Source: a virus | Taxonomy: Duplodnaviria; Caudoviricetes | Direction: 5' to 3' (one strand) | Virus record (IMG/VR): IMGVR_UViG_3300036832_000092 | Coordinates: 1-52,898 of that record | DNA length: 52,898 nt | Part shown: positions 1 through 52,898 of the stretch, in pieces | Layout: every line of letters starts with the position of its first letter | How positions within the stretch are numbered: the stretch's first letter is position 1 | The notes under the pieces: generated by a model | Told to the model about the DNA's origin: nothing | Databases searched by the model: none | Seen by the model: the letters and a program-made list of their open reading frames with translations, nothing else | Made by a program: the position numbers and the translations under genes

Positions 1-278
1 TTGGTGCTGATATTGCTGAGCATCAGCAACGTGCACAGAATCTGCTTGACGTTGCAACGCCAAAGATTCTTGAGTATGAATTCTGGAATGGCTTGCTAGC
101 ACAACAGGCTGGCTATGAGAATTTGTACTTGAGGCAGAGTAGCGATGTTGATGTCTACACCGCCACATCTGTTGTTGAGGCCATCGCCATCTGTGAGTCA
201 TACCTTGCACAAATGACTTACGGCGGACGCGGGATGATCCACATCCCCGCATGGGTCTCGGCATATCTGCCGGCTGGT
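1..278. repeat. Terminal direct repeat (copy 1), circular-assembly overlap
   Basis: Identical to 52621-52898 except 128 C/T and 167 A/C. Confidence 0.97.
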
Positions 279-581
279 GGAATGCGACGTGAAGGCAATC
301 TGGTGTTGACGATTCGTGACACCATCATTGTCCCTGGTTCTGGGTACACTGATGGCCCTGTTGCACCTGGTAAGCCACCTGCGCCATCTGGGACTTTCTC
401 CATCTACGCCACAGGCATTACGGATGTGCGAGTTGGGTCAGTCGTCCCTTGGCCTGAAGGTGACATGTACCAAGCGGTCAACAGAGCTACAAACACAGCA
501 GAGACGCGAGCATACAGAATGGCATGCGCTTCATTCGATGGAGTGGCATTCGCTCGTGTTGACGCCACGATAACATTGTGA
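1..581 (+). CDS. 3' part of putative major capsid pentamer protein (gene starts at 52326 and wraps the junction, ~291 aa)
   Basis: ORF 93..581 is in frame with ATG 52326 across the terminal repeat; lies between major capsid and major tail genes as in cluster B-like phages. Confidence 0.7.
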   Translation, partial: GADIAEHQQRAQNLLDVATPKILEYEFWNGLLAQQAGYENLYLRQSSDVDVYTATSVVEAIAICESYLAQMTYGGRGMIHIPAWVSAYLPAGGMRREGNLVLTIRDTIIVPGSGYTDGPVAPGKPPAPSGTFSIYATGITDVRVGSVVPWPEGDMYQAVNRATNTAETRAYRMACASFDGVAFARVDATITL

Positions 582-591
582 GGAGGAACAG

Positions 592-1440
592 ATGACCAAT
601 CAGGCTGGTGCCTCGCTCCAATGCGTGGCGATCAGAGTTACTGCTCTGGATGCCGGTGGAGTGCCAGCGCCAGGTAATAACATGTACGTGTCTGATCAAT
701 TGGTCAAGATCGACTTCAACCCAGATATGGAAGCTGGTCAAGAGATCAGCAACCGTGGGGCGTCAGGTAACCTCTGTGTGGTCTACCGCACACCTGACCT
801 CATGAAGCGATTGACGATTGAGCTGGAACTGTGCGTGCCTGACCCTGAGCTGGAGGTTTTGCTCAGTGGCGGCAAGGTGTTCTATGACACGACTGATACA
901 ACTGATGTCGTGGGATTCAAGTATCCGCCATTGATGGTGGACCCCACGCCTAACGGAATCTCAGTCGAGGCATGGACACGATATGTTGTGGATGGCTATC
1001 AACCAACAGATCAGCCATTCATGTGGTGGACATTCCCACGGATGTATCTGCGCAAAGGCAACCGCACAATCGACGTCAACGCGATGGCGAATGTGTATGA
1101 TGGCTTTGCGGTTGAGAATCCATCATGGGATGATGGTCCATTGAACGACTGGGATCAGGACAGCGATGCCGTTGTTCAGGCCGTGTTCGCAGATACGGTT
1201 CCACAGGCAACCATCGGTATCCAGAAGGTGCCTGGTAGCGTCAGTGCTACAGGTGCAAACGCAGGAACGCCAGGCACATTCACGCCTAGCGGTGCGACAG
1301 CGCCAGCAGACCTTGCTGCGATGTCCTCTGTAGCGGCTGCACCGACGACTGCGTGGACCACAGGCCAGTACGTTGTGCTGGGTGACTCCAGCGATGCGTT
1401 CTGGGATGGATCGCAATGGCAAGTTGGTAGTGCCCCGTAA
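592..1440 (+). CDS. Major tail (tube) protein
   Basis: GAGGAGG RBS; 282 aa; resembles actinophage tail tube proteins (RVTALD..G, LELCVPDPEL, WWTFP); position in module. Confidence 0.8.
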   Translation: MTNQAGASLQCVAIRVTALDAGGVPAPGNNMYVSDQLVKIDFNPDMEAGQEISNRGASGNLCVVYRTPDLMKRLTIELELCVPDPELEVLLSGGKVFYDTTDTTDVVGFKYPPLMVDPTPNGISVEAWTRYVVDGYQPTDQPFMWWTFPRMYLRKGNRTIDVNAMANVYDGFAVENPSWDDGPLNDWDQDSDAVVQAVFADTVPQATIGIQKVPGSVSATGANAGTPGTFTPSGATAPADLAAMSSVAAAPTTAWTTGQYVVLGDSSDAFWDGSQWQVGSAP

Positions 1441-1455
1441 GCTAGCCAAGTAGGG

Positions 1456-2316
1456 TTGGTTGAAATGACGTCACTTGTCCAGAGTCAAGACGGTTGGGTC
1501 ACCAAGGAGCAAGTTGTTGCGCGGCTAGGCGCAGAAGCTCCAAAGGATGCCTCTGGGCAAGTGACGCTCGATGATTCAATGCAGGCAGCGGTCGAATTGC
1601 TGTACTCATTGAGTGGGCGTCAATACCCAGGCACAGTGAGCGCTGTTGTTCGTCCGACTTCAAAGCCAGCACAAGTCACAGACATGATGTGGAATCGCAA
1701 TCTTTTGACTGCGGGATTTGGATATGCCTTTGGCTGGAATCCGTCATGGATGTGGGGACTTTGTGCGGGGTGTGGCTATGGCGCTGGGTGCTGTGGGCCC
1801 ACGTCAATTGGCCTTGGCCGTAGTCCAATAATTGGCATCAATGAGGTGATGATTGATGGTGAAGTCATTGACCCCAGTGAGTATCGCATTGACGATGGAA
1901 AGTGGTTGGTCAGGCAAGTATGCTGTGACGGTTGGCCAACATGTCAAGATATGTCATGTCCGCTTGGTGAGCCAAACACATTCGGTGTTGATTTCAAATT
2001 CGGGCAAAACCCACCGGTAGCAGGCCAAATAGCAGCAACAATCCTTGCGTCTGAATTCTACAAGGCCGCAACTCCTGGCCTGGCCTGCTCGCTCCCCACC
2101 CGCATTACCAGCATTACCAGGCAAGGCATTTCATTCGCGATCTTGGATCCACAGACATTCTTGACTGATGGATTGACCGGCAATTACCAAGTCGATTTAT
2201 TCATCAAGGCATACAATCCGAACAAGCAAATCCGCAGGCCGATGGTTTGGTCCCCTGATATCGCCAACATTGCTCGCAGAGATACAACACCAACTGTTCA
2301 ACCAACGGGGCAATGA
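1456..2316 (+). CDS. Head-to-tail adaptor
   Basis: LYSLSGRQY, Cys-rich middle and CSLPTRITSITRQGIS motifs as in cluster B-like adaptors; start may be ATG 1465. Confidence 0.75.
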   Translation: MVEMTSLVQSQDGWVTKEQVVARLGAEAPKDASGQVTLDDSMQAAVELLYSLSGRQYPGTVSAVVRPTSKPAQVTDMMWNRNLLTAGFGYAFGWNPSWMWGLCAGCGYGAGCCGPTSIGLGRSPIIGINEVMIDGEVIDPSEYRIDDGKWLVRQVCCDGWPTCQDMSCPLGEPNTFGVDFKFGQNPPVAGQIAATILASEFYKAATPGLACSLPTRITSITRQGISFAILDPQTFLTDGLTGNYQVDLFIKAYNPNKQIRRPMVWSPDIANIARRDTTPTVQPTGQ

Positions 2317-2817
2317 ATGATCTACGATCTGGCGACAAAGTTGCTTGGGCTGGTTGATGATCAGCTTACAGAGCTGGGAATTGCGACGCCTGAACGTCAG
2401 TACCTTGCGCCTGGCGCCAATGTGGTATTTGATTGTGAGCAATTGACCATCAGAATTGCTCGCATCATACCTGGCGTACAAGGCGCAGATACTCCATATC
2501 CAGTCGTGACGCATAGCAAGTTGCGTAAGACTGCTGAGCTGTTCGTGACGTTGGTCAGATGCGTGCCTAGCATGAATGATGATGGCTCACCGCCATCAGT
2601 TGCTGATTACACTGCCGCGGCTGAGGTTTCATTCAACGATGCGATGGCGTTGCGTATTGCGTTGGAAAACATCGAGCATCAGCATCTGCTTGTGCCACGG
2701 AATGTGTCTGTAACCGTTGGGCAATTGAATACCATGGGGCCATTGGGTGGGTTTGCCGCAGTTGAGATGATGTATAGCGTTGAGCTTGTCAGCAATCCAA
2801 CTGGGTGGGTGGGATGA
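2317..2817 (+). CDS. Putative tail terminator / virion structural protein
   Basis: Directly follows the adaptor; DCEQL..R and LVRCVP motifs. Confidence 0.55.
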   Translation: MIYDLATKLLGLVDDQLTELGIATPERQYLAPGANVVFDCEQLTIRIARIIPGVQGADTPYPVVTHSKLRKTAELFVTLVRCVPSMNDDGSPPSVADYTAAAEVSFNDAMALRIALENIEHQHLLVPRNVSVTVGQLNTMGPLGGFAAVEMMYSVELVSNPTGWVG

Positions 2818-2818
2818 T

Positions 2819-3268
2819 ATGGCTTCATTCTCTGGCCGTATCAACAATGGCCCTGGTTACAAGATCATCTTGGATAGCAGGGCAATAGATGAAATGCTGC
2901 GTGGCCCCAATGGCTATGTGATGCGTGATCTGATTCGTCGTGCTGAGATGCTACAGACTTTGGCCAAGGAGCAATGCGGATTCGGCTCTGGTAATGATCC
3001 TCATGGACATTTGCGAGACAGCATCGTCAAGCGCATTGTGTCTGGCGGCTCGGGAACGCCATATGTGATGGTTGGTAGCGCGCACCCAATTGCGTTGATT
3101 CATCATGACGGTACTGCACCCCACGTAATTGTACCAAGGAATGCGACAGTGTTGGCATTCCCTTCCGATCGGTCGCCGAGTGGAATGGCGTTCGCAAAGA
3201 GAGTCAACCATCCAGGCACAAAGCCCAACAGGTATCTGACGGACAACCTGCCACGAGTCGCAAACTGA
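2819..3268 (+). CDS. Putative tail completion / neck protein (HK97 gp10-like)
   Basis: GHLRDSI, HDGTAPHVI, VNHPGTKPNRYL motifs. Confidence 0.7.
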   Translation: MASFSGRINNGPGYKIILDSRAIDEMLRGPNGYVMRDLIRRAEMLQTLAKEQCGFGSGNDPHGHLRDSIVKRIVSGGSGTPYVMVGSAHPIALIHHDGTAPHVIVPRNATVLAFPSDRSPSGMAFAKRVNHPGTKPNRYLTDNLPRVAN

Positions 3269-3277
3269 GGATTGCCC

Positions 3278-3631
3278 ATGTCTACCAAGCAATTCAGAGC
3301 GCCACGCAACACAAGTCCGCCTCTGGACTTTGAGATCACGTATGAGCAGCTCATTGATGATGAATGGATTGAGCAAACGTCCAAATTCCAGGCTCGACCA
3401 AGATTGCCCGGACATCAATTGATGAAGATCACAACGGCAATGCAAGCTGGAGTTGCGGTTCAGTCAGCTGAAATGATCAGCATGTTACAGGGCGCAATCA
3501 CGCCTGCGTATCATGAGGAATTCATGAAACTCATCGATGATCCAGACATCGCAATTCCAATTGAAACGCTTGCCGACATTCTCATTTGGTTAGCTGAGGA
3601 ATACACTGGCCGCCCTACGCAACTGGCCTAA
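3278..3631 (+). CDS. Tail assembly chaperone (short form)
   Basis: Two ORFs upstream of tape measure; ends WLAEEYTGRPT. Confidence 0.75.
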   Translation: MSTKQFRAPRNTSPPLDFEITYEQLIDDEWIEQTSKFQARPRLPGHQLMKITTAMQAGVAVQSAEMISMLQGAITPAYHEEFMKLIDDPDIAIPIETLADILIWLAEEYTGRPTQLA

Positions 3632-3957
3632 CTCTGCTGAGTTGGGTCGAGGAGAATTGGTCTGATTTCAATGGCCGATTGATCAGGAATGGAGTTGATT
3701 GGGAAGAATTAGATGCGGCTGATCTTTGTGATGTTGTCTACACTATGATCATTGATGATATCATGGAGTATGGTGCAGCCAGAGTCGAGGCACGAGAGAT
3801 CATCGACAAACGTTTGAAGGATAACCTGATGCGCATGAATGCCAGGCAAGGCATAAAGCAAGAGCCTGAGCCATTCAAGCTTGATCCATCATTAGCAGCC
3901 AAGATGGGCATCAAACTTCAGACTCTAGCTCAGTCCCCGCAGGAGGTGAAGCCATGA
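3598..3957 (+). CDS. Tail assembly chaperone extension, probably reached by -1 frameshift
   Basis: -1 frame is open from 3598, overlaps the upstream ORF end and has no clear RBS. Confidence 0.6.
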   Translation, partial: GIHWPPYATGLTLLSWVEENWSDFNGRLIRNGVDWEELDAADLCDVVYTMIIDDIMEYGAARVEAREIIDKRLKDNLMRMNARQGIKQEPEPFKLDPSLAAKMGIKLQTLAQSPQEVKP

Positions 3958-6524
3958 CAGTTATTGGTGAAGCCTACATCATGATCAAGGGTGTGTCTGA
4001 GGGCGATTCCGGTGTAAGCAAAATTGAAGGACAAATTTCTGGCGTTGGTGCATCTGCCGAGAAATCAAGTGGTCGTGCCAGGGCTGCATTCAAGTCAATG
4101 GGCACAGCGCTTGGCTCTGCGTTTGGTCCGGCATTCCAGCCGATTCAAGAAGTCATGGACAAGTTTGATGAGCTTGATATCCATGGAGGAAAGCTCAAGG
4201 ATAATGTCGGCAAATATGCATTAGGCATTGGTGCTGCAATGACTGGCGCCGGTACACTTTTGACGACTGTGTCTGATAAAGACAAAGTATCAATGGGACA
4301 ACTTGAGCAAGCGGTCAAGAATGCCGGTGGCGATTGGGAGAAGTACAAGGACAAGACTGAAGAGGTAGTCAAATCACAAGAGAAATATGGGCATACTGCC
4401 GTTGAGACATCTGGTGCTTTGAACGATCTTGTGACCAAAACGCACAATGTACATGATTCATATGAGAATATGCAGTTGGTTGCTGACGTTGCCGCTCAGA
4501 AGAATACCAGCTTGTCGTCTGCTGCATCTATTGTAGCCAAGGTGATGAATGGTAATACAAAGACGCTCAAGCAGTATGGCATCACGCAAGACGACATCAA
4601 CAAGAAGCTTGATACTGGCGCAATTCATACCAAGAATCTCCAGATGGCCCAGGCATTACAAGGAGTGGAAGCAAACAAGAATGCGTTGGCTGCGCTGAAG
4701 ACTCGTGATGCTCGTCTCAAGGAGATATTGGCAACAACTCAAGACAAAGGCCAGCAAGAATTATTGCGCAAGGAGATAGCCAAGGATTCAGATACACGTT
4801 CAAAGCTAACAGATGCGATGGGCAAGAACAAGGATAGGGCAAGTGCACTAAAGGCAGAACTCAAGCAATTGACTACTGGCCAAAAGGCAGGGGTGGCCGG
4901 TACTGAGTTGCTTGCGGAGAAGATGAAGGGCCAAGCAGCAATCGCTGCTGATACATTCTCTGGTAAGATGAAGGAAGTCAGAGCTAAGATTGAAGATTTT
5001 ATTGGTACCGTTGGGCAAAAGCTTGGACCAGCGCTCCAAATAGCCGGACCTGCCATGATGGGCTTTGGCGCTATTGTTGAATCTGGAATTGTAGGCAAGA
5101 TCGGCAATGGTATTGGCAAGATCAAAGAATTCATGAGCATGGAGAAGCTTGCTGGCGTTGCGACAAAGGTATGGACTGGTATTCAAGCAGCATTCAACAT
5201 AGTCATGGACGCCAACCCAATTGTGCTTGTGGGAGTAGCAATCACTGCCTTGGTTGGCGTTCTTGTTCTGGCATACCTCAAGTTCAAGCCATTCCATGAT
5301 TTGATCAACGCCATTGCTAGTGACATCAAGAAGTTCTTCATTGGCGCATTTGATGTTGTAATCAACGCATTCCATAGTTTCATCAACGCATTTGAAACAG
5401 TTTGGAAGTTTATACTTGACATCGTCAAGAAGTATTGGCCAATCATCCTTGCCGTGATATTGCCATTCGTTGGCATTCCAGTATTGATCATGCAAAACTG
5501 GAACAAGATCGTTAGCTTCTTTGAGAATCTGTGGGGCACGGTATCACAAATCTTCCAGAATGTCGTTGCGTGGTTTGGTCATTTACCATCAAGGATCATA
5601 ACTGCGCTGGGCAATATCGGCACAAAGGTTTGGTCTGCAATTCAAGCAGGCGTACAACACTTTGCTGATAAATTCATTGCGGTTGGCAAATCGCTCATTT
5701 CATACTTTGGCAAATTCGCCAGTCGCGTAATCAGCGGCATCGGCAATCTTGGTGCAAAAATATGGACCAATGTCTCGACAGGCCTGGGGAATTTGACCAA
5801 TGCCTTCACCAACTGGATTGGCAGAGCAGTTGATTGGTTTGGTACATTGCCAAACAAGGTCGTCAATGCAATTGGTAATATTGGCTCTGCTATCTGGAGT
5901 TCGGTTACATCAGGCTTGAATAACTTCATCAGTCACGTCACAAATTGGACTAGCAATATCGCCAACTATTTCGGCAACCTGCCGAGCAAAATCATTTCAG
6001 CTATTGGCAATCTAGGTTCCAAGATTTGGAATGGAGTCAGGGGTGGCCTTAGCACTATCAAGACTAATATTGTCAACGCATTCTCTGGCGCCGGATCATG
6101 GTTGCTTTCAGCTGGTAGTGATGTGGTCAGTGGCTTCATTCATGGCATCGAGAATATGTTTGGTAGCGTTGTGGATACTGCCAAGAGTTTGATCTCGCAC
6201 CTTGGACATTCTGTGCTGCATGCATTGGGTATCGGATCGCCATCAAAGGTGTATCATGAGATCGGCAAGAATGTCGCTGCTGGTCTCATTCAAGGTCTTG
6301 ATCATAGTCATGGCGATGTTGGAAATGCTGGTCGCCGACTGGTCAATGCTGTGATCCACAAGGATGGTGGCACAATTGGTGTGCCTATGCATGCGAATGC
6401 TGCGGGTGCTGGTGGCGGTCGGGTAATCAACTTGTTCCCCAATGCAATCATTGACTTTGGCAAGGAAAGCCCAGCGTCAATTGTCCAGCGCTTGCAGAGC
6501 GCAATTGTGGCGAGTAGGCTGTGA
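3954..6524 (+). CDS. Tape measure protein
   Basis: 856 aa; starts IGEAYI; ANPI hydrophobic segment, W/F periodic repeats, LGIGSPSKV near C-terminus. Confidence 0.93.
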   Translation: MTVIGEAYIMIKGVSEGDSGVSKIEGQISGVGASAEKSSGRARAAFKSMGTALGSAFGPAFQPIQEVMDKFDELDIHGGKLKDNVGKYALGIGAAMTGAGTLLTTVSDKDKVSMGQLEQAVKNAGGDWEKYKDKTEEVVKSQEKYGHTAVETSGALNDLVTKTHNVHDSYENMQLVADVAAQKNTSLSSAASIVAKVMNGNTKTLKQYGITQDDINKKLDTGAIHTKNLQMAQALQGVEANKNALAALKTRDARLKEILATTQDKGQQELLRKEIAKDSDTRSKLTDAMGKNKDRASALKAELKQLTTGQKAGVAGTELLAEKMKGQAAIAADTFSGKMKEVRAKIEDFIGTVGQKLGPALQIAGPAMMGFGAIVESGIVGKIGNGIGKIKEFMSMEKLAGVATKVWTGIQAAFNIVMDANPIVLVGVAITALVGVLVLAYLKFKPFHDLINAIASDIKKFFIGAFDVVINAFHSFINAFETVWKFILDIVKKYWPIILAVILPFVGIPVLIMQNWNKIVSFFENLWGTVSQIFQNVVAWFGHLPSRIITALGNIGTKVWSAIQAGVQHFADKFIAVGKSLISYFGKFASRVISGIGNLGAKIWTNVSTGLGNLTNAFTNWIGRAVDWFGTLPNKVVNAIGNIGSAIWSSVTSGLNNFISHVTNWTSNIANYFGNLPSKIISAIGNLGSKIWNGVRGGLSTIKTNIVNAFSGAGSWLLSAGSDVVSGFIHGIENMFGSVVDTAKSLISHLGHSVLHALGIGSPSKVYHEIGKNVAAGLIQGLDHSHGDVGNAGRRLVNAVIHKDGGTIGVPMHANAAGAGGGRVINLFPNAIIDFGKESPASIVQRLQSAIVASRL

Positions 6525-6525
6525 C

Positions 6526-7428
6526 ATGACAACTACAGCGAGACTTGTGGATGAGATCACTGGCGATGTAATTTGGCTTGAGCTAGATGATGGCGATCCA
6601 CAACACTGTGCTGGCTCTATCATCACTGGAATGATTGACTATGGCTTTGCTGGTCCACGTGTGTCGCAATTCGATATCCCAGATACAAATGGTACAACTG
6701 ATCTCACTGAGTACCATGGTGATAAGACAGTCACCTGGAATGGCTGGATTGTACCGACAGACTCGGACCCATTTCCCGCATTAGTGTGGGATCAAATTCG
6801 CAAATTGTGTGCGCCAAATCGTCGTCCATGGATGTTTGTCCAAGAGGATGGTTGGCCAGAAGAGCGTCGCATGGTAATGCGTTGCGACTCATTGACGTCG
6901 CCACTTGACAGGCAATACGGTCCTGTGATTGTTGCGGCTATTACGTGGAAAGTCCCAAGCGGTGTAATGGAGTCAAGTGACCTTCATCAGCAAGATAGCC
7001 TTATCAGTGGCGGAACGGGTGGAATGTGCATCACCAAAACTGGTTATTGTTTTGACAAATCCGGCTGTAGTAGTTTTGGCCCTGGCAGTTTTGGTGGCGC
7101 TAGCATTATCACTAATGCTGGTACTGTTGTTACATACCCTATCATTGTCTTCACCGGGCCAGCTAAGAATCCCAGAGTATATGACCCAGAGACCAACCTC
7201 GGCATCTATCTCAATACAACACTCAACCCCAATCAGCAAGTCGTCATTGATACCCTTCATCGTACCGTTCAAGAGATAGCTCAGCCAACGCCCATAAACA
7301 GGCTTGCTTGGTATGACTATACAAAGTCATCATGGTTGACACTTGAAGCTGGCGATAATGAGTTCACATACTTGTCTGATGACAAGCGCGGCATTTGTAC
7401 CTTCTATTGGCGAGATAGGTGGACCTGA
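6526..7428 (+). CDS. Distal tail (Dit-like) minor tail protein
   Basis: Follows tape measure; NAGTVVTYP..GPAKNP and L.AGDNEF motifs. Confidence 0.8.
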   Translation: MTTTARLVDEITGDVIWLELDDGDPQHCAGSIITGMIDYGFAGPRVSQFDIPDTNGTTDLTEYHGDKTVTWNGWIVPTDSDPFPALVWDQIRKLCAPNRRPWMFVQEDGWPEERRMVMRCDSLTSPLDRQYGPVIVAAITWKVPSGVMESSDLHQQDSLISGGTGGMCITKTGYCFDKSGCSSFGPGSFGGASIITNAGTVVTYPIIVFTGPAKNPRVYDPETNLGIYLNTTLNPNQQVVIDTLHRTVQEIAQPTPINRLAWYDYTKSSWLTLEAGDNEFTYLSDDKRGICTFYWRDRWT

Positions 7429-8387
7429 TGTCAAGTCCAGTCATCGTTGAGGGCGACCTCACACCACTATACATGCAGCCTGGTACAGATGCTGCTGATC
7501 CGGCAACGATTTGCTATGGCGCGTCTGACTATCGACAGCTCATCGCTGCTGTATTCCAATCACCGGGTGTATTGGGTTCTGGTGATTGGCAAATTACCAG
7601 CAGCAATACGGCAGCTGTGAATATTGGTATTGGCTCTGCTGTTGTTGCTGGTACATCTGCTGCTGAACAACGCAGCTATTTGTGCCGCAATGCAGCAATC
7701 AAAGCAATACAGCCGCCTGGACCGCCAAACACCAACAACAGATATGACCTGATTTGCCTTACGGCGCATGATGGTCAAATCCTTGGCGACCATCTGTATG
7801 AATGGCAAATCCAATGTTTGAGCGGGGCCGAGGCTACTTCGCCCACCGTCCCCGCATTACCAAAAGATAGCATTGCTTTGGCTGCGATTCTTCGCAAGCC
7901 AGCAACAGCCAACATCGCCAGTGGTGATATCAGCGATTTGCGAGCATTCGCATTGCTACCAACACAACCGCAGAATCTGCGGTACTGGAAGGTTGAGGCA
8001 ACCAGCGCTGGTACATCTGTATCGGCAGCAGCGCCCAAGATCGACAACTTACCATTCCTCAAGTTGAATGTCACAGATGCGACCAAGATCTATCGCGTGA
8101 TGTTCATCGGCGCATTCTTTGTGGCTGCCAACGGATCTGCTGGTATTGCTGCGATCAAGGATGGTGGCGCAAATAACCCAGTACTAGCAAGCACGAGTAT
8201 TGCGACTGTCTATGGCCCAGGCACAACTGGCACAAACCAGACCAAGACAGTTTCACTCTTTGTAGACATGACGTTCAGCGTTGGTACACATACGCTTGGT
8301 CTTTGGACGAGCATCAATGGTGGCGGCAGTGGCCACTGTGATGGAGCGACGGCCTTCAAGAAGCAATTGGCTGTGTCATTGCTGTGA
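7428..8387 (+). CDS. Minor tail protein
   Basis: TGATG overlap; NRYDLI and IALAAI..DISDLR motifs. Confidence 0.7.
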   Translation: MSSPVIVEGDLTPLYMQPGTDAADPATICYGASDYRQLIAAVFQSPGVLGSGDWQITSSNTAAVNIGIGSAVVAGTSAAEQRSYLCRNAAIKAIQPPGPPNTNNRYDLICLTAHDGQILGDHLYEWQIQCLSGAEATSPTVPALPKDSIALAAILRKPATANIASGDISDLRAFALLPTQPQNLRYWKVEATSAGTSVSAAAPKIDNLPFLKLNVTDATKIYRVMFIGAFFVAANGSAGIAAIKDGGANNPVLASTSIATVYGPGTTGTNQTKTVSLFVDMTFSVGTHTLGLWTSINGGGSGHCDGATAFKKQLAVSLL

Positions 8388-9535
8388 CTCTCGACCTCAG
8401 CGAAGTCATTGACAGGCTTGGTAGGCCTGTAATTGACCCATCTGCTGGGCCAGTACCATCGCCATCACCCATACGAAATTTGCCTGTTACAAGTTGGCAA
8501 ATCGTCATTGGTCCAAATAATGCTGGGCCTCAATATGAATTGACGATGGCTCGACAACGACAATTGGCATTCCATGTTGATGAGTCGGCCACATTGCAAT
8601 TCGCAATTGATGGTAGTGACCCGGCATTACAATACATTACAGAATTGGTCACTGATTGCTGGGTGTATCGAAATGGCGTGCTGCTATTCCGTGGACGCAT
8701 AGGATCAACACAGGATATACTTGACGGTGAGGCTGATACGTATGATGTATCTGTCACCTGTTTTGATTATCGTGAATGGCTCAAGCGACAAGTATTACAT
8801 CTGTCGCACGTTTGGTCATTCCGCAATACAGCGCAATCAGCAATCATCACGGACCTCATCAATTATGCCGTTGTAACTCCATCAGGCATCAAACCAACAA
8901 TCCATTTCGACATGAGCAAAATGCCGACCACCAAGGTCGACTATGATGTAACTGTCGGTTCAAGTACCAATGAAGCCATTGGTAACATGTCTGGTTTTGG
9001 CTGGCAAATATTCCCAGATGCGCCAACGACGTTGATGCTGCGAGCAATCTCTCCATGGTATTACAATATCAATCCAAACTTTGTACTTGAATATGGTAGC
9101 ACAGTCGCCAAGATTACACGCACGCTTGATACTGCTACCTTTGCGAATAGTGTGCTGTATACTGGCGATATGAAGCTCACGCCAATCATGGTCGATGCTC
9201 CAGGCATCGCCACTGCCCCGCAAGGTCGTTTGAGTGTTTGCCTTTCAAATCCATCGATTGTCAAAGCCACCCAATTGCACAATGTAGCAGCAAATGCCGC
9301 AGTTACATTGCAGAATGTAACACCAACGTGGTCATGTGATTTGGCGCCAGGTTCATGGCAATCAAATGTCGATGCCTGGATCGGTGACATTTGTAGGTTT
9401 GTCGTCAAAAAGGGTCGCTTGAATGTCAATGATCAGTACCGCATTACAGATCTGACAATCACCGTTGATGACGATAGTTCGCACGCAGATCAAGTGTCGG
9501 TAATTGTTGCAAAACCCCCATATATCCCAAGCTGA
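8384..9535 (+). CDS. Minor tail protein (Gp37-like / baseplate hub)
   Basis: VYRNGVLLFRGRI motif; position in tail module. Confidence 0.7.
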   Translation: MTLDLSEVIDRLGRPVIDPSAGPVPSPSPIRNLPVTSWQIVIGPNNAGPQYELTMARQRQLAFHVDESATLQFAIDGSDPALQYITELVTDCWVYRNGVLLFRGRIGSTQDILDGEADTYDVSVTCFDYREWLKRQVLHLSHVWSFRNTAQSAIITDLINYAVVTPSGIKPTIHFDMSKMPTTKVDYDVTVGSSTNEAIGNMSGFGWQIFPDAPTTLMLRAISPWYYNINPNFVLEYGSTVAKITRTLDTATFANSVLYTGDMKLTPIMVDAPGIATAPQGRLSVCLSNPSIVKATQLHNVAANAAVTLQNVTPTWSCDLAPGSWQSNVDAWIGDICRFVVKKGRLNVNDQYRITDLTITVDDDSSHADQVSVIVAKPPYIPS

Positions 9536-9546
9536 AGTGAGGCACC

Positions 9547-9759
9547 ATGCCTGATGACCTGAAGAATCGCTTCTCATTCCACCCTGCGACAGACATCACA
9601 GGCCCACAGCATGAAGAAGTGCGTGATCGTTGTTACGCATTGGCGCTATGGCTGTCAGAGAACACACCAGTTGGTCGGCATCAAGCATTGGCATTGACCT
9701 CAATTGAAGAGGCAATGCATTGGGGCAACGCAGCGATTGCGTGTGATACCCAGGAGTAA
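9547..9759 (+). CDS. Acb2/Tad1-like hairpin protein (putative cyclic-nucleotide signal sponge, anti-defence)
   Basis: NRFSFHP..HEEVR..PVGRHQALALTSIEEAMHWGNAAIA matches the family pattern; GAGG RBS. Confidence 0.7.
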   Translation: MPDDLKNRFSFHPATDITGPQHEEVRDRCYALALWLSENTPVGRHQALALTSIEEAMHWGNAAIACDTQE

Positions 9760-9762
9760 CAA

Positions 9763-11667
9763 GTGATCAAGTCAGATCCAATTGCTGCACTGAAGAATCT
9801 TGATCAACGTATCGGGATTCTTGAGCGCATCAGTGATGGTGCTGTCGATCCTGACAATGCTGATCTGATCAATACACCATCCCATTTGGGTCGTAATGGC
9901 GGCCCAAATATTCCATCATCAAAATGGACAGAAGTCACTGGCTGGACTGACACTCTTGTAAGTCAAGTGCCAATTCAAGGTGATTACTTTGCGCCTGATA
10001 CAGATGGCTGGTATGAGATCGCTATCAAGGTGCAATTCCCAGGCAACAATACAGGTCGTCGTGCGGCCACGTTGCTCGAACACACAACGGCGCCTGGCCC
10101 AAATGACCTGATGATTGACTCGACTTCAACAGCGGCTATTACGTTGACTGGTGAGATATATCCACAATATCTTTATGCTGGTCATCTATATGCGTTGGCG
10201 CTTTGGCAGACATCTGGAGTCGCTCTTTCACCAACAATTTGCTACGTTGCAATTTGGCCATTTGGCGGCATACAAGGACCACCTGGCCCCGTTGGGCAAA
10301 CTGGCGCAACTGGTGCTGCTGGTCCAACTGGACCAAACGGACCACCTGGACAAACTGGACCGGCTGGACCGCAAGGATCTGCTGGCCCGCCTGGGCAAAT
10401 TGGTCCACAAGGCCCATATGGCTTGACTGGTCCGCCTGGTCCCACTGGTGCCGATGGTGTTGGTGTACCAAGTGGTGGATCTGCGGGGATGTCGCTAGTC
10501 AAGACGAGCAACAATGACTATGACACCATGTGGGAAATGGTATCAGGCGGCGGCCAGATAGGCCCACCAGGCCCGCAAGGACCAACAGGCCCAACTGGAG
10601 CAGATGGTGCAATTGGACCACCTGGACCGACTGGCGATCCTGGACCACAAGGGCCAACTGGTGCAACTGGTTCACAAGGTCCAGTTGGCGATACTGGTCC
10701 GGCGGGTGCCGATGGTCAGCAAGGATCGCCAGGTATACAAGGTGATCCTGGTGCAATAGGTCCAGAGGGCCCACAAGGTGAAACTGGTGCGCCTGGGCCG
10801 CCAATCAATATCAGCGGCACAGTACCGTCGGCGCCAAGCGATCTTCCCACTGGACTTGGCCCATCTGATGCAGGTAGAGGATGGATATCAGAAGATACAG
10901 GGCATTTGTGGGTATGGGATGGGGATTCATGGAATGACGCTGGGCCTGTCCAGGGACCAACAGGACCAATTGGGCCACCCGGTGCGACTGGTCCAGCGGG
11001 TCCAACAGGGCCAACAGGATCAACTGGGCCAGAAGGTCCACCAGGTGCAGGAATCTCCATAGATGGTACAGTAACAACAGCTAATCAATTGCCGTTACTG
11101 GGACCAGCAGATGCGGGGCAAGGATGGGTAACGCAGGATACCGGCCATTTGTATCACTGGGATGGTTCGCAGTGGTTCGATCTTGGGCCAATTCAAGGTC
11201 CGCAAGGCCCACAAGGTCCAGCAGGCCCACAAGGATCATCATACGTACAAACACTTTCTGCGCCAACGCCTAGCGGATCGCCATATACCGTAAGGCATAA
11301 CCTGAATACCATGAGCCCAATGGTGCAGCTATGGGGCGCAAATGGCATATTGCTACAAGCTGAAATAACAATCATTGACTCGAATACGATCACCGTTGGT
11401 TTCAACAACTCGCCGGGACAGAATGTCAATGTAGTTGTTGGCGCCGGTATTCCACAATCTGGTACTGCTGCAGGATCATATCGACATTACCAGACAGCTG
11501 CTGCTACAACGTGGACGATACCGCATAACTTGGGATTCAGACCAAGTGTCATGGTTGTCGATTCTGCATATGACCAAGTATTCCCAGGCAATGTACAGTA
11601 TTCAAATGATAATACTGTCGTGCTAAGTTTCTCGGCTGCTGTTGGCGGAGAAGCATACCTAAGCTGA
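9763..11667 (+). CDS. Collagen-like tail fibre protein
   Basis: Long (Gly-X-Y)n tracts with two GHL(W/Y).WDG..W.D.GP modules and H-N-L repeats. Confidence 0.85.
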
Positions 11668-11677
11668 AGGGGCGGCC

Positions 11678-12907
11678 ATGCCTGTATTCTATGGCGCAAT
11701 TGATTTGGGCAAGAATGAATTGCGCAATGCTGTCGTCCAAAACCTTGGTGCTGCTCCATCATCGCCAATCAAAGGTCAATTGTATTACGATTCCACGGCC
11801 AATATGTTGTATTGGTGGAATGGAACAACTTGGATTGGCGCGGCAGGCTCGGCGCTCACCCCCGCAGCTACAGTTACAACACAGGCTGTTGGCGATGCGC
11901 CAGTTGTTGGCGCTAGTGCGAATTATGCGCGTGAAGATCACAAGCATGGTCGTGAAGCATTTGGCGCAGTCGTCGCACAAATCGCATTCGGCTCAGCTTC
12001 AGCAAATGGCGCTGCCGCAACAATCAGTCGTTCAGATCACGCGCACGGTACTCCAACGCACGACAATGCGGCTCACTCAGCCATCCCGCTAAGCGCATTT
12101 GCACAACCAATTGCAAACGTCAATATGGGTGGCTATCAGCTGATTGGTTTGGTTGCGCCGACGCAATCTGATTCAGCTGCCAGCAAGTCATATGTTGACA
12201 CTACTGCCCAAGGCTTGGATGCAAAGCAATCTGTGAAGGCGGCAAGCACAGGCAACCTTGCATTGAATGCGCCGCAAACAGTCGATGGAATTGCATTGGT
12301 TGCTGGTGATCGTGTGCTTGTAAAGGATCAGACCACACCTGCTAACAATGGGATTTATGTGGTTGCTGCCGCTGCGTGGACTCGTGCGCTTGATATGGAT
12401 GCATGGACAGAAATACCAGGCGCATTCACATTTGTCGAGCAAGGCACTCTGAATGCTGATAATGGTTGGGTATGTACTGCTGATCAAGGTGGTACACTTG
12501 GCACAACCGCAATCACTTGGACGCAATTCAGCGGGGCTGGGCAGGTCAACGCTGGCGCTGGTTTGACCAAGACCGGCAACACAATTGATGCTGTCGCTGG
12601 TGATACAAGCTTGACGGTCAATGCCGATGAGTTGCACGTCAACACGGCGGTTATCGCAACTGTTGCTGCATTGAATGCGGCCATAGCGGGCATGACCAAG
12701 AAGTATGCTACAAACCTTGTTGGTACAGCAAGCCCTGAAGTGATCACCCATAACCTCAATACACGAGACATTCAACTCACAGTGCTCAATGGCGCATCCC
12801 CATATACGGCTGTGGAAGTCGACTGGGATGCGACTACGGCCAACACGGTAACTATCAGATACAATCCAAATCTTGGCGCAGGTTACAGAGTTGTAGTTGT
12901 GGGCTGA
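11678..12907 (+). CDS. Tail fibre / minor structural protein
   Basis: YAREDHKH, AASKSYVD, GDRVLVKDQT..NGIY, THNLNT motifs. Confidence 0.8.
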   Translation: MPVFYGAIDLGKNELRNAVVQNLGAAPSSPIKGQLYYDSTANMLYWWNGTTWIGAAGSALTPAATVTTQAVGDAPVVGASANYAREDHKHGREAFGAVVAQIAFGSASANGAAATISRSDHAHGTPTHDNAAHSAIPLSAFAQPIANVNMGGYQLIGLVAPTQSDSAASKSYVDTTAQGLDAKQSVKAASTGNLALNAPQTVDGIALVAGDRVLVKDQTTPANNGIYVVAAAAWTRALDMDAWTEIPGAFTFVEQGTLNADNGWVCTADQGGTLGTTAITWTQFSGAGQVNAGAGLTKTGNTIDAVAGDTSLTVNADELHVNTAVIATVAALNAAIAGMTKKYATNLVGTASPEVITHNLNTRDIQLTVLNGASPYTAVEVDWDATTANTVTIRYNPNLGAGYRVVVVG

Positions 12908-12912
12908 TCATC

Positions 12913-13716
12913 ATGCCTCGCAGTTATGGAATTACCAATGCGGCGCCATATGCCGCTGCGCCTCCTGTCGGCGCTTCAGGTGATACATATTGGAATACAA
13001 CAAGCAAGATTCTTTTTGTATCTGATGGTTCTGCCTGGAATCCATGGCCATCAGGCGGTAGTGGATATACGCCAACTGCACCGATCATCCATGTATATAC
13101 AGCGAATACAACATGGACCAAACCGGCCAACATTGTAGCAGTGCGCATACGCATTGTTGGTGGCGGAGGTGGTGGGGGCGGCGCAGTCGGCGGCAGTAGC
13201 ACTCGTGCATGTGCTGGCGGTGGTGGCGCTGGAGGCTATGCCGAACAATGGATATCAGCAGCCTCATTGCTAACAAGCGAAGTAGTAACAGTTGGCGCTG
13301 CGGGGACTGCCGGACCGGCTGCCGCTAGTGGGAATGGTGGCCCTGGCGGCACATCAAGTTTTGGCTCGCATGCATCGGCAACAGGTGGTGGTGGAGGCAT
13401 CTGGGCAAATGCCGGTACTGGTCAAAGCCAAGCCAATAGCGGCGCAGGTGGAACAGGAAGTGGCTCTGACCCCAATGGGATATATGCCGATGGTGGCCCA
13501 GGCATGACTGGTAACGCATTCAGCGCATCTAGCGGCACATCAGGCGCTGGTGGTGGCTCTGCCTTTGGTGGCGGTGGAAAGAATCAATTTGCTGCCGGCA
13601 ATGGTAGTACACCAAACACGCCAGGTGGTGGTGGAAGCGGCGCACAAGCAGTGACCACAAGTATGGCCGGTGGCGCTGGCCAAACAGGCATGGTAATTGT
13701 TGAAGAGTTCTACTGA
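12913..13716 (+). CDS. Glycine-rich tail-associated protein
   Basis: TWTKPA..VGGGGGGGG..GGGGAGGY..G.VIVEEF glycine-rich domain. Confidence 0.75.
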   Translation: MPRSYGITNAAPYAAAPPVGASGDTYWNTTSKILFVSDGSAWNPWPSGGSGYTPTAPIIHVYTANTTWTKPANIVAVRIRIVGGGGGGGGAVGGSSTRACAGGGGAGGYAEQWISAASLLTSEVVTVGAAGTAGPAAASGNGGPGGTSSFGSHASATGGGGGIWANAGTGQSQANSGAGGTGSGSDPNGIYADGGPGMTGNAFSASSGTSGAGGGSAFGGGGKNQFAAGNGSTPNTPGGGGSGAQAVTTSMAGGAGQTGMVIVEEFY

Positions 13717-13733
13717 CCAAAGGGAGCAAATCC

Positions 13734-14006
13734 ATGACCTACAACTCAACTGCTGATATGCATGACGACTTTGACTTGCATCGCAGGCTTGTCGCTTGCG
13801 CGAGTGAACAAGGCAAGGGCAATCCGGATGACGGTGCTGCGCAGCCCGACAATTGGGTTGCCTTGCACAAGTGGCCAATTGTGAACAGCCCTGGTTGGTC
13901 TGCCAAATATGACTCTGCTCGCGCGTCTGGCAATACATCGCCTGGTAGGGATGCGGCAGTCATCACTGACGACGACATCTTGGCGACGATTCAGCCGATG
14001 GCATAG
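13734..14006 (+). CDS. Hypothetical protein (end of tail module)
   Basis: AGGGAG RBS; 90 aa; ends VITDDDILA. Confidence 0.7.
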   Translation: MTYNSTADMHDDFDLHRRLVACASEQGKGNPDDGAAQPDNWVALHKWPIVNSPGWSAKYDSARASGNTSPGRDAAVITDDDILATIQPMA

Positions 14007-15111
14007 TCATCATCATGTAGAATTGAAGATCGCAAAACATGCCTGGAGTCCATGGGGATTCCGGGCATTTTTGCTGCGCATTCTCTACCATTTCGGTATG
14101 AATCCGCCATTTACAGTTTCTTGGAGCCCATCCCCATCGTGCCTGGTGGTCAGAGTTCTGCTGCGAGCCTGTACAAGAGCCACTGTCGCGACACCTTTAC
14201 GGCGCATGTTCTCGCTGGCCTTCCGGCGCCTCACCCCGCAGATTCATGGCCCTTCATGTAATTCATGACAGCTTCACCAGCTTGGGCGAGAGGGTCAATC
14301 GACGTCTCCATGTAACTCATGGAACAGCCTTTCTCTACTAAATCGGTATGACATATCTGAATCCGCCAAATCAGTTCTAAGCAGAAGTCGATCTTGCCCA
14401 TGGTATTAGGTCTGATGCCTCACGCTCTGCTGCGAGGCTGACGTTCGCATGCCGTAGCTGCGATTCTCGTCAGCGCCCCACCCGGCTGGCAGGCCTCGAA
14501 AGTAAGCATCACGTAAGCATTAGTTATGAAAGGCATAAGAAAACCAGCTTTCACACCAGGGTTTACAGTAGATTCAGTGTTGCGGACGTAGCGCAACTGA
14601 AGGTTACGGCCCGCTCGATCCCCCAATAATTTCATGCACGCAAGCGCAACGAGCCGTTCGAGCCCCATGAATTTCATGGGGCGCGTTACGGACGGACTGT
14701 TGCGTCGCATACTTTCTCCCGAAACGGGTAAGCGAAGGATGTTCATGCGAAATATGGGACTAGCTAGGCGCTCTGCGAAGAGTAGCTCCGAAATTCCATG
14801 CGGGACATGCGCGCTACGGGTGGGCACAAGTCGATCTTGTGCAGCAGACCGAACCACCTCCTGACGTAAGGATTCATGAGAAATATGCGAGGAACTCAAA
14901 AGGTACCATGCGGGCCATGATCGATCTTTGTCAATAAAATAGTGTGATTCTTCTCATTTCCATGAGGTCGATGAGAGTTGCCTCAGGTTGGGGTGTTGTG
15001 AGTCCGACTAATAGGCGGATACCCCAATCTCTGGTTGCCTTATCGACAAGGCAGAAAATGCGAACTAGTAAATTGCTAGTCGCAAGCAAAATTACCATGG
15101 AGGTAATGAGA
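14007..15111. promoter_or_regulatory. ~1.1 kb non-coding control region between late and early genes
   Basis: No convincing ORF; diverged direct repeats, many hairpins, TAAAAT -10-like box at 14935-14940. Confidence 0.6.
14967..15058 (+). ncRNA. Pseudoknotted intergenic element, copy 0
   Basis: GTCGAT (14967-72) is complementary to loop ATCGAC of hairpin TTGCCTT/AAGGCAG; inserted stem GTTGGGGTGTT/GATACCCCAAT. Confidence 0.5.
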
Positions 15112-15549
15112 ATGTTCGAAATCACTGGCAAGCAGGTCATGGCGTCCGGCGCTGGTCACAACTACCACCTGTTCCGTAGCTGCTACGGTAACAAGTTGGG
15201 GCAGGGTTACCATGTCTCCGTTGGTAATGACATCTACCGTACGCACCGCGTATCGGTCGAAACTGCCATCGAGCAGGGTTACTTCGCATGCCGCGTATGC
15301 TATAAGCGTGCGGGGCTGACGGTCCCGGCTGCGGCCGACCGTGTGAAGGTCCGTGACGCTAAGCGTGCGGAACGTCTTGCGCGTAAGGCTGAGATTGAGG
15401 CTGCCAAGGCTGAGAACGTTGCCGCTCGTGCGGCGACTGACGCTGCGGTCGATGTGATCAAGGCTGCGAACGTTGAGGTTGACGTCAACGCTCTGATTGC
15501 GTCCCTGATCGACATGCTAAAGCTGGAGACTCTGGCCACTACGGTCTGA
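15112..15549 (+). CDS. Early protein with Ada-type Zn-binding-like motif
   Basis: GGAGG RBS at 15099; YHxxxxC...GYFACRVC followed by an Ala-rich helix. Confidence 0.7.
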   Translation: MFEITGKQVMASGAGHNYHLFRSCYGNKLGQGYHVSVGNDIYRTHRVSVETAIEQGYFACRVCYKRAGLTVPAAADRVKVRDAKRAERLARKAEIEAAKAENVAARAATDAAVDVIKAANVEVDVNALIASLIDMLKLETLATTV

Positions 15550-15604
15550 GTGCGTTGCGTTTGGCCATGCTAGTCATGGTCATTCGTTGCCTACTCAGGC
15601 AGAA
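15547..15604 (+). ncRNA. Pseudoknotted intergenic element, copy 1
   Basis: TGAGTG pairs with loop TACTCA of TTGCC/GGCAG; inserted CATG-CTAGT-CATG hairpin. Confidence 0.6.
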
Positions 15605-15630
15605 CTACCCTACTAGGAATGAGGAATCAA

Positions 15631-15840
15631 ATGGCAAACGTGCTCAGAGGTGTCGTAAAGGCATATCAAGACTGGGACTATCTCGACGTTGACGAGGAAG
15701 TCTCAGGTGAGCAAGTTGACGTTTCGATCTTCGCAGTCGTTGGGGAATTTGCGGGCAAGGAATTTGCCCATGATATCCCTGAGGGTTCCAAGATCGAATG
15801 GGACGCCGACTGGGAGCCTACCTACCAACTCAAGCAGTAA
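15631..15840 (+). CDS. Hypothetical early protein
   Basis: GAGGA RBS before ATG 15631; 69 aa acidic. Confidence 0.7.
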   Translation: MANVLRGVVKAYQDWDYLDVDEEVSGEQVDVSIFAVVGEFAGKEFAHDIPEGSKIEWDADWEPTYQLKQ

Positions 15841-15843
15841 ATC

Positions 15844-15903
15844 CGGTTGCGTTGCGTAATCTACATGCCTAGCATGTAGGTTGCGTTGCCCACCCGGGCA
15901 GAA
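15844..15903 (+). ncRNA. Pseudoknotted intergenic element, copy 2
   Basis: CGGTTG pairs 5/6 with loop CACCCG of TTGCC/GGCAG; 14-bp inserted hairpin. Confidence 0.6.
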
Positions 15904-15926
15904 TTACCGACTGAAGGAGAATCAGA

Positions 15927-16154
15927 ATGGCCATGGAGCCCAAGCCCAAGCCTGAGAAGTCGTTCAGCATTGACGGCATTGAAGTCAAGGTTGGCATGAT
16001 GTTCTGGGACTATGACTTGCGCCGTTGCCAGGTGCTAGCGGAGGAGCCATACAACCCATACGATGGTGTTGTTTGGTTCCGTACCACCACTGGTATGTTT
16101 GATGGTCAGCGCCTCTGGCGTCGCCACCCATCTACTGGTAAGCCCTGCTACTGA
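15927..16154 (+). CDS. Hypothetical early protein
   Basis: AAGGAG RBS; 75 aa. Confidence 0.75.
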   Translation: MAMEPKPKPEKSFSIDGIEVKVGMMFWDYDLRRCQVLAEEPYNPYDGVVWFRTTTGMFDGQRLWRRHPSTGKPCY

Positions 16155-16213
16155 ACACTCAACAGAATGTACATGCTAGTCATGTACATTCGATTGTCCG
16201 TTCAGGACAGAAA
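16152..16213 (+). ncRNA. Pseudoknotted intergenic element, copy 3
   Basis: TGAAC pairs with loop GTTCA of TTGTCC/GGACAG; perfect 11-bp hairpin GAATGTACATG-CTAGT-CATGTACATTC. Confidence 0.55.
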
Positions 16214-16328
16214 GGATTCTCAAGCCTGATAGGCCTGAGGATTCGGTCTTGCCCTGCCAGTCCGGCAGGAGTAAGGTCAGCGCTAGCAAGGAGATTCCTT
16301 GCTAGGCATGCGATCCAGGAGGAACGCA

Positions 16329-16910
16329 ATGACTGAAGTGAATGAGGAGATCAAGGCAACCGCAGAGTCGGATGCCCCAGTCCCCGCAACGTCCGACGGT
16401 GCGGAAGGGGCACCTGCCGACAGCACTCCCGTGGTCAAGACGCCCAAGTCTTGGGCCGACCGTATCAAGACGAGTCTTGAGAACGGACGGCAGAACGCGC
16501 GGTACATCAAGTTCAAGGAGTTCATCGCCGATGAATCCAATGGTGAAACGGTCGCTGACCTGGACACCATCGCTCTGGTGATGACCTTGATCAACGGATG
16601 GCGTGCGACTCCTGAGTACAAGGAGTGGGACGCAGAATACCGTGCGACGACTGGTGGAGGCACGACGCCCAAGGACGTCAAGCCCAAGACCAAGGAGGAA
16701 GCGCAGGCACTGGTCAAGAAGGCAGAAGAGAGTGCTGCCCGACAGGCCAAGGCCAAGGCCACTGCTGAGGCTCGCGCAGAGCGTGCGCGGCTGATGCTGG
16801 CTGAGCTGGAGCAGGAGGCTGCTGGCGAGGGTGTCGAGGCTGATGAATCCGATGAGGACATCACCGACGACACTGGCGACGCTGACGATTCCACGGATGA
16901 AGCGTTCTAG
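16329..16910 (+). CDS. Hypothetical acidic/helical early protein
   Basis: AGGAGG RBS before ATG 16329; high-GC3 codon usage. Confidence 0.8.
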   Translation: MTEVNEEIKATAESDAPVPATSDGAEGAPADSTPVVKTPKSWADRIKTSLENGRQNARYIKFKEFIADESNGETVADLDTIALVMTLINGWRATPEYKEWDAEYRATTGGGTTPKDVKPKTKEEAQALVKKAEESAARQAKAKATAEARAERARLMLAELEQEAAGEGVEADESDEDITDDTGDADDSTDEAF

Positions 16911-16931
16911 CAGACGCTAATTCCCATGGTG

Positions 16932-16968
16932 CGGATGGGGCCTGGTCGAACTGACCTGGCCCTATCCG
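16932..16968 (+). terminator. Strong hairpin after gene (terminator or stabiliser)
   Basis: CGGATGGGGCC-TGGTC..GACCT-GGCCCTATCCG; no U-tract. Confidence 0.4.
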
Positions 16969-16990
16969 GGCATGTACCTTGATCTCAACA

Positions 16991-17054
16991 GGTCGAAACT
17001 CCATGCACGGCATGTGTATGGAGTCCGCATGTAAGGCATGCGCTGATGATGACC
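16991..17054 (+). ncRNA. Hammerhead ribozyme, type II; predicted cleavage after C17025 (GUC)
   Basis: GGTC-GAAA-[CTCCATGCAC/GTGTATGGAG]-TC-[CGCATG/CATGCG]-CTGATGA-T-GACC; loop I TAAGG can pair with upstream CCTTG (16977-81). Confidence 0.88.
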
Positions 17055-17094
17055 AAATGTCTCAGTCAGAACATCGAACCAGGGAGAATCCCCA

Positions 17095-17670
17095 ATGGAA
17101 AGTGAGAAACGTCCCATCACGGACAGTCAGATCAAGTATCTGACTGACCTTGCTGGCTCACGGCAGATGGAAGATGCCGACAGGCTATTCCTACTGGAGC
17201 ACATGAAAGACTTCGACACCAAGTTGGCGTCAAAGTGGATTGATGCGCTCAAGATGCTGCCGCCAAGGCCCAAGCAGTTGCCGAAGCCCAAGTGGTCCGT
17301 GCCTGACGTGATCCCAGATGGTCGTTATGCGATCCTGAATCCCAGTAAGGCATGGGTATTCTTTCGCATTCTGACCAAGGAAGATCGTCAGAACGGACTG
17401 GAGTACAGGATTGTCCAAAAGATCCTTGGGGCGCCTGGTGATTTCAGGTACGTCAGAGTCACCGCAGAGGAGTGGAACCTTGCGATCACAAAGATCGCAG
17501 TGGATCCAGGCCTGTTCTCGCAGATGTTCGGCATCCAAGTCGGTGTCTGCGGGGTGTGTGGCAGTCCGCTGACGGACCCCACTTCAATCAAGTTGGGTAT
17601 CGGCCCAATTTGCGCTGCGAAGTATGGGTTATTCGGCGACGATGAGGCTGACGAGGCTGACGATGAGTGA
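17095..17670 (+). CDS. DUF6011-like Zn-ribbon protein
   Basis: CGVCGSPLTDPTSIKLGIGPICA motif. Confidence 0.8.
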   Translation: MESEKRPITDSQIKYLTDLAGSRQMEDADRLFLLEHMKDFDTKLASKWIDALKMLPPRPKQLPKPKWSVPDVIPDGRYAILNPSKAWVFFRILTKEDRQNGLEYRIVQKILGAPGDFRYVRVTAEEWNLAITKIAVDPGLFSQMFGIQVGVCGVCGSPLTDPTSIKLGIGPICAAKYGLFGDDEADEADDE

Positions 17671-17920
17671 GCCGCAGAAGTTCCAGTCAATCGAACTGGA
17701 CTGCCCACCTGGCATGGTGCGCCCAAATGATCTGTTCGACGCTGTCGTCAAGGATCTGGGCATCGAGCCCATATCACGTGATGTCCCATGTATGTTTGGA
17801 CATTCTGAGTGGTTCTTCAGAATCGACAGACCTACATGGGAGGCTAAGTATCAGCCAACAATCAAGGAACGTGTGGAGCGCCTGTACAATTCGGGAGTGA
17901 TCAGATACGGCAGCTGGTAA
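17663..17920 (+). CDS. Hypothetical protein
   Basis: GAGG before ATG 17663; overlaps previous stop. Confidence 0.7.
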   Translation: MSEPQKFQSIELDCPPGMVRPNDLFDAVVKDLGIEPISRDVPCMFGHSEWFFRIDRPTWEAKYQPTIKERVERLYNSGVIRYGSW

Positions 17921-17979
17921 CCATGTTTGGCCGCAGACGATAGTGCTGCGGTCATTCATGGCTATCAAGGTGATAGTCA

Positions 17980-18264
17980 ATGGAAATGAGGAAGGGTCAA
18001 ATGGGACAAGACTCGCTCAGAGTTGAGGGTTTGTCGGTGGGACGACTGTATCGCATTATCTACAGGAATCCTTTGGACAAACTACCACGGCAGATGATTG
18101 CTAAGTACATGGGTCAGGAGGATAGCGCAGACACGCTGTTCTTCAATCTGCGCCCAATTGCCGGCACCCAAGCGATCAAGATCGAATGGATACAACAGCT
18201 ATGGGAGACAGACCAAATCGTCGCTGCACCAACGATCTATCGTGGCGAAACGCGAGTGTTCTGA
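17980..18264 (+). CDS. Hypothetical protein
   Basis: AAGGTG RBS; 94 aa. Confidence 0.65.
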   Translation: MEMRKGQMGQDSLRVEGLSVGRLYRIIYRNPLDKLPRQMIAKYMGQEDSADTLFFNLRPIAGTQAIKIEWIQQLWETDQIVAAPTIYRGETRVF

Positions 18265-18354
18265 GCAAGGATGTTTGGTCATGTTGTGATACATGGCCAT
18301 TCACCCCTGTTCAGGGGAAGTTCCCATCAACCCATGGAGAATTGAGGAGAGTCA

Positions 18355-20295
18355 ATGGAGGAACAGCAGGAACAGAATCACCAGGCTATACCTGGTGGCT
18401 CAATCGCTGCGGCTATAGCGGCCAAGACTGCCGCTGAGAAGCCCATAGATCCCAAGTGTTACTTGGACATCGAGAATGGGTTCATCAGCGTCAAGTCAAG
18501 GTACTCCGCTATGGCCAACGTCGTGTATCGACAGCAAGGTGGTCGTTGGAAGGATGACGACAACGGCAAAAGATGGCTGCTACCTCTGACGATGGAGACA
18601 TGCCAGGCGCTTCGCAAGCATTGGAAGCAAGACTTGGTGATCTCCAAATCCCTCAACCAATGGGCGAGAGGTGAGAAGGTCAGACAAGAGGCTGTTGCAG
18701 CACTTCACAAGGCAGAAAGTGCAACGCTGAATGAAGTCTCGGTCACGCACCCCGCATTAGCGAAAGCCATGGATAGCAGAACTTACCAACAGGTTGGTGC
18801 TGCGTTCATTGCTCATCAAAGGTCTGTGCTCATTGCTGATGAGCCTGGCTTGGGCAAAACGCTTGAAGCTATTGCGGGAATTGTCGAGGCTGGGTGTTGG
18901 CGAGGATTGATCCTTGTCGCTGCGCCGCTCACCAGTCTACGGACTGTGTGGGAACATGAGCTGTCGAAGTGGGCTCCTGAAGCCCATGTAGTGATTGGTG
19001 TTCCCAAGAAGCACGATAATGCTGCTGCGCGCATTGACTTGCAGAACAAGTTCATTGAGCACTACGCAGAGAATCCTCTACAACCGCATATCTTGGTTGT
19101 GAATCCTGAGATGCTTCAGGCTCGCAAGCAAGACAACTTTGTCCTGTTCACAGCAGTTGAGTGGCAGGCAATTGTGGTCGATGAAAGCCATAAATACTTG
19201 GCTGGCATTGAGTCTGCACGCAAGCATACGCAGACTGGTAAAGGATTGCTTGATCTCAAGCTAGCAGAAGATGGGGTCAAGATCGCATTGTCGGGAACAC
19301 CCATGCGCGGCAGGCCGTGGCACTTGTGGGGTACGTTGCACTGGTTGCGTCCCAAGCAGTACACTGCGGCATGGAGATGGTATGAACGATACTTCCTCAT
19401 GACCAAGGGATGGGGCGGCAGTCAAACGATTGGTGCGCTAAACCCATGGCGACAAGAGCAATTCTACAAGTCGCTTGATGACATCATGCTTCGCAGAACA
19501 AAAGCTGAGGTCGTCAAGGAACTACCTGCCAAGCAGCACATCGACATCATGGTCGATATGACCAGTTCCCAAGAGGCCATGTACAAGTCTATGGCAGCCG
19601 ATGCTGCCGCAGAGTTGCTAGGCATGGACTTTGGGGATGATGATGCTGGGAGTATCTCGGCTGTTGGTGTCCTTGCCATCATGACACGCCTCAAGCAGTT
19701 TGCGGACTGCGCATGGAGAGGCGCGAACATTGAGGGCATGGTACCTACAGCAAAGATGCATCCTTTGCATTCTGGCAAGACTGCGGTCATTGAGGATATG
19801 CTCATCGAACGTGGAATTGCTGGACCTATGGATGAGCGGGATGGCAATCACAAGATCGTTATTGCCAGCCAGTTCACCAAGGTCATCGACTCGCTGGAGG
19901 AATACCTTGATGGCATTGGAGTCGATTGCCTCAAGATTACCGGTGGCGTGAATGAGCAACAACGTGTATCGGCTACCCAACGGTTCCAGTCTGAAGGTGG
20001 ACCGCGTGTAATGCTCATGAATACCAAGGCGGGTGGCGTATCGATCACGCTCGATGCGTTCTGCGATGAGCTCATCATTATCGATGAGACATGGACGCCA
20101 GACGATCAGGAGCAGTTGGAAGATCGTATCCACCGGGTGAGTCGTATTCACCAAGTGACGATCTACAGGCTGCTGACCAAGGAGTCCATCGACGAATACA
20201 TTGCGGACATCATTGCTCGCAAGGATTCAATCCAGAAGCAGATTCTGGATGGTCGTCGTGGAGTCGAGAACATAGCTGCTGCGATCGTGCGGTAG
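18355..20295 (+). CDS. SNF2-family (SF2) DNA helicase
   Basis: ADEPGLGKT, VDESH, LSGTP, QLEDRIHR motifs. Confidence 0.93.
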   Translation: MEEQQEQNHQAIPGGSIAAAIAAKTAAEKPIDPKCYLDIENGFISVKSRYSAMANVVYRQQGGRWKDDDNGKRWLLPLTMETCQALRKHWKQDLVISKSLNQWARGEKVRQEAVAALHKAESATLNEVSVTHPALAKAMDSRTYQQVGAAFIAHQRSVLIADEPGLGKTLEAIAGIVEAGCWRGLILVAAPLTSLRTVWEHELSKWAPEAHVVIGVPKKHDNAAARIDLQNKFIEHYAENPLQPHILVVNPEMLQARKQDNFVLFTAVEWQAIVVDESHKYLAGIESARKHTQTGKGLLDLKLAEDGVKIALSGTPMRGRPWHLWGTLHWLRPKQYTAAWRWYERYFLMTKGWGGSQTIGALNPWRQEQFYKSLDDIMLRRTKAEVVKELPAKQHIDIMVDMTSSQEAMYKSMAADAAAELLGMDFGDDDAGSISAVGVLAIMTRLKQFADCAWRGANIEGMVPTAKMHPLHSGKTAVIEDMLIERGIAGPMDERDGNHKIVIASQFTKVIDSLEEYLDGIGVDCLKITGGVNEQQRVSATQRFQSEGGPRVMLMNTKAGGVSITLDAFCDELIIIDETWTPDDQEQLEDRIHRVSRIHQVTIYRLLTKESIDEYIADIIARKDSIQKQILDGRRGVENIAAAIVR

Positions 20296-20434
20296 AGCTC
20301 ACATTGACCTCATGGAAATGGGAAGAATCAAAAAGCCAACAGTTACATGTGTCGGACAGCGTCCGATTCGTCCTGGAAAGTCGATCTTGTCTTGGAAGTA
20401 AAATCAGAGTAAGATCGACTCATGGAAATTCCAC

Positions 20435-21214
20435 ATGAAAGGAATGATGATGGACGAACGAACATGGGAGCAAAACGCTCTTGAATTCGCTGAACTGGAC
20501 AAGGGTGAGGGCTGGCCATTTGCCATCCTTGTCGCTTGCTCAGTTCAACCAGGCAAAGTTGGTGGTCGTCGTTCAAATCTCGATCGAGATTTGAAGGTTG
20601 ACGCAACAACATTTGCAGCTAGGGCAGAAACCAGCAATGATCGCATCCTCAGGTATTACAGGGCATGGCAGAAAGCTGCATTGAATGGCTATGTACCCAA
20701 TGCTGATACGCTGAAGCCAAGTGATGTCGATAACGTCAAGTTGCCGACACTTGCTTGGTCAAAGAGTGATGCTGCGCCTGGTGAGCCTTTTGCCTACTCA
20801 GCATCCGCAGAAGCAGCGGCCACAAAGCCAACTACTGCCAAGCAGGTGCAGAAGGCACTTGATTCATTACCACCTGTTCAACGTGATCAGGTTGTGAATC
20901 ATGCGCTTGGGCAAAGGGCTGCTGAAAGTCGCAAGGCCAATGCAATTATTGCTGAAGAGCAAGAATTGCGGATGATGGCTGAAGATCGCAAGATTCTTAC
21001 CAATGAGGATCTTGGTATCACAGGCAGTAGTTTCCCAGAGTTCGAGGCCATGGCTGTTTACAGTCATAACATGCTGTTGATCAGGAAGCGTTCCAAGGAA
21101 CTGATCAAGATCCTTAGCAACATTGCCGTTGTGAAGGATGAGAAAGCAGTTGCGTTACTTGGTGATCTTGTTGATGCGATTGCGCCTCATTTGGCGGTGA
21201 AGGACGATGCGTGA
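20435..21214 (+). CDS. Hypothetical protein, putative HTH DNA-binding
   Basis: KVDATTFAARAETSNDRILRYYRAW resembles an HTH segment seen in actinobacterial/phage proteins; true start may be 20444-20450. Confidence 0.55.
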   Translation: MKGMMMDERTWEQNALEFAELDKGEGWPFAILVACSVQPGKVGGRRSNLDRDLKVDATTFAARAETSNDRILRYYRAWQKAALNGYVPNADTLKPSDVDNVKLPTLAWSKSDAAPGEPFAYSASAEAAATKPTTAKQVQKALDSLPPVQRDQVVNHALGQRAAESRKANAIIAEEQELRMMAEDRKILTNEDLGITGSSFPEFEAMAVYSHNMLLIRKRSKELIKILSNIAVVKDEKAVALLGDLVDAIAPHLAVKDDA

Positions 21215-21668
21215 GACAATTCAGCGGCAATGGACTAGACTGGAGTATAAGCTAGCTCATAACATTGTCGACATGGTCAAAGATGCTGGTGTTGCTGGGG
21301 TGATATTCAAGCCAACGCTTGTGTTGCATGATATCATGCCCCTTGCTGTGATGATTGCAAGCAAGGAAAAGCCAGGCTATACATTGATCAATGATGATGG
21401 ATGGTACGTCATCACGAATGATAAGCATCAGATATTCAAGGTGCTGTTCAATCGTCTCAAAAAGGTAGATACCGCAATCAGAAGGATTCAAGCTGAAATG
21501 CAGCCACTGGGCTACAGCATGGAGACTATGGAGGTGATGACTTCAATCAACTCTATGATCCATGCAATCTCATCATCTGAATTGGCGGAATGTATTGCGA
21601 ATCTACTAGATGAATACAAAGCAATAGAAACAGTTTGGGAAACAACCAAGCGCGAAGTGAGTAACTAA
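21207..21668 (+). CDS. Hypothetical protein
   Basis: Overlaps the upstream gene end; 153 aa. Confidence 0.7.
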   Translation: MRETIQRQWTRLEYKLAHNIVDMVKDAGVAGVIFKPTLVLHDIMPLAVMIASKEKPGYTLINDDGWYVITNDKHQIFKVLFNRLKKVDTAIRRIQAEMQPLGYSMETMEVMTSINSMIHAISSSELAECIANLLDEYKAIETVWETTKREVSN

Positions 21669-21885
21669 CCTAATCGACATTGGACAAATCGGACGCTGTC
21701 CTGCACGTGTAAACGAATAAGCATGGGGTGTATGGGGATGCCAAATCCTCATGCGCTCCATGTTGTTTTGCCCAATTGTCTACTTTGCCTATAGGCAAAT
21801 AGAGCAAGCGCAGAATGTCCATGCCTACCATGGGTCCACGTCCGATTCACCCTGAATTTAGTCCGATTTCGCCCGATTTCTCCCC

Positions 21886-21914
21886 TTTACTAAACGCGAT
21901 TGGTACGGTAGAAT
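21886..21914 (+). promoter_or_regulatory. Sigma70/SigA-type promoter
   Basis: TTTACT-17 bp-TAGAAT in an intergenic region. Confidence 0.6.
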
Positions 21915-21959
21915 CAGTCTGGAAAGCATGGGAAAATCGAGGCGATTGGATAGAGACAC

Positions 21960-22196
21960 TTGACGTACAGAATTGCTATCAACCATGGCTCGCTTGAGAA
22001 TCCTTTGGATAGGGTAGCAATGCGAGCGGTGCGGAATGCAACTGACCCCTTCTGTACTGCTATGTATGGGATCAATGAAGTGACGACATACTGTATTGCG
22101 GACGGTGGACTGGAGCCTGTGCTCACGGCCATCGCCCGCAATCGTCGCATTTCATGGCTGGTCCAAGTCAACTATCACACCGATGTGGAGGAGTGA
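21960..22196 (+). CDS. Hypothetical protein
   Basis: 78 aa ORF downstream of the promoter. Confidence 0.5.
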   Translation: MTYRIAINHGSLENPLDRVAMRAVRNATDPFCTAMYGINEVTTYCIADGGLEPVLTAIARNRRISWLVQVNYHTDVEE

Positions 22197-22200
22197 GCAC

Positions 22201-22659
22201 GTGGAGTTCCGTACATTCGACTCAATTGAGGACGCCATGGCTGTCATGCGAGAATCCGCTCAAGCCAATGCGGATTCTATGCGTGAGTGGCAGTGGAAGA
22301 TCGACTTTGGAGATTACTTCTTCAAATCTGTGCCCATGGCCCACAAGCAGATTCTGATCTTCGGCAAGGTTCTGTCCATGGCTGAATTGGACATTGAGGA
22401 GCTTGAGACGCTTCGCTCAATCAAGGCAGCCAAGAATGAGGGTCGATATTACGTCAAGGCACATTCTGTGATCGTGCCTGATGGTGAGTACGGATTCACA
22501 GGCGGATCAACCATGTACCCCATCAGTGAACGCGAGTTTGAGATTGCGCGTGAGAACAAATGGAAGCAAGGGAATTGGTTCCCACCTATGCTGACTGACA
22601 TTCTCAATCGCGTGATCACCGCAGAGCAAAATGGCGGATTCGTAGTGTTGCCTGACTGA
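22201..22659 (+). CDS. Hypothetical protein
   Basis: GGAGGAG RBS before GTG 22201. Confidence 0.7.
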   Translation: MEFRTFDSIEDAMAVMRESAQANADSMREWQWKIDFGDYFFKSVPMAHKQILIFGKVLSMAELDIEELETLRSIKAAKNEGRYYVKAHSVIVPDGEYGFTGGSTMYPISEREFEIARENKWKQGNWFPPMLTDILNRVITAEQNGGFVVLPD

Positions 22660-22813
22660 TGGATAATGGATGGCAGTGCGAAGAGTTCATCCAACCAGAG
22701 CAACGATGCTTCAGGCATTGGTCGCATATATGGAAGGGTAAGTTCATCTGTAAGTTACATTACAGTAACAAGCTGTTTTGGGAGAATGGCCCAAGCAGTA
22801 ACGACAACAGAAA

Positions 22814-23182
22814 GTGAACCCAGTGGCTACAAAGACCAAACGACACCTGAAGGTTGTCGGCAGTAGGGTCCAAATCACCAAGATCGTCGACCAGATGCCG
22901 TTTGAGTATCTGACTTGCCGAGACATGGGACACGCATGGAAGCCATACACAGTTGACCGTGAGCGTCGCATGTGGATGTCTACAATGCTATGCGGTCGAT
23001 GTGGATCATTCAAGGTTCGCACGATAAGCTCACAAGGCAGATTGGTCAAGTCAAACATGCAATACGCAGATGGATACCTCATTGCGGGGTGGGGCGTGAT
23101 GTCGGCAGAAGACAAGGCCAAGATGCGGCTCGCTCTGCTCACTCGACTTGCTGAAGAATATGGAAGTGCCGCAGAGGCATGA
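22814..23182 (+). CDS. Hypothetical Zn-finger-like protein
   Basis: CRDMGHAW...CGRCG motif. Confidence 0.7.
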   Translation: MNPVATKTKRHLKVVGSRVQITKIVDQMPFEYLTCRDMGHAWKPYTVDRERRMWMSTMLCGRCGSFKVRTISSQGRLVKSNMQYADGYLIAGWGVMSAEDKAKMRLALLTRLAEEYGSAAEA

Positions 23183-23403
23183 CAGAGGCAGCCAAGGAAG
23201 CACACATGATACCCAAGTGCAATTGGTGTATCCTCAATGATCTCAGAGATAGGTTTGGTGTTGAGCGCGTTTCGATGGAAGCGCGCCATACCGACCACAA
23301 CAGAATAACCTGGACCAATATCATGGTCGATGGTCATGTGGTGACTGTTGTTGCACAATTGTCGGAAGAATGCATCTGTAATGCGAAAGGGATTTACAAC
23401 TGA
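23179..23403 (+). CDS. Hypothetical protein
   Basis: ATGA overlap; CxxC. Confidence 0.6.
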   Translation: MTEAAKEAHMIPKCNWCILNDLRDRFGVERVSMEARHTDHNRITWTNIMVDGHVVTVVAQLSEECICNAKGIYN

Positions 23404-23582
23404 TGGATGGATTGAGTTCAATTTGTAGCATTTGTGGTCATGTTGAGACATGGCCAACGCGTGATCAGGCAGGCTGTGCAGCTTCATGGCACGTCTATGA
23501 AAATCATCGTGATGCATGGATTGCTGTAATTGGTAATGATCGAGAGCCAACTGACCCTGATCCACGACAGAGAATGCTGTAA
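23403..23582 (+). CDS. Small hypothetical protein (59 aa, not in ORF track)
   Basis: TGATG coupling; MDGLSSICSICGH..WHVYENH. Confidence 0.55.
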   Translation: MDGLSSICSICGHVETWPTRDQAGCAASWHVYENHRDAWIAVIGNDREPTDPDPRQRML

Positions 23583-23734
23583 TGGGCGCTTTGATAATGG
23601 GGATTCTGCTGCTAGCGTTGAGCATTCTCATCGTTACCCAAATCCAGAAGCATGCTCGTTGGCACCGTGAGGAGCCAGCCGACAATGAATGGATCGCTCA
23701 ACTCAAGCGTTGGAATCGTCATGGATTCAAGTGA
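23582..23734 (+). CDS. Small membrane protein (50 aa, not in ORF track)
   Basis: TAATG coupling; N-terminal hydrophobic helix MGALIMGILLLALSILIV. Confidence 0.55.
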   Translation: MGALIMGILLLALSILIVTQIQKHARWHREEPADNEWIAQLKRWNRHGFK

Positions 23735-24044
23735 TGAATACAGGCATGAGTTGACCAAGGATCATCGTCGGATGACCGACTTCCAAATCGCTACTTCATT
23801 GCCTGAGGGCTCAGGTTTATCAGTTGCGCAATTCCATCCATATTGGGACCTTGTATTGATATGTATTGATGGACGTCCGAACTACATCGTGACAGATTCA
23901 TCATATCGGCCCAATGGAAAGCCGCTCAAGGTCTATGGGCCTGTTGCCACGCGAGCAGATGCGATTACGTGGACGCGCAATACAGCAAAGTTCTGGCGAG
24001 AAACCCACCTCATGATACCTGAATGGCCTTGGGAGTGCCAATGA
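23721..24044 (+). CDS. Hypothetical protein
   Basis: Fills the gene array; start uncertain. Confidence 0.55.
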   Translation: MDSSDEYRHELTKDHRRMTDFQIATSLPEGSGLSVAQFHPYWDLVLICIDGRPNYIVTDSSYRPNGKPLKVYGPVATRADAITWTRNTAKFWRETHLMIPEWPWECQ

Positions 24045-24277
24045 CAGCAGAGCAATGGGCACCGCCCAAAGAGGAATATTTCACGGTGGTAACCATGTAC
24101 ATTCCACCAGGCAAAGACTTCACCGCCAGGGAAATGATCGTCCATACCTATGGCCGATTTGAGAGGCGCCAGCAAGCCATTGCGCAAAAGCAGCGGATAT
24201 TGCGATCGCATGAGTCATATGACAATCCTGTACCTGATGGTGGCCGTCTCGTTGTAAGCGTCGTGAGGATGCTGTAA
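24041..24277 (+). CDS. Hypothetical protein
   Basis: GGGAG RBS; ATGA overlap. Confidence 0.6.
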   Translation: MTAEQWAPPKEEYFTVVTMYIPPGKDFTAREMIVHTYGRFERRQQAIAQKQRILRSHESYDNPVPDGGRLVVSVVRML

Positions 24278-25257
24278 TGCCGATCATCATACGTAACAGT
24301 GAGCGTGTGACATTCAAGCGATGTCAGGCAAGGTGGGTTTGGTCATTCGTTGATGGCCTTGTACCCAATGTGACCGACACCAAGCTGTGGTTCGGCGGTG
24401 GAATTCACATTGCGCTCGCTGAGTGGTATCAAAAGGGTCTCCAGCGCGGCCCACACCCCGCAAAGACATGGGCCAAATTTGTTGCTGATGAGGAAGTGTA
24501 CATCAAAAGCAGCAATGGTTTGCTTGATGAAGTCAAATGGCTGGACTCTCGTGACCTCGGCATGCAAATGTTGCTCAATTATACTGATACGTATGGTGAT
24601 GATCCTACATGGGATGTAATTGCGACTGAGCAGACATTCCAGGTCAAGAGCAGATTGCCGGATGGGACAGTCTTCTACATTACAGGCACATTTGACGGTG
24701 TGTATAGAGATACCGTTACCAAACAATTGTGGCTAATGGAGCATAAGACTTCAGCAGGTATTCCAGATACAGGCTTCCTTGATATGAGTGATCAAGGCAG
24801 CACATACTTCGCAGTCGCAGAGATTGTATTGCGAAATATGGGAATTATGGGCAAGTATCAGCACCTTGAAGGCATCATGTATAACTTCTTGCGTAAAGCG
24901 ATGCCTGATGATAGACCCAAGAATGAGCAAGGCAAAGCGCTCAACAAGAATGGATCAGTCAGCAAGGTCCAGCCATCACCATTGTTCATGCGATATGAGG
25001 CATGGCGAAGTAAGGGCCATCGTATCAAAACCATTGAGCACATGAAGGATGAAGTTGCTCAGATGATGGCGATACGGAATGGGCAATTCAATCCTACAAA
25101 GACGCCAACAATGGATTGTCGATGGGATTGCGCATTCTATCAGATGTGTCAATTGCATGAGTCTGGTGATGATTGGGAAGACTTCAGAGATGCCATGTTT
25201 ACCAAACAAGATCCTTATGCTGACCATAGAGCAGCAATGAAGGATGCTAGCGTCTGA
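24277..25257 (+). CDS. PD-(D/E)xK exonuclease (Cas4/RecB-like)
   Basis: FKRC..W, GIH.AL, ATEQ, GTFDG, MEHKT, C-terminal C.WDC.F..MC. Confidence 0.88.
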   Translation: MPIIIRNSERVTFKRCQARWVWSFVDGLVPNVTDTKLWFGGGIHIALAEWYQKGLQRGPHPAKTWAKFVADEEVYIKSSNGLLDEVKWLDSRDLGMQMLLNYTDTYGDDPTWDVIATEQTFQVKSRLPDGTVFYITGTFDGVYRDTVTKQLWLMEHKTSAGIPDTGFLDMSDQGSTYFAVAEIVLRNMGIMGKYQHLEGIMYNFLRKAMPDDRPKNEQGKALNKNGSVSKVQPSPLFMRYEAWRSKGHRIKTIEHMKDEVAQMMAIRNGQFNPTKTPTMDCRWDCAFYQMCQLHESGDDWEDFRDAMFTKQDPYADHRAAMKDASV

Positions 25258-25284
25258 TGAGAGTAATTGGAGGTGAAAATTGTC

Positions 25285-25482
25285 ATGTTATCGGTCACCA
25301 CCATTGGATTGCGGGAAGTGGGGAATTTCAGGAACAGACTCGCCCGTGATTATGGACGCCGCAGGATTGACTGGGATGACTTCCAGTTCCTGACAGAGCA
25401 CCTGATGGCCATTGAAGAGAAGCTAGTTGAGATGGCCGCGAATGACCAACGTCGCATTGATGAAGATGAAAGGGTAAGTTGA
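25285..25482 (+). CDS. Hypothetical protein
   Basis: GGAGGT RBS. Confidence 0.65.
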   Translation: MLSVTTIGLREVGNFRNRLARDYGRRRIDWDDFQFLTEHLMAIEEKLVEMAANDQRRIDEDERVS

Positions 25483-26384
25483 TGCCAATTCCTGAGGCCA
25501 TTATCACGCTTGATGCGTGGGATGAGTCAATCAATTTCCTACTAGTTGCTGAGAGCGGCTATGGCAAAACTGTCTTTGCCGGCATGGTTGATCAGCGCAA
25601 GACAGATGGACCCAAAGCGCTGTTCTTAGCAACTGAGAACGGTACCATTAGCGCCAAGCGAATGGGCAGTACGGCTGATGTTTGGCCAATCAAGTCATGG
25701 CGTGATATTCAGCTCGCATACCGATACCTCAGTATTGGTGGTGGCTGCGATGAATATCAATGGGCGTTGCTTGATAGCATCACAGAGCTACAGAAGCTGT
25801 CGATGGACAACGCACTTGCGACTGGCGTATCTGAGAATCGCAAGAATGCCGATCCAGATGTGCCTCAAATCCAAGATCATCTCAAGGTGCAGCAACAGAC
25901 ACTCAACATGCTCAAGCGCTTCAACGAATTGCCCATCAACTGCTTGTACACAGCATTACCACTGAGATTTGATGATGCTGACGGCAACCCGTACTACCTC
26001 CCCGCACTTGATGGTAAGCAAGGAGGAATTGCTTGGCAAGCCATGGGCTACATGCATGTCGTTGGGCATGGGATCAAGCGACGAATCAAGGACAAAGACG
26101 ACAAGACAGTTGTAGTTCGACGCGTGTACTTCCAGTCAATGGGTCCATACAAGGCCAAAGATCGTTACGGCGTACTGGGCAACTTCATGGACAATCCAAA
26201 GCTATCAGACATTGAGGAGTTGATCAACAAGGACAAGGCAGCAGCAGCGGCAAATGTGCGCGCAATCGCAGCCAAGCATCAAGAATTGGCAGCCGTTGAT
26301 GAAACGACTGGGGAATCACTTGAGGTCACCATTGACGATCCAGACACTGGTGGCGATCTTCCACAACAAGCTGAGGAGTTCTGA
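25482..26384 (+). CDS. AAA-family ATPase (Sak4/AAA_24-like recombinase)
   Basis: Walker A ESGYGKT, Walker B LLDSITE, AKDR motif; lies between exonuclease and SSB. Confidence 0.85.
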   Translation: MPIPEAIITLDAWDESINFLLVAESGYGKTVFAGMVDQRKTDGPKALFLATENGTISAKRMGSTADVWPIKSWRDIQLAYRYLSIGGGCDEYQWALLDSITELQKLSMDNALATGVSENRKNADPDVPQIQDHLKVQQQTLNMLKRFNELPINCLYTALPLRFDDADGNPYYLPALDGKQGGIAWQAMGYMHVVGHGIKRRIKDKDDKTVVVRRVYFQSMGPYKAKDRYGVLGNFMDNPKLSDIEELINKDKAAAAANVRAIAAKHQELAAVDETTGESLEVTIDDPDTGGDLPQQAEEF

Positions 26385-26989
26385 TGGTCAAGGTCGTTGT
26401 AGATGCCAGCAAGGCGCCGGATGCCGGCTTCACCACATATACAGGGCCAATGCCGCCAAATGGCCTGTATAAGTGCGTACTGAAGTCAGCTTGGTGGGGC
26501 AAGAGCAAGAACGATGTTCCAATGCTAACATGTGTGTTGGAATTCAAAGCCAAGAGTGCTGAGAAGGCCAAGTATGACGGATATGCGATCTGGTTGCGAA
26601 TCACCCATCAGGAATCGACATTGTGGCGCATGAAGTTGTTGTTCGCAGCGCTTGGTCAACCATCCAAGGCAAGCTTCAATGTCACAGAAAAGACCGGCCC
26701 ATTCGGCAAGATCGTTTCGCATATTGGTCGTGCCCAAGTCGGCAAGGCTGAATTACTGGTCAAGACCAAGACTGAGAAGTATGAGGGAACCAACAGACTT
26801 GCCGTTGATACCATGACACCATTGCCTGGCGTGACTGTTGAAGACTTTGATGAGGGTGATGAGACTTCATTCGACGAATCCAAGACGTTGACAGATGGAA
26901 TGATCGAATCTGATGATGATTTCGCCAACATAGACCCAAGCGATGACACGTGGGAACAATCTGGCGCAACTGACGATCCTCCATTCTAG
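26384..26989 (+). CDS. Putative single-stranded DNA-binding protein
   Basis: PPNGLY..KSKND.PML N-terminus; acidic tail ending DDPPF. Confidence 0.7.
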   Translation: MVKVVVDASKAPDAGFTTYTGPMPPNGLYKCVLKSAWWGKSKNDVPMLTCVLEFKAKSAEKAKYDGYAIWLRITHQESTLWRMKLLFAALGQPSKASFNVTEKTGPFGKIVSHIGRAQVGKAELLVKTKTEKYEGTNRLAVDTMTPLPGVTVEDFDEGDETSFDESKTLTDGMIESDDDFANIDPSDDTWEQSGATDDPPF

Positions 26990-27000
26990 GATCAGATGTG

Positions 27001-27732
27001 ATGAAGATATACCTTCCATTTGACAATGTTGACAAGAATGTGTTGGTGTTGTCTGAACATGATCTTGGACACCAACGCAATTGTTGCCTGACGATTCTGG
27101 AGTCTCTCGCGAGTGGCAAAGGATGGACTTGGCATCCAGGCGTCAACATGTGGTATGGTAGCGAGCAATTGCTTGCCCAAATCGCGTACAAGATCAATGA
27201 AGAATGGGCCCAGCAATCCGCCATATCACTTGGTGAAGAGCGTCGCGCATTCAATGGATTGGTCAAGGTATATCATCAAATCTTGACTGACCTTGGATTT
27301 GACATTCGCACCATCATTGCGATCACTCCAGATACGCCATGGTGGTGGGGACATCAGAGGTTCCATCAGGGCGAGAAGTCCATGCTGGTGCGGCATGATC
27401 CTGAATGGTATCGTCAGTTCTTCCCCAAGATGGACAATACGCTCTGTGAGTGGTGGCCCAGATTCTCCAAAGATAAATGGGTGTACGGTCCACACATTGG
27501 CCCCACTGGGGATTGCGCAGAATATGAACTTGACGACAAACCAATACTAAGACCAGTGCGGGGGATGAGTAAGAAAGAGTTTGCCGCTCATGCAAATCGT
27601 TACCACAACCTATTGGGTAGTGGTAACAAGATGCGCATTTCAGACAATGAACCAATCATGGACTCACTTAGGGTGTTACATGATCGCTTCCATCAGAAGC
27701 GCCTCTACCAGACTCATGATCATGTATCATAA
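27001..27732 (+). CDS. Pyrimidine-dimer glycosylase/endonuclease V-like (MSMEG_6728-like) protein
   Basis: YLPF..VL...LGHQR..IL..GW.WHPGVNMW.G..PWWWG..FH..LVRHDPEWY. Confidence 0.75.
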   Translation: MKIYLPFDNVDKNVLVLSEHDLGHQRNCCLTILESLASGKGWTWHPGVNMWYGSEQLLAQIAYKINEEWAQQSAISLGEERRAFNGLVKVYHQILTDLGFDIRTIIAITPDTPWWWGHQRFHQGEKSMLVRHDPEWYRQFFPKMDNTLCEWWPRFSKDKWVYGPHIGPTGDCAEYELDDKPILRPVRGMSKKEFAAHANRYHNLLGSGNKMRISDNEPIMDSLRVLHDRFHQKRLYQTHDHVS

Positions 27733-27743
27733 GGGATTCGTCA

Positions 27744-28538
27744 ATGGATATTGCCATATTGGGCTGCGGTCCAGCAGGATTGCTTGCCGCGCATGCAGGT
27801 AGGTTACTCGGACATGAGGTGATGATATTCAGCAAGAAGCAACGATCGCAGATGCGTGGGGCTCAATACATGCATCATCACATACCAGGATTACCCACTG
27901 AGGCATCTGTCAAGCTCGCATATGTATTGCATGGGGAAATTGACTCATACCGTACCAAAGTGTATGGCGACAATACATATGATGATATTGCAGTTAGCCC
28001 ACAACTATTCGTTGGTTTCCATGAGGCTTGGAACATCAGGCAGGCATACAATACCTTATGGAAGAAGTACAATGGCCTGATTGTCAATACCAGCATTACG
28101 CAAGACATTTTACATCGCATTGTCGGCGGATTCGACGTCTGTCTCTCAACCATCCCCGCACCTCTGCTGTGCTACCAAAACCATCAATTCCATGACGTCA
28201 AAGTCTGGATTGATAATACGTGGCATGGCCCAGATCCTGTTATGAATCATGAGTATTATGGCACGCCGCATGTAGTGCTGTGTAATGGGTTGCCATATGA
28301 CAAACACCATGTACGACAGACCGGATGGTATCGTACATCACTCATCTACAGTCACGCCAACACCGAATGGATTTCCAAATCCGACGCCATTCCCACTACA
28401 GCAAAGCAAATCACAAAGCCATTGACGACGGATTGTGATTGCTGGCCAACTATCATCAGGGCTGGTAGATATGGGGAATGGCGCAAGGGTGTCCTCACCC
28501 ACAATGCATTTGAGACCGCATTAGAGGCATTCAATTGA
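27744..28538 (+). CDS. FAD/NAD(P)-dependent oxidoreductase
   Basis: N-terminal IAILGCGPAG Rossmann motif, GAQY.H, STIP, C-terminal GRYGEW. Confidence 0.85.
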   Translation: MDIAILGCGPAGLLAAHAGRLLGHEVMIFSKKQRSQMRGAQYMHHHIPGLPTEASVKLAYVLHGEIDSYRTKVYGDNTYDDIAVSPQLFVGFHEAWNIRQAYNTLWKKYNGLIVNTSITQDILHRIVGGFDVCLSTIPAPLLCYQNHQFHDVKVWIDNTWHGPDPVMNHEYYGTPHVVLCNGLPYDKHHVRQTGWYRTSLIYSHANTEWISKSDAIPTTAKQITKPLTTDCDCWPTIIRAGRYGEWRKGVLTHNAFETALEAFN

Positions 28539-29194
28539 ACAAAACGCATCATCGCGTTGATGATTCAATTTACCAAGATGGATTGATTGTAGCCGTTGAT
28601 GTTGATGGCACACTTGGCGATCACTACACCCATCTGATCAATTTCGCTTCAATGTGGCTTGGACGCGACGTCAAATATGACCCTAGTGCGGGATGGCCTG
28701 ATGGCGCGACAAAGTTTCAGTTTGCGCGTGCGCTTGGTGTAAGCAAGGCAACGTATCGCAAGATCAAATTGGCGTATCGTCAAGGAGGCATGAAGCGTTC
28801 AATGCCTGTATATGACGGCGCTGCCGAATTGACTCGTGAGATACGGCGCATGAATGTGCAGTTATGGATATGTACATCAAGGCCATATCTGAAGTTCGAT
28901 GAGATTGACCCGGATACAAGGCATTGGTTGCGTATCAATCGGATTCAATATGACAGCTTGTTGTACGGTGACTTCAAATACCGCGACTTGTCCAAGCGTG
29001 TAGGTGCTGAGAATGTGGTTGTGGCGTTTGATGATTTACCAGAAATGTGCAATCAAGCAATCCATAACAAATTGGAGGTATTGCTCATAGAACGACCTCA
29101 CAATGAGAACAGACCAGCAGTACCAAGCTATCCATCAGTCAGCAATTTGTACCAGGCCCAAGATCGAATCAAGGAGCTCATACGTGGACATTAG
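28535..29194 (+). CDS. HAD-superfamily 5'(3')-deoxyribonucleotidase-like phosphatase
   Basis: DVDGTL, CTSR, FDD motifs. Confidence 0.85.
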   Translation: MNKTHHRVDDSIYQDGLIVAVDVDGTLGDHYTHLINFASMWLGRDVKYDPSAGWPDGATKFQFARALGVSKATYRKIKLAYRQGGMKRSMPVYDGAAELTREIRRMNVQLWICTSRPYLKFDEIDPDTRHWLRINRIQYDSLLYGDFKYRDLSKRVGAENVVVAFDDLPEMCNQAIHNKLEVLLIERPHNENRPAVPSYPSVSNLYQAQDRIKELIRGH

Positions 29195-29693
29195 CCCCAA
29201 CATCAGGCAGCCATACAAGCCAGCAGGATTCGCAAGCGATCTTGAATACATCGAGCGCGTCTTGCTACCAGAATGGTTTGATGAATTCAGAATCAAGAAT
29301 GCCGACTATGGAGATGATAGCGGCAAGCTTGGTGTGATGGGTGGCTTTACAGATTTGTGGCGCAAGATTCATAAGCTCAAGCGATCAGTTTGGGATGGCC
29401 AAGAACTCCATGGCGAGCAGACAAGAGAGATTGTCATGGATATGATTGGCCACGCATTTCTGCTGGTAGTCGATCTTGATGGTTTTGATCAAGCGTTGAC
29501 ATACCAGAACACAAGTATTGACGAGGTCAAGCAACAGCCAACGCCGACTGATGATGTGCGTTGTGAGCGAATGGCATTCGGCACAAGATGTAATCTGGAT
29601 GTAGGGCATGATGGCTTCCATGTCTACAAGAATGCCAAGCAGACGGATGGTCCAATTCAGATGGACTTGGTTGAGGACTACGATCACTCATGA
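29184..29693 (+). CDS. Nucleotide modification-associated domain protein (DUF1599-like)
   Basis: KNADYG..KIHKLK..DMIGHA motif; AAGGAG RBS before GTG 29184. Confidence 0.7.
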   Translation: MDISPNIRQPYKPAGFASDLEYIERVLLPEWFDEFRIKNADYGDDSGKLGVMGGFTDLWRKIHKLKRSVWDGQELHGEQTREIVMDMIGHAFLLVVDLDGFDQALTYQNTSIDEVKQQPTPTDDVRCERMAFGTRCNLDVGHDGFHVYKNAKQTDGPIQMDLVEDYDHS

Positions 29694-30346
29694 CGAATGT
29701 GCTTGTAATTGGCGGCACCACCAGAGGGATTGGCAGAAGTTTCGTCAAGCATAGCAAGTCGTGCAACTACAAGTTGTTCGTGCCAAATCCAGAGATATTC
29801 GACGTTCGCAGCAGCAAGAGTGTTCATCAATGGTTTGATGAACATCCGCAGATGGACTACACTCTGTACTGCGCAGGTGTCAAGATCCTTTCTTGGATCA
29901 AAGACTTGGACATTCACGCCATACGTGAATCGTTTGACGTCAATGTCATAGGATTCACCAATGTGCTGCGTGAGATCATTAGCCAACAAAGCCATGGACG
30001 CATCTGTGCTATTACAAGCAGTGCGGCAGTACATCCCATGCGTACCAGCATTGATTACTGCTCAAGCAAGGCAGCGCTTGAGATGGCCATACACGTCGCA
30101 GCACGAGAGTTGTCAGAATGGCATATCACAGGCATCAGGCCAACCGTTGTTGCGGATACTGAAATGACCCAAATGGACATTGAGACCATCAGCAAATTGC
30201 GGGGATGGACGGAGGGACAGACATTGCTAGAAATGGGAACGATGCTACACTCGGCAGACGTGGCCGATGTCGCACACTGGCTACTATTCTCATCCCCGCA
30301 TTCCATGTCTGGCAGCATTCTTGATATCGGAACGGCACTAGCATGA
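29690..30346 (+). CDS. Short-chain dehydrogenase/reductase
   Basis: GGTTRGIG, AGV, SS, YCSSK catalytic motif. Confidence 0.9.
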   Translation: MTNVLVIGGTTRGIGRSFVKHSKSCNYKLFVPNPEIFDVRSSKSVHQWFDEHPQMDYTLYCAGVKILSWIKDLDIHAIRESFDVNVIGFTNVLREIISQQSHGRICAITSSAAVHPMRTSIDYCSSKAALEMAIHVAARELSEWHITGIRPTVVADTEMTQMDIETISKLRGWTEGQTLLEMGTMLHSADVADVAHWLLFSSPHSMSGSILDIGTALA

Positions 30347-31035
30347 CACTTGAGAGCGTCACATTGTCAATGCCCGATGGCTGGTGGAATGAACTGCCAG
30401 AGAACCCATATGGGCCAGACTTTGGTCAAATGGCGTTGTATTGCCGAACGCCAGAGATTGTAGAGGACATAATTGAGAAGGGTCGTGAGATGGGCTATGA
30501 CGATTGGGTCACAGACATAGCACGGCATCGTGGTGAAATCCTCGACACAGACCATCAGCAATTCGTCATCAAGCCAATTGTAATTGATGCCTTTATGGCA
30601 TTCAATTACGATCTCATCCAAGGTGTTGAGTTTGAGTTGATGTCGTGGAGACATGTCCATGACTCGCCTCTTCATCAGCATTACTTTGAGCAAAATGGCT
30701 ATGTACCTGTCATGACGTATCGTGTTGAATGCGTGTTCACAGAACAAGATCGTTTGTTCAGAGAGTTTGGCATGCGGCCTTGCTATCGGTTCACGACTGT
30801 CTCGCATGAAAATCCAAATGTGTTTGGGCGCGCAAGGTATCGTGATACGATGTATGATACGTATGATGAACTTGGCTACAATTTGCGATGCTGTGCGCGA
30901 ATACCGCATGAGCCGTACTTTGTAGTGCCAAGGGGCAGTGGTGTCGAATTGAACCCACATTATTGGGGACATGAGATCAGCGACTCAGAGCTCATAGACG
31001 GCATATGGTACAGACATGGATGGGAGCCCAAGTGA
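30343..31035 (+). CDS. Hypothetical protein, possible VOC/glyoxalase-like fold
   Basis: QMAL..W..AFNY..VEFELM..YDT..LGYNL pattern recalls VOC epimerases; weak. Confidence 0.45.
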   Translation: MTLESVTLSMPDGWWNELPENPYGPDFGQMALYCRTPEIVEDIIEKGREMGYDDWVTDIARHRGEILDTDHQQFVIKPIVIDAFMAFNYDLIQGVEFELMSWRHVHDSPLHQHYFEQNGYVPVMTYRVECVFTEQDRLFREFGMRPCYRFTTVSHENPNVFGRARYRDTMYDTYDELGYNLRCCARIPHEPYFVVPRGSGVELNPHYWGHEISDSELIDGIWYRHGWEPK

Positions 31036-31298
31036 CATTACAAGATCGTAAAGAGTTGTTTGTCCAGTTGACAATTATGGAGGCGCTCCATTTGGCGCAA
31101 CATCGAATTGAAGTTGCTGGCTTTGAGCAGAGCTTGACTGACCTAATGACCAGAATTACCAATACATTCGGCAAACAGCGAGAGCCAAAGACAACAATTC
31201 GCGTGGACCTGTACAGTATCATGGATAAATGTGAAGTGCCGCCATGGCGTCAAATGTTGGGCGTTATCAATCCCAATGAGAAAATGGGTGACTACTGA
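31032..31298 (+). CDS. Hypothetical protein
   Basis: GGGAG RBS; GTGA overlap. Confidence 0.6.
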   Translation: MTLQDRKELFVQLTIMEALHLAQHRIEVAGFEQSLTDLMTRITNTFGKQREPKTTIRVDLYSIMDKCEVPPWRQMLGVINPNEKMGDY

Positions 31299-31498
31299 TG
31301 GCCGCATATCAAGTGGTAATCAAGTTGTTGCTACGGCAGAATGACAATCACCCAATCCCTGATGACGATGGTACATTCCTTGACGATCTTGAGGATGCAA
31401 TCTCAGATCATCTTGAGAATCAAGACATCGAGCTACATACTGGGCATTCGTTCACAATGGTAGTATCAGACATTGATATAGATGAAGATTCTGCATAG
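31298..31498 (+). CDS. Small acidic hypothetical protein
   Basis: TGATG coupling; 66 aa. Confidence 0.6.
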   Translation: MAAYQVVIKLLLRQNDNHPIPDDDGTFLDDLEDAISDHLENQDIELHTGHSFTMVVSDIDIDEDSA

Positions 31499-31666
31499 GC
31501 TAAAAGTTGTGAGCCGCCAAATCAGCCCTAAGAGAAGTCGATCTTAGTCAGTCCGTTAGGACTGCCATTGACTGAAATGCTCTTACGCAGCGATACAAGT
31601 ACCGGCAACAAGGCTTTACGCTCGGCGCCCAGCCGGAGTCTCGCCGATCGGAACTAGTTGGGAAGT

Positions 31667-34600
31667 ATGACGATGAGAACTGACTTTGTGAGCCTACATA
31701 CGCACACGACATATAGTTATGGCGATGGCTATGGGCAGCCAGATGACTATGTTGAGCGGGCAATGGAACTTGGAATGCCCGCAATTGCATTTACAGAGCA
31801 CGGCAATGTCAGTTCACATGTCAAGCTTGAGATTGCTTGCCAAGATACAGGCATCAAGCCGATGTATGGTTGTGAGTTGTACACGCGCGATGAGCCCAGC
31901 AAACACAAATTCCATCTGGGTGTATTGGCAATGGATCTGTCCGGCTATCGCAATCTACTGCGATTGGTCACAGCTTCATGGTCAAACTTCTACTACTTCC
32001 CCACGACAACGTCAAAGATGGTAGACAGGTATGGTGAGGGACTCATCTTCTTGTCTGGTTGCCTGGGCTCGGCAATGGCGTGCAAATCCATGGGCGGCAA
32101 GGACATTCCTGAGCACGACGCATTGGGAATTGAGGCAGCGCTCAAGGTCGCCAAATCTATGCAAGATCGTTTAGGTGATCGGTACTACCTTGAGTTGCAG
32201 GCATTCCCAGAGCTCAAGAAGACACACAAGTACAATCAAATGCTCATAGAGGTCAGTCATAGACTCGGCATCAAATGCGTTGTCACCCTCGACGCGCACT
32301 ATCCCCGCATAGACAAGCAGCGTATGCATGCGATTGTACACGCAATTGCTCGTGGTGGCCAAGAGAAGAAAACAGTTGACCAAATTGAGAGTGAATGGGA
32401 TTACAGCGTCCCAATGACGTTGTTTGGTCGACAAGATGCCGGCAAGCGATTGTTGGCTACAGGCATCGACAAGATTGAAGTTATCAAGGCACTTGATCAC
32501 ACTGTCGAAGTTGCTGATCGTTGTACGGTGATGCTCCCAAAAGGTAGCCCAGTCAAGTACCCATTACCATCCGGAGTCAAATCTGCTGAGGAGTTACTAT
32601 GGAGCAAATTGCGGGAGGGCTGGCGATACCGCCGGTTCAAGCGTGATGATAATGAGGCATTAGAACGACTCAAGCGAGAAATGACTCTCATAGTAGACAA
32701 GGGATTCGCAGATTACTTCTTGATGATGAATGACGTCATCTCATGGGCAAAGGATAATCAAATTGTCGTCGGTCCTGGTCGTGGTAGTGCAGCAGCCTCA
32801 CTGGTGTGTTATCTGTTGCGCATCACTGAAGTCAATCCCATGCAATTCAAACAGATGTACTTTGAGCGATTCCTTGACCCCAACAGATTCGACGCACCAG
32901 ATATTGACCTTGACTTTGATGATGAGCGCAGAGATGAGATCAGGCGGTATTTGGTACGCAAATTCGGGAGCAAGTATGTTGGTAATATAGGCACGTACAC
33001 TACCTGGCGAGGCAAGAATGCGATAGATGACATCGCCAGAGTTACCAGAGTGCCTATGTTTGAGAGCTCAAGGTTGAAGGAATTCATCATTGAGCGATCA
33101 TCTGGTGACTCGCGTGCTGGCAAAACACTCATTGACTCAGTGACGCAATTTCCATTAGCAAACGACATCATTGAGCGCAATCCAAGTCTGCGTGATGCGT
33201 TTCAACTGGAGGGCATGCTCAAGGGTATGGGTGTACACGCTGCTGGTATCGTCGTTGCGGCAGAGCCATTGACTGATACCGTCGCATTGTACAGTCGTGA
33301 ATTATCGGCGCAGAGCTCTGGTGGAGCTAAGCGCAAGGTCAGTGTGCTGAGTGTCGATAAGGATGACATCAAACACTTAGGAATGCTCAAGCTAGATATG
33401 CTTGGTCTGGCAACTCTGGGAATGATCAAGCATTGCCTCAAGATGACAGACATGTCTCTCAACGATTTGTACGCGATTGATATACATGATGAACGTGTAA
33501 TTGATGCGTTCAGACGCGGCGATGTACGCGGCATCTTCCAGTATGAGGGACGCACTACTCGCATGGTCAACTCGCAACTCAAGCCTGACACATTCCAGGA
33601 ATTGGTTGACGTCAATGCGTTATCTCGACCAGGCCCATTCCACTCAGGCTCAACGCTCGACTACATCAACCAGAAGTGGGGTAAGTGGGAACGATCTGAT
33701 GATCGCAATGCGTGGACTTATAATGAAGCAGTTGAGCGCATCTGTGGCTATACCAAATTCCAGATCATCTACCAGGAGCAATTGCTGGCAATTTGTAGGG
33801 AAATTGGTGGCTTCAGTTGGGCTGATACTGCCAAGGTAAGGCACATCATTGCATGGAAATATGGCGATGCGGCATTCAATGCGTACAAAGGCCAATTTGT
33901 TGAAGGCGCAATGAGCAATGGGATGGATCCAAAGCTGGCAGAAACGATCTTCAACAGAATGACTACAGCCGGTAACTATGCATTCAACCTTGCGCATTCA
34001 GTCAGCTATAGCATGCTTGGTCAATGGGCGATGTGGTTCAAGCAATACCATCCTGACGTGTTCTACGCAGCCACACTCCGCAAGACCGCCTCAGACAAAT
34101 GGGCTGCGCTAATGCGAGACGCCATGGACCCCAAATACTTCAGCAAGCGTGGTGTTGATGGATTACACGACGATGGAAAGCCAGTAACCATTGGGAATGT
34201 CGACATTGATCTGTCTGATGTGACTTGGGGTCGTGATGAAACTGGCCATCGACTCATACCAGGCTTCAGTCAGATACCAGGCATAGGTATCAAGCTAGCC
34301 AAGCAAATCTGCGCAGAGCGTACAATCGCATGGGGCGATGGCGATGAATGGTCAATTAGAGATGTAGCCGCAGTGCGAGGCATTGGGCCAAAGAAGCTTG
34401 AGCTCATTGAGGGTTGGGCAAACGCCAAAGATCCTTTCAACGTCAATCGCCTACATGGCTTGCTTGAGGAAGTGCGGGGACTGCTGAGGAACGGGCAGTT
34501 GATTGACGTACATGGGACAATGTTGCCTTCAGCAACGCACAGAGCAGAAGAATTGCCATTCGATCTTGGCGTACAATTCATTGACGGCTCTGGGAATGCG

Positions 34601-34939
34601 ACGTGGGGACAAGATCGCGGAATGCCTGTTGTGTGGATTGGTCGCGTACATGGACGCAACTTGCGTGATCTGTTTGAGGAGCATCGTACAAGAGAAGGTG
34701 AGGAATTAGACCCAACAACAATACGTGACCCTGACAAGAAGCATTCAATGATGCTGTATGCGTATGATGACACAGATGAGGTCAATGTGCGCATCAATCG
34801 CTACAAATTCAGCGGCTTCAAGGATTTGCTCATGAAAGTCAGGCTTGACTATGACTTGCTTGTAGTCAGGGGATACAAGAACAGATCATTTGGTCGCAAG
34901 ATCGAAGTTGACGATATGTGGGTGATTGATCCTGAGTGA
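31667..34939 (+). CDS. dnaE: DNA polymerase III alpha subunit (family C)
   Basis: PHP domain LHTHTTYS..DG, GPGRGSAA, PDIDLDF, HAAG, KLDMLGL, YAFNLAH. Confidence 0.96.
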   Translation: MTMRTDFVSLHTHTTYSYGDGYGQPDDYVERAMELGMPAIAFTEHGNVSSHVKLEIACQDTGIKPMYGCELYTRDEPSKHKFHLGVLAMDLSGYRNLLRLVTASWSNFYYFPTTTSKMVDRYGEGLIFLSGCLGSAMACKSMGGKDIPEHDALGIEAALKVAKSMQDRLGDRYYLELQAFPELKKTHKYNQMLIEVSHRLGIKCVVTLDAHYPRIDKQRMHAIVHAIARGGQEKKTVDQIESEWDYSVPMTLFGRQDAGKRLLATGIDKIEVIKALDHTVEVADRCTVMLPKGSPVKYPLPSGVKSAEELLWSKLREGWRYRRFKRDDNEALERLKREMTLIVDKGFADYFLMMNDVISWAKDNQIVVGPGRGSAAASLVCYLLRITEVNPMQFKQMYFERFLDPNRFDAPDIDLDFDDERRDEIRRYLVRKFGSKYVGNIGTYTTWRGKNAIDDIARVTRVPMFESSRLKEFIIERSSGDSRAGKTLIDSVTQFPLANDIIERNPSLRDAFQLEGMLKGMGVHAAGIVVAAEPLTDTVALYSRELSAQSSGGAKRKVSVLSVDKDDIKHLGMLKLDMLGLATLGMIKHCLKMTDMSLNDLYAIDIHDERVIDAFRRGDVRGIFQYEGRTTRMVNSQLKPDTFQELVDVNALSRPGPFHSGSTLDYINQKWGKWERSDDRNAWTYNEAVERICGYTKFQIIYQEQLLAICREIGGFSWADTAKVRHIIAWKYGDAAFNAYKGQFVEGAMSNGMDPKLAETIFNRMTTAGNYAFNLAHSVSYSMLGQWAMWFKQYHPDVFYAATLRKTASDKWAALMRDAMDPKYFSKRGVDGLHDDGKPVTIGNVDIDLSDVTWGRDETGHRLIPGFSQIPGIGIKLAKQICAERTIAWGDGDEWSIRDVAAVRGIGPKKLELIEGWANAKDPFNVNRLHGLLEEVRGLLRNGQLIDVHGTMLPSATHRAEELPFDLGVQFIDGSGNATWGQDRGMPVVWIGRVHGRNLRDLFEEHRTREGEELDPTTIRDPDKKHSMMLYAYDDTDEVNVRINRYKFSGFKDLLMKVRLDYDLLVVRGYKNRSFGRKIEVDDMWVIDPE

Positions 34940-35116
34940 GATGCCGATGTGTGAGTGTGATTGGGTACCGTTCCATCATGGAGACCCGTGCAAGAATCTG
35001 GCTGCCGATCACAGTCCAGTAGTTGTATCACCTGCGTTGTGCATGCCTTGCTTGTATGTATGCACAAAAGAACAAGAAGATGCAGATGATGCCGAATGGG
35101 AAGAAATGGAGGGCAG

Positions 35117-35302
35117 ATGAAGTTTAGAATCACTGTACGCGGTGACGAATGTGAGCTGCGTGGCTACATTGTTGTTGGTGATGACACTGCAGGACTTGAT
35201 AAACTCGCCGAAGCAGTGAAGCCATTTGGGATTGTAATTGCTAGTCTTGCCAAGGATGACTATAATCCATTCACGCCGGAATTTGGAAAGGGTGATGGCT
35301 GA
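35117..35302 (+). CDS. Hypothetical protein
   Basis: GGAGG RBS before ATG 35117. Confidence 0.55.
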   Translation: MKFRITVRGDECELRGYIVVGDDTAGLDKLAEAVKPFGIVIASLAKDDYNPFTPEFGKGDG

Positions 35303-35612
35303 CTCCGGCGTCTCCCCGCAAGTCCATTGTCTGTACTCAAAAGATGGGAGGTGCTTGGATGGGAAATGCCCAAGCAACGCAGAGCGCATCTGCGTGAAGT
35401 ACGCAGCATATGATGCTCAGGTTATGGATGAACTTGAGCGTCAAGGCGCATTTGGTAAAGGCATCATTTCAAAAGAACAATTGCTAGAGGATTTGGGGTG
35501 GTCGCATTTGTATGAAAGACATACATGGCGTGATTGGGTGAATTGGCGCATGGCGTCAGTGGTGGTGACACTCGTTATCATCATTCTGCTATTGACAGGA
35601 GTGCTGCACTAA
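35295..35612 (+). CDS. Hypothetical protein with C-terminal TM helix
   Basis: Cys cluster plus VVVTLVIIILLLTGV. Confidence 0.55.
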   Translation: MADSGVSPQVHCLYSKDGRCLDGKCPSNAERICVKYAAYDAQVMDELERQGAFGKGIISKEQLLEDLGWSHLYERHTWRDWVNWRMASVVVTLVIIILLLTGVLH

Positions 35613-35797
35613 TGCCAATCAATAGACCAGACGATGGCGATCTTGACGATGGCCCCAAGCTTCGCAGTGCGGTGACGCATGAGAGCAATTGGGAACCAGG
35701 AGATCCATGTCACGTATGTGGATCAACGCAAACCTGGTGGACTGTTGATGATGGTGCGTGTTGTGGGAATTGTGGAGCGACTGATGCCGATGAATGA
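35612..35797 (+). CDS. Small Zn-ribbon protein
   Basis: AGGAG RBS; CHVC..CGNC. Confidence 0.55.
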   Translation: MPINRPDDGDLDDGPKLRSAVTHESNWEPGDPCHVCGSTQTWWTVDDGACCGNCGATDADE

Positions 35798-36005
35798 AGT
35801 CATACCTGGACCGCCAACAATTGCGGACATTGAGCACGCAATAGATGCGCTTGGATATGGTACACCGGAATACCATGAAGCGCTTGCATTCTATTGTATG
35901 ACTTTGGCACGCGCTCAATGGCGCAGAGCAGATATGGCAAGGAGGATTGAGAAAGCAAGATCGACTCGCACAACTCACAAGCAGAAAGGTACAGATGCCG
36001 AATGA
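35790..36005 (+). CDS. Hypothetical protein
   Basis: Overlaps neighbours; start uncertain. Confidence 0.5.
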   Translation: MNEVIPGPPTIADIEHAIDALGYGTPEYHEALAFYCMTLARAQWRRADMARRIEKARSTRTTHKQKGTDAE

Positions 36006-36190
36006 GCTATGTCGCACAACTGTTACCAGATGAGGCGCAGGCAAAGGTATTGAATCAGGCCATGATTGATTGGTTGCGCATACATACCAATGATGAAGTG
36101 ACGCCTGAGGAAGACATGGTAGCAATGCACTCGCTGTATGCCAAGTTCACCAATGACTGGCACCAACACAACATGAGGGAACGCGGATGA
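36002..36190 (+). CDS. Hypothetical protein
   Basis: ATGA overlaps on both sides. Confidence 0.55.
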   Translation: MSYVAQLLPDEAQAKVLNQAMIDWLRIHTNDEVTPEEDMVAMHSLYAKFTNDWHQHNMRERG

Positions 36191-37233
36191 ATCCTGACGA
36201 TGAAATGAAGGTTGCGCCCAGAATGGAAGAATGGCGCAAAGATGAGGGTCAATGGTCTCGCAAACCACACCAATTTGACGACAATCCGTTGTTGCGCGAT
36301 TTTGCATTCAATCGCGACAGCCACAATTATGCCGCAAATGGTGCCAAGATCGTTTCGCCATCGGCACAAAGTCAGAATCAGGTTGGCGTCGATGGGATTC
36401 AGGTCAGACTTATCCAAGGCTTGCCTCCAGAGCGCGAAGTTGCGCGCGTGATATGGAAGGGCAGGGCAGCAACGCGGGGGTTGGCGATAGGGCCAGACTC
36501 TGACGCGTTGATGGAGGATGAGATTGGCAACGACCCAGAGACTTGGCGCGAAATGTTCAAGGGCGGATTGCAAACCGCAATGGAGGCATTTGTCCTTGTC
36601 TTTGAAGTGAGCGGTGTAAGTCGCACAGCGACGCATCAAATGGTGCGGTCACGGCGCGCAGGCTTCCATCAACAATCACAACGCGCTGGCGCATATGTAA
36701 CTGATGATGGCAGAGGCGCCAATGTGCGAGTGCCTGAGTCTGTGTGGGATGTCATGAGTCGCAATCCTGATCTTGAAGATGCCTGGAATGCTGCGATTGC
36801 GCACGCACGACGGGCATATCGACTCGCATGCGACGCAGATGTATCGTATCAGGACGCAAGATTCATACTGCCAGAAGGTACAACCAACTACATCATCTGC
36901 GAATACTCGCTGCGTGAATTCCTTGCGGTATATGCGTATCGCGCATGCTCAATGTTCCAATGGGAAATCTGCCATGTAGTGCGAGCGATGGGCAACAGAT
37001 TGATTGAGCAATCGCCATGGCTCGTTGGTACCGGCGCACAACCCAAGATCTCATGCGAATTGACCGCGCCGCAAACCAGGTCTGTCGTGCTTGGTGATAG
37101 CGACAATGAGGTCGGCATTGAGCACTTTGAGCACGCTTGCACATTCCAGGGCTGGGAGAAAGTCGAAGGGCAATGTAGTCTCCCATGGGCCCATGAGGTC
37201 AATCGCACATTCAGGCCACACAAGAGCATCTGA
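36187..37233 (+). CDS. thyX: ThyX-like flavin-dependent thymidylate synthase, atypical
   Basis: GVSR..THQMVRSRx7SQR, DARFILP, QWEI motifs; canonical RHR appears as RSR. Confidence 0.8.
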   Translation: MNPDDEMKVAPRMEEWRKDEGQWSRKPHQFDDNPLLRDFAFNRDSHNYAANGAKIVSPSAQSQNQVGVDGIQVRLIQGLPPEREVARVIWKGRAATRGLAIGPDSDALMEDEIGNDPETWREMFKGGLQTAMEAFVLVFEVSGVSRTATHQMVRSRRAGFHQQSQRAGAYVTDDGRGANVRVPESVWDVMSRNPDLEDAWNAAIAHARRAYRLACDADVSYQDARFILPEGTTNYIICEYSLREFLAVYAYRACSMFQWEICHVVRAMGNRLIEQSPWLVGTGAQPKISCELTAPQTRSVVLGDSDNEVGIEHFEHACTFQGWEKVEGQCSLPWAHEVNRTFRPHKSI

Positions 37234-37238
37234 TTGTT

Positions 37239-37475
37239 ATGGCGTTCGCAATACCAAGAGAGCAATGGAGTAATCCGCCATATGGTGAATGCTTCTATTG
37301 TGAACCAAATCATGGACCATGCCAATCAAGTCACGATGTAGACTTTGAGGTAGACTTTGATTGTTTGGTTGATGGTGAAAGATGGGTTGAGACAGTAACA
37401 CTTTGTCATTGCTGCTTAGCATATGAATTGATAGTATCGCCAGAAGCTATAACAGGATACCGCAGACTAAGATGA
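37239..37475 (+). CDS. Small Cys-rich hypothetical protein
   Basis: CFYC..C..CHCC. Confidence 0.5.
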   Translation: MAFAIPREQWSNPPYGECFYCEPNHGPCQSSHDVDFEVDFDCLVDGERWVETVTLCHCCLAYELIVSPEAITGYRRLR

Positions 37476-37490
37476 CTAGTTGATGGAGCA

Positions 37491-40244
37491 ATGGTGTCAG
37501 AGCAACGCAAGATCGACTGGACGAACCTTGATATAGATGAGGATTGGTTTGACATACGCTCAAATGCTCTGACACCAGAGCTCATACTTGAACTGGCCCG
37601 ACATCGCGGCCTACCTCCCACCCGCATATTGCCAGCAGTGAATGGTGGTATTGGTTGGGATGCTGATACCAAATCATGGGTGTTACCATTGCGTAATATC
37701 CACGGTACAATTCATATGGCTAAACTGTGGAGACCATCAGGCGGCAAATGGATACATGCGGGGCGTGGGTCCGCGATGCGTCGGCAGAAAGATGGTCCTG
37801 TTGGTCGCATATTCGATCTTGGTTGGGTAACGCATAGAGTCTTTGAAGATGAGTCATGGAATACAAGCATGGGCGGTGGCTACCTTTGGGTTACTGCTGG
37901 TGAATGGGATTGTGTGATGCTGCGATGCTTTGGTTGGCTCGCAACTACATCTGTACTTGGTGAAACATCAAAGCCGCAGACCTCAATGCTATTGCGAGAG
38001 TTTGGCGGGGAGGAAGGTGCTGCTGCTCTGTTTGAACGATTGAAGGGCATCGCAGTCTGCTTTGATGTAGATGGGGCAGGCCATGTTGGTGCTGTGCAAT
38101 TTGTAGATGCCTTCACCAAATTGATTGATTCGATTGGAGTTCAATTACCAGTCAAGCCGATTGATCTGCGTGAATTGCCTGGATGGGACCAAAGTGGCAA
38201 GCCATCAGGCTGGGACATTTCTGATCTGATTCGATGGTCGCGCAAAACCAAGGTCAAGATCGGCGATGCACTGCGATCGCTTGCTATCAATGGTGGAAGT
38301 GGCGTTGATGTAGCGCGTGAAATGTTTGACATTGATGATAGCGTATCATCAGCGGTCAATGTAGATGATGTAGTGCGACCAGCAATGCATATGATTGAGC
38401 TTGATGACATCATAGCATTCGGCATCTCATATGCAACCAACAAGACGCAATCGCGTGGTCAAGGCGCATACCATGCCGGTTTGATTGCTCGCAAGAAGGG
38501 CTGGTTGTTCAAGGAGTTTGTGGCTGTTGAAGGCCATCTCAAGTTTGTAGCTGCTTGTGTTGCTACGTTTGGTGAAAATGGACCGAATGGAACTGGGCCA
38601 TTCACCATTGATGAGGCATACTTACATTTCTCACGCGGGTTTGCGAATGCGTCATCTGCTCAGAATGACCTCATGAACGATACGGCAAACGCGCATAGGT
38701 TTGCCCATACCTTCTCATTCCTCAAGTATGTACCTGAGACTAAGGCTTGGCGTTATTGGGATGGCGTCAGATGGTCTAATGGCGATGCTCAAGCGGTTGA
38801 TCATGCGATGCGATTGCCTGACTACATTGACGAAGAGGCAGCACAAATGTATTCAGACAATGAGACGTTAGCCAAATCCTTATACAAATGGGCCAGACGT
38901 TCGCGTTCAATGGCGAGTGTCTTCAATACCCTGCGGGGTGCGCGTGAGTCTACGCTATGTCGTTTGACGAGCGAACTTGGCGAGCAATGGGACAACAATA
39001 CATTGCATGTAGGTACACCACGCGGCGTCTTTGACCTGATGTCTGGTGAATTGCTAGTCGGCATTGCTGCGCGCGACATGTATTGCTCTATGAGCACTCG
39101 CGGTAACATCATGCGCGACAATGCTGAAGGTGTAGCTCGTTGGGGCGACATGTGGGAGAATGGACGGAAGTTCTGGAGCAGTTTACTTGAGCAATGGCAA
39201 GTCAAGGCCCCAGATAGCGCAAATGTCATTACAATGCTGCAACAAATGGGTGGTATGTGTTTGCGCGGCCAATTAGATGAGCGACTGTTCATTCTCAAAG
39301 GTAGTGGGCGATCAGGTAAGTCAACAATGCTAGATGGCATACAAGAAGCACTTGGTGAATATGCATATGAGGCAGCCGGTGATGTCTTTGTCAAAGACAG
39401 GAAGTCTGCGGGTGGGTCGATGCGGCCGGCAGTAATGGCTCAAATGAATTACAAGCGGATGATCAAAGTGACTGAGGTCGGCGGCAAGCAACTTGACGTT
39501 GATGTGCTCAAGCAAATGACAGGTGAGTCATTGTTCACAGGTAAGTTGTTGTATGTAAACCCTGGTGTATCTGTCAACCATGGGACGTACTTCATGATGA
39601 CCAACCACGACATCGACTTACGCGGAGATCAATCAGAGGCATTGCGTGGTCGCTTGCTCATTGTGCCATTTGAGACTTCATTCATAGACATATCTCGCAT
39701 GGGCGAAGATTCCTACAGTTCTGGTATTGCTGACGGATCTGTCCGTGAGCAGCTTGACATCATCAAGTCTCGCGTGCGTGGTCGTGCTGGTTGGGAAGTA
39801 ATGCATGACGTCATTCTCACATGGATGTATGAAGGCTTTTGTGGTTTGCGGGATAATGGCTGGCGCCTTGCCGTTGCTGAGTCGATTCATCATACTACGA
39901 CTGATATGTGGGAAACAACAGATGTACTAGGCTTGTATTGGACAGAAAGTGGTTATTGGGAACGCGCAGCTGCGGGTGAGGCCGGAACAATCGTCAGGTC
40001 TGCCTGGCTTGCCAATAGCGTGTACTCATGGGCTGAAGTGTGGAGCCCAGATCTGCTTGATAAGATTGGCGGTGATAATGCCACAGAGCGTGAGAAAACC
40101 CAAGCGTTGGGCAATTTGCTGAGAACTGCTGGTGCAAGAGGATATGAGAAGACTAAGAAGAAACAATGTCTTGGCAGTAGAGGTGTTCAAGAGAATTGTT
40201 GGAGAGTTCCATGGAATTATGTAGGTCCGGATGTACGAGCTTGA
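37491..40244 (+). CDS. DNA primase-helicase (TOPRIM plus D5/SF3-like helicase)
   Basis: AGEWD and FDVDGAG TOPRIM motifs, WRYWDGVRW, Walker A GSGRSGKST, MMTNH. Confidence 0.9.
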   Translation: MVSEQRKIDWTNLDIDEDWFDIRSNALTPELILELARHRGLPPTRILPAVNGGIGWDADTKSWVLPLRNIHGTIHMAKLWRPSGGKWIHAGRGSAMRRQKDGPVGRIFDLGWVTHRVFEDESWNTSMGGGYLWVTAGEWDCVMLRCFGWLATTSVLGETSKPQTSMLLREFGGEEGAAALFERLKGIAVCFDVDGAGHVGAVQFVDAFTKLIDSIGVQLPVKPIDLRELPGWDQSGKPSGWDISDLIRWSRKTKVKIGDALRSLAINGGSGVDVAREMFDIDDSVSSAVNVDDVVRPAMHMIELDDIIAFGISYATNKTQSRGQGAYHAGLIARKKGWLFKEFVAVEGHLKFVAACVATFGENGPNGTGPFTIDEAYLHFSRGFANASSAQNDLMNDTANAHRFAHTFSFLKYVPETKAWRYWDGVRWSNGDAQAVDHAMRLPDYIDEEAAQMYSDNETLAKSLYKWARRSRSMASVFNTLRGARESTLCRLTSELGEQWDNNTLHVGTPRGVFDLMSGELLVGIAARDMYCSMSTRGNIMRDNAEGVARWGDMWENGRKFWSSLLEQWQVKAPDSANVITMLQQMGGMCLRGQLDERLFILKGSGRSGKSTMLDGIQEALGEYAYEAAGDVFVKDRKSAGGSMRPAVMAQMNYKRMIKVTEVGGKQLDVDVLKQMTGESLFTGKLLYVNPGVSVNHGTYFMMTNHDIDLRGDQSEALRGRLLIVPFETSFIDISRMGEDSYSSGIADGSVREQLDIIKSRVRGRAGWEVMHDVILTWMYEGFCGLRDNGWRLAVAESIHHTTTDMWETTDVLGLYWTESGYWERAAAGEAGTIVRSAWLANSVYSWAEVWSPDLLDKIGGDNATEREKTQALGNLLRTAGARGYEKTKKKQCLGSRGVQENCWRVPWNYVGPDVRA

Positions 40245-40377
40245 TGTGTAGCTTGACTGTGCTTGAACTGCCTGGTTGGCATGCTAAAACACGCAAGATC
40301 CGTTTCGCCCGATTCGAGAGGTAGAGGCGGAAACGTCCATAGAATTGGCGGAAAAGACATATATTCCTGGAGAAAAC

Positions 40378-40615
40378 GAAGATACCAGGCCTGTTTGGAA
40401 TTCATGAAAGCGCTGCTATAGATACGTAAGATACGTGCCTCTTACCCGTTAGTAGAGTTACTCTATGAGTAGTTGGGAAGATGACAGTTGGAAGATCGTT
40501 TAGGAAAATAATCCTTCAGAGAAGTAGGATAGAGGTATCTTACGTATCTTTCAATTTGAAAAGCATGCGATTCAACGTATCTTGCCTGGTATCTTCCGGT
40601 ATCTGACGTATCTTC
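40378..40615. repeat. AGATAC/GTATCT iteron array with nested inverted repeats; putative replication origin
   Basis: 3 AGATAC then 6 GTATCT; perfect inverted repeats 40378-90/40584-96 and 40420-34/40535-49. Confidence 0.65.
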
Positions 40616-40626
40616 GCCAAAGGAGC

Positions 40627-41157
40627 ATGTTCATGCGAGCCAATATCTTTGCTATTGACCCTGGTACAACTACTGGTTGGGCCTATGTCAAAGATGCCGA
40701 CCCGTCGATCATCCCCGCAGGATACTGCGATCTTGAGATTGCGGTCGGTCAAATGTCTGGTGAGGAATATCAACAATCATATGACCTATCTCGCTTGATA
40801 GATCGCTGTTGGCCTTGTGCTATCATCATTGAAGACTTCATCCCAAGGCAGATCAACAAAGAGCGTTGGTTCCTATCGCCAGTACGAGTCACCAATCAAT
40901 TGACAATGCTGCTATGGTTGAAGAATCGTCAATGGATGTTGCAACAACCAGCATTGGCAAAGACAACTGTGCCTGATAGTCAACTCAAAGGCGCGATGCT
41001 GTATAATATTGCGCAACCGCATGCCAACGACGCAACTCGACATGCGCTAACATTCATGCGGCGCATAGCTGCTAAGGGCAAGACTGGTCAACTGCTATAT
41101 GAGGCATTGCTTGAACCCATTGGACTCAACACAATGACTCCCAATGTGTCTGAATAA
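40627..41157 (+). CDS. RuvC-like Holliday junction resolvase
   Basis: AIDPGTTTG, IIEDF, HANDATRH; AAGGAG RBS before ATG 40627. Confidence 0.85.
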   Translation: MFMRANIFAIDPGTTTGWAYVKDADPSIIPAGYCDLEIAVGQMSGEEYQQSYDLSRLIDRCWPCAIIIEDFIPRQINKERWFLSPVRVTNQLTMLLWLKNRQWMLQQPALAKTTVPDSQLKGAMLYNIAQPHANDATRHALTFMRRIAAKGKTGQLLYEALLEPIGLNTMTPNVSE

Positions 41158-41197
41158 CCTGACGAAAAGTGACTGAAATTGACACTAGACCCAACCA

Positions 41198-41794
41198 GTG
41201 TCACGCGAGTATCCTACGTACCAAATGACGAGCAGCGAAGTTGCCCCAATGGCCCCAAGCAAAGCGCTTGGGACGAACACTTATGGCTGCTTGGATCCAA
41301 TTGAGATCACTGGGCTTGATGCCCTGCTTGATGACATCCGGCGCACATACGCGCACGTCATGTGGCTTGAGCACTACATCGCAGAATACCTTGGGCCGCA
41401 TGACCCATTCTCGCTGATTGACCTAGACATGCAGGCAGAGCGAGAGCGCATGCGAGTCGGCAAGCCAACTGTCGTTGGCTCTGTCAAATGGCAACTTGAG
41501 ATGCAACGTCGCAAGCAGATCAACACAAAGCATCAGCGACTCGGCACTCACCCCGCAATTGCGCAACTCATGAATGAGCGCAGACATCTAGCAGATGTCT
41601 CATACAAGGCGATGATTCTGGGCATCAAGCTTGATAGCATTGACTATTCTCGCAAGCAAGCAGACTTGATCATTACCGCAATGGGCAAGTTCGCAATCAC
41701 ACAAGGACTCAAACCAACTGACCCACTTATCGCGCAGGCAATCGTCGATGCGCTTGAAGCTGTCCTCGCTGAACAAAGAGAGAGCGGAGAATGA
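41198..41794 (+). CDS. Hypothetical protein, possible terminase small subunit
   Basis: Two genes upstream of TerL; HPAI..NERRHLA helical pattern. Confidence 0.45.
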   Translation: MSREYPTYQMTSSEVAPMAPSKALGTNTYGCLDPIEITGLDALLDDIRRTYAHVMWLEHYIAEYLGPHDPFSLIDLDMQAERERMRVGKPTVVGSVKWQLEMQRRKQINTKHQRLGTHPAIAQLMNERRHLADVSYKAMILGIKLDSIDYSRKQADLIITAMGKFAITQGLKPTDPLIAQAIVDALEAVLAEQRESGE

Positions 41795-42108
41795 CCATGA
41801 CCGACGAGACCAAGCCAGCCGACACAACGACAGAGCAAGCAAAGCCAGCCAAGCCAGACAACCCACTGCTGCAAGACAACCCAAAGACGCCATGGGATGT
41901 CGTCAACGAGATTGACTGGGGCGACCGCATCGACGACCTCAAGGCAAGCGCTGGTGAGCAGCCCGCGTCTGTGCCGCCTGCCGAGCCGTCACCGTCAAGT
42001 ACGCCAAGTACGCCAAGCACACCAAGCGACACAAGTACAAGCGCAGACAAGCCAGCATCCACAAGCACATCAAGCACAACGAGCACCAAGGCAACGCCGG
42101 CAAGTTGA
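41791..42108 (+). CDS. Low-complexity Ser/Thr/Pro-rich hypothetical protein
   Basis: ATGA overlap; GGAG RBS; CAAG-rich DNA. Confidence 0.55.
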   Translation: MTMTDETKPADTTTEQAKPAKPDNPLLQDNPKTPWDVVNEIDWGDRIDDLKASAGEQPASVPPAEPSPSSTPSTPSTPSDTSTSADKPASTSTSSTTSTKATPAS

Positions 42109-42118
42109 GCTTTGAGCC

Positions 42119-43744
42119 ATGACCAAGACGGTCGTCAGTCATGACCCGCTTGCTGCCTTCAGGCAAGCGTCATTTGCTGCCCGCAAGCAAGCGGTCGTTG
42201 ATGATCCTGTTGGTTGGGCCCGACTCACATTGCCGCACATCACCTTCTGGTCCAAGCAAGTTGAGATCATGGAGGCTGTTGATAAGCATGCGCGCGTTGC
42301 GGTTCGTGCGTGCCACGACTCAAGCAAGTCATTCACGGCAAGCGTGATCGCGAGTCGCTGGATTGATAAGCATCCTGCTGGACAAGCCAGAGTCATTACC
42401 ACTGCGCCGACGAATACTCAAGTGCGCGGCATTCTTTGGGTTGAGATCAATCAACTCCATGAGCGAGCGAAGTTGCCCGGTCGCGTCAATCAGACCGAAT
42501 GGTGGATTGGCTCATACCTAGCAGGCATCGGGCGCAAACCTGCCGACTACAACCCTGCTGCGTTCCAGGGCTTGCACGCAAGATATCCACTTATCATTGT
42601 GGATGAGGCAAGCGGCGTGCCGAGATCCATCATGGAAGCGATTGAGACACTCGCGACAAACGTCAACGCCAAGATCCTTTTGATCGGCAACCCTGACGAT
42701 CCGACGTCATTATTCGCAGAGATACATGCTGATCCTGACAAGTTTGGTTATCACACGATCAAGATCAGCGCGTGGGATACGCCAAACTTCACAAATGAAG
42801 AGGTCAGCCAAGAGCTACATGAGGTCTTACTGAGCAAGCAATGGGTTGAGCAACGGCGCAAAGCATGGGGCGTTGATCACCCGTTCTGGCTCAGCAAGGT
42901 TGAGGCCGAGTTCCCATCCATTGACGTCAATTCGATCATCAAGATACACGATGTTATCGCAGCGAGAGTGCCATTCGCTGAGCGCCCAGAGACGCCCAGC
43001 GACATCGGCGCAACTGGCACCTCATCCCATGCAGACCAGGGCTCATGGGACGAGCCAATGTCAGTTGTATGTGGCGTCGATGTTGCTGGGTCTGAGGATG
43101 GCGATGAGACCGTTATCCGACTCGCCCACACCTCCCCGCAGACGAGTGCAGTAAAGCCATTGACTGAATGGAGAATCAGGACAGCAGACCCTGAATTGCT
43201 TGCCAATTTCATAGTCAATTGCATAACGCTAGCAAAGACATCAACACCAATGCGAGTTATCATAGACTCCATTGGTGTTGGCTTTGGTATTATCGGCTCA
43301 GTCAGAGCGCATGCCAAATTGCCGAATGGCGTGGCGATTGAAGGCTTCAATGGCGCACAATCACCAGACGACAAAGAGCAATACGGCAATGCGCGCGCAG
43401 AGTTGTGGTGGGGCGCACGCTTGCTCTTCCAGAATGGCAAGATCGACACCTCTGATGCAGACAACCTTGAGGAACTTGAAGCGCAATTGGTCGAGCCCAG
43501 GTACAAGATCGTCAAGGGCAAGATATATGTCGAATCAAAGGACGAGATCAACAAGCGCTTGGGTCGATCACCAGACAATGCCGATGCATTCATGTACGCG
43601 TTGTATTCAACGTTGAGCAGTGGAATCATCAAGATCGCTTCGCCACCAATGCAACCAATTGCTCAACAGAACCAAGCGCACTTCACTCAGCGTACAAGTC
43701 AAGCAAGTCGTGCTGCGAGATTGCCCATGCGGAGGTCAGCATAA
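42119..43744 (+). CDS. terL: Terminase large subunit
   Basis: ACHDSSKS (variant Walker A), IVDEA, IGNP, GVDVA, RSPDNADA. Confidence 0.93.
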   Translation: MTKTVVSHDPLAAFRQASFAARKQAVVDDPVGWARLTLPHITFWSKQVEIMEAVDKHARVAVRACHDSSKSFTASVIASRWIDKHPAGQARVITTAPTNTQVRGILWVEINQLHERAKLPGRVNQTEWWIGSYLAGIGRKPADYNPAAFQGLHARYPLIIVDEASGVPRSIMEAIETLATNVNAKILLIGNPDDPTSLFAEIHADPDKFGYHTIKISAWDTPNFTNEEVSQELHEVLLSKQWVEQRRKAWGVDHPFWLSKVEAEFPSIDVNSIIKIHDVIAARVPFAERPETPSDIGATGTSSHADQGSWDEPMSVVCGVDVAGSEDGDETVIRLAHTSPQTSAVKPLTEWRIRTADPELLANFIVNCITLAKTSTPMRVIIDSIGVGFGIIGSVRAHAKLPNGVAIEGFNGAQSPDDKEQYGNARAELWWGARLLFQNGKIDTSDADNLEELEAQLVEPRYKIVKGKIYVESKDEINKRLGRSPDNADAFMYALYSTLSSGIIKIASPPMQPIAQQNQAHFTQRTSQASRAARLPMRRSA

Positions 43745-44214
43745 TGACCGACATCACCGACATGACCAACCAAATGCGAGCAAGCGCATTGCTCACAAGG
43801 GACGTCGACATCTTCCCAGCAAAAGCCACATGGTTGGGCGAGAGCGTCGGCAAGGCGCGAGTCAGATTGACGCGCGACAATGTCCTCAAGATATGGGTTG
43901 AGACGACGACATTTCCACATCGGGCCACATTAGTGGTGAGTACATACATTGACCGTGTATTGACCAATACTGTGGGCGACAACTCAATCATACGGCGCAA
44001 GCAAGTGCTAGCAGTTCAGGCCTACAACGATACCATCTACAGCGTTACGCCATCACCAGGTTGTGGCTGTGGATCAGTGCTCAAGTCGCTGTCAATGAGC
44101 GACATTGCGGGGACAATTTCCCAGCCACTACCTCCAGCCCCGCAAAGAGTGTATGATGATATGCAGGCAGTATTGGCTAATCATTGGCCTGGTGTGCGGG
44201 TGAGTGAGCGATGA
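43744..44214 (+). CDS. Hypothetical protein
   Basis: GGAGG RBS; GCGCGS motif seen in cluster B-like phage proteins. Confidence 0.7.
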   Translation: MTDITDMTNQMRASALLTRDVDIFPAKATWLGESVGKARVRLTRDNVLKIWVETTTFPHRATLVVSTYIDRVLTNTVGDNSIIRRKQVLAVQAYNDTIYSVTPSPGCGCGSVLKSLSMSDIAGTISQPLPPAPQRVYDDMQAVLANHWPGVRVSER

Positions 44215-44217
44215 GCA

Positions 44218-44418
44218 ATGCTGTCTGCATGGCAATGGTTCATAGCAATCAGCCTTGGAGGATTCGGCCTTGGTCTAGGTTTGGTCCTTGGCGCATTCGT
44301 CGCAAGAGGTTTGCGTGGCTACATGACCAATCAACACATGCAGCCGTACTACAAGCGTGAGGAAGATGACGATGACGATGATGACTACAGAGGCCATCAT
44401 AGGCATAGGCACCATTGA
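44218..44418 (+). CDS. Small membrane protein
   Basis: N-terminal TM helix, charged tail. Confidence 0.6.
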   Translation: MLSAWQWFIAISLGGFGLGLGLVLGAFVARGLRGYMTNQHMQPYYKREEDDDDDDDYRGHHRHRHH

Positions 44419-44438
44419 GTAATGGTTGAATTGCTAAC

Positions 44439-44765
44439 ATGCCGACATTACCCGATGTACTCACCACGTCGAATCCTGGCACGGCCACGCTTGTGGTATG
44501 GTTGTTCATCAATGCGTTCGCAGTCGCAAGAATCGCAAGACTCATCGCAATTGATACGATCACTTCTCGACCAAGGCATTTCATCCAACGAAGGTTTGAA
44601 GGTTCCTTGGTGGAATTGGTTACTTGTGTTTGGTGCCTTAGCGTTTGGTTTGCATTGGCGGCTGCGGTACTCACGATTAGTGCGACAACGCGGGGATGGT
44701 GGTTACTTGTGGCCTCAGTACTTGCAATCGCACAATTGGCGGGAATGATCAATGAGGTGGCATAA
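44439..44765 (+). CDS. DUF1360-like membrane protein (possible holin)
   Basis: AVARIARLI..DTI..LVTCVWCLSVW motif; near the lysin. Confidence 0.7.
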   Translation: MPTLPDVLTTSNPGTATLVVWLFINAFAVARIARLIAIDTITSRPRHFIQRRFEGSLVELVTCVWCLSVWFALAAAVLTISATTRGWWLLVASVLAIAQLAGMINEVA

Positions 44766-44942
44766 ATGAGGCATGGCCCAGACGAGCACGAGCAACCAAG
44801 GCATGACGATGACGAGCAAGATCGTCAGCGCAAGAATGATATGTTTGTAGACACTGGAGATTCTGACCTTGAGCGTCCACCAGAATTGCCGGACTTGCCG
44901 GACAACCCGGACAAGATCGACATGCCAGAGGACAACGCCTGA
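44766..44942 (+). CDS. Small acidic hypothetical protein (58 aa, not in ORF track)
   Basis: GAGGTG RBS; TGATG coupling to the lysin. Confidence 0.5.
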   Translation: MRHGPDEHEQPRHDDDEQDRQRKNDMFVDTGDSDLERPPELPDLPDNPDKIDMPEDNA

Positions 44943-45850
44943 TGGCTTACTCACCTGACTCGATCATGGGCGTCTTCAACACGGTGAAGGACGCAATACC
45001 TGAAGCATTGTTGGGTGGTATCTATGGGAATAAGCCTGGATACCACAATTGCCGCAACCAATTGCCAAGCAGCGACTATTCTGTGCAGAAGCCGGATGAT
45101 CAAGTTGGCGATGGTGAAGCGGCAAGTGCGCTTGACATTACCATGCATACGCCATCAAACATGAAGAGGGTCACGCAGCGACTGATTGATGCCACAAAGG
45201 CTGGCGATCCTCGCTTGCTTGGTTTGCGTGAATTCTTTGGTACCGTTGATGGTTACAATGTCACTGGTATGGACGTGCGTGGTGGGTACTACGTCACATC
45301 TGACGATTCGCATTTGTGGCATGTACATTTGTCATTCTATCGCAAGTACGCGACCAACAACAATGCTTGCCAAGACATTGCCGCAGTTTGCACTGGTACG
45401 TCTGGCGGCACTTCGCCCACACCACCCGCAGGAGAAGATGACGTCATGGATTACAACACATCAACGTGCAATGACGATCAGAGCATCAACACCACGTTCA
45501 AGACGCTCAAGACCGGGCAAGGCGCAAACAATGCCGGATGGTACATCTCAGGACCGGCAAAGTTCATTGCTCAAGCATTGATCAATGCCGACGGACTCAA
45601 CCCAGGTGAGCCGTTGCTGGTGCGCTTCTACAGTCAAGACCACAAGGATGGCCAAGACCCAAAGCGCGTATGGACATGGCAGACGCAAGAGATTGTCGGC
45701 ACAACCGTTGATACCAATGGGATTGCCGTGCTGGTCGGTCAAATCGCTGGTGCAGCAAGCGGCTGGGAACGACAGTTGCGCATTGAGGCGCGAGTCGAGA
45801 ATGGCACCGCCAGAATCAAGCAGATGACCATTGCATCATTGTCTCAGTAA
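44942..45850 (+). CDS. Endolysin, M15-like Zn peptidase
   Basis: GYHN..ASALDI..SHLWHVHLS Zn ligands, Pro linker, C-terminal putative binding domain. Confidence 0.75.
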   Translation: MAYSPDSIMGVFNTVKDAIPEALLGGIYGNKPGYHNCRNQLPSSDYSVQKPDDQVGDGEAASALDITMHTPSNMKRVTQRLIDATKAGDPRLLGLREFFGTVDGYNVTGMDVRGGYYVTSDDSHLWHVHLSFYRKYATNNNACQDIAAVCTGTSGGTSPTPPAGEDDVMDYNTSTCNDDQSINTTFKTLKTGQGANNAGWYISGPAKFIAQALINADGLNPGEPLLVRFYSQDHKDGQDPKRVWTWQTQEIVGTTVDTNGIAVLVGQIAGAASGWERQLRIEARVENGTARIKQMTIASLSQ

Positions 45851-45861
45851 GGCATCAAACC

Positions 45862-48408
45862 ATGGCGCTTCTGAGAGTCAAACCAAGACGTGACATTATG
45901 CCATCGTCAAATGGCAATGGCCGTGCGTGGGGTACTGCGCATGATGGCAAGCGGCAACAACGCGCATTGCTGGCAAGTGCAACACAACTCATGTCACCTG
46001 AGGGATTGAATCGACCAGAAGCAAAGCGCCTCAACAAATTGCGTCAGCCTTGGCAAGAAGATGCTTGGGCATATCGAGATGCGATTGGTGAATTGCGATA
46101 TGCGACAACATTCTTGGGCAACTCTTGCCGCAAGATTATGCTTGTCCCATCTGCATATGTGGAGGGTGAGCTCGATCCACTGCCATTGTCTGAGATTCCC
46201 GATTGTCCAGACAATGTCAAAGCAGCTGCGAATGACGCATTGCGTCGCTTGAGTTCTGGCGGCCCATTGGCATTGTCTGGGCTACAACGCGATGTCGCTG
46301 AGAACTTTGAGGTTGCTGGCGAGTGCTTCCTTGTTGGCTGGCCGCCTATGACGATGCTACCTGGTAGTGACAATGCTGATGAGGTATGGGAGATCAGGTC
46401 AGTCAGCGAGATTGTTGGCAACAACAATGGCGATCTTGAGCTGAAGATTGACGGTGGTTCGGCAGAGCCAATCCCCAATGGGGTATTCGTCCAGCGCTTG
46501 TGGTATCCGCATCCACGACGCAAGTCAATTGCCGATAGTCCATTTGCCGCAATGCTCGACATCTGCGAGGAATTGCTCATTCTTAGCAGGGACATTCGGG
46601 CATCAGGGCGCTCGCGATTGGCCAATAGCGGCCTGCTACTTCTGCCCGATAAGCTCACGGTCGTCAAGTCAAGCACCCAGGATGATGCCAACGATAGTGA
46701 GCAAGATGAGTTCATGTCTGAGCTCATTGCTGCGGGAATGGCAGCGATTCAAGATGAGGGAAGCGCAAGCGCGATCTTCCCCATTTTGATTCGTGGACCA
46801 CAAGATGCTTTGGCCGCTGTTCGGCAAGTACAAATTGCACGACCAGAAGCGCAGAAGACACAAGATCGTTTAGAGTTGTTGACTCGCATGGCGACGACAC
46901 TCGACCTCCCCGCAGAAGTCTTGACGGGCAAGGGTGATCTCAATCACTGGACTGCTTGGTCTGTCAGTGAGGACACCTTCAATGACCACATCGAACCATT
47001 GGTGATGGTCATTGATGATGCGCTTACTGCCGGATACATGAGACTTGCGCTCAGAAGCACGCCAGGATTAGCGCCTGAATGGGTCAGCCGCGTTGTGCTT
47101 TGGCATGATGCGACAAGACTTGTGCGACACCCAGACCGTAGTCAAGATGCCCTTCAAGCATATGACCGTTTTGCATTGAGCGATGCGGCATTGCGTGATA
47201 CCATGGGCTTCAGCGATACAGATGCGCCTGGTGAAGTTGAGCTGCTCTCGCGCGTTGTCCTCAAGCAGAGCAGACTTGACCCAACGATTGTTGCGCAAAT
47301 CATCAAGCGCATGGACAGTACAATTGACATCTCACAGGTCAAGCCAGACGCCCAGCAAAAGGCTGATGAATCTGGCGTAGATGAGCCGCCTGGTACCGCA
47401 CCGCCAGGTGGAGACGCGACATCCATTGGGCCGATGGAGAGCGCGCCCCAAGGTGGCCAGCCCAAGCAAAGCCCTCCTACGGCACAACCGCCTGGGCTGG
47501 CCGCTGCGGTCAAGAAGATTGGCCCAACAGAGGCAAGCATTCGCAAAGGTAATCAGCAATTAGCCAAGATCGAACGTGAGCTGAGTGATAAGCTCAGCAC
47601 ATCGACGAATGCGGCAATGTCTCGCGCGCTAGAGAAGGCAGGTGCGAGAATCCGCACGACGGTAGGCAGGACGGCAGCAGGTCGTGCGTGGTGCGCAAGT
47701 CACAGTAATACCCAGCTATGTATGTTGATTAGCAATAGTATGATTGCCGCTGCAGGCTTAGATGAGAGCACGTTGCTCAATGATGCGTGGGAGCAATTGA
47801 GCAAGGAATACGCAAGCTATCTTGAGTATGCTGACAAGAAGACGATAACAAGCATAGCCAATATGCTCAGACAAGACCCAGAGAACTTTCAGCAACTTGC
47901 TGGCAAATTGTCGCAATATGCTGACACAGGTTGGAATTACTTACAGCACCAATTGCAGAGATCTGGAATGGAATACCTCTCAAGTCCAGCGTCGGCAATT
48001 GAGCAAGATGAGACAAAAGAGATTGTTACCACAAGACTCGTATCGCCAAATCTGATCAAGAATACACTTGCGCGCGTTGGTGGTCAACTACAGCACAGCC
48101 TTGACGCAATCAAGTCTGACCCGACAGTGAGTGTAACGGTCCAGCCTGGTCTTACCACAGGCCCCGCAGTCGGCGAAACACTTGATAGTGGTGGACTTGA
48201 GATCGGCAGCTATACATGGGTTCACGGCTTCACGCCAAATCCATTTGAGCCGCATGAAGCTCTCGATGGGACAGAGTTCTCATCATGGACGGATGAGGTA
48301 TTGGTCAATCAGGATGAATGGCCAGACGTTGAATTCTTTGCGCCTGGCGATCATGATGGTTGCTCGTGCGACTTTACCACCAATTGGGGCCAACCAGAAT
48401 CGGCATGA
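45862..48408 (+). CDS. Portal protein with C-terminal MuF-like domain
   Basis: WQEDAW..IGELRY, GECFL, NHWTAW portal motifs; C-terminal TW..HEALDG..PGDH.GC.C. Confidence 0.85.
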   Translation: MALLRVKPRRDIMPSSNGNGRAWGTAHDGKRQQRALLASATQLMSPEGLNRPEAKRLNKLRQPWQEDAWAYRDAIGELRYATTFLGNSCRKIMLVPSAYVEGELDPLPLSEIPDCPDNVKAAANDALRRLSSGGPLALSGLQRDVAENFEVAGECFLVGWPPMTMLPGSDNADEVWEIRSVSEIVGNNNGDLELKIDGGSAEPIPNGVFVQRLWYPHPRRKSIADSPFAAMLDICEELLILSRDIRASGRSRLANSGLLLLPDKLTVVKSSTQDDANDSEQDEFMSELIAAGMAAIQDEGSASAIFPILIRGPQDALAAVRQVQIARPEAQKTQDRLELLTRMATTLDLPAEVLTGKGDLNHWTAWSVSEDTFNDHIEPLVMVIDDALTAGYMRLALRSTPGLAPEWVSRVVLWHDATRLVRHPDRSQDALQAYDRFALSDAALRDTMGFSDTDAPGEVELLSRVVLKQSRLDPTIVAQIIKRMDSTIDISQVKPDAQQKADESGVDEPPGTAPPGGDATSIGPMESAPQGGQPKQSPPTAQPPGLAAAVKKIGPTEASIRKGNQQLAKIERELSDKLSTSTNAAMSRALEKAGARIRTTVGRTAAGRAWCASHSNTQLCMLISNSMIAAAGLDESTLLNDAWEQLSKEYASYLEYADKKTITSIANMLRQDPENFQQLAGKLSQYADTGWNYLQHQLQRSGMEYLSSPASAIEQDETKEIVTTRLVSPNLIKNTLARVGGQLQHSLDAIKSDPTVSVTVQPGLTTGPAVGETLDSGGLEIGSYTWVHGFTPNPFEPHEALDGTEFSSWTDEVLVNQDEWPDVEFFAPGDHDGCSCDFTTNWGQPESA

Positions 48409-48617
48409 TGGCAATGGATGATGAAGATCGAGACAAGAGAATTCATGAGCTAATCAGCAGCAGCATACCAGATGGGTATACATATCGCGTTTGTGAAATA
48501 ACTATGGATGAATTCTTGGCCAATCCATATGGATGCCCATTTATAATGGAAGTTTATCCAATTGGTTATGATCCTGACACCCCAAATGTCTACCACGTCG
48601 AGCGAGGACAGCCATGA
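48405..48617 (+). CDS. Hypothetical protein
   Basis: ATGA overlaps on both sides; AT-richer than flanks. Confidence 0.5.
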   Translation: MMAMDDEDRDKRIHELISSSIPDGYTYRVCEITMDEFLANPYGCPFIMEVYPIGYDPDTPNVYHVERGQP

Positions 48618-50500
48618 AGACAAAGCAATTTGGTGCAATCAGGCCACACTCAACCGGCACTGATGATGCTGGTAGTTGGGATGCGTCGGCTGCGACGGCT
48701 GGGGTGAATGCCAATGAGAGCGACTTGCGTGGTCTCCATGCATATCAGGATCCAGAGGGTGATCCTGACGCAAAGGGCAGCTACAGCTTCCCACACCACA
48801 ATGTGGGCGCAGATGGTACACCAGGCGCTGCCAATACTGCCGCTTGCTCATCTGGAATTGCCGCACTCAATGGTGGTCGCGGCGGGCACAGCCTGAGTAC
48901 AGACGACAAGGTTGGTGTACATGACCATCTTGCCAAGCATCTTGATGATGCCGGCAAGGATGTACCTGATCTCAAGGGTGCGGGCGCTGGCGATGCGAAT
49001 GCCTCAATTGATGCTGAGACATTTGAGCTTGCGCCTGACGGTAGTGGCGAAGTTGTGCCGGAGCAAGACAACTCGTTCAGCATGCCTGTAATGGTCATTG
49101 AGGGCGCATGGACTGGCGATGGCCGATACATTGTTCCTGGCGCATTGACGTGGCGCGATCTTCCGCTGCCTGCAATGGCGCTGACAAAGACAACAATGGG
49201 CCATGATGATGCCGATCTGGTCGGCAGAATCGACAGCATGGACAGACGTGGCGCGACGGAAGATGACTTCAACTCACGTCTCGGCCAGCCATATGATGAT
49301 GGTACAAACATCATCTTCGCCAACGGTACATTCGATACCGATGAGCTTGCGGCCAGCATCAAGCACAAGGTCGGTGAGCAATTCCTGCGTGGCGTGAGCG
49401 TTGATATCGGTGACACCATCAGCGAGTTGGTTTACCTTGATATCAATGGGGATGAGTGCCCTGAGTCTGAGTCAGATGACGATGACGATTGGTTCTGGGA
49501 CTTGTTGTTCGGCTTCAGCGCCGCCACATCCACCCCGCAACCAGGTGAGCCATACAGCATTGGCGAGAAGATCACAAGTGGTCGCATCATGGGCGCAACA
49601 ATGTGTCCATTCCAGGCATTTGAAGGCGCATATGTCGTCATTGGTGATTCTGCGATGGTAGCAAGCGCAGATAGGTTGCCACCAGCTGACGATGAGGAAA
49701 AGATCTTCATGCCTGGGCTCAACATCGTTGATAGGCAGGGGGCACGCAAGGTGAAGAATAGCCTTGTAGCATCTGGTGATTTGGCCGCACCGATGGTGCC
49801 TCCAGTCACATGGTTCGATGACCTCAAGCTCGATGGACCCACAGCAATCACCATCGACAAATCTGGTGAAATCTATGGGCATCTTGCCGTGTGGTCGGAA
49901 TGCCACATGAGCTACATCAACCAATGCATCAAGGCGCCGCATAGCGCGACTGATTATGCGTACTACCAGACAGGTGCCGTGTTGTGTGACGATGACACAC
50001 TTGTGCCGACTGGAGTCATCACCATGAATACAGGCCATGCCGAATTGTGGATGAGTGCAGATGAAGCCAAGGCGCACTACGACCATACAGGCATGGTAGT
50101 CGCAGATGTCGCTGCTGGGGAAGACGCATTTGGCATCTGGATTCACGGCTCGATGCGGCCTGATACCGATCAAATGTCCATTCGTCGATTGCGTGGCGCA
50201 GCGCTCAGCGGTGACTGGCGTGATCGCGGTGGTAACCTTGAGTTGGTCGCTGCGTTGGCCGTGAATGTCCCAGGCTTCGCAGTCAAGCGTCCACGCGCCC
50301 GGATTGCTTCAGGCGCACCAACGGCATTGGTTGCTGCCGGACGACTCACGCAGAGAGATGCGCAGCGACTGGCAAACCTTCGCCCACCAACCCCGCATGA
50401 CGATACTTCAAGCGGTGGATATTCACCGCGAGACATGGATGTTATCAGCGGATACATCAAGCGCGATTTGCGCAGCCAAGTGCACAAGGATCGGAGGTGA
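48614..50500 (+). CDS. Capsid maturation protease
   Basis: EG.WTGDGR, GVSVD, YGHLAVW..CH, LSGDWR..LELVAALAVNVPGF (cluster B-like). Confidence 0.85.
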   Translation: MKTKQFGAIRPHSTGTDDAGSWDASAATAGVNANESDLRGLHAYQDPEGDPDAKGSYSFPHHNVGADGTPGAANTAACSSGIAALNGGRGGHSLSTDDKVGVHDHLAKHLDDAGKDVPDLKGAGAGDANASIDAETFELAPDGSGEVVPEQDNSFSMPVMVIEGAWTGDGRYIVPGALTWRDLPLPAMALTKTTMGHDDADLVGRIDSMDRRGATEDDFNSRLGQPYDDGTNIIFANGTFDTDELAASIKHKVGEQFLRGVSVDIGDTISELVYLDINGDECPESESDDDDDWFWDLLFGFSAATSTPQPGEPYSIGEKITSGRIMGATMCPFQAFEGAYVVIGDSAMVASADRLPPADDEEKIFMPGLNIVDRQGARKVKNSLVASGDLAAPMVPPVTWFDDLKLDGPTAITIDKSGEIYGHLAVWSECHMSYINQCIKAPHSATDYAYYQTGAVLCDDDTLVPTGVITMNTGHAELWMSADEAKAHYDHTGMVVADVAAGEDAFGIWIHGSMRPDTDQMSIRRLRGAALSGDWRDRGGNLELVAALAVNVPGFAVKRPRARIASGAPTALVAAGRLTQRDAQRLANLRPPTPHDDTSSGGYSPRDMDVISGYIKRDLRSQVHKDRR

Positions 50501-50621
50501 ATGTAAGCGCAAGTGCCACCTAGTGGCCCTTGGCTAGCATGCAAGATCGTGGCTCTCACATAGCTTTGAGCCTGATCCCCAATGCTGTAACCAACAGCCC
50601 GTACATGGGAAAGAGGATCAG

Positions 50622-52295
50622 ATGTCCTGGCGCGAGAAGTTCCAAGACAGGCTGGACAATCTGGCGAATCTGTCGCCAGATCAACTGGCTGAGCTTGAGG
50701 CTGATCTGATGTCGGAGTTCGATGACATCGATGAGCAGAATGGCTCACTCGCTGATCTCAGCGAGATCAACGCTGCAATTTCACAAGTGCGTGAGCAGGC
50801 AACGAACAGTGAGAACTCACTGGCCGAAATGCGTGCGAACGTCCATCCGCCTGAGGATGAGACCGATCCTGATGGTGAGGAGTCGGAAGGGGACTCTGAC
50901 ACCAATGAGGATGGGGATGAAGGTGAAACGGATCCAGAGGATGAGCAGCCACCTGCTCCCACCGATGTCGTGCCTGTACCTGTCGCTGCTGCCGGTGGTG
51001 GCGGAGGCGGCAGTCATGGCGTGAGACGTCCAAGTCTCGGTCAGCTGGCGCGTCGTGCGGGTGCGCCTGCGAAGCGCAATGCGAATGCGCCTCGCGTGAC
51101 AACGCGCATGGTTGCCGCTGGTGATATCCCTGGCTTTGGAGTTGGTCAGGAAATCACCACCAGCGAGCAATTGTCCATGGCGCTCATCAGGAAGCTGCAG
51201 GCATTGGGCCGTGGCGGTACGCCTGATGACGTTCTTGTGGCTTCCATGGTGAAGGAGTTCCCAGAAGAGCGCACACTCGGCGCAGACCCATGGGTCAACA
51301 CCCGACGCATCGAGGCACTGACCAAGCCGAAGGCACTTGTCGCGTATGGTGGAATCTGCGCGCCGCTGCCAATCGACTACACGATTGAGACCATCGGCTC
51401 GACAGACAGGCCATTGAAGTCAGGCCTGCCCTCATTCGGCGCAAGTCGTGGTGGCGTTCAGTTCATGACGCCGCCTCAGCTGTCGTCGATCACCCCGCCA
51501 GTCCCGTGGACAGTTGCGATGGACCAGGCAGGCACGGCAACCAAGTCTTGCATGAAGGTTGTGTGCGAGCCATTCACCAGCGCTGAGATCTATGGTATTC
51601 CGGTCTGCATCGAAGTCGGCAACATGATGGGCAAGTACAACCCGGAGCAGGTCACCTCACAGACCGCGCTGCTGGACGTTGCGACTGCTCGTACGGCTGA
51701 GCTGACGTTGCTGAACTTGATGGATGCCGGCAGCACAGCGTTGACCGCGACTGATGTGCTTGGCGCCACACGGACCGTACTTGCGACGCTTGATCGTCTG
51801 ATCTCTGCGTACGAGTACAGGAACCGTTTGGGCATGGGCGCATTGCGTGTCGTGCTTCCTGACTGGGTGCATGACATGATCCGTGCAGACATGACGATGG
51901 AGATGGCCCATGATGCCGATGGGCGCGATCCATTGGCAATCACGGATGCGCAGATCGCGTCTTGGTTCGGCGCCCGCAACTGTTCACCCATCTGGACGCT
52001 GGAGGATTTGGCAGCGTCCTGGAAGGCCCAAGCTGCCGGTCCGCTCAACGAATGGCCGTTGGAATTCGTTGCGTACTTCTTTGCAGAAGGTACATGGCAA
52101 TTCCTCGATGGCGGGCAAATCGACCTTGGGGTTGTGCGTGACTCTACGCTCAACTCAACCAACGATTACCAGATCTGGCGTGAGGATTTTGAAGGACTCG
52201 CCAAGCGTGGTAACATCTCGTACAAGGTCACCATCACCTGTGCACCGACTGGCCTGTCTGCTGGTACGGTCGCTACGGGTGGCGCACCGGCCTGA
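50622..52295 (+). CDS. Major capsid (hexamer) protein with N-terminal scaffold-like region
   Basis: ALVAYGGICAP..RGGVQF, LDLG-like IDLGVVRDSTLNSTNDY motifs. Confidence 0.88.
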   Translation: MSWREKFQDRLDNLANLSPDQLAELEADLMSEFDDIDEQNGSLADLSEINAAISQVREQATNSENSLAEMRANVHPPEDETDPDGEESEGDSDTNEDGDEGETDPEDEQPPAPTDVVPVPVAAAGGGGGGSHGVRRPSLGQLARRAGAPAKRNANAPRVTTRMVAAGDIPGFGVGQEITTSEQLSMALIRKLQALGRGGTPDDVLVASMVKEFPEERTLGADPWVNTRRIEALTKPKALVAYGGICAPLPIDYTIETIGSTDRPLKSGLPSFGASRGGVQFMTPPQLSSITPPVPWTVAMDQAGTATKSCMKVVCEPFTSAEIYGIPVCIEVGNMMGKYNPEQVTSQTALLDVATARTAELTLLNLMDAGSTALTATDVLGATRTVLATLDRLISAYEYRNRLGMGALRVVLPDWVHDMIRADMTMEMAHDADGRDPLAITDAQIASWFGARNCSPIWTLEDLAASWKAQAAGPLNEWPLEFVAYFFAEGTWQFLDGGQIDLGVVRDSTLNSTNDYQIWREDFEGLAKRGNISYKVTITCAPTGLSAGTVATGGAPA

Positions 52296-52325
52296 TCATC
52301 AACCTCCACATGGTAATAGGAGGCC

Positions 52326-52898
52326 ATGATGACAGAAACTGTTGAGTTCTCAATTGGAACATTGACAGCCGCTGCTGGTGTACCGGTGCCTCCACCGCTC
52401 ACCCAATCGCCAGTCAATCTGGTCAGGTCATCGAGAAATCCCAATGATGGCGCTGATGTCCGATGGGAGCAAGGGTTCAGCTATCTGCCATTGAGCAATG
52501 GAGAGTTGAACGTTGATGACGCTTGTGCAGGCGACAATGTGCCTGTACCGGTTGCGAAAGATGCGCCGTCTGTATTCTGGACGCCATATCTTCTGTCATC
52601 AAAGTACACATGTTCAACGCTTGGTGCTGATATTGCTGAGCATCAGCAACGTGCACAGAATCTGCTTGACGTTGCAACGCCAAAGATTCTTGAGTATGAA
52701 TTCTGGAATGGCTTGCTAGCACAACAGGCTGGCTATGAGAATTTGTATTTGAGGCAGAGTAGCGATGTTGATGTCTACACCGCCACCTCTGTTGTTGAGG
52801 CCATCGCCATCTGTGAGTCATACCTTGCACAAATGACTTACGGCGGACGCGGGATGATCCACATCCCCGCATGGGTCTCGGCATATCTGCCGGCTGGT
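52326..52898 (+). CDS. 5' part of putative major capsid pentamer protein (continues to 581)
   Basis: GGAGG then ATG 52326; open to the window end; RWEQG..CS..G motifs. Confidence 0.7.
   Translation, partial: MMTETVEFSIGTLTAAAGVPVPPPLTQSPVNLVRSSRNPNDGADVRWEQGFSYLPLSNGELNVDDACAGDNVPVPVAKDAPSVFWTPYLLSSKYTCSTLGADIAEHQQRAQNLLDVATPKILEYEFWNGLLAQQAGYENLYLRQSSDVDVYTATSVVEAIAICESYLAQMTYGGRGMIHIPAWVSAYLPAG
52621..52898. repeat. Terminal direct repeat (copy 2)
   Basis: Matches 1-278 with 2 mismatches. Confidence 0.97.

What the first reader, a model, noticed from the sequence alone, without database searches (positions are those of the whole stretch)
14945..21712. Candidate RNA-architecture system: ribozyme, pseudoknots and long-range helices organising the early transcript
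Seen: almost every intergenic spacer from 14.9 to 21.7 kb holds a defined RNA structure, namely 4 pseudoknot elements, 1 hammerhead, 3 tandem-U.U hairpins and 2 long-range helices whose arms abut at 20330/20343. Inference: a polycistronic early RNA is cut, end-protected and closed into looped or panhandle units by cis-acting RNA, playing the role RNase III sites play in T7 early mRNA but partly host-independent. I know of no description of this combination in a tailed phage.
Basis: partly seen in the sequence, partly recalled or inferred. Interest (0 to 1): 0.9.

Follow-up and report, generated by a model that had tools for sequence, protein, structure and literature searches.

The report
RNA punctuation of a phage early operon
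The gaps between this soil phage's early genes hold one self-cutting hammerhead RNA, several copies of an uncatalogued folded RNA that begins at the upstream gene's stop codon and takes the hammerhead's place, and a long-range RNA helix joining the start and end of the operon, all of which probably divide and protect one long message, though no cutting has been shown.

Summary
Every spacer from 14.9 to 21.7 kb is strongly folded on the + strand.

- **Hammerhead:** 16988-17062 is a type II hammerhead, scoring 52.3 bits (E 1.7e-12) against a model built only from relatives.
- **S-type element:** the "pseudoknots" and "U.U hairpins" are one family. It is a 20-25 bp rod whose 5' basal strand usually contains the upstream stop codon. 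Its 3' basal strand is the loop of a second small hairpin. I found 21 copies in 8 phage contigs, 95% paired, with 15 of 19 pairs covarying. It has no Rfam match. It fills the same gene junctions that hold hammerheads in relative L003.
- **Helix 1 (leader to helicase trailer):** real, favours the + strand and recurs in L003.
- **Helix 2:** real, but it brackets a two-gene insertion and shows no strand bias. A DNA-level role is equally likely.

Hammerhead punctuation of phage operons has been known since 2011. This scan has also noted similar stop-codon two-state elements on other DNA. No RNA data exist, so cutting and looping remain inferred. I class this as a new variant of a known kind.

The parts
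14945..14977 (+). Helix 1, 5' arm (leader of the early unit). It overlaps the 5' basal strand of element S0.
   Evidence: There are 29 contiguous pairs with 20302-20330. The pairing ranks 1 of 7551 windows. The core TGATTCTTCTCATT is shared with L003 4570-4583.
14967..15053 (+). S0: S-type rod hairpin in the leader. Basal strands are 14967-14975 / 15039-15047; the alternative small hairpin is 15036-15053.
   Evidence: 9-pair basal stem, 6-pair small hairpin. Models R2 and R3 do not find it because its upper stem is much longer. Membership rests on my own parse.
15544..15601 (+). S1: S-type element. The TGA stop of the upstream gene (15547-15549) lies inside the basal stem. It has a tandem U.U loop.
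   Evidence: (74.5 bits).
15842..15900 (+). S2: S-type element. It starts 2 nt after the TAA stop.
   Evidence: (70.8 bits).
16151..16209 (+). S3: S-type element with the TGA stop (16152-16154) inside the basal stem. Three further stable hairpins follow, up to 16328.
   Evidence: (63.6 bits).
16988..17062 (+). Type II hammerhead. GAAA is at 16995-16998, GUC at 17023-17025 (predicted cut after 17025), CUGAUGA at 17043-17049, and an extra U at 17050.
   Evidence: 52.3 bits, E 1.7e-12, model built from relatives only. The orthologous hammerhead lies before the g5 homologue in L003.
17918..17978 (+). S5: variant two-hairpin element after the TAA stop. It has a tandem U.U loop and a 9-pair second hairpin whose 5' strand can pair with the stop-codon region instead.
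   Evidence: R2 and R3 do not find it. L003 has a hammerhead in the same junction.
18261..18317 (+). S6: S-type element with the TGA stop (18262-18264) inside the basal stem and a tandem U.U loop. It lies before the SNF2 helicase gene.
   Evidence: E 0.015; 43.1 bits, E 6.6e-9.
20298..20330 (+). Helix 1, 3' arm. It starts 3 nt after the helicase stop codon.
   Evidence: The L003 counterpart is 11865-11881.
20343..20373 (.). Helix 2, left arm. It contains the palindrome TCGGAC-N3-GTCCGA and a GTCCGATT repeat. It lies just upstream of a promoter-like TTGTCT-17-TAAGAT at 20385-20413 (read by eye; 8 of 12 matches, below the scan's cut-off).
20447..21668 (+). Two-gene cassette (g9 20447-21214, g10 21207-21668) enclosed by helix 2 and absent from L003.
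   Evidence: 1445 nt versus 47 nt between shared landmarks; no tblastn match in 9 loci; g9 has only 2 distant relatives; a DUF6192-like lead only.
21682..21712 (.). Helix 2, right arm.
   Evidence: 27 Watson-Crick + 3 G.U + 5 mismatches over 35 positions; -51.6 kcal/mol on the + strand versus -50.8 on the - strand.
21720..21771 (+). 20-pair hairpin followed by TTGTTTT: the probable terminator of the early unit. It matches in position the terminator that directly follows the helix 1 arm in L003.
   Evidence: The simple terminator scan did not list it.

Best explanation
The small early genes up to the SNF2 helicase are most likely made as one long + strand RNA that is punctuated at every gene junction by cis-acting RNA modules. 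These modules define and protect the ends of single-gene messages. Three kinds are present.

(a) One type II hammerhead (16988-17062) cuts itself after GUC. This leaves a hairpin at the 3' end of the upstream piece and a hairpin at the 5' end of the downstream piece.

(b) Five copies of an uncatalogued 'S-type' element (S0, S1, S2, S3, S6) plus one variant (S5) do the equivalent job. Each is a 20-25 bp rod with fixed 1x1, 1x1 and 2x2 internal loops, which looks like a double-strand RNase (RNase III type) site. Its 5' basal strand holds the upstream stop codon. Its 3' basal strand can refold into a small conserved hairpin (UUGUCC-loop-GGACAG, then GAA) a few tens of bases before the next start codon. 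I infer that the rod is cut by a host or phage nuclease, or is opened by the terminating ribosome. The small hairpin then becomes the protective 5' cap of the next message.

(c) A 33-bp leader-trailer helix joins the first bases of the unit to the bases right after the helicase stop. This resembles the processing stalks of rRNA operons. It either gives a long RNase III site or ties the two ends together.

Shown: the structures, their covariation, their strand, their placement, and their exchange with hammerheads. Inferred: co-transcription, cutting, the nuclease, and end protection.
For: Hammerhead:
- It scores 52.3 bits, E 1.7e-12, against a relatives-only model.
- The model's own alignment has 14 of 17 pairs with double changes.

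S-type family:
- Model R3 finds 27 matches at E<=0.01 in the 28 sources I gave it. 21 are on the gene strand, in 8 contigs: window 4, L097 4, L015 1, L114+L106 7, L105 2, L029 1, L027 1, L004 1. The other 6 are weaker reverse-strand echoes.
- 354 of 372 rod cells are paired. 21 of 21 copies form the small hairpin without a mismatch.
- 15 of 19 pairs show double changes. 0 of 500 shuffles reach the observed pairing. Slid controls give 27-42% paired against 95% observed.
- In 14 of 21 copies the stop codon of a 61-228-codon upstream frame lies inside the basal stem at the same position. The loop covaries with UGA, UAG or UAA.

Exchange with hammerheads:
- L003 (g7 85% and g6 60% identical) has hammerheads in the g6|g7 and g7|g8 junctions where the window has S5 and S6.
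- L003, L004 and L005 carry 12, 6 and 9 hammerheads. L097 carries 0 hammerheads and 4 S-type elements.
- Mixed sets occur in the window, in L004 and in the L029/L027 lineage.

Strand: 7 of 9 spacers are more stable on the + strand.

Helix 1:
- It ranks 1 of 7551 windows here and 1 of 3116 in L003.
- It scores -54.7 kcal/mol on the + strand against -46.2 on the - strand.

Precedents:
- Hammerheads flank genes in prophages (PMC3088659).
- RNase III cuts long-range mRNA duplexes of 10-36 bp (PMC11780869, section read).
- Internal loops limit RNase III to one strand and leave protective 3' hairpins (PMC1540722, passage).
Against: - No RNA evidence at all. No RNA run holds this DNA (reported as tried only).
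- The host is unknown, so the presence and preferences of its RNase III are unknown.
- The strong sequence conservation of GAUUGCG / CGUUGUCC / GGACAGAA across distant phages exceeds what a generic double-strand RNase site needs. It may point to a specific protein or to catalysis.
- S0 and S5 are not found by either model and rest on my own parse.
- The R3 alignment is fitted to the model's structure, and many copies are paralogues. Both inflate the covariation measures.
- Helix 1 is absent behind the helicase gene of L004, L005 and L097.
- The hammerhead's extra U sits next to stem II and could lower its activity. The only support that it is tolerated comes from a viroid hammerhead (PMC3705267, passage).
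- Promoters and the terminator were read by eye. The consensus scan found no more sites than in shuffles.
Confidence: 0.55

Rival explanations
1. The S-type element is a new class of self-cleaving ribozyme. It would cut between the long hairpin and the small hairpin, as the hammerhead does between stems III and I.
For: - It replaces hammerheads in orthologous junctions.
- It co-occurs with hammerheads in three lineages.
- Its size is about 65 nt.
- It has two conserved, competing or pseudoknotted helices.
- Linker letters are strongly conserved across distant phages.
- It has no Rfam match.
Against: - Most conserved letters can be placed in Watson-Crick or G.U pairs of a plain rod. Few conserved unpaired positions are left for an active site.
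- The nested minimum-energy and centroid folds are the rod in 6 of 6 window elements.
- Nothing has been tested.
Confidence: 0.12
2. The S-type element does not direct any cut. It would be a ribosome-gated two-state switch or insulator. The ribosome that terminates on the stop codon inside the basal stem opens the rod, the small hairpin forms, and this sets the context of the next ribosome-binding site (translational coupling or insulation).
For: - The stop codon lies inside the basal stem at one fixed position in 14 of 21 copies, and within 8 nt in 19 of 21.
- The two folds overlap by 1-3 nt in 10 of 10 copies checked.
- The small hairpin ends a short distance before the next start. In one search the predicted start lay 9-41 nt after the match's end in 20 of 21 copies.
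Against: - A purely translational device would not be expected to stand in for a self-cutting RNA at the same junctions.
- I found no pairing between the element and the downstream Shine-Dalgarno sequence.
- S0 lies in a leader with no upstream gene.
Confidence: 0.18
3. Helix 2, and possibly helix 1, acts on DNA and not in RNA. The arms would be the inverted ends of an inserted gene cassette (a moron) and/or operator sites for a DNA-binding regulator near promoters.
For: - Helix 2 encloses g9-g10, which L003 lacks between the same landmarks and which has no homologue in 9 related loci.
- There is no strand bias: -51.6 versus -50.8 kcal/mol.
- Each arm holds the palindrome TCGGAC-N3-GTCCGA.
- GTCCGATT occurs 4 times, all within 20361-21868, and twice about 24 nt upstream of a promoter-like -35.
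- Related soil contigs break off exactly at 14945, the edge of helix 1.
Against: - I saw no target-site duplication and recognised no transposase.
- No second copy of the arms exists in IMG/VR. The one exact match of an 18-mer lies in unrelated coding DNA.
- The GTCCGATT count is only weakly above chance: 3 of 100 shuffles reach 4.
- For helix 1, the 8.5 kcal/mol + strand advantage and its conservation at transcript-level positions in L003 favour RNA.
Confidence: 0.4

Closest known systems
Clustered type II hammerhead ribozymes flanking genes in prophages and phages (Perreault et al. 2011, PMC3088659; passages read)
   Same: - A self-cutting hammerhead sits between small phage genes.
- Relatives L003, L004 and L005 carry 12, 6 and 9 of them in one early region.
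- The proposed role is cutting a long phage RNA into gene-length messages.
   Different: - Here only one junction keeps a hammerhead, and it has an extra U after A9.
- The other junctions use a different, uncatalogued RNA.
- The commonly described pseudoknot between loop I and the 3' tail is not evident.
RNase III processing hairpins of phage T7 early mRNA (R0.3-R1.3; recalled). General rules for E. coli RNase III substrates come from PMC1540722 (passage read).
   Same: - Intercistronic position in an early polycistronic RNA.
- About two helical turns of imperfect duplex with internal loops.
- The expected products carry a 3' hairpin.
   Different: - The S-type element has a conserved sequence signature shared by distant phages.
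- It embeds the upstream stop codon.
- It has a conserved alternative 3' hairpin.
- No nuclease has been shown to cut it, and the host is unknown.
Leader-trailer processing helices of bacterial rRNA operons (PMC10250234, search listing and abstract only) and long-range RNase III duplexes in B. subtilis mRNAs (PMC11780869, section 24 read)
   Same: - A 29-33 bp duplex forms between the start and the end of a multi-kilobase transcript unit.
- The duplex length lies within the 10-36 bp range reported for RNase III targets.
   Different: - The span here is 5.3 kb (7.3 kb in L003), against at most 505 nt in the B. subtilis mRNA set.
- It encloses protein genes, not rRNA.
- A boxA element was not established.
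Phage morons and inverted-repeat-flanked insertions (recalled)
   Same: Helix 2 flanks a two-gene unit that has its own promoter-like site and is inserted between the operon end and its terminator.
   Different: I found no transposase, no target duplication and no other copies.

Membership tests
Hammerhead ribozyme, type II | Conserved core: CUGAUGA ... GAAA, with a NUH (here GUC) cleavage triplet | tested here: met
   alignment: CGAAAC, GUC and CUGAUGA are all present. One U is inserted between A9 and stem II.
Hammerhead ribozyme, type II | Three stems, with I and III closed by loops and II open (type II permutation) | tested here: met
   stem II GGUC/GACC is open, stem III has 10 pairs and stem I has 6 pairs. 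Covariation for these stems comes from relatives (14 of 17 pairs).
Hammerhead ribozyme, type II | Reaches Rfam's curated score for RF02276 | tested here: not met
   There was no Hammerhead_II match even at E<=10. The clear hammerheads of L003 also stay below the cut-off (19.6-30.4 bits versus 37). The curated model therefore fits this phage group poorly.
Hammerhead ribozyme, type II | Tertiary pseudoknot between loop I and the 3' tail (common, not universal) | tested here: inconclusive
   By eye, the 3' tail holds no complement to loop UAAGG. A 5-pair complement CCUUG lies upstream instead.
Hammerhead ribozyme, type II | Self-cleavage | not testable with these tools
   This needs in-vitro transcription. 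An extra U at this position raised activity in a viroid hammerhead (PMC3705267).
RNase III processing hairpin | Imperfect duplex of about two helical turns with internal loops | tested here: met
   20-25 pairs with 1x1, 1x1 and 2x2 loops in the window and in L097.
RNase III processing hairpin | Cleavage by RNase III, leaving 2-nt 3' overhangs or a single nick | not testable with these tools
   No RNA data. The host is unknown.
   The basal stem overlaps the small hairpin's stem by 1-3 nt in 10 of 10 copies, and it uses the whole 4-6 nt loop. The folding programs used cannot model pseudoknots.
rRNA-type leader-trailer helix | Long-range pairing of leader and trailer that brackets the unit and is kept in relatives | tested here: met
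   present in the window and in L003. It is absent in L004, L005 and L097.
rRNA-type leader-trailer helix | boxA antitermination signal in the leader | not tested
   The host is unknown. The resemblance of TGATTCTTCTCATT to boxA is only a recalled impression.
Transposon or MITE (for helix 2) | Terminal inverted repeats | tested here: met
   31 nt, 87%.
Transposon or MITE (for helix 2) | Target-site duplication, a transposase, or further copies | tested here: not met
   No duplication is visible in the flanks. Pfam and PHROGs found no family for g9 or g10. IMG/VR holds no related copy.

The most novel reading that the evidence does not exclude
The S-type element is a new functional class of RNA. 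It would be either a self-cleaving ribozyme, or a termination-sensing switch whose basal helix holds the stop codon so that the terminating ribosome itself triggers cutting or refolding. Phages would swap it freely with hammerheads. Together with the leader-trailer helix, which competes with S0 for the same leader bases, it would make the state of the first junction depend on completion of the 5.3-kb transcript.
Probability: 0.15. Interest if true: 0.9.

Novelty: new variant of a known kind. Interest (0 to 1): 0.6.

Why it matters
Hammerhead punctuation of phage operons is known, but what phages use when the hammerhead is missing is not.

Here the same gene junctions carry a hammerhead in one phage and a conserved, uncatalogued, stop-codon-embracing RNA in another. 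This offers a natural swap experiment for asking what intercistronic RNA modules do.

If the element is an RNase site, it extends the T7 early-mRNA paradigm to soil phages and adds a built-in 5' cap hairpin. If it cuts by itself or senses termination, it is a new RNA class.

The leader-trailer helix adds to the evidence that kilobase-range RNA pairing organises phage messages.

Tried and rejected
Tried without result:
- Megablast of 14945-21712 against GenBank phages found no match.
- RNA evidence: no RNA holder was listed for this DNA. Laying contigs of three soil DNA runs gave no usable variants inside the elements, because only the best-supported 40 of 423 differences were shown. It did show contigs that break off at 14945, 15605, 15848 and 16167.
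- Pattern scans of IMG/VR for the S1/S3 loop region and for the U.U hairpin consensus found nothing.
- The scan for the helix 1 core returned 21 stretches, of which only L003's own contig is related.

Considered and rejected:
- The leader might also mask the first gene's ribosome-binding site. The duplex energy ranks only 4392 of 7551 in the window and 157 of 3116 in L003, so I dropped the idea.
- The hairpins might be DNA operators (CATG-N5-CATG). This is unlikely, because the variable flanks stay complementary through G.U pairs, and the + strand folds are up to 14 kcal/mol better than the - strand folds.
- The S-type elements might be decayed hammerheads. The hammerhead model finds nothing there even at E<=10 with filters off.
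- The L005 923-978 match to R2 (E 0.27) was not examined and is not counted.
- Of the 18 IMG/VR pattern matches, I judged by fold that only those in L101, L104, L113, L106, L114 and perhaps L105 belong to the family. The rest were dropped.

Papers:
- Four searches found no description of the S-type motif or of a leader-trailer helix in a phage early operon. This does not prove absence.
- Supplements were closed. Dataset S1 of PMC3088659 may list hammerheads of this phage group.

Full report
**What the window is.** It is a 52,898-base IMG/VR virus record, estimated 76% complete. It has no near relative among GenBank phages. From 15.1 to 21.7 kb it carries ten + strand genes, which I number g1 to g10:
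- Seven are small genes, among them a DUF6011 protein.
- One is a 646-aa SNF2 helicase at 18355-20295.
- Two further genes, g9 and g10, follow it.

The gaps between these genes are 80-190 nt, whereas most of the genome is tightly packed. The helicase's nearest named relatives are actinophage helicases at about 42% identity. The host is unknown.

**Checking the observation.** Rfam finds nothing at its curated cut-offs. At E<=10 it finds only chance-level miRNA and snoRNA matches. Even so, all nine spacers tested fold far better than dinucleotide shuffles on the + strand (z -2.0 to -8.2). Fifteen coding controls averaged z -0.52. The + strand beats the - strand in 7 of 9 spacers.

**The hammerhead.**
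- *Relatives.* Contigs whose helicase is 55-58% identical (L003, L004, L005) have the string GGUCGAAAC-hairpin-GUC-hairpin-CUGAUGAGACC in almost every early spacer. Rfam's type II model sees six of those in L003, all below its cut-off.
- *Model.* I aligned 24 of them. 14 of 17 predicted pairs show double compensatory changes. A model built from these relatives alone finds exactly one strong match in the window: 16988-17062, 52.3 bits, E 1.7e-12. It finds 12, 6 and 9 matches in L003, L004 and L005.
- *Deviation.* The window's copy has one extra U between CUGAUGA and stem II. A review of a viroid hammerhead reports that an extra base at this place is tolerated and that U is the most active choice (PMC3705267, passage).
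- *Precedent.* That several hammerheads flank single genes in prophages, probably cutting long phage RNAs into gene-length messages, was published in 2011 (PMC3088659, passages). This part is a new member of a known kind.

**The S-type element: structure.**
- *Rod.* When the last codons of the upstream gene are included, the minimum-energy and centroid folds of all six window elements are a single rod of 20-25 pairs. It is interrupted by 1x1, 1x1 and 2x2 loops.
- *Basal stem.* The 'pseudoknot' pairing is the basal stem of that rod.
- *Small hairpin.* The 3' strand of the basal stem is the loop of a small second hairpin, followed in most copies by GAA. The basal stem overlaps that hairpin's stem by 1-3 nt in 10 of 10 copies checked. 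The two folds therefore compete, or form a strained pseudoknot.

**The S-type element: distribution.**
- A model built from S1-S3 finds S6 and one copy in L015.
- It finds four copies in L097, a contig whose helicase is 63% identical and which has no hammerhead.
- It finds weak copies in a distant lineage (L027-L029) that also carries a hammerhead.
- A signature scan of IMG/VR and a nine-sequence model raised the count. There are 21 gene-strand copies in 8 contigs, including 7 in one 71-kb phage, plus 6 weaker reverse-strand echoes (28 loci given).

**The S-type element: covariation and placement.**
- Across the 21 copies, 354 of 372 rod cells pair, and all 21 form the small hairpin without mismatch.
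- 15 of 19 pairs show double changes. No shuffle of 500 reaches the observed pairing, and slid partners give 27-42%.
- The alignment is fitted to the model and many copies are paralogues, so these figures are generous.
- In 14 of 21 copies, the stop codon that closes a 61-228-codon upstream frame lies inside the basal stem at one fixed position. In four more it lies 3-8 nt upstream.
- The loop letters follow the stop codon's identity, whether UGA, UAG or UAA.
- S0 and S5 are not found by the models and rest on my own parse.

**Why I think it processes RNA.** The window and L003 share g5, g6 (60%), g7 (85%) and the helicase. In the g6|g7 and g7|g8 junctions L003 has hammerheads, and the window has S5 and S6. 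Before g5, both have the hammerhead. L097 uses only S-type elements. L003 and L005 use only hammerheads. The window, L004 and the L029 lineage mix them.

Both modules have the same layout: a long hairpin, a short linker, and a small hairpin a few tens of bases before the next start. After a cut in the linker, each would leave a 3' hairpin on one message and a 5' hairpin on the next.

The rod looks like an RNase III substrate. Such substrates span about two helical turns, and internal loops can restrict cutting to one strand and leave protective 3' hairpins (PMC1540722, passage). This is inference, because no end has been mapped. The conserved linker letters, the stop-codon embedding and the two-state fold keep two rivals alive: a new ribozyme, and a ribosome-gated switch without cutting.

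**Helix 1.** Positions 14945-14977 pair with 20298-20330 through 29 contiguous pairs. Over 37 positions there are 32 Watson-Crick pairs, 3 G.U pairs and 2 mismatches.
- *Placement.* The 3' arm starts 3 nt after the helicase stop.
- *Rank.* The pairing ranks first of 7551 windows along the genome.
- *Strand.* It is 8.5 kcal/mol more stable on the + strand.
- *Conservation.* L003 has the same arrangement: a perfect 17-pair helix between its leader and the bases after its helicase stop, ranked first of 3116, with the shared core TGATTCTTCTCATT. I found no such pairing for the stretch behind the helicase gene of L004, L005 or L097.
- *Competition with S0.* The 5' arm overlaps S0's basal strand, so the two pairings compete.
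- *Closest known.* These are rRNA leader-trailer stalks and the long-range RNase III duplexes of B. subtilis mRNAs, which are 10-36 bp long and up to 505 nt apart (PMC11780869).

**Helix 2.** Positions 20343-20373 and 21682-21712 are complementary (27 Watson-Crick pairs, 3 G.U pairs and 5 mismatches over 35 positions) with no strand bias.
- *Insertion.* They enclose g9-g10. Between the helix 1 arm and a conserved ATTGTCTAC...CCTATAGGCAA motif, L003 has 47 nt holding a terminator. The window has 1445 nt holding helix 2, a promoter-like site, g9, g10 and then a terminator-like hairpin.
- *The genes.* g9 and g10 have no homologue in nine related loci. g9 is rare.
- *Operator-like features.* Each arm holds the palindrome TCGGAC-N3-GTCCGA. 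GTCCGATT recurs upstream of two promoter-like sites, although the count is only weakly above chance.
- *Reading.* I cannot decide between an RNA helix that loops out an inserted cassette and DNA-level ends or operators.

**Verdict.** The known part is hammerhead punctuation. The less known parts are the S-type family and the conserved leader-trailer helix of an early protein-coding operon.

Earlier notes of this scan describe similar things on other DNA. They include stop-codon-embedded two-state elements, hairpins that replace hammerheads, and gene-enclosing long-range stems. Sequence look-ups found no shared sequence with them. Those notes are not independent evidence.

Noticed in passing
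window 14269-14944; also 20381 and 31538; L003 3800-4660: The roughly 840-nt non-coding stretch before the early unit carries repeats of TCGATCTT(G) at 14388, 14831 and 14921. The same word recurs at 20381 and 31538. It occurs about ten times, in both orientations, in the matching stretch of L003. The repeats may be regulator sites, iterons or a phage-specific promoter element.
   Followed up: partly
window 14362-14395 and 31509-31545: Two stretches share about 30 letters of the form CGCCAAATCAG..CTAAG.AGAAGTCGATCTT. One lies ahead of the early region and the other ahead of the 1090-aa gene. They are possibly a repeated promoter or operator.
   Followed up: no
window 21775-21800; L003 11926-11949; L097 about 4390-4420: The conserved motif ATTGTCTAC...CCTATAGGCAA contains a perfect 16-bp palindrome, TTTGCCTATAGGCAAA. 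It lies just after the early terminator and before the next promoter-like site, and is kept in L003 and, more loosely, in L097.
   Followed up: partly
window 14269-22095: CATG is three times denser in non-coding stretches (20.8 per kb) than in coding stretches (7.0 per kb) of this region. It forms the core of most hairpin stems. The apical loops of S1-S3, L015 and several L097 and L114 copies contain CUAG.
   Followed up: partly
L003 9899-9966; L004 4411, 6299, 6635; L005 9875: Many relatives' hammerheads are followed by CAUCAG, which is complementary to the core's CUGAUG. This is a possible built-in alternative pairing that could switch the ribozyme off after cutting.
   Followed up: no
L097 5711-5723: The 5' strand of one S-type copy reads TGATCTGATCTGA, which places a TGA in all three reading frames.
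   Followed up: no
window 14945, 15605, 15848, 16167 (runs X1-X3): Contigs of related phages in three soil DNA runs match the window up to the borders of helix 1 or of S-type elements and then diverge into other genes. The elements therefore sit at mosaic joints between gene modules.
   Followed up: partly
window 40420-40626: This non-coding stretch has repeated ACGTATCTT / GTATCTTAC words and a 26-nt inverted repeat (40420-40445 / 40524-40549). It is a possible origin or iteron cluster.
   Followed up: no
window 20447-21214: g9 has only two distant relatives in 5.8 billion proteins. By language-model features it resembles DUF6192 proteins of Actinomycetota (score 0.96, a lead only). This hints at an actinobacterial host.
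   Followed up: partly

What the first reader, a model, noticed from the sequence alone, without database searches (positions are those of the whole stretch)
14967..16213. Four covarying copies of an unrecognised pseudoknotted RNA motif (possible new ribozyme or nuclease-blocking element)
Seen: shared layout [pk strand]-linker (GTTG in 3 of 4)-[hairpin, CTAG-containing apex in 3 of 4]-TTGYC-[loop]-G(G/A)CAG-AA at 14967, 15547, 15844 and 16152. The loop differs in each copy yet stays complementary to its own 5' strand: GTCGAT/ATCGAC, TGAGTG/TACTCA, CGGTTG/CACCCG (5/6) and TGAAC/GTTCA. The closing stem also covaries (TGCC/GGCA versus TGTCC/GGACA). Each copy sits upstream of an early gene, and the next spacer holds a hammerhead. 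By eye it does not fit twister, pistol, HDV, hatchet or hairpin consensus. Inference: self-cleavage, a block to RNase J, or put-like antitermination.
Basis: partly seen in the sequence, partly recalled or inferred. Interest (0 to 1): 0.85.

Follow-up and report, generated by a model that had tools for sequence, protein, structure and literature searches.

The report
Measured hairpin cassettes between phage early genes
The repeated RNA motif is real, but it is best read as a stop-codon-anchored long hairpin of about 21 base pairs that sits between the early genes of a soil phage where related phages carry self-cutting hammerhead RNAs, so it probably marks where the long early message is cut or protected rather than being a new ribozyme.

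Summary
The four copies exist as described, and there are two more (17915-17967, 18261-18314). The TTGYC/GRCAG helix is real but competes with a covarying middle stem, so it is an alternative fold.

No Rfam family matches. Only paired positions are invariant across nine copies.

Related copies occur in three other viral contigs and one MAG. All share one geometry: the stop codon lies in the helix base, and a mismatch (U.U in 7 of 9) lies 10 nt above the base and 13-15 nt below the loop.

Relatives hold 6-11 type II hammerheads in the same spacers. In one sibling strain the copy-4 spacer starts like a hammerhead.

Best reading: an intercistronic processing/stability hairpin, probably cut by an RNase III-type enzyme. 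A new ribozyme is unlikely (about 7%).

Earlier notes of this scan describe hairpin or pseudoknot cassettes beside or in place of hammerheads in other phages (e1-5911700, e1-6089047, e1-6073490).

The parts
14967..15047 (+). copy 1: nested hairpin in the leader of the early operon (31 bp, enlarged apical part)
   Evidence: RNAfold -44.2 kcal/mol on 14960-15062, z -4.77; 31 bp with 6 G.U
15035..15056 (+). copy 1: alternative small hairpin H2 (TTGCC..GGCAG) plus AA
   Evidence: pattern match; isolated 3' segment folds to it, 104 of 2000 shuffles as good
15544..15600 (+). copy 2: nested hairpin of 22 bp; stop codon TGA 15547-15549 lies in the basal stem
   Evidence: CM R1/R2 hits
15587..15604 (+). 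copy 2: alternative hairpin H2
15842..15898 (+). copy 3: nested hairpin of 23-24 bp, starting 2 nt after stop TAA 15838-15840
15886..15903 (+). copy 3: alternative hairpin H2
16151..16205 (+). copy 4: nested hairpin of 20 bp; stop TGA 16152-16154 in the basal stem
   Evidence: R1 26.9 bits
16194..16210 (+). copy 4: alternative hairpin H2 (TTGTCC GTTCA GGACAG)
16991..17054 (+). type II hammerhead-like unit in the one early spacer without a hairpin cassette (extra U after CUGAUGA)
   Evidence: regex with stem II check; not scored by Rfam RF02276
17915..17967 (+). copy 6 (new, divergent): nested hairpin of 21 bp around stop TAA 17918-17920
   Evidence: not found by R1 or R2
17962..17976 (+). copy 6: alternative hairpin (CTATCA AGG TGATAG) holding the next gene's ribosome-binding site; its 5' arm is the 3' strand of the basal stem
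   Evidence: a similar sequence lies in L005 in the spacer after stop 5754
18261..18314 (+). copy 5 (new): nested hairpin of 20-22 bp; stop TGA 18262-18264 in the basal stem
   Evidence: R1 22.5 bits, E 4.7e-4
18304..18317 (+). copy 5: alternative hairpin H2 (CCCC TGTTCA GGGG)

Best explanation
Each spacer of the early operon is transcribed into one imperfect stem-loop of about 21 bp. Its 5' strand begins at the stop codon of the upstream gene, and it carries a fixed central mismatch. It is an intercistronic 'punctuation' cassette, interchangeable with the type II hammerhead cassettes that fill the same spacers in related phages. Shown here: the nested fold, its covariation, its fixed geometry, its position, and the hammerhead at the same positions in relatives. 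Inferred: the hairpin is recognised as about two turns of double-stranded RNA by a host RNase III-type endonuclease. That enzyme would cut near the central mismatch and turn the polycistronic early RNA into single-gene messages. Also inferred: once the 5' strand is removed, or covered by a terminating ribosome, the 3' strand refolds into the small hairpin H2 (TTGYC/GRCAG). H2 would then cap the 5' end of the downstream message. This would explain why two mutually exclusive helices are both conserved.
For: Nested fold: six of six copies fold as a single hairpin, z -4.09 to -4.86, with 0 of 200 shuffles as good. They have 20-23 bp (c1: 31) and 19 G.U pairs in all. Covariation on 5 sequences: 89.3% of cells paired, 13 pairs changed on both sides, 0 of 500 shuffles as high; slid controls give 30-39% paired. 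On 9 copies the middle stem is kept: pair 14-47 is 9 of 9 paired with five pair types, and pair 12-49 is U-G in 7 of 9. Geometry: in 9 of 9 copies the central position is 10 nt from the C of CUGA and 13-15 nt below the loop on both arms. It is U.U in 7, A.C in 1 and paired in 1. Totals are 19-24 bp. Position: 5 of the 6 intercistronic spacers between 15549 and 18355, plus the leader, hold a cassette; the sixth holds a hammerhead. Interchange with hammerheads: L004, L005 and L006 (helicase 55-58% identical) hold 11, 6 and 6 type II hammerhead units upstream of the helicase. The Rfam model scores one at 30.4 bits. A sibling-strain contig that is about 90% identical over 15942-16154 continues after 16154 with letters that begin like those hammerheads (tables 7 and 8). 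Refolding: with the 5' arm masked, H2 is the minimum-energy fold in 4 of 5 copies. Hammerheads flanking prophage genes cut polycistronic RNA in vitro (PMC3088659, passages read). Two long-range inverted repeats of 33 and 31 nt bracket the transcription units; such stems are classic RNase III substrates in rRNA operons (own knowledge).
Against: No cleavage or RNA-end data exist. No RNase III domain is encoded in the window, and the host is unknown. A generic test for a hairpin of 18 bp or more starting at a stop codon is not enriched in spacers of hammerhead-bearing phages: 116 of 574 spacers against 169 of 688 positions inside ORFs. The case therefore rests on this family's covariation and geometry, not on hairpins as such. 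Raw stability is not unique: 151 windows of 64 nt on the + strand reach -24 kcal/mol. H2 is absent or weak in 3 of 6 copies from other contigs, so the capping step cannot be general. G001 has three copies but no hammerhead at E <= 0.01. A cut on both strands low in the stem would remove the stop codon.
Confidence: 0.45

Rival explanations
1. Passive structural insulator. The hairpin is not cut. It keeps the spacer folded, which blocks 3' exonucleases and Rho loading after ribosome release and separates translation of neighbouring cistrons. H2 forms transiently while a ribosome sits on the stop codon.
For: The stop codon lies in the helix base in most copies. The fold is stable. H2 appears when the 5' arm is masked. 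No nuclease is needed.
Against: It does not explain the fixed 10 / mismatch / 13-15 geometry or the conserved U.U next to U-G. It also does not explain why the element swaps with an RNA-cutting hammerhead.
Confidence: 0.25
2. Binding site for a specific phage or host protein other than RNase III (translational regulator, dedicated endoribonuclease, chaperone), comparable to the unexplained ESAS inverted repeats of Cluster K mycobacteriophages.
For: A conserved non-canonical U-G/U.U step at a fixed place in the helix. ESAS are imperfect 17-bp inverted repeats before about half of the early genes that carry an SAS, function unknown (PMC3203893, passages read). Nine of 10 early proteins tested have no Pfam family.
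Against: The cassette occurs in contigs with no detectable protein similarity to the window (tblastx), so a phage-specific partner would have to travel with it. No SAS motif is present: 5 matches against 9.06 expected. R2 finds nothing in TM4.
Confidence: 0.12
3. One reading: a pseudoknotted RNA (5' strand paired to the loop of the closed TTGYC/GRCAG hairpin) that cleaves itself or blocks a 5' exonuclease. This would be a new ribozyme or nuclease-resistant class.
For: S1, H1 and H2 are all well paired on 5 sequences (95.7% of cells; H2 has 2 pairs changed on both sides). H2 is better than shuffles in each copy (32 to 185 of 2000 as good). The optimistic knot energy is within 0.3 kcal/mol of the nested fold in copy 4. 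The element occupies hammerhead positions, which is how pistol and other classes were found (PMC4604425, passages read).
Against: The only invariant columns in 9 copies are paired ones. No ribozyme model matches, even at E <= 10 in 1.3 kb. The nested fold is more stable in 5 of 5 copies. The middle stem covaries. H2 is missing or weak in 3 of 6 copies elsewhere. In copy 6 the 5' strand pairs with the H2 arm, not with its loop.
Confidence: 0.07
4. Mainly a DNA-level feature: conserved spacer cassettes that serve as recombination joints for swapping early genes between phages (like the promoter/stem-loop cassettes of T4-type phages, recalled), with no RNA function of their own.
For: Contigs of co-occurring strains match only 15848-15902, or end at 15605, or start at 16167, and then diverge (table 7). 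The cassette is shared by contigs without protein similarity.
Against: G.U pairs favour the sense RNA strand in 5 of 6 copies. Compensatory changes keep the helix. Recombination at cassettes is as well explained as a by-product.
Confidence: 0.06
5. Intrinsic terminators or attenuators that grade transcription along the operon.
For: Stable hairpins directly after stop codons.
Against: None of the six is followed by a T run. The terminator scan lists none of them, but it does list a canonical one at 14039-14068.
Confidence: 0.04

Closest known systems
Intercistronic RNase III processing signals of phage T7/T3 early mRNA (own knowledge, not checked in a paper here)
   Same: An irregular stem-loop of about two helical turns in each spacer of a polycistronic early transcript. 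An internal mismatch or loop lies in mid-helix. The products would end and begin with hairpins.
   Different: There is no sequence relation. Here the helix base contains the upstream stop codon, the 3' strand can refold into a second hairpin, and cleavage is not shown.
Clustered type II hammerhead ribozymes flanking genes in phages and prophages (Perreault et al. 2011, PMC3088659, passages read)
   Same: Same spacers, same start at the stop codon, same operon type. They are directly interchanged in relatives and in a sibling strain.
   Different: The hairpin cassettes have no CUGAUGA/GAAA core and no three-way junction, so they cannot work as hammerheads.
ESAS inverted repeats with SAS of Cluster K mycobacteriophages (Pope et al. 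2011, PMC3203893, passages read)
   Same: Imperfect inverted repeats with a variable spacer, repeated before a subset of non-structural genes, in one orientation, function unknown.
   Different: No SAS motif in the window. R2 scores at most 10.1 bits in TM4. The arms here are anchored on the upstream stop codon rather than on the downstream start.
Pistol ribozyme (Harris et al. 2015, PMC4604425, passages read)
   Same: A small phage-associated RNA with a hairpin and a proposed pseudoknot, found near ribozyme-associated genes.
   Different: In pistol the loop of the first hairpin pairs with the P2/P3 junction, and there are 10 highly conserved nucleotides. Here the 5' single strand would pair with the loop of the second hairpin, and no unpaired position is invariant. 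There is no Rfam match.

Membership tests
Any Rfam family (including hammerhead I/II/III, twister, twister-sister, pistol, hatchet, HDV-like, hairpin) | score against the family covariance model | tested here: not met
   0 matches at gathering score in the window. At E <= 10 only miRNA/snoRNA/lncRNA noise appears in 14000-22200 and 14950-16230. The same library scores a relative's hammerhead at 30.4 bits.
Self-cleaving ribozyme (any class) | a set of invariant, mostly unpaired core nucleotides | tested here: not met
   In 9 aligned copies the invariant columns are C3, G5, C48, C53 and G55 of copy 2. I read all five as lying in helices.
Self-cleaving ribozyme (any class) | site-specific cleavage without protein | not testable with these tools
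   No RNA run holds the stretch.
Type II hammerhead | CUGAUGA and GAAA cores, a cleavage triplet and three stems | tested here: not met
   On the + strand the regex with stem II check finds only 16991-17054 in the window (plus one doubtful - strand match at 5921), against 11, 6 and 6 in L004-L006.
Pistol ribozyme | [quoted passage not shown] | tested here: not met
   The topology differs, there are no invariant unpaired positions and there is no Rfam match.
H-type pseudoknot as the conserved fold | both stems formed together and kept in all members | tested here: inconclusive
   S1 and H2 are paired in the window copies and L204_1. However, S1 runs into the H2 arm, the competing middle stem covaries, H2 is absent or weak in L204_2, G001_2 and L298, and the nested fold is more stable by 0.3-7.4 kcal/mol.
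RNase III processing signal of the T7 type | about two turns (20 bp or more) of mostly double-stranded RNA | tested here: met
   19-24 bp in 9 of 9 copies; 20-23 bp in five window copies and 31 in c1.
RNase III processing signal of the T7 type | placed between cistrons of a polycistronic phage transcript | tested here: met
   5 of 6 intercistronic spacers plus the leader. That it is one transcript is inferred from strand, spacing and the lack of terminators.
RNase III processing signal of the T7 type | cleavage by RNase III at a defined site | not testable with these tools
   No RNA reads; host unknown.
ESAS/SAS of Cluster K mycobacteriophages | 13-bp SAS motif at start codons, with 17-bp inverted repeats just upstream | tested here: not met
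   SAS motif: 5 matches with up to 3 mismatches against 9.06 expected. R2 on the TM4 right half: best 10.1 bits, E 1.3.
Intrinsic terminator | G+C-rich hairpin followed by a U run | tested here: not met
   None of the six is listed by the scan.

The most novel reading that the evidence does not exclude
The cassette is an autonomous two-state RNA that took over the job of the hammerheads. Either it is a protein-independent cleaving or ligating element of a new class whose active form is the H1+H2+loop pairing, or it is a ribosome-actuated switch: arrival of the terminating ribosome at the stop codon in the helix base flips the RNA into the H2 form and thereby times processing of the downstream message.
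Probability: 0.08. Interest if true: 0.85.

Novelty: new variant of a known kind. Interest (0 to 1): 0.5.

Why it matters
What phage hammerheads are for has been open since they were found flanking prophage genes (PMC3088659). Here nature has done the swap experiment. The same spacers, even the same spacer in sibling strains, hold either a hammerhead or a measured hairpin of about 21 bp. This argues that both do one job: gene-by-gene punctuation of the early message. It makes that job testable with a simple pair of constructs. The hairpin family is not in Rfam. It has an unusually strict geometry and carries a built-in alternative fold. That makes it a compact candidate tool for insulating genes in synthetic operons if the processing is confirmed.

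Tried and rejected
Close DNA relatives in the phage collection: none.

Relatives through the helicase: 11 loci. R1 found no copy in the 7 of them searched (best E 0.46). L010 and L011 gave only 12.2 bits. L012 and L013 were not searched with a model.

Protein 16329-16910 has no relative in viral contigs.

Pattern from copies 2/3 in viral contigs: 3 stretches, at chance level by my estimate, none convincing with R1.

By eye all lie in unrelated sequence, many from one conserved 61-nt coding stretch. One equals L015. This spent the only scan of that collection for nothing.

Pattern from the L204 copies in genome contigs: 80 stretches. Only L298/L315 (23.2 bits) hold the hairpin. L308, and L270-L272 from viral contigs, do not fold as one. 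So no host could be named.

R2 over the hammerhead-bearing viral loci: hits only in L204. The searches covered 80 loci (697,358 bases) and then the other 40 (356,017 bases).

A generic 'hairpin at the stop codon' survey gave no enrichment: 116 of 574 against 169 of 688.

A sliding-window MFE scan showed that raw stability is not distinctive.

No RNA holder was listed for the stretch, so transcript ends could not be read.

No RNase III domain in the window.

Readings considered and dropped:
- sigma-70 promoter inside the motif: no usable -10 by eye, and none listed.
- Stop-codon read-through or ribosome hopping: by eye, frames close at once and take-off and landing codons do not match.
- N4-type hairpin promoter: loops of 3 to 8 nt, and no virion RNA polymerase was seen among the ORFs annotated.

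A third model was not built, because alignment A8 mixes in reverse-strand hits. Supplementary files of the papers were not opened; the ESAS consensus sequences are in figures that I could not see.
Full report
WHAT THE WINDOW IS. The window is a 52,898-base viral contig, 76% complete by the record's estimate. It has a tape-measure gene, tail genes, portal, terminase and major head genes, a DnaE-type polymerase, a primase and a helicase. G+C is 51%. A canonical terminator at 14039-14068 follows the tail genes. A non-coding stretch comes next. From about 14945, small genes of unknown function run on the + strand up to the helicase at 18355; 9 of 10 tested have no Pfam family. The finding lies in the spacers of this early operon. 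The stretch is held by DNA runs of soil metagenomes only.

THE OBSERVATION. TTGCC-N4-12-GGCAGAA occurs three times against 0.09 expected. Reading every spacer gave two more copies. Copy 5 is at 18261-18314 (CTGAGCA ... CCCC TGTTCA GGGG). The divergent copy 6 is at 17915-17967. So 5 of the 6 intercistronic spacers between 15549 and 18355, plus the leader, hold the element. The sixth spacer holds a type II hammerhead-like unit at 16991-17054.

WHICH FOLD. RNAfold gives one nested, imperfect hairpin for all six copies. z is -4.09 to -4.86, and 0 of 200 shuffles fold as well for each. It extends 1-3 nt into the GRCAG arm in copies 2-5. The 'GTTG linker' pairs with TTGYC as a middle stem. The CTAG hairpin is the apical stem.

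The hairpins have 22, 23, 20, 21 and 20 bp (c1: 31) and 19 G.U pairs in all. The + strand RNA is more stable than its reverse complement in 5 of 6 copies, so this is a sense-strand RNA feature.

The TTGYC/GRCAG helix (H2) is also real:
- It takes four forms in the window: TGCC/GGCA, TGTCC/GGACA, CCCC/GGGG and CTATCA/TGATAG.
- Each isolated 3' segment folds to it better than most shuffles (32 to 185 of 2000 as good).
- It is 95.8% paired on five sequences.

H2 uses the same nucleotides as the middle stem, so the two cannot coexist. With no penalty charged for the knot, H1+H2+loop pairing is still 0.3 to 7.4 kcal/mol less stable than the nested fold in 5 of 5 copies. With the 5' arm masked, as under a ribosome at the stop codon, H2 becomes the best fold in 4 of 5 copies. 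I therefore read the element as a nested hairpin with a built-in alternative fold, not as a constitutive pseudoknot.

RELATIVES OF THE ELEMENT. A model from copies 2 and 3 (R1) finds copies 4 and 5 in the window (26.9 and 22.5 bits). It finds nothing in 7 helicase relatives. Among 80 viral loci fetched with a hammerhead pattern it finds L204:2873-2936 at 25.6 bits, E 8e-4.

A five-sequence model (R2) adds:
- L204:1054-1116
- three copies in an 84-kb contig, at L266:1780-1842, L273:736-799 and L273:1540-1602
- one copy in two MAG contigs, L298/L315

L265 repeats L204. RNAfold and the eye add L005 at about 2993-3046. L204 shares no detectable protein similarity with the window.

On nine aligned copies the flanking helices are kept by compensatory change. 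Pair 14-47 is 9 of 9 paired with five pair types. The covariation score is 0.399 against 0.180 in shuffles, with 0 of 500 shuffles as high.

The geometry is strict. The central mismatch is U.U in 7 copies, A.C in 1, and paired in 1. It is always 10 nt from the C of CUGA and 13-15 nt below the loop on both arms. Totals are 19-24 bp. By my reading, L005's copy has the same 10/U.U/13 layout with TAA in place of TGA. The stop codon of a long upstream frame lies in the helix base in most copies.

H2 is present in L204_1 and in two G001 copies. It is weak in L204_2 and absent in G001_2 and L298. The only invariant columns are paired ones.

WHAT STANDS IN THE SAME PLACE ELSEWHERE. The closest helicase relatives carry type II hammerhead units in the spacers between their small early genes: 11 in L004, 6 in L005 and 6 in L006. 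One scores 30.4 bits against Rfam RF02276, whose gathering score is 37. Two to six per record are found at E <= 0.01. These units also begin at or right after the stop codon. L005 and L204 hold both kinds of cassette. G001 holds only hairpins.

Contigs of a co-occurring strain match 15942-16154 with 21 differences. They then continue with 30 visible letters that begin like the L004/L005 hammerheads, in place of copy 4. Only the first 30 letters are shown, so the rest of that ribozyme is unseen. Other contigs share only 15848-15902, or stop matching at 15605, or start matching at 16167. The cassette edges are therefore recombination joints between strains.

KNOWN FAMILIES.
- No Rfam family matches at gathering score or at E <= 10.
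- Pistol's topology and its conserved core (PMC4604425) are not met.
- The hairpins lack a hammerhead core.
- They lack U runs.
- They are not the ESAS/SAS repeats of Cluster K mycobacteriophages.

The nearest functional model is the set of RNase III signals between T7 early genes (own knowledge). The nearest neighbours in the genome are the clustered phage hammerheads, which cut polycistronic RNA in vitro (PMC3088659).

MECHANISM AND WEIGHTS.
Shown: fold, covariation, geometry, position, and exchange with hammerheads.
Inferred: an RNase III-type enzyme measures the two-turn helix and cuts near the central mismatch. H2 then caps the downstream message.

Two long-range inverted repeats bracket the units: 14945-14977 with 20298-20330, and 20343-20373 with 21682-21712. 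They fit a phage that uses double-stranded RNA processing.

Against this reading:
- There are no RNA ends to look at.
- No nuclease gene is in the window.
- A generic hairpin-at-stop survey shows no enrichment.
- H2 is optional outside the window.

My weights: processing hairpin 0.45; uncut insulator 0.25; other protein site 0.12; knot or ribozyme 0.07; DNA-only joint 0.06; terminator 0.04.

EARLIER NOTES OF THIS SCAN. Notes on this genome already listed the hammerhead (e1-6343874), both long-range repeats (e1-6343876, e1-6343877) and a hairpin with U.U (e1-6343878). I re-checked the first three. Notes on other genomes describe hairpin cassettes replacing hammerheads, a hairpin-punctuated soil-phage operon with an odd hammerhead, and knots with hammerheads (e1-5911700, e1-6089047, e1-6073490). 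They agree with my reading, but they are unchecked AI notes and were not tested here. A look-up by sequence found no stored look-alike.

Noticed in passing
window 14945-14977 with 20298-20330; 20343-20373 with 21682-21712: Two long-range inverted repeats (33 nt at 91% and 31 nt at 87% complementary) bracket the early operon up to the helicase stop and the next two-gene unit. The first overlaps the 5' arm of copy 1.
   Followed up: partly
window, whole length (e.g. 705, 14385, 14828, 20378, 31535): AAGTCGATCTTG and near copies occur 29 times with up to 2 mismatches, against 4.07 expected (0 of 100 shuffles reach 29). They lie on both strands, inside and outside genes. L004 spacers hold similar CAAGATCGA-containing words. 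Function unknown.
   Followed up: partly
window 14000-14950: About 900 bases without a convincing gene lie between the late terminator and the early operon. By eye the stretch is rich in (T)TCATG/CCATG words and in paired repeats such as TTCATGCGAAATATGGGA / TTCATGAGAAATATGCGAGG. It is probably the early control region.
   Followed up: no
window 16214-16310: The spacer after copy 4 holds two further strong hairpins (64-nt window 16245-16308, -37.6 kcal/mol, the most stable on the + strand) before the gene at 16329.
   Followed up: no
window 16930-16970 and 16991-17054: A hairpin of about 15 bp directly precedes the hammerhead-like unit, as in several L004/L005 spacers (hairpin, then hammerhead). 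The unit has an extra U after CUGAUGA and is not scored by Rfam RF02276.
   Followed up: partly
L004 1143-5960, L005 1692-4984, L006 2709-5935: Dense arrays of type II hammerhead units (11, 6 and 6) lie in about 4-5 kb of small early genes. All score below Rfam's gathering score (best 30.4 bits).
   Followed up: partly
Several have 3-8 copies per locus (L154, L192, L206, L210, L217).
   Followed up: no
window 17095-17670: The 191-aa early protein carries a DUF6011 domain at residues 145-178 (E 8.8e-14). It is the only Pfam match among 10 early proteins.
   Followed up: no
L269 (G001) spacers after stops 394 and 1505 (reverse-complement coordinates): Both cassettes are followed by the same CCCACTCACCGGAGGT word just before the next start codon. 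This is a conserved ribosome-site module travelling with the hairpin.
   Followed up: no

What the first reader, a model, noticed from the sequence alone, without database searches (positions are those of the whole stretch)
14945..20330. 35-bp long-range helix joins the start of the early unit to the sequence right after the helicase stop, 5.3 kb away
Seen: 14945-14979 (TGATTCTTCTCATTTCCATGAGGTCGATGAGAGTT) is complementary to 20296-20330 (AGCTCACATTGACCTCATGGAAATGGGAAGAATCA) with 31 Watson-Crick pairs, 3 G.U and 1 A.A. Three of the four deviations are wobble-compatible on the + strand, which favours RNA pairing over a DNA repeat. The left arm starts 4 nt after a TAAAAT box and overlaps the pk strand of motif copy 0, so the two folds are mutually exclusive and could act as a switch once the unit is fully transcribed.
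Basis: partly seen in the sequence, partly recalled or inferred. Interest (0 to 1): 0.8.

Follow-up and report, generated by a model that had tools for sequence, protein, structure and literature searches.

The report
Inverted repeat bracketing phage early operon
A soil phage carries a real, partly conserved 35-base inverted repeat joining the leader of its early gene block to the spot just after the helicase gene 5.3 kb away, most likely an RNA helix that closes the early transcript on itself, though this is untested.

Summary
14945-14979 and 20296-20330 pair with 31 Watson-Crick, 3 G.U and 1 A.A on the + strand. It ties a local palindrome for the best inverted-repeat score in this 52.9-kb phage genome, far above shuffles.

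It is not an orphan. L003 (helicase 58% identical) has a homologous, perfect 17-bp pair. Its left arm lies in the leader of the homologous first early gene. Its right arm starts 5 nt after the helicase stop, 7.3 kb away, just before a terminator hairpin. Two short contigs (L123, L143) carry the right arm at the same place.

A second, unrelated 31-bp pair (20343-20373 / 21682-21712) starts 12 nt after the right arm. It brackets a two-gene cassette absent from three relatives.

Folding predicts that the left arm also closes a very stable leader by pairing with the ribosome-binding region of the first early gene. The two folds therefore exclude each other.

No invertase, integrase or transposase was found. 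No inverted contig was seen.

Best reading (about 0.45): a + strand RNA 5'-leader/3'-UTR helix, acting as a refolding switch and probable RNase III substrate. DNA-level roles remain possible. No RNA data exist.

The parts
14935..14940 (+). TAAAAT box, possible -10 element 4 nt before the left arm
   Evidence: Read directly from the sequence. The sigma-70 consensus scan did not call it because there is no -35 match. A transcription start here is unproven.
14945..14979 (+). Left arm of the long-range helix (I1L). Its outer 14-15 nt, TGATTCTTCTCATT, are conserved in relative L003.
   Evidence: Homologue in L003 at 4568-4584.
14941..15114 (+). Highly structured leader of the first early gene. The left arm forms its closing helices.
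   Evidence: MFE -67.6 kcal/mol, z = -6.0, 0 of 200 shuffles as stable. Pair list.
15096..15125 (+). Translation initiation region of gene 1 (SD GGAGG 15099-15103, AUG 15112). It is the local alternative partner of left-arm bases 14944-14964.
   Evidence: pair table. Arm-versus-TIR duplex test: 133 of 1000 shuffled arms did as well (window), 11 of 1000 (L003).
15112..15549 (+). First early gene (145 aa, H..F..C / C..C motif, unknown function). Homologues are present in L003 and L004 (L004's lies behind another ORF).
15550..18354 (+). Remaining small early genes (including the DUF6011 protein 17095-17670). They are separated by repeated intergenic hairpin motifs.
18355..20295 (+). SNF2-type helicase, last gene inside the bracket
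   Evidence: PF00176 3.5e-29, phrog_62 5.6e-108.
20296..20330 (+). Right arm (I1R). It starts 1 nt after the helicase stop and is unstructured locally.
   Evidence: Local fold -5.8 kcal/mol, z = +0.9. Homologues after the helicase stop in L003, L123 and L143.
20343..20373 (+). Left arm of the second bracket (I2L), 12 nt after I1R
20435..21668 (+). Two-gene cassette (259 aa and 153 aa, no family hits). Its two genes have no counterpart in relatives L003-L005, and L123's post-helicase sequence differs.
21682..21712 (+). Right arm of the second bracket (I2R), 14 nt after the cassette's last stop codon
21720..21772 (+). 20-bp hairpin followed by UUGUUUUG: probable intrinsic terminator of the early unit
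   Evidence: Fold -33.9 kcal/mol, z = -6.5. The simple terminator scan did not call it.
21768..21795 (+). Conserved promoter-like element TTGCCC-N16-TATAGG. It follows the post-helicase terminator in L003 and L124 too.
   Evidence: 24 nt, 92% identical to L003 11926-11949.

Best explanation
The two arms act as RNA on the + strand. The early genes from the leader at 14945 through the SNF2 helicase are read as one transcript. When RNA polymerase passes the helicase stop, the purine-rich right arm (20296-20330) becomes available. It pairs with the pyrimidine-rich left arm at or near the 5' end, closing the 5.3-kb early RNA into a panhandle.

Before that, the left arm is held in a local leader fold, where it pairs with the Shine-Dalgarno, start-codon and first-codon region of the first early gene. 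Forming the 34-pair long-range helix therefore remodels the leader. It changes access to that gene's start, and it creates a double-stranded stretch long enough for host RNase III. Cutting it would define the 3' end of the early message and leave its ends paired.

The adjacent 31-bp pair I2 would do the same for the inserted two-gene cassette. It would loop the cassette out, so that the early helix still sits next to the terminator at 21720-21772.

Shown: the complementarity, its conservation and position in relatives, and the predicted competing folds. Inferred: co-transcription of both arms, the direction of the effect on translation, and RNase III cleavage.
For: 1. Complementarity is far beyond chance and better on the + strand. 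I1 has 3 G.U pairs on + and 0 on -, with energies of -53.9 versus -45.5 kcal/mol. I2 has 2 G.U on + and 1 on -.

2. A homologous pair exists in L003 (helicase 58% identical). It has 17 of 17 WC pairs, with the left arm 4568-4584 in the leader about 140 nt before the homologue of gene 1. The right arm 11865-11881 lies 5 nt after the helicase stop. In that search, 20 shuffles scored 12 or less against 17 observed. Apart from the arm 14-mer, the noncoding DNA compared between the two phages shares only the genome-wide 10-mer motif and a promoter-like element.

3. Helix position 15 is T-A in the window and C-G in L003, so both sides changed together.

4. The right arm is also present within 5 nt of the helicase stop in L123 (74% identical) and, in degenerate form, in L143 (68%). 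Three of L123's four differences from the window's right arm would keep pairing with the window's left arm on the + strand only: T>C turns G.U into G-C, and two A>G changes give U.G.

5. The right arm lies inside the transcript, not outside it. A terminator hairpin plus U-run follows it in L003 and L143. In the window the terminator follows the cassette. Between 14945 and 20330 the scan called no + strand terminator-like site.

6. The right arms are locally unstructured (z = +0.9 window, +0.3 L123), while the leaders are unusually structured (z = -6.0 window, -4.8 L003).

7. In both phages the left arm pairs with the first gene's translation start. Arm-shuffle tests gave 133 of 1000 (window) and 11 of 1000 (L003). 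My own Fisher combination of the two gives about 0.01.

8. The MFE fold of the 6,835-nt RNA 14941-21775 forms both I1 (34 pairs) and I2 (29 pairs).

9. I1 and I2 have unrelated sequences. Each runs from a gene leader to just after a stop codon. One RNA logic explains this, whereas DNA recombination would need two separate systems.

10. No recombinase family was found.
Against: - There is no RNA evidence at all. No RNA run holds this phage.
- The promoter at 14935-14940 is a lone -10-like box that the scan did not call.
- L003 and variant contigs in runs X2 and X3 have a different upstream flank. The arm therefore need not be the transcript's 5' end.
- Repeated hairpin motifs between the early genes could be internal promoters or processing sites. 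In that case the arms would rarely share one RNA. L003 also has one weak + strand terminator-like site between its arms (5005-5024).
- The outer 14-15 nt of the arms are identical in phages whose helicases are only 58% identical. A pure helix would be expected to drift by compensatory change. Such sequence conservation also fits a protein-binding site.
- One coordinated change and five or six wobble events are thin statistics. The L123 argument assumes an unseen left arm.
- The feature is absent from 10 of 13 related loci with sequence after the helicase, so it is not essential to this phage group.
- MFE prediction will pair any long inverted repeat, so point 8 is weak.
- The window's arm-versus-TIR test alone is not significant (133 of 1000).
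Confidence: 0.45

Rival explanations
1. The arms work as DNA. They are two copies, in opposite orientation, of a sequence-specific protein-binding site at the two edges of the early block. Examples would be an operator or roadblock pair that loops or insulates the early region.
For: - The outer 14-15 nt are identical between the window and L003 despite 58% helicase identity. This points to sequence-specific recognition rather than mere pairing.
- The core has weak dyad symmetry (TGA-N6-TCA).
- The left arm sits right after a -10-like box, a classic operator position.
- L003 has another motif (TTTCG[AT][AT]TTCAGAAC) at 3265 and 3742 and, inverted, at 12261. It behaves like a repeated binding site spanning the same region.
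Against: - A site placed between a stop codon and the terminator is odd for transcription control.
- The window's repeat extends 20 nt further inward with no counterpart in L003. A fixed protein site does not need this.
- The dyad is broken in the window's right arm (CCA for TCA), and its spacing changes in L143.
- The wobble-type differences all fall on one strand.
- No candidate binding protein was identified.
Confidence: 0.2
2. The arms are module-boundary sequences used by recombination. They are conserved islands at which related phages exchange the early block. Their inverted orientation may come from an old inverted duplication, with no role in gene expression.
For: - Similarity to other phages stops exactly at the outer edges of the arms. 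Variant contigs in X2 and X3 match from 14945 onward but have other sequence before it. A variant contig in X1 (about 86% identical) matches 20016-20330 and then continues unlike the window.
- L123 and L003 also diverge right after the arm.
- I2 brackets a cassette that looks like an insertion relative to L003.
- The phage encodes its own exonuclease and Sak4-like annealing protein.
Against: - Edges of similarity at a conserved element are expected whatever keeps it conserved.
- L003 and the X2/X3 variants share the flank upstream of the arm, so 14945 is not a general breakpoint.
- Recombination linkers need direct orientation between genomes, not inverted orientation within one.
- Neutral relics should not stay perfectly complementary (17 of 17 in L003) at this divergence.
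Confidence: 0.15
3. RNA pairing acts in trans. The helicase 3' UTR is released as a small RNA carrying the right arm. It binds the leaders of new early transcripts to shut them off or have them cut.
For: The evidence is the same complementarity and strand bias as for the cis model. In addition, the right arm is unstructured and lies just before a terminator hairpin in L003 and L143. That is the usual anatomy of 3'-UTR-derived small RNAs. The paper on SdhX came up only in a search listing and I did not read it.
Against: In the window and in L123 no terminator follows the arm closely. A defined small RNA end is therefore missing there. Nothing distinguishes trans from cis in silico.
Confidence: 0.1
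4. The 5.4-kb block is a DNA element that moves or flips. It would be either an invertible segment or a transposon-like unit with terminal inverted repeats (ends TG...CA).
For: - Inverted repeats of about 34 bp flanking a few kb are the anatomy of invertible segments (recalled from Mu G and P1 C).
- The outer ends read 5'-TG...CA-3', as in many transposons (recalled).
- Similarity breaks at the outer edges.
Against: - There are no Resolvase or Phage_integrase matches anywhere in the record.
- No transposase-like hit was found in the 8 ORFs inside the bracket that were searched.
- There is no target-site duplication: the flanks are ...ATAGTG and AAAAGC....
- Each phage has only two copies of the arm.
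- The block holds a helicase present in every relative examined and sits at the same place in L003.
- Inversion would turn all early genes against the single transcription direction of the genome.
- Contigs listed as spanning each arm in X1 and X2, and the left arm in X3, have the window's arrangement, and the listed joints show no strand change. Contigs can miss rare forms.
Confidence: 0.05

Closest known systems
hok mRNA tac/fbi fold-back (plasmid R1 hok/sok). Passages read in PMC9841398.
   Same: In hok mRNA a 5'-end element pairs with a 3'-end element of the same mRNA. This locks the mRNA in one state. The 5' element also has an alternative local partner, and a Shine-Dalgarno sequence is masked or unmasked by the choice between them. 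The three-partner logic predicted here (left arm, gene-1 start region, right arm) is the same design.
   Different: The hok mRNA is a single small transcript (recalled as a few hundred nt) from a toxin-antitoxin locus with an antisense RNA. Here the span is 5.3-7.3 kb across about nine phage genes, and no toxin or antisense partner was seen. In hok the 5'-3' pairing keeps the SD masked. Here it would be expected to release the start region. Nothing here is experimentally shown.
RNase III duplexes flanking 16S and 23S in rRNA operons. Passage read in PMC8708148.
   Same: In both cases, complementary segments kilobases apart bracket a functional unit inside one long transcript. Two such brackets lie in tandem: 16S then 23S in the rRNA operon, I1 then I2 with a 12-nt spacer here. 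In both, the duplex is long enough for RNase III.
   Different: rRNA stalks flank stable RNAs and are universal. Here they would flank mRNA modules of a phage and occur only in part of one phage group. Cleavage is not shown.
icaR 5'-UTR/3'-UTR pairing in Staphylococcus aureus. Abstract read in PMC3868564.
   Same: The 3' UTR of an mRNA base-pairs with its own 5' UTR. This affects translation initiation and gives an RNase III substrate.
   Different: In icaR the 3' UTR pairs with the Shine-Dalgarno region itself, represses translation, and acts on a monocistronic mRNA. Here the 3' element pairs with the anti-SD partner, not the SD, and the distance is about five times longer across an operon.
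Long-range intramolecular RNase III targets in Bacillus subtilis mRNAs. Passages read in PMC11780869.
   Same: That work shows that mRNA base pairing over long distances is a real and common RNase III substrate class in bacteria.
   Different: The distances reported there are hundreds of nucleotides in host mRNAs, not 5-7 kb bracketing a phage operon.
RNase III sites of the phage T7 early region (recalled; no paper on it was read, only reference-list titles seen)
   Same: Both are early operons of a lytic phage read by host RNA polymerase, with hairpins between the genes and a terminator after the last early gene.
   Different: T7 sites are local hairpins, not kilobase-spanning helices.

Membership tests
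Long-range RNase III processing duplex (rRNA-operon type) | Complementary segments flanking the unit form a duplex of about two helical turns or more | tested here: met
   34 pairs, -53.9 kcal/mol. I2 has 29 pairs, -49.7 kcal/mol. L003 has only 17 pairs.
Long-range RNase III processing duplex (rRNA-operon type) | Both segments lie on one primary transcript | tested here: inconclusive
   The scan called no + strand terminator-like site between the arms. However, there is no RNA data, no called promoter, and the intergenic hairpin motifs have unknown function.
Long-range RNase III processing duplex (rRNA-operon type) | RNase III cuts within the duplex | not testable with these tools
   This needs an in vitro cleavage assay or end mapping in an rnc mutant host. 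The phage encodes no RNase III itself.
hok-type 5'/3' fold-back switch | The 5' element has two exclusive partners, one distal at the 3' end and one local that governs the ribosome-binding site | tested here: inconclusive
   Predicted by folding in the window and in L003. Shuffle support is 133 of 1000 and 11 of 1000. This is prediction only.
hok-type 5'/3' fold-back switch | Type I toxin gene with an antisense RNA partner | tested here: not met
   The bracket holds helicase, DUF6011 and small unknown genes. Rfam found no family in the window. The feature may work like hok but is not a member of the family.
Site-specific invertible DNA segment (Gin/Hin/Cin type) | A recombinase gene next to, or in the same genome as, the inverted repeats | tested here: not met
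   PF00239 and PF00589 gave no match at E <= 0.01 in the whole record. The controls matched in 12 and 14 of 14 genomes.
Site-specific invertible DNA segment (Gin/Hin/Cin type) | Both orientations present in the population | tested here: inconclusive
   Only the window's arrangement appears in the listed contigs of three soil runs. Contigs drop rare variants, and raw reads were not available.
Transposable element with terminal inverted repeats | A transposase is encoded between the repeats | tested here: not met
   8 ORFs inside the bracket were searched against PHROGs and/or Pfam, with no transposase-like hit.
Transposable element with terminal inverted repeats | Target-site duplication, and copies at different sites | tested here: not met
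   The flanks differ. There are two arm copies per genome, and the position relative to gene 1 and the helicase is the same in L003.
icaR-type 3'UTR-SD pairing | The 3' UTR pairs directly with the Shine-Dalgarno region | tested here: not met
   The right arm pairs with the left arm, which is itself the partner of the SD/start region. The right arm resembles the SD/start region rather than complementing it.

The most novel reading that the evidence does not exclude
Phage gene modules may carry their own kilobase-spanning closing helices, the mRNA counterpart of rRNA processing stalks. The early operon would be closed 5'-to-3' by a 35-bp helix that also works as a completion sensor. Only when the last gene (the helicase) has been transcribed would the 3' arm strip the 5' arm off the first gene's ribosome-binding site. 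A cassette inserted later brought its own 31-bp closing helix. It is therefore looped out and the operon's closure survives. On this reading, mosaic exchange in these phages would move whole helix-bracketed RNA modules.
Probability: 0.2. Interest if true: 0.8.

Novelty: new variant of a known kind. Interest (0 to 1): 0.6.

Why it matters
If the RNA reading is right, this would be a 5'-3' closing helix spanning a whole 5-7 kb polycistronic phage message. The documented bacterial cases I found are far shorter: icaR is monocistronic, and the B. subtilis RNase III targets span hundreds of nt. For rRNA operons, the passage I read describes the flanking duplexes but not their span.

It would provide a simple timing device that reports completion of the early transcript back to its first gene. 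It would also suggest why some phage modules travel with matched end sequences.

The idea is directly testable with a leader-reporter fusion, with and without the 3' arm, and with RNase III.

If instead the arms are DNA sites or recombination linkers, the finding is a modest note on mosaic boundaries.

Tried and rejected
- I3 (15858-15888 / 16160-16190) looked at first like a third bracket. I rejected it because it is two direct copies of a palindromic CATG-rich hairpin belonging to the repeated early intergenic motif.

- Reading the arm as a coding start ('MILLI...'). The ORF from GTG 14944 is in frame with gene 1. However, it has no ribosome-binding site in the window. The matching ORF in L003 stops after 27 codons, read by eye from the sequence. 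The antisense reading from the right arm stops after 10 codons in the window. I did not pursue this further.

- A search for the arm 15-mer in IMG/VR gave 109 single hits. None extends beyond about 20 nt of similarity, so they are chance matches. A degenerate 23-mer covering the window and L123 arm types gave 0 hits. The I2 core 20-mer gave 0 hits.

- A 16-mer predicted for the unseen left arm of the L143-type phage gave 45 hits. One was L143 itself. None of the other 44 is related by tblastn or blastn, except a DUF6011-like hit in L184, where the match lies inside a coding frame.

- More relatives were sought with the helicase in IMG/VR, JGI metagenomes and GTDB genomes, and with gene 1. None added a second phage with both arms beyond L003.

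- Non-homologous brackets at the same position in L004, L005, L007 and L008: none scored above the shuffles.

- RNAduplex on whole intergenic segments gave meaningless giant interior-loop duplexes. I replaced it with an ungapped score.

- No RNA holder was listed for this phage, so nothing can be said about expression.

- The simple terminator scan did not call the hairpins that I read as terminators at window 21720-21772 and L003 about 11888-11920. That reading rests on folding.

- P0001 (259 aa, cassette) has only 3 homologues in 5.8 billion proteins and no Pfam or PHROG family. The cassette is therefore not a known mobile element.

Supplementary files of papers were not consulted.

Full report
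**What the window is.** The window is a whole IMG/VR virus record of 52,898 bp. Its first 278 bases recur at the end, so the assembly closes on itself.

Nearly all long ORFs lie on the + strand. They include:
- terminase, portal, major head and tape-measure genes
- a DNA polymerase, a primase, an exonuclease, a Sak4-like annealing protein and a thymidylate synthase

No tRNA and no Rfam family was found. No Resolvase, Phage_integrase or RNase III domain is encoded.

The tail and lysis end of the late genes stops near 14268. A strong terminator-like hairpin already sits at 14039-14068. About 0.85 kb without a convincing gene follows. The first early gene starts at 15112, behind a GGAGG box.

**The observation.** The arms are exactly as described. 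On the + strand, 14945-14979 pairs with 20296-20330 through 31 Watson-Crick pairs, 3 G.U pairs and one A.A. On the - strand the three wobbles become mismatches. Duplex energies are -53.9 kcal/mol (+) and -45.5 kcal/mol (-).

- It is the longest inverted repeat reported for the window.
- Its 23-nt core is expected 0.00 times by chance at the mismatch level observed.
- It scores 24 on my scale, against 14-18 for the best repeat in each of 15 shuffled genomes.
- Among 120 pairings of 16 noncoding segments it is the top score (29.9). I2 follows at 23.6, and all others score 15.3 or less.

TAAAAT lies 4 nt upstream, but the consensus scan found no promoter there. The SNF2-type helicase ends one base before the right arm.

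**A second bracket.** Twelve bases after the right arm starts another, unrelated inverted repeat, 20343-20373 / 21682-21712. It has 27 WC, 2 G.U and 2 mismatches on the + strand. It encloses two ORFs (259 and 153 aa) with no Pfam or PHROG family and almost no homologues.

These two ORFs have no counterpart in relatives L003-L005. In L003 and L124 the helicase is followed by a terminator hairpin and then a conserved promoter-like element (TTGNCC, spacer, TATAGG or TATACT). In the window, that element sits at 21768-21795, just after a 20-bp hairpin with a U-run (21720-21772, z = -6.5). The I2-bracketed segment therefore looks like an insertion between the right arm and the early terminator.

A third apparent pair, I3, is only two copies of a palindromic hairpin motif.

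**Relatives.** Helicase searches gave the following loci with sequence after the stop codon: L123, L124, L125, L127, L132, L003, L004, L005, L135, L142, L143, L144 and L145. L125, L127 and L005 are identical there, and so are L144 and L145.

Three of these 13 carry a homologue of the right arm within 5 nt of the stop:
- L123 (helicase 74% identical), 29 nt with 4 substitutions
- L003 (58%)
- L143 (68%), a degenerate form with a one-base deletion that I recognised by eye and by alignment, not by the mismatch search

Of the seven loci that also include several kb upstream, only L003 has a left arm. In L003 the left arm (4568-4584, CATGATTCTTCTCATTC) and the right arm (11865-11881) are perfectly complementary over 17 nt and lie 7.3 kb apart. 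That search scored 17, against 12 or less in 20 shuffles. The left arm lies about 140 nt before the homologue of the window's first early gene.

Between the noncoding DNA of the two phages, only three things align: this 14-mer, a genome-wide 10-mer motif, and the promoter-like element.

Helix position 15 is T-A in the window and C-G in L003, so both sides changed.

In a helicase tree, window+L123 and L143+L003 are two well-supported pairs inside an unresolved six-way split. The arm-bearing phages may or may not form one clade.

L123 and L143 are short contigs without the left side. I could not recover their left arms.

**DNA-level checks.** Logan contigs of three soil runs were laid on 14300-21900. 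X1 may be the source sample.

- Listed contigs span the left arm in the window's arrangement in X1, X2 and X3. Listed contigs span the right arm plus I2L in X1 and X2.
- The listed joints include no change of strand.
- Contigs can miss rare forms, so low-level inversion is not excluded.
- Variant contigs break similarity exactly at the outer edges of the arms. In X2 and X3, a contig matches from 14945 onward and has other sequence before it. In X1, a contig about 86% identical matches 20016-20330 and then goes on unlike the window.
- The foreign upstream sequence in X2 and X3 resembles L003's upstream flank. The window, not the others, therefore has the replaced flank.

There is no target-site duplication. 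There is no transposase-like hit among the 8 bracketed ORFs searched.

**RNA-level checks.**
- The leader 14941-15114 folds to -67.6 kcal/mol (z = -6.0).
- In that fold, left-arm bases 14944-14964 pair with 15096-15125. This region holds the Shine-Dalgarno box, the start codon and the first codons of gene 1. Bases 14967-14980 pair with 15035-15047.
- L003's leader is also unusually stable (z = -4.8). There the arm pairs with codons 2-4 of its gene 1 and, in the centroid fold, with a segment that by my reading's centroid is the Shine-Dalgarno region.
- Shuffling the arm gave duplexes at least as good in 133 of 1000 trials (window) and 11 of 1000 (L003). This is suggestive together and weak alone.
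- The right arms are locally unstructured.
- With the left arm blocked, the leader refolds to -52.7 kcal/mol. Free, it folds to -71.3 kcal/mol. The -54 kcal/mol long-range helix therefore wins on energy.
- The MFE fold of the 6,835-nt RNA 14941-21775 contains both I1 and I2. Any long inverted repeat would do so, so this only shows consistency.

**Weighing the readings.** Three facts favour an RNA role on the + strand:
- The right arm's place, between a stop codon and a terminator.
- The one-strand wobble pattern: I1 has 3 versus 0, I2 has 2 versus 1, and three of L123's four changes are pairing-compatible with the window's left arm.
- Two unrelated brackets in tandem, each running from a gene leader to just past a stop codon.

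Three facts hold confidence down:
- There is no RNA evidence at all.
- The arm's outer 14-15 nt are strictly conserved in sequence, which also suits a protein site.
- Ten of 13 related loci lack it.

I put the cis RNA helix at about 0.45, a trans version at 0.10, a DNA protein-site pair at 0.20, recombination linkers or a relic at 0.15, and a flipping or moving DNA element at 0.05.

**Comparison with known systems.**
- The closest design is the tac/fbi fold-back of hok mRNA (passages read). It is not a member of that family, because there is no toxin or antisense RNA.
- The closest anatomy is the pair of RNase III duplexes flanking 16S and 23S rRNA (passage read).
- icaR (abstract read) and the long-range RNase III targets of B. 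subtilis (passages read) show that 5'-3' and long-range mRNA pairing are real in bacteria, but over much shorter spans.
- My literature searches were few and narrow. They turned up no phage case of a kilobase-spanning operon-closing helix, which does not show that none is in print.

**Verdict.** The feature is real, non-random and partly conserved. Its function is unproven. The most likely reading is a long-range RNA closing helix with a built-in alternative fold at the first gene's start.

Noticed in passing
whole window, e.g. 14387, 14830, 20380, 29469, 31537 (+) and 705, 8036, 35956, 37508, 43438, 44912 (-): The 10-mer GTCGATCTTG occurs 33 times at up to 1 mismatch, against 3.6 expected (largest shuffle 7). 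It appears on both strands, in coding and noncoding DNA. The same core recurs many times in relative L003. In L003's leader and in the window's cassette leader (20380-20419) it pairs with its own complement in long hairpins. Its function is unknown. Possibilities include a binding site, a recombination signal or a methylation-related motif.
   Followed up: partly
15550-15618, 15841-15926, 16155-16307, 17921-17979, 18265-18354: A repeated intergenic module lies before most small early genes. It consists of a CATG-rich palindromic hairpin, then (T/C)CATTCG, then a second hairpin of the type TTGCC...GGCAGAA. It could be an internal promoter or an RNA processing site. It explains inverted repeats I3 and I21.
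   Followed up: partly
20572-20595: A perfect 24-bp palindrome, TTCAAATCTCGATCGAGATTTGAA, lies inside the first cassette gene. An odd 'goes back' contig joint in run X2 (20704 to 20559) lies next to it.
   Followed up: no
16211-16225 and 21992-22006: A perfect 15-nt complement links two noncoding stretches 5.8 kb apart (AAAGGATTCTCAAGC / GCTTGAGAATCCTTT). It is the fourth-best score among noncoding pairs. It would cross the I1 and I2 helices.
   Followed up: no
14039-14068 and 14269-15111: A strong + strand terminator-like hairpin (13 pairs plus a T-run) lies inside the called ORF 13909-14268. About 0.85-1 kb without a convincing gene follows and shows no sequence similarity to relatives. This could be where the physical genome ends or an origin lie.
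   Followed up: no
1-278 and 52621-52898: A 278-nt direct repeat at the two ends of the record is 99% identical. The record is therefore probably a complete, circularly closing assembly, although it is labelled linear and 76% complete.
   Followed up: no
10300-11234: Collagen-like Gly-X-Y coding repeats lie in the 634-aa gene 9763-11667 (families D2, D3, D6). The gene sits among the tail genes and is partly shared with L003.
   Followed up: no
L003 3265-3293, 3742-3756, 12247-12275: Relative L003 has a separate motif, TTTCG[AT][AT]TTCAGAAC. It occurs twice upstream of the early region and once, inverted, about 390 nt after the helicase. Together the copies form a 29-nt, 83% inverted repeat that encloses the conserved arm pair. 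It looks like a repeated binding site.
   Followed up: no
L004 3413-6676: Relative L004 carries at least six copies of a 23-nt hairpin, ACACCCTTA-N5-TAAGGGTGT, between its early genes. It sits where the window has its own, different intergenic hairpin motif.
   Followed up: no
L142: The only hit in GTDB genomes is a 24.7-kb contig of a soil MAG labelled Scandinavium sp. (Enterobacteriaceae), with a helicase 63% identical. This is at best a weak host hint, because binning of phage contigs is unreliable. The nearest isolated-phage helicase matches are actinobacteriophages at 66-72% nucleotide identity over 170-285 nt.
   Followed up: no

What the first reader, a model, noticed from the sequence alone, without database searches (positions are those of the whole stretch)
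16975..17054. Type II hammerhead ribozyme with an extra U in the core, between two early genes
Seen: full core with GAAA at 16995-98, GUC site at 17023-25, CUGAUGA at 17043-49, a 10-bp stem III, 6-bp stem I and 4-bp stem II with a U inserted after A9. Loop I UAAGG can pair with upstream CCUUG, the kind of tertiary pseudoknot established for type II hammerheads. Cleavage would fall about 70 nt upstream of the DUF6011-like gene and leave a 5'-OH mRNA starting with a hairpin. The biological roles of phage hammerheads are largely unknown.
Basis: partly seen in the sequence, partly recalled or inferred. Interest (0 to 1): 0.8.

Follow-up and report, generated by a model that had tools for sequence, protein, structure and literature searches.

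The report
Type II hammerhead ribozyme between phage genes
This is a genuine self-cutting hammerhead RNA of a kind known in phages since 2011, sitting between two genes of an uncultured soil phage, and its extra U is a common natural variant rather than an oddity.

Summary

It is not chance. A strict descriptor gave 0 hits in 400 shuffles. A covariance model built only from 95 hammerheads of other viral contigs scores it 68.1 bits, E about 3e-17; the next hit in the window scores 13.7 bits.

It belongs to an abundant phage subclass of type II hammerheads. The subclass has a 17-nt stem I hairpin with a U-first pentaloop and a 4-bp stem II flanked by A on both sides. Its members sit between co-directional genes. 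Related phages carry 6-11 copies per 5.5 kb, including one in front of the same DUF6011 gene.

Rfam 15 misses the whole subclass.

The extra U is common, with 56 exact-pattern stretches in IMG/VR against at least 120 without it. It is gained and lost between close relatives.

The proposed upstream pseudoknot is not supported. The conserved residues fit the classic loop 1 / loop 2 contact instead.

Cleavage is untested. The scan has noted many similar phage hammerheads before. This is a new member of a known kind.

The parts
16990..16990 (+). Conserved A directly 5' of stem II. It takes the place of the 3' A of an opened loop 2.
   Evidence: A in 95 of 96 subclass members. The role is inferred from the RNnA loop 2 motif in PMC2632901.
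16991..16994 (+). Stem II 3' strand, GGUC (11.4-11.1).
   Evidence: Pairs with 17051-54. The helix covaries at 3 of 4 pairs in alignment A2.
16995..16998 (+). Core G12 A13 A14 and A15.1.
   Evidence: Invariant in 96 of 96 aligned members.
16999..17023 (+). Stem III hairpin: 10 pairs with loop GGCAU.
   Evidence: The five pairs nearest the core covary across the family.
17024..17025 (+). U16.1 and C17. The predicted cut is after 17025.
   Evidence: Position 17 is C in 93 of 96 and A in 3 of 96 members. Cleavage itself has not been tested.
17026..17042 (+). Stem I hairpin: 6 pairs plus pentaloop UAAGG.
   Evidence: All 6 pairs covary in A2. Loop position 1 is U in 96 of 96, position 3 is A in 79 of 96, and position 5 is G in 82 of 96. 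The window fits all three.
17043..17049 (+). Core C3 U4 G5 A6 U7 G8 A9.
17050..17050 (+). Extra U between A9 and G10.1.
   Evidence: Present in 67 of 96 collected subclass members, always as U. That sample is biased by the search patterns. It is absent from a related contig in run X1.
17051..17054 (+). Stem II 5' strand, GACC (10.1-10.4).
17055..17055 (+). Conserved purine directly 3' of stem II. It lies opposite A16990.
   Evidence: A in 86 and G in 4 of 96 members.
16936..16964 (+). Strong hairpin between the upstream stop codon and the ribozyme. Its function is unknown.
   Evidence: -19.8 kcal/mol, z -4.87, 0 of 200 shuffles fold as well. It is not followed by a U run.
16299..16910 (+). Upstream gene, 203 aa with an acidic tail, no family match.
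17095..17670 (+). Downstream gene, 191 aa, with a DUF6011 domain at its C-terminus.
   Evidence: PF19474, E 8.8e-14. phrog_636. 20 homologues besides itself.

Best explanation
The element at 16990-17055 (+) is a cis-acting type II hammerhead ribozyme. It belongs to a phage subclass that lies in the spacers between co-directional genes.

Inferred mechanism. When the long + strand transcript of the early region is made, stems III and I fold first. The 4-bp stem II then closes the three-way junction. The core cuts after C17025 by internal transesterification.

The upstream RNA, carrying the 203-aa gene, then ends in the stem III hairpin with a 2',3'-cyclic phosphate. The downstream RNA, carrying the DUF6011 gene and what follows, starts with a 5'-OH on the stem I hairpin, 69 nt before its ATG. 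The short stem II lets the two products separate.

The extra U17050 is a tolerated bulge between A9 and G10.1. The stem I / stem II docking needed at cellular Mg2+ is most likely the classic hammerhead contact between the first U of loop 1 (U17032) and the A at the 3' side of what would be loop 2 (A16990). Loop 2 is opened here by the type II permutation. The docking is probably not a pseudoknot.

Shown: sequence, fold, family membership, covariation and genomic context. Inferred: cleavage, the nature of the ends, the tertiary contact and the effect on the messages.
For: Anatomy and core. The minimum-energy fold of the 64-nt core is the hammerhead.

Chance is excluded. The strict descriptor hit 0 of 400 shuffles and the loose one hit 4 of 400.

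Model R1 was built from 95 hammerheads of other viral contigs, with the window left out. It scores 16988-17057 at 68.1 bits, E 2.8e-17. The next hit scores 13.7 bits.

Family size. 116 of the 153 regex matches had at least 4 pairs in both hairpins. The subclass-specific pattern matched 56 stretches. It also matched 21 stretches in bacterial assemblies, 20 of which score at least 54 bits with R1.

Covariation on 96 sequences: 14 of 16 pairs show changes on both sides, 485 such cells, against 32-127 when partners are slid by 1-3 columns.

Conserved positions that no search pattern required all fit the window: U at loop position 1 in 96/96, A at -1 in 95/96, A at +1 in 86/96.

Same slot in relatives. 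Hammerheads lie directly before the DUF6011 homologue in L119, L120, L121/L122, L171, L173 and L174. The L121 copy has the same UAAGG loop and three compensatory stem I pairs. The L171 copy also has the extra U.

Context. Subclass members start a median of 3 nt after a same-strand stop codon, 96 of 119 within 60 nt. They end a median of 36 nt before the next ORF. There is no sigma-70-like promoter in 14000-21000, and the only + strand terminator-like site, at 14039-14068, lies upstream of the early genes.

Extra residue. A residue between A9 and G10.1 occurs in the CChMVd (+) hammerhead, and replacing it with U raised the trans-cleavage rate 3-4-fold (passages of PMC1636495 and PMC3705267). 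Rfam-accepted phage type II hammerheads show the same inserted 'ug'.

Clustered phage hammerheads cleave in vitro and in E. coli, and processing into single-gene messages was proposed (PMC3088659, section 6).

Tertiary contact. A conserved A.U Hoogsteen pair joins a U next to residue 1.6 with the last A of loop 2 (PMC2553840). Loop motifs UNmYN and RNnA are described in PMC2632901, section 22.
Against: No cleavage data exist for this RNA or, as far as I could find, for this subclass.

Rfam's Hammerhead_II model gives no hit here even at E <= 10.

With 40 nt of native flank on each side, the hammerhead fold is 6.8 kcal/mol less stable than the minimum-energy fold. Only 7 of 95 members, the window's own among them, are that badly placed; the median is 1.2. 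Two local hairpins compete with it. One at 16979-96 covers GGUCGA and one at 17043-69 covers CUGAU. They are weak, at -5.1 and -6.6 kcal/mol, and 11 and 16 of 200 shuffles fold as well.

The window keeps only one hammerhead, while relatives have 6-11 in 5.5 kb. The nearest metagenome relative, L170, has none before its DUF6011 gene.

Loop I position 4 is G here and is a pyrimidine in only 48 of 96 members. The fit to the published UNmYN loop 1 motif is therefore partial.

The 100% pairing is partly circular, because the sequences were picked by a descriptor that demands pairs. 66 of the 95 training sequences of R1 were found with patterns taken from the window's own core and stem II.
Confidence: 0.8

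Rival explanations
1. It is a true hammerhead homologue, but in this phage it is a weak, masked or decaying copy that cuts little or only under some conditions. It would be the last survivor of an array that other RNA elements have replaced.
For: There is one copy in the window against 6-11 per 5.5 kb in L119-L122. The other spacers of the same operon hold different structured motifs. The hammerhead fold is 6.8 kcal/mol above the minimum-energy fold with native flanks, among the worst 7 of 95. Stem II pair probability is 0.17 in an 86-nt context and 0.0 in the whole spacer. L170 lacks a hammerhead in this slot.
Against: Every core base, both perfect hairpins (10 and 6 pairs) and all conserved non-core positions are intact. 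At 68.1 bits it scores as high as the best copies in relatives, which reach 67.6. The competing hairpins are no stronger than those of shuffled sequence. Folding programs do not count the core and tertiary contacts. A related contig keeps stem I and CUGAUGA unchanged.
Confidence: 0.12
2. It is an active hammerhead that docks stems I and II through the first reader's pseudoknot, loop I UAAGG with CCUUG at 16977-81.
For: The five pairs exist, four Watson-Crick and one G.U. Pseudoknots do stabilise many type II hammerheads (PMC3088659).
Against: The published pseudoknot uses the 3' tail directly after stem II, not an upstream segment. Across 95 members, complementarity of loop I to its own upstream 30 nt equals that of swapped loops, 3.96 against 3.89. 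A 5-pair run arises in 26 of 95 members. CCUUG overlaps the 16979-96 hairpin.
Confidence: 0.06
3. It is a chance look-alike, or two ordinary hairpins such as protein sites or stability elements, that happen to be flanked by core-like words.
For: No Rfam hit. CTGATGA occurs 18 times on the + strand of the window.
Against: 0 of 400 shuffles pass the strict descriptor. R1 gives E 2.8e-17. Hundreds of covarying homologues occupy the same kind of slot.
Confidence: 0.02

Closest known systems
Type II hammerhead ribozymes of bacteria and prophages (Perreault et al. 2011, PMC3088659; Rfam RF02276 Hammerhead_II)
   Same: Same core and same permutation, with stems I and III capped and stem II open. Same habitat: spacers that flank single genes or short gene blocks of phages, often in clusters. 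An inserted residue after CUGAUGA also occurs in Rfam-accepted members.
   Different: There is no loop I / 3'-tail pseudoknot. Stem I is a fixed 17-nt hairpin with a U-first pentaloop. Stem II is 4 bp closed by an A/R opposition rather than about 2 bp. The Rfam model does not reach its cut-off, or even E <= 10, for this copy. It also found none of 53 subclass copies in 13 other loci.
Viroid and satellite hammerheads with the loop 1 / loop 2 contact (sTRSV, CChMVd; PMC2553840, PMC2632901)
   Same: A 6-bp stem I followed by a U, and a 4-bp stem II followed by a purine and preceded by an A. These are the residues of the conserved U.A contact. An extra residue between A9 and G10.1 is seen in CChMVd (+).
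   Different: Those are type III, with stem III open, and serve rolling-circle RNA replication. Here loop 2 is opened instead, the RNA is a phage message, and loop 1 is a pentaloop whose fourth base is G rather than a pyrimidine.
Hammerhead arrays in the related DUF6011-carrying phages (L119-L122, L171-L177)
   Same: Same subclass, same strand, and the same slot in front of the homologous gene. The L121 copy has the same UAAGG loop.
   Different: They carry 6-11 copies per 5.5 kb, and most lack the extra U: 0 of 22 descriptor hits in L119-L121 and 3 of 19 hits in L170-L177 have it. The window has one copy, with the U.

Membership tests
Hammerhead ribozyme (any type) | Conserved core: C3 U4 G5 A6 N7 G8 A9, G12 A13 A14, A15.1-U16.1, and a non-G residue at position 17. 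| tested here: met
   All are present at 17043-49, 16995-98 and 17024-25. One extra U, 17050, sits between A9 and G10.1. This position is known to tolerate an extra residue.
Hammerhead ribozyme (any type) | Three helices around the core, supported by covariation, with a G10.1-C11.1 pair. | tested here: met
   Stems of 4, 10 (+1) and 6 pairs. 14 of 16 tested pairs covary over 96 sequences. G10.1-C11.1 is invariant. The sequences were descriptor-selected, so percent paired is circular.
Hammerhead ribozyme (any type) | Site-specific self-cleavage after position 17, giving a 2',3'-cyclic phosphate and a 5'-OH. | not testable with these tools
   No RNA data are available; only DNA contigs of soil metagenomes were listed.
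Type II hammerhead (Perreault 2011) | Permutation with stems I and III closed by loops and stem II open. | tested here: met
   The order is GGUC-GAAA-[stem III]-UC-[stem I]-CUGAUGA-U-GACC.
Type II hammerhead (Perreault 2011) | [quoted passage not shown] This is found in the majority of members, not all. | tested here: not met
   The longest run between loop I and the 30 nt downstream is 3 in the window. Over the family it equals the swapped-loop control, 3.60 against 3.59.
Rfam RF02276 Hammerhead_II | Score at or above the gathering cut-off of 37 bits. | tested here: not met
   No hit at gathering, none at E <= 10 on 231 nt, and none at this place in the single-family search.
Small-loop type II subclass (my model R1) | 17-nt stem I hairpin with a U-first pentaloop, a 4-bp stem II flanked by A on both sides, and a position in an intergenic spacer on the sense strand. 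| tested here: met
   68.1 bits, E 2.8e-17, with a model that excludes the window. The conserved positions fit. The context fits.

The most novel reading that the evidence does not exclude
The window's ribozyme represents an abundant but uncatalogued subclass of type II hammerheads. The subclass would be the loop-2-opened permutation of the viroid-type hammerhead. It would dock stem I on stem II through the classic U(loop 1).A(loop 2) contact and not through the type II pseudoknot. Its extra U after A9 would be a frequently gained and lost indel that tunes cleavage rate gene by gene. In this phage, flanking hairpins would additionally make the single remaining copy a conditional cutter.
Probability: 0.3. 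Interest if true: 0.5.

Novelty: new member of a known kind. Interest (0 to 1): 0.3.

Why it matters
In itself this is one more phage hammerhead, which adds little. Three by-products are useful.

(1) Rfam 15 misses a whole, very common phage subclass of type II hammerheads, so counts of ribozymes in viromes are underestimates. The 95-sequence alignment and model made here could seed a new family.

(2) The extra U after A9, studied so far as a viroid curiosity, is a routine polymorphism in phages. It is present or absent in copies within one genome and between close relatives. That offers a natural series for asking whether it tunes rate.

(3) The conserved U and A residues suggest that the viroid-type loop-loop contact survives when loop 2 is cut open. 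This is simple to test.

The open question of what phage hammerheads are for is not answered here.

Tried and rejected
Rfam scans: whole window at gathering, 231 nt at E <= 10 and RF02276 alone. None hit the locus. I read this as a limit of the models, because Rfam also missed the relatives.

DNA similarity to deposited phages: no match.

Close protein relatives of either flanking gene in IMG/VR, using single-protein queries: none. An alignment query then worked.

Upstream or downstream pseudoknot for loop I: rejected, because observed complementarity equals the swapped-loop control.

Mutual information between loop I and flank positions: signals were dominated by relatedness and suggested no clear base pair.

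Release of the ribosome-binding site by cleavage: in the 184-nt fold, an 8-pair helix between 16922-30 and 17078-85 appeared. Its probability is only 0.03-0.10 in wider contexts. The GGG of the Shine-Dalgarno site is equally paired before and after the cut. Rejected.

Expression data: no RNA holder listed, so cleavage ends could not be looked for. Laying DNA contigs gave the variant without the U. The 194 letters that replace 16829-17025 in that relative could not be read.

Literature on this subclass: searches found only Perreault 2011 and the cyPhyRNA-seq paper for phage type II hammerheads. I found no description of the small-loop subclass. However, supplements are closed, and Dataset S1 of PMC3088659 (more than 10,000 hammerheads) may well contain it. 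De la Pena and Flores 2001 (JBC) is not in the library. I saw only what PMC1636495 and PMC3705267 say about it. That two natural hammerheads carry an extra U there is my recollection of its abstract.

Full report
**Observation.** The window is an IMG/VR virus record of 52,898 bases, estimated 76% complete. DNA runs that hold it are labelled soil metagenome. At the stated place the + strand reads, in order:
- GGUC, 16991-94
- GAAA, 16995-98
- a 10-pair hairpin, 16999-17008 / 17014-23, with loop GGCAU
- U C, 17024-25
- a 6-pair hairpin, 17026-31 / 17037-42, with loop UAAGG
- CUGAUGA, 17043-49
- U, 17050
- GACC, 17051-54

This is the type II order of a hammerhead. Every core residue is present, the G10.1-C11.1 pair is present, and one extra U lies between A9 and G10.1. 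The 64-nt core folds into exactly this three-way junction as its minimum-energy structure, at -28.2 kcal/mol with stem II pair probability 0.97-0.99. The element lies in a 184-nt spacer between a 203-aa ORF (16299-16910, no family) and a 191-aa ORF (17095-17670, DUF6011, E 8.8e-14). The predicted cut is 69 nt before the ATG.

**Chance.** A loose type II descriptor of my own found one hit in the real window. It found 5 hits in 4 of 400 dinucleotide shuffles. With stems of at least 4, 6 and 6 pairs it found none in 400.

**Rfam.** No family reaches its cut-off anywhere in the window. No hammerhead family appears even at E <= 10 on 231 nt around the site. RF02276 searched alone gives only a 9.7-bit hit elsewhere.

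**Relatives by pattern.** I had estimated roughly ten by chance; that figure is my own arithmetic and not a tool result. Of 153 regex matches in the fetched loci, 116 had at least 4 pairs in both hairpins, with different sequences.

Two classes were visible.
- One has a large loop I that pairs with the 3' tail. Rfam recognises it, with 14 hits in L061, L079 and L082. Its alignments show the same inserted 'ug' after CUGAUGA.
- The other has a 17-nt stem I hairpin like the window's. Rfam found none of these in L010, L016, L019, L025, L032, L038 or L085 (12 rows of alignment A2).

A pattern specific for the second class with the extra U gave 56 stretches, a complete list. In bacterial assemblies the extra-U pattern gave 21 stretches. 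Their labels range from Acidobacteriota, Alphaproteobacteria, Burkholderia and Streptomyces to Gastranaerophilales. Twenty of the 21 score at least 54 bits with my model.

**Relatives by gene.** The DUF6011 protein has 20 homologues besides itself. With their alignment I fetched 9 viral and 8 metagenome loci.
- The descriptor found 10, 6, 6 and 6 type II hammerheads in L119, L120, L121 and L122. All are on the gene strand, all are of the small-loop class, and none has the extra U.
- Model R1 found 42 hits in 16 loci. Nineteen of them are in the metagenome loci L170-L177, which had no part in building the model. There were none in the distant L123-L127.
- A hammerhead lies directly before the DUF6011 homologue in L119, L120, L121/L122, L171, L173 and L174, but not in L170.
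- The L121 copy has the same UAAGG loop and differs from the window at three stem I pairs, all compensated.
- The L171 copy has the extra U, as does a second copy in that contig. Two further copies there lack it.
- Other contigs also mix both forms: L085, L138, L140, L150 and L162.

**Family features.** Over 169 loci the descriptor gave 302 hits, 254 of them unique. The small-loop subclass, after requiring at least 5, 5 and 3 pairs, has 96 unique members including the window. Sixty-seven have an extra base, always U, and 29 have none. That ratio is biased by my patterns.

These positions were not required by any pattern or descriptor, yet they are conserved:
- loop I position 1 is U in 96/96, position 3 is A in 79/96, and position 5 is G in 82/96;
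- the base before stem II is A in 95/96;
- the base after stem II is A in 86/96 or G in 4/96;
- stem II is exactly 4 pairs in all 96.

The window fits each one. On the 96-row alignment, 14 of 16 tested pairs show changes on both sides (485 cells), against 32-127 cells when partners are slid by 1-3 columns. No shuffle out of 500 reaches the observed values. The 100% pairing is partly circular, because the rows were chosen by a pairing descriptor.

**Membership test without the window.** Model R1 was built from the 95 other sequences and run over the window with filters off. It scores 16988-17057 at 68.1 bits, E 2.8e-17. The next hit is a 13.7-bit fragment. E-values from this short calibration are rough. 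In addition, 66 of the 95 training rows were found with patterns derived from the window. The 29 rows without the U were not found with those patterns.

Rfam finds nothing in 13 further loci (86,152 bases). Those loci hold 36 rows of A2 and 17 R1 hits of this subclass.

**Extra U.** In run X1, which may be the source sample, a second and lower-depth contig aligns from 17026 onward with 32 differences. It has no difference listed in stem I or CUGAUGA, and one base is left out at 17050, so this relative has the canonical core. The U is therefore gained or lost over short evolutionary distances.

The position is known to tolerate an extra residue. CChMVd (+) has an extra A between A9 and G10.1, and changing it to U raised the trans-cleavage rate 3-4-fold (passages in PMC1636495 and PMC3705267, which cite De la Pena and Flores 2001).

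**Tertiary contact.** Perreault et al. describe the type II pseudoknot as joining loop I to the 3' tail immediately downstream of stem II (PMC3088659, section 6). Across 95 members, the longest complementary run between loop I and 30 nt upstream averages 3.96, against 3.89 with loops swapped among members. Downstream the figures are 3.60 and 3.59. A 5-pair run upstream occurs in 26 of 95. Neither pseudoknot is supported.

The conserved residues instead match the classic contact of natural hammerheads. Chi et al. describe a conserved Hoogsteen pair between a U next to residue 1.6 of stem I and the last A of loop II (PMC2553840). Dufour et al. describe a loop 1 motif beginning with U and a loop 2 motif R...A (PMC2632901, abstract and section 22).

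Here stem I has 6 pairs followed by an invariant U. The 4-pair stem II is followed by a purine and preceded by an A. My inference is that the subclass is this hammerhead with loop 2 cut open. The fit is partial: the fourth loop base is a pyrimidine in only 48 of 96 members and is G in the window.

**Context and likely role.** Subclass members begin a median of 3 nt after a same-strand stop codon, 96 of 119 within 60 nt. They end a median of 36 nt before the next mechanical ORF of at least 60 aa. The window's copy is 80 nt after the stop and 40 nt before the ATG.

The region 14000-21000 has no sigma-70-like promoter. Its only + strand terminator-like site is at 14039-68. The genes read on the + strand, which fits one long transcript.

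Perreault et al. showed cleavage of clustered prophage hammerheads in about 2-kb transcripts in vitro, and for one set in E. coli. They proposed processing into single-gene or operon-length messages. Three type II hammerheads of Desulfovibrio vulgaris were shown active in vivo (PMC8782182, abstract and passages).

By analogy, the cut would leave the upstream RNA ending in the stem III hairpin and the downstream RNA beginning with the stem I hairpin. That these ends protect the messages is my inference.

**Against efficient cutting here.** With native flanks the hammerhead fold competes with two local hairpins, at 16979-96 and 17043-69.
- Stem II pair probability falls to 0.17 in 86 nt and to 0.0 in the whole spacer.
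- With 40-nt flanks the hammerhead fold is 6.8 kcal/mol above the minimum-energy fold, among the worst 7 of 95; the median is 1.2.
- The hairpins are weak, at -5.1 and -6.6 kcal/mol, and 11 and 16 of 200 shuffles fold as well.
- In the related contig, the 3' arm of the second hairpin carries changes. I take the hairpins to be incidental, but only an assay with native flanks can tell.

An idea that cleavage frees the ribosome-binding site was tested and dropped.

**Comparison and verdict.** This works like, and is a member of, the hammerhead class in its type II permutation. It shares the habitat described in 2011. It fails two features of the catalogued type II family, the 3'-tail pseudoknot and the Rfam score, because it belongs to a distinct and very common small-loop subclass. 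The extra U is a known kind of core variation and is common in phages.

The scan itself has noted many phage type II hammerheads on other DNA, including one report that a subclass misses the database cut-off. I therefore rate it a new member of a known kind, of modest interest. The missing Rfam coverage, the U polymorphism and the inferred opened-loop contact are the points worth keeping.

Noticed in passing
window 14967-16213 (spacers at about 15549-15618, 15840-15926 and 16152-16298): The spacers that hold hammerheads in related phages hold a different repeated motif here. It consists of a CAUG-CUAG-CAUG type hairpin followed by GUUGCC-loop-GGCAGAA. The loop is complementary to a segment just after the preceding stop codon (UGAGU/ACUCA in one copy, UGAAC/GUUCA in another). 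Neither Rfam nor R1 hits it. It may be a functional stand-in for the hammerhead.
   Followed up: partly
window 14945-14977 and 20298-20330: A long-range inverted repeat, 33 nt and 91% complementary, with arms 5,320 nt apart. It brackets the early gene block that contains the hammerhead.
   Followed up: partly
window 16936-16964: A strong hairpin (-19.8 kcal/mol, z -4.87) lies between the upstream stop codon and the hammerhead. Its inner part reads GGUC-GAACU-GACC, which are the stem II strands and GAA of a hammerhead without stems III and I. It could be a collapsed second copy or a coincidence.
   Followed up: partly
L010 639-3809; L119 103-4924; L250 9152-12752: Very dense arrays. L010 has six hammerheads in 3.2 kb, L119 has ten or eleven in 5.5 kb, and L250 has eight pattern matches in 3.6 kb. 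Each L010 copy is followed within 10-25 nt by a GGAG and an ATG.
   Followed up: partly
L009 2077-2136 and similar (L011, L080, L100, L106): A third group of extra-U type II hammerheads has a 9-pair stem I and a UGGCU loop. It was also not reported by Rfam at gathering in L009.
   Followed up: no
window 16829-17025 versus run X1 record 2: A co-occurring relative is alignable up to 16828 and again from exactly 17026, the predicted cut site. 194 unlike letters lie in between. Stem III and the upstream spacer therefore diverge much faster than stem I and the core.
   Followed up: no
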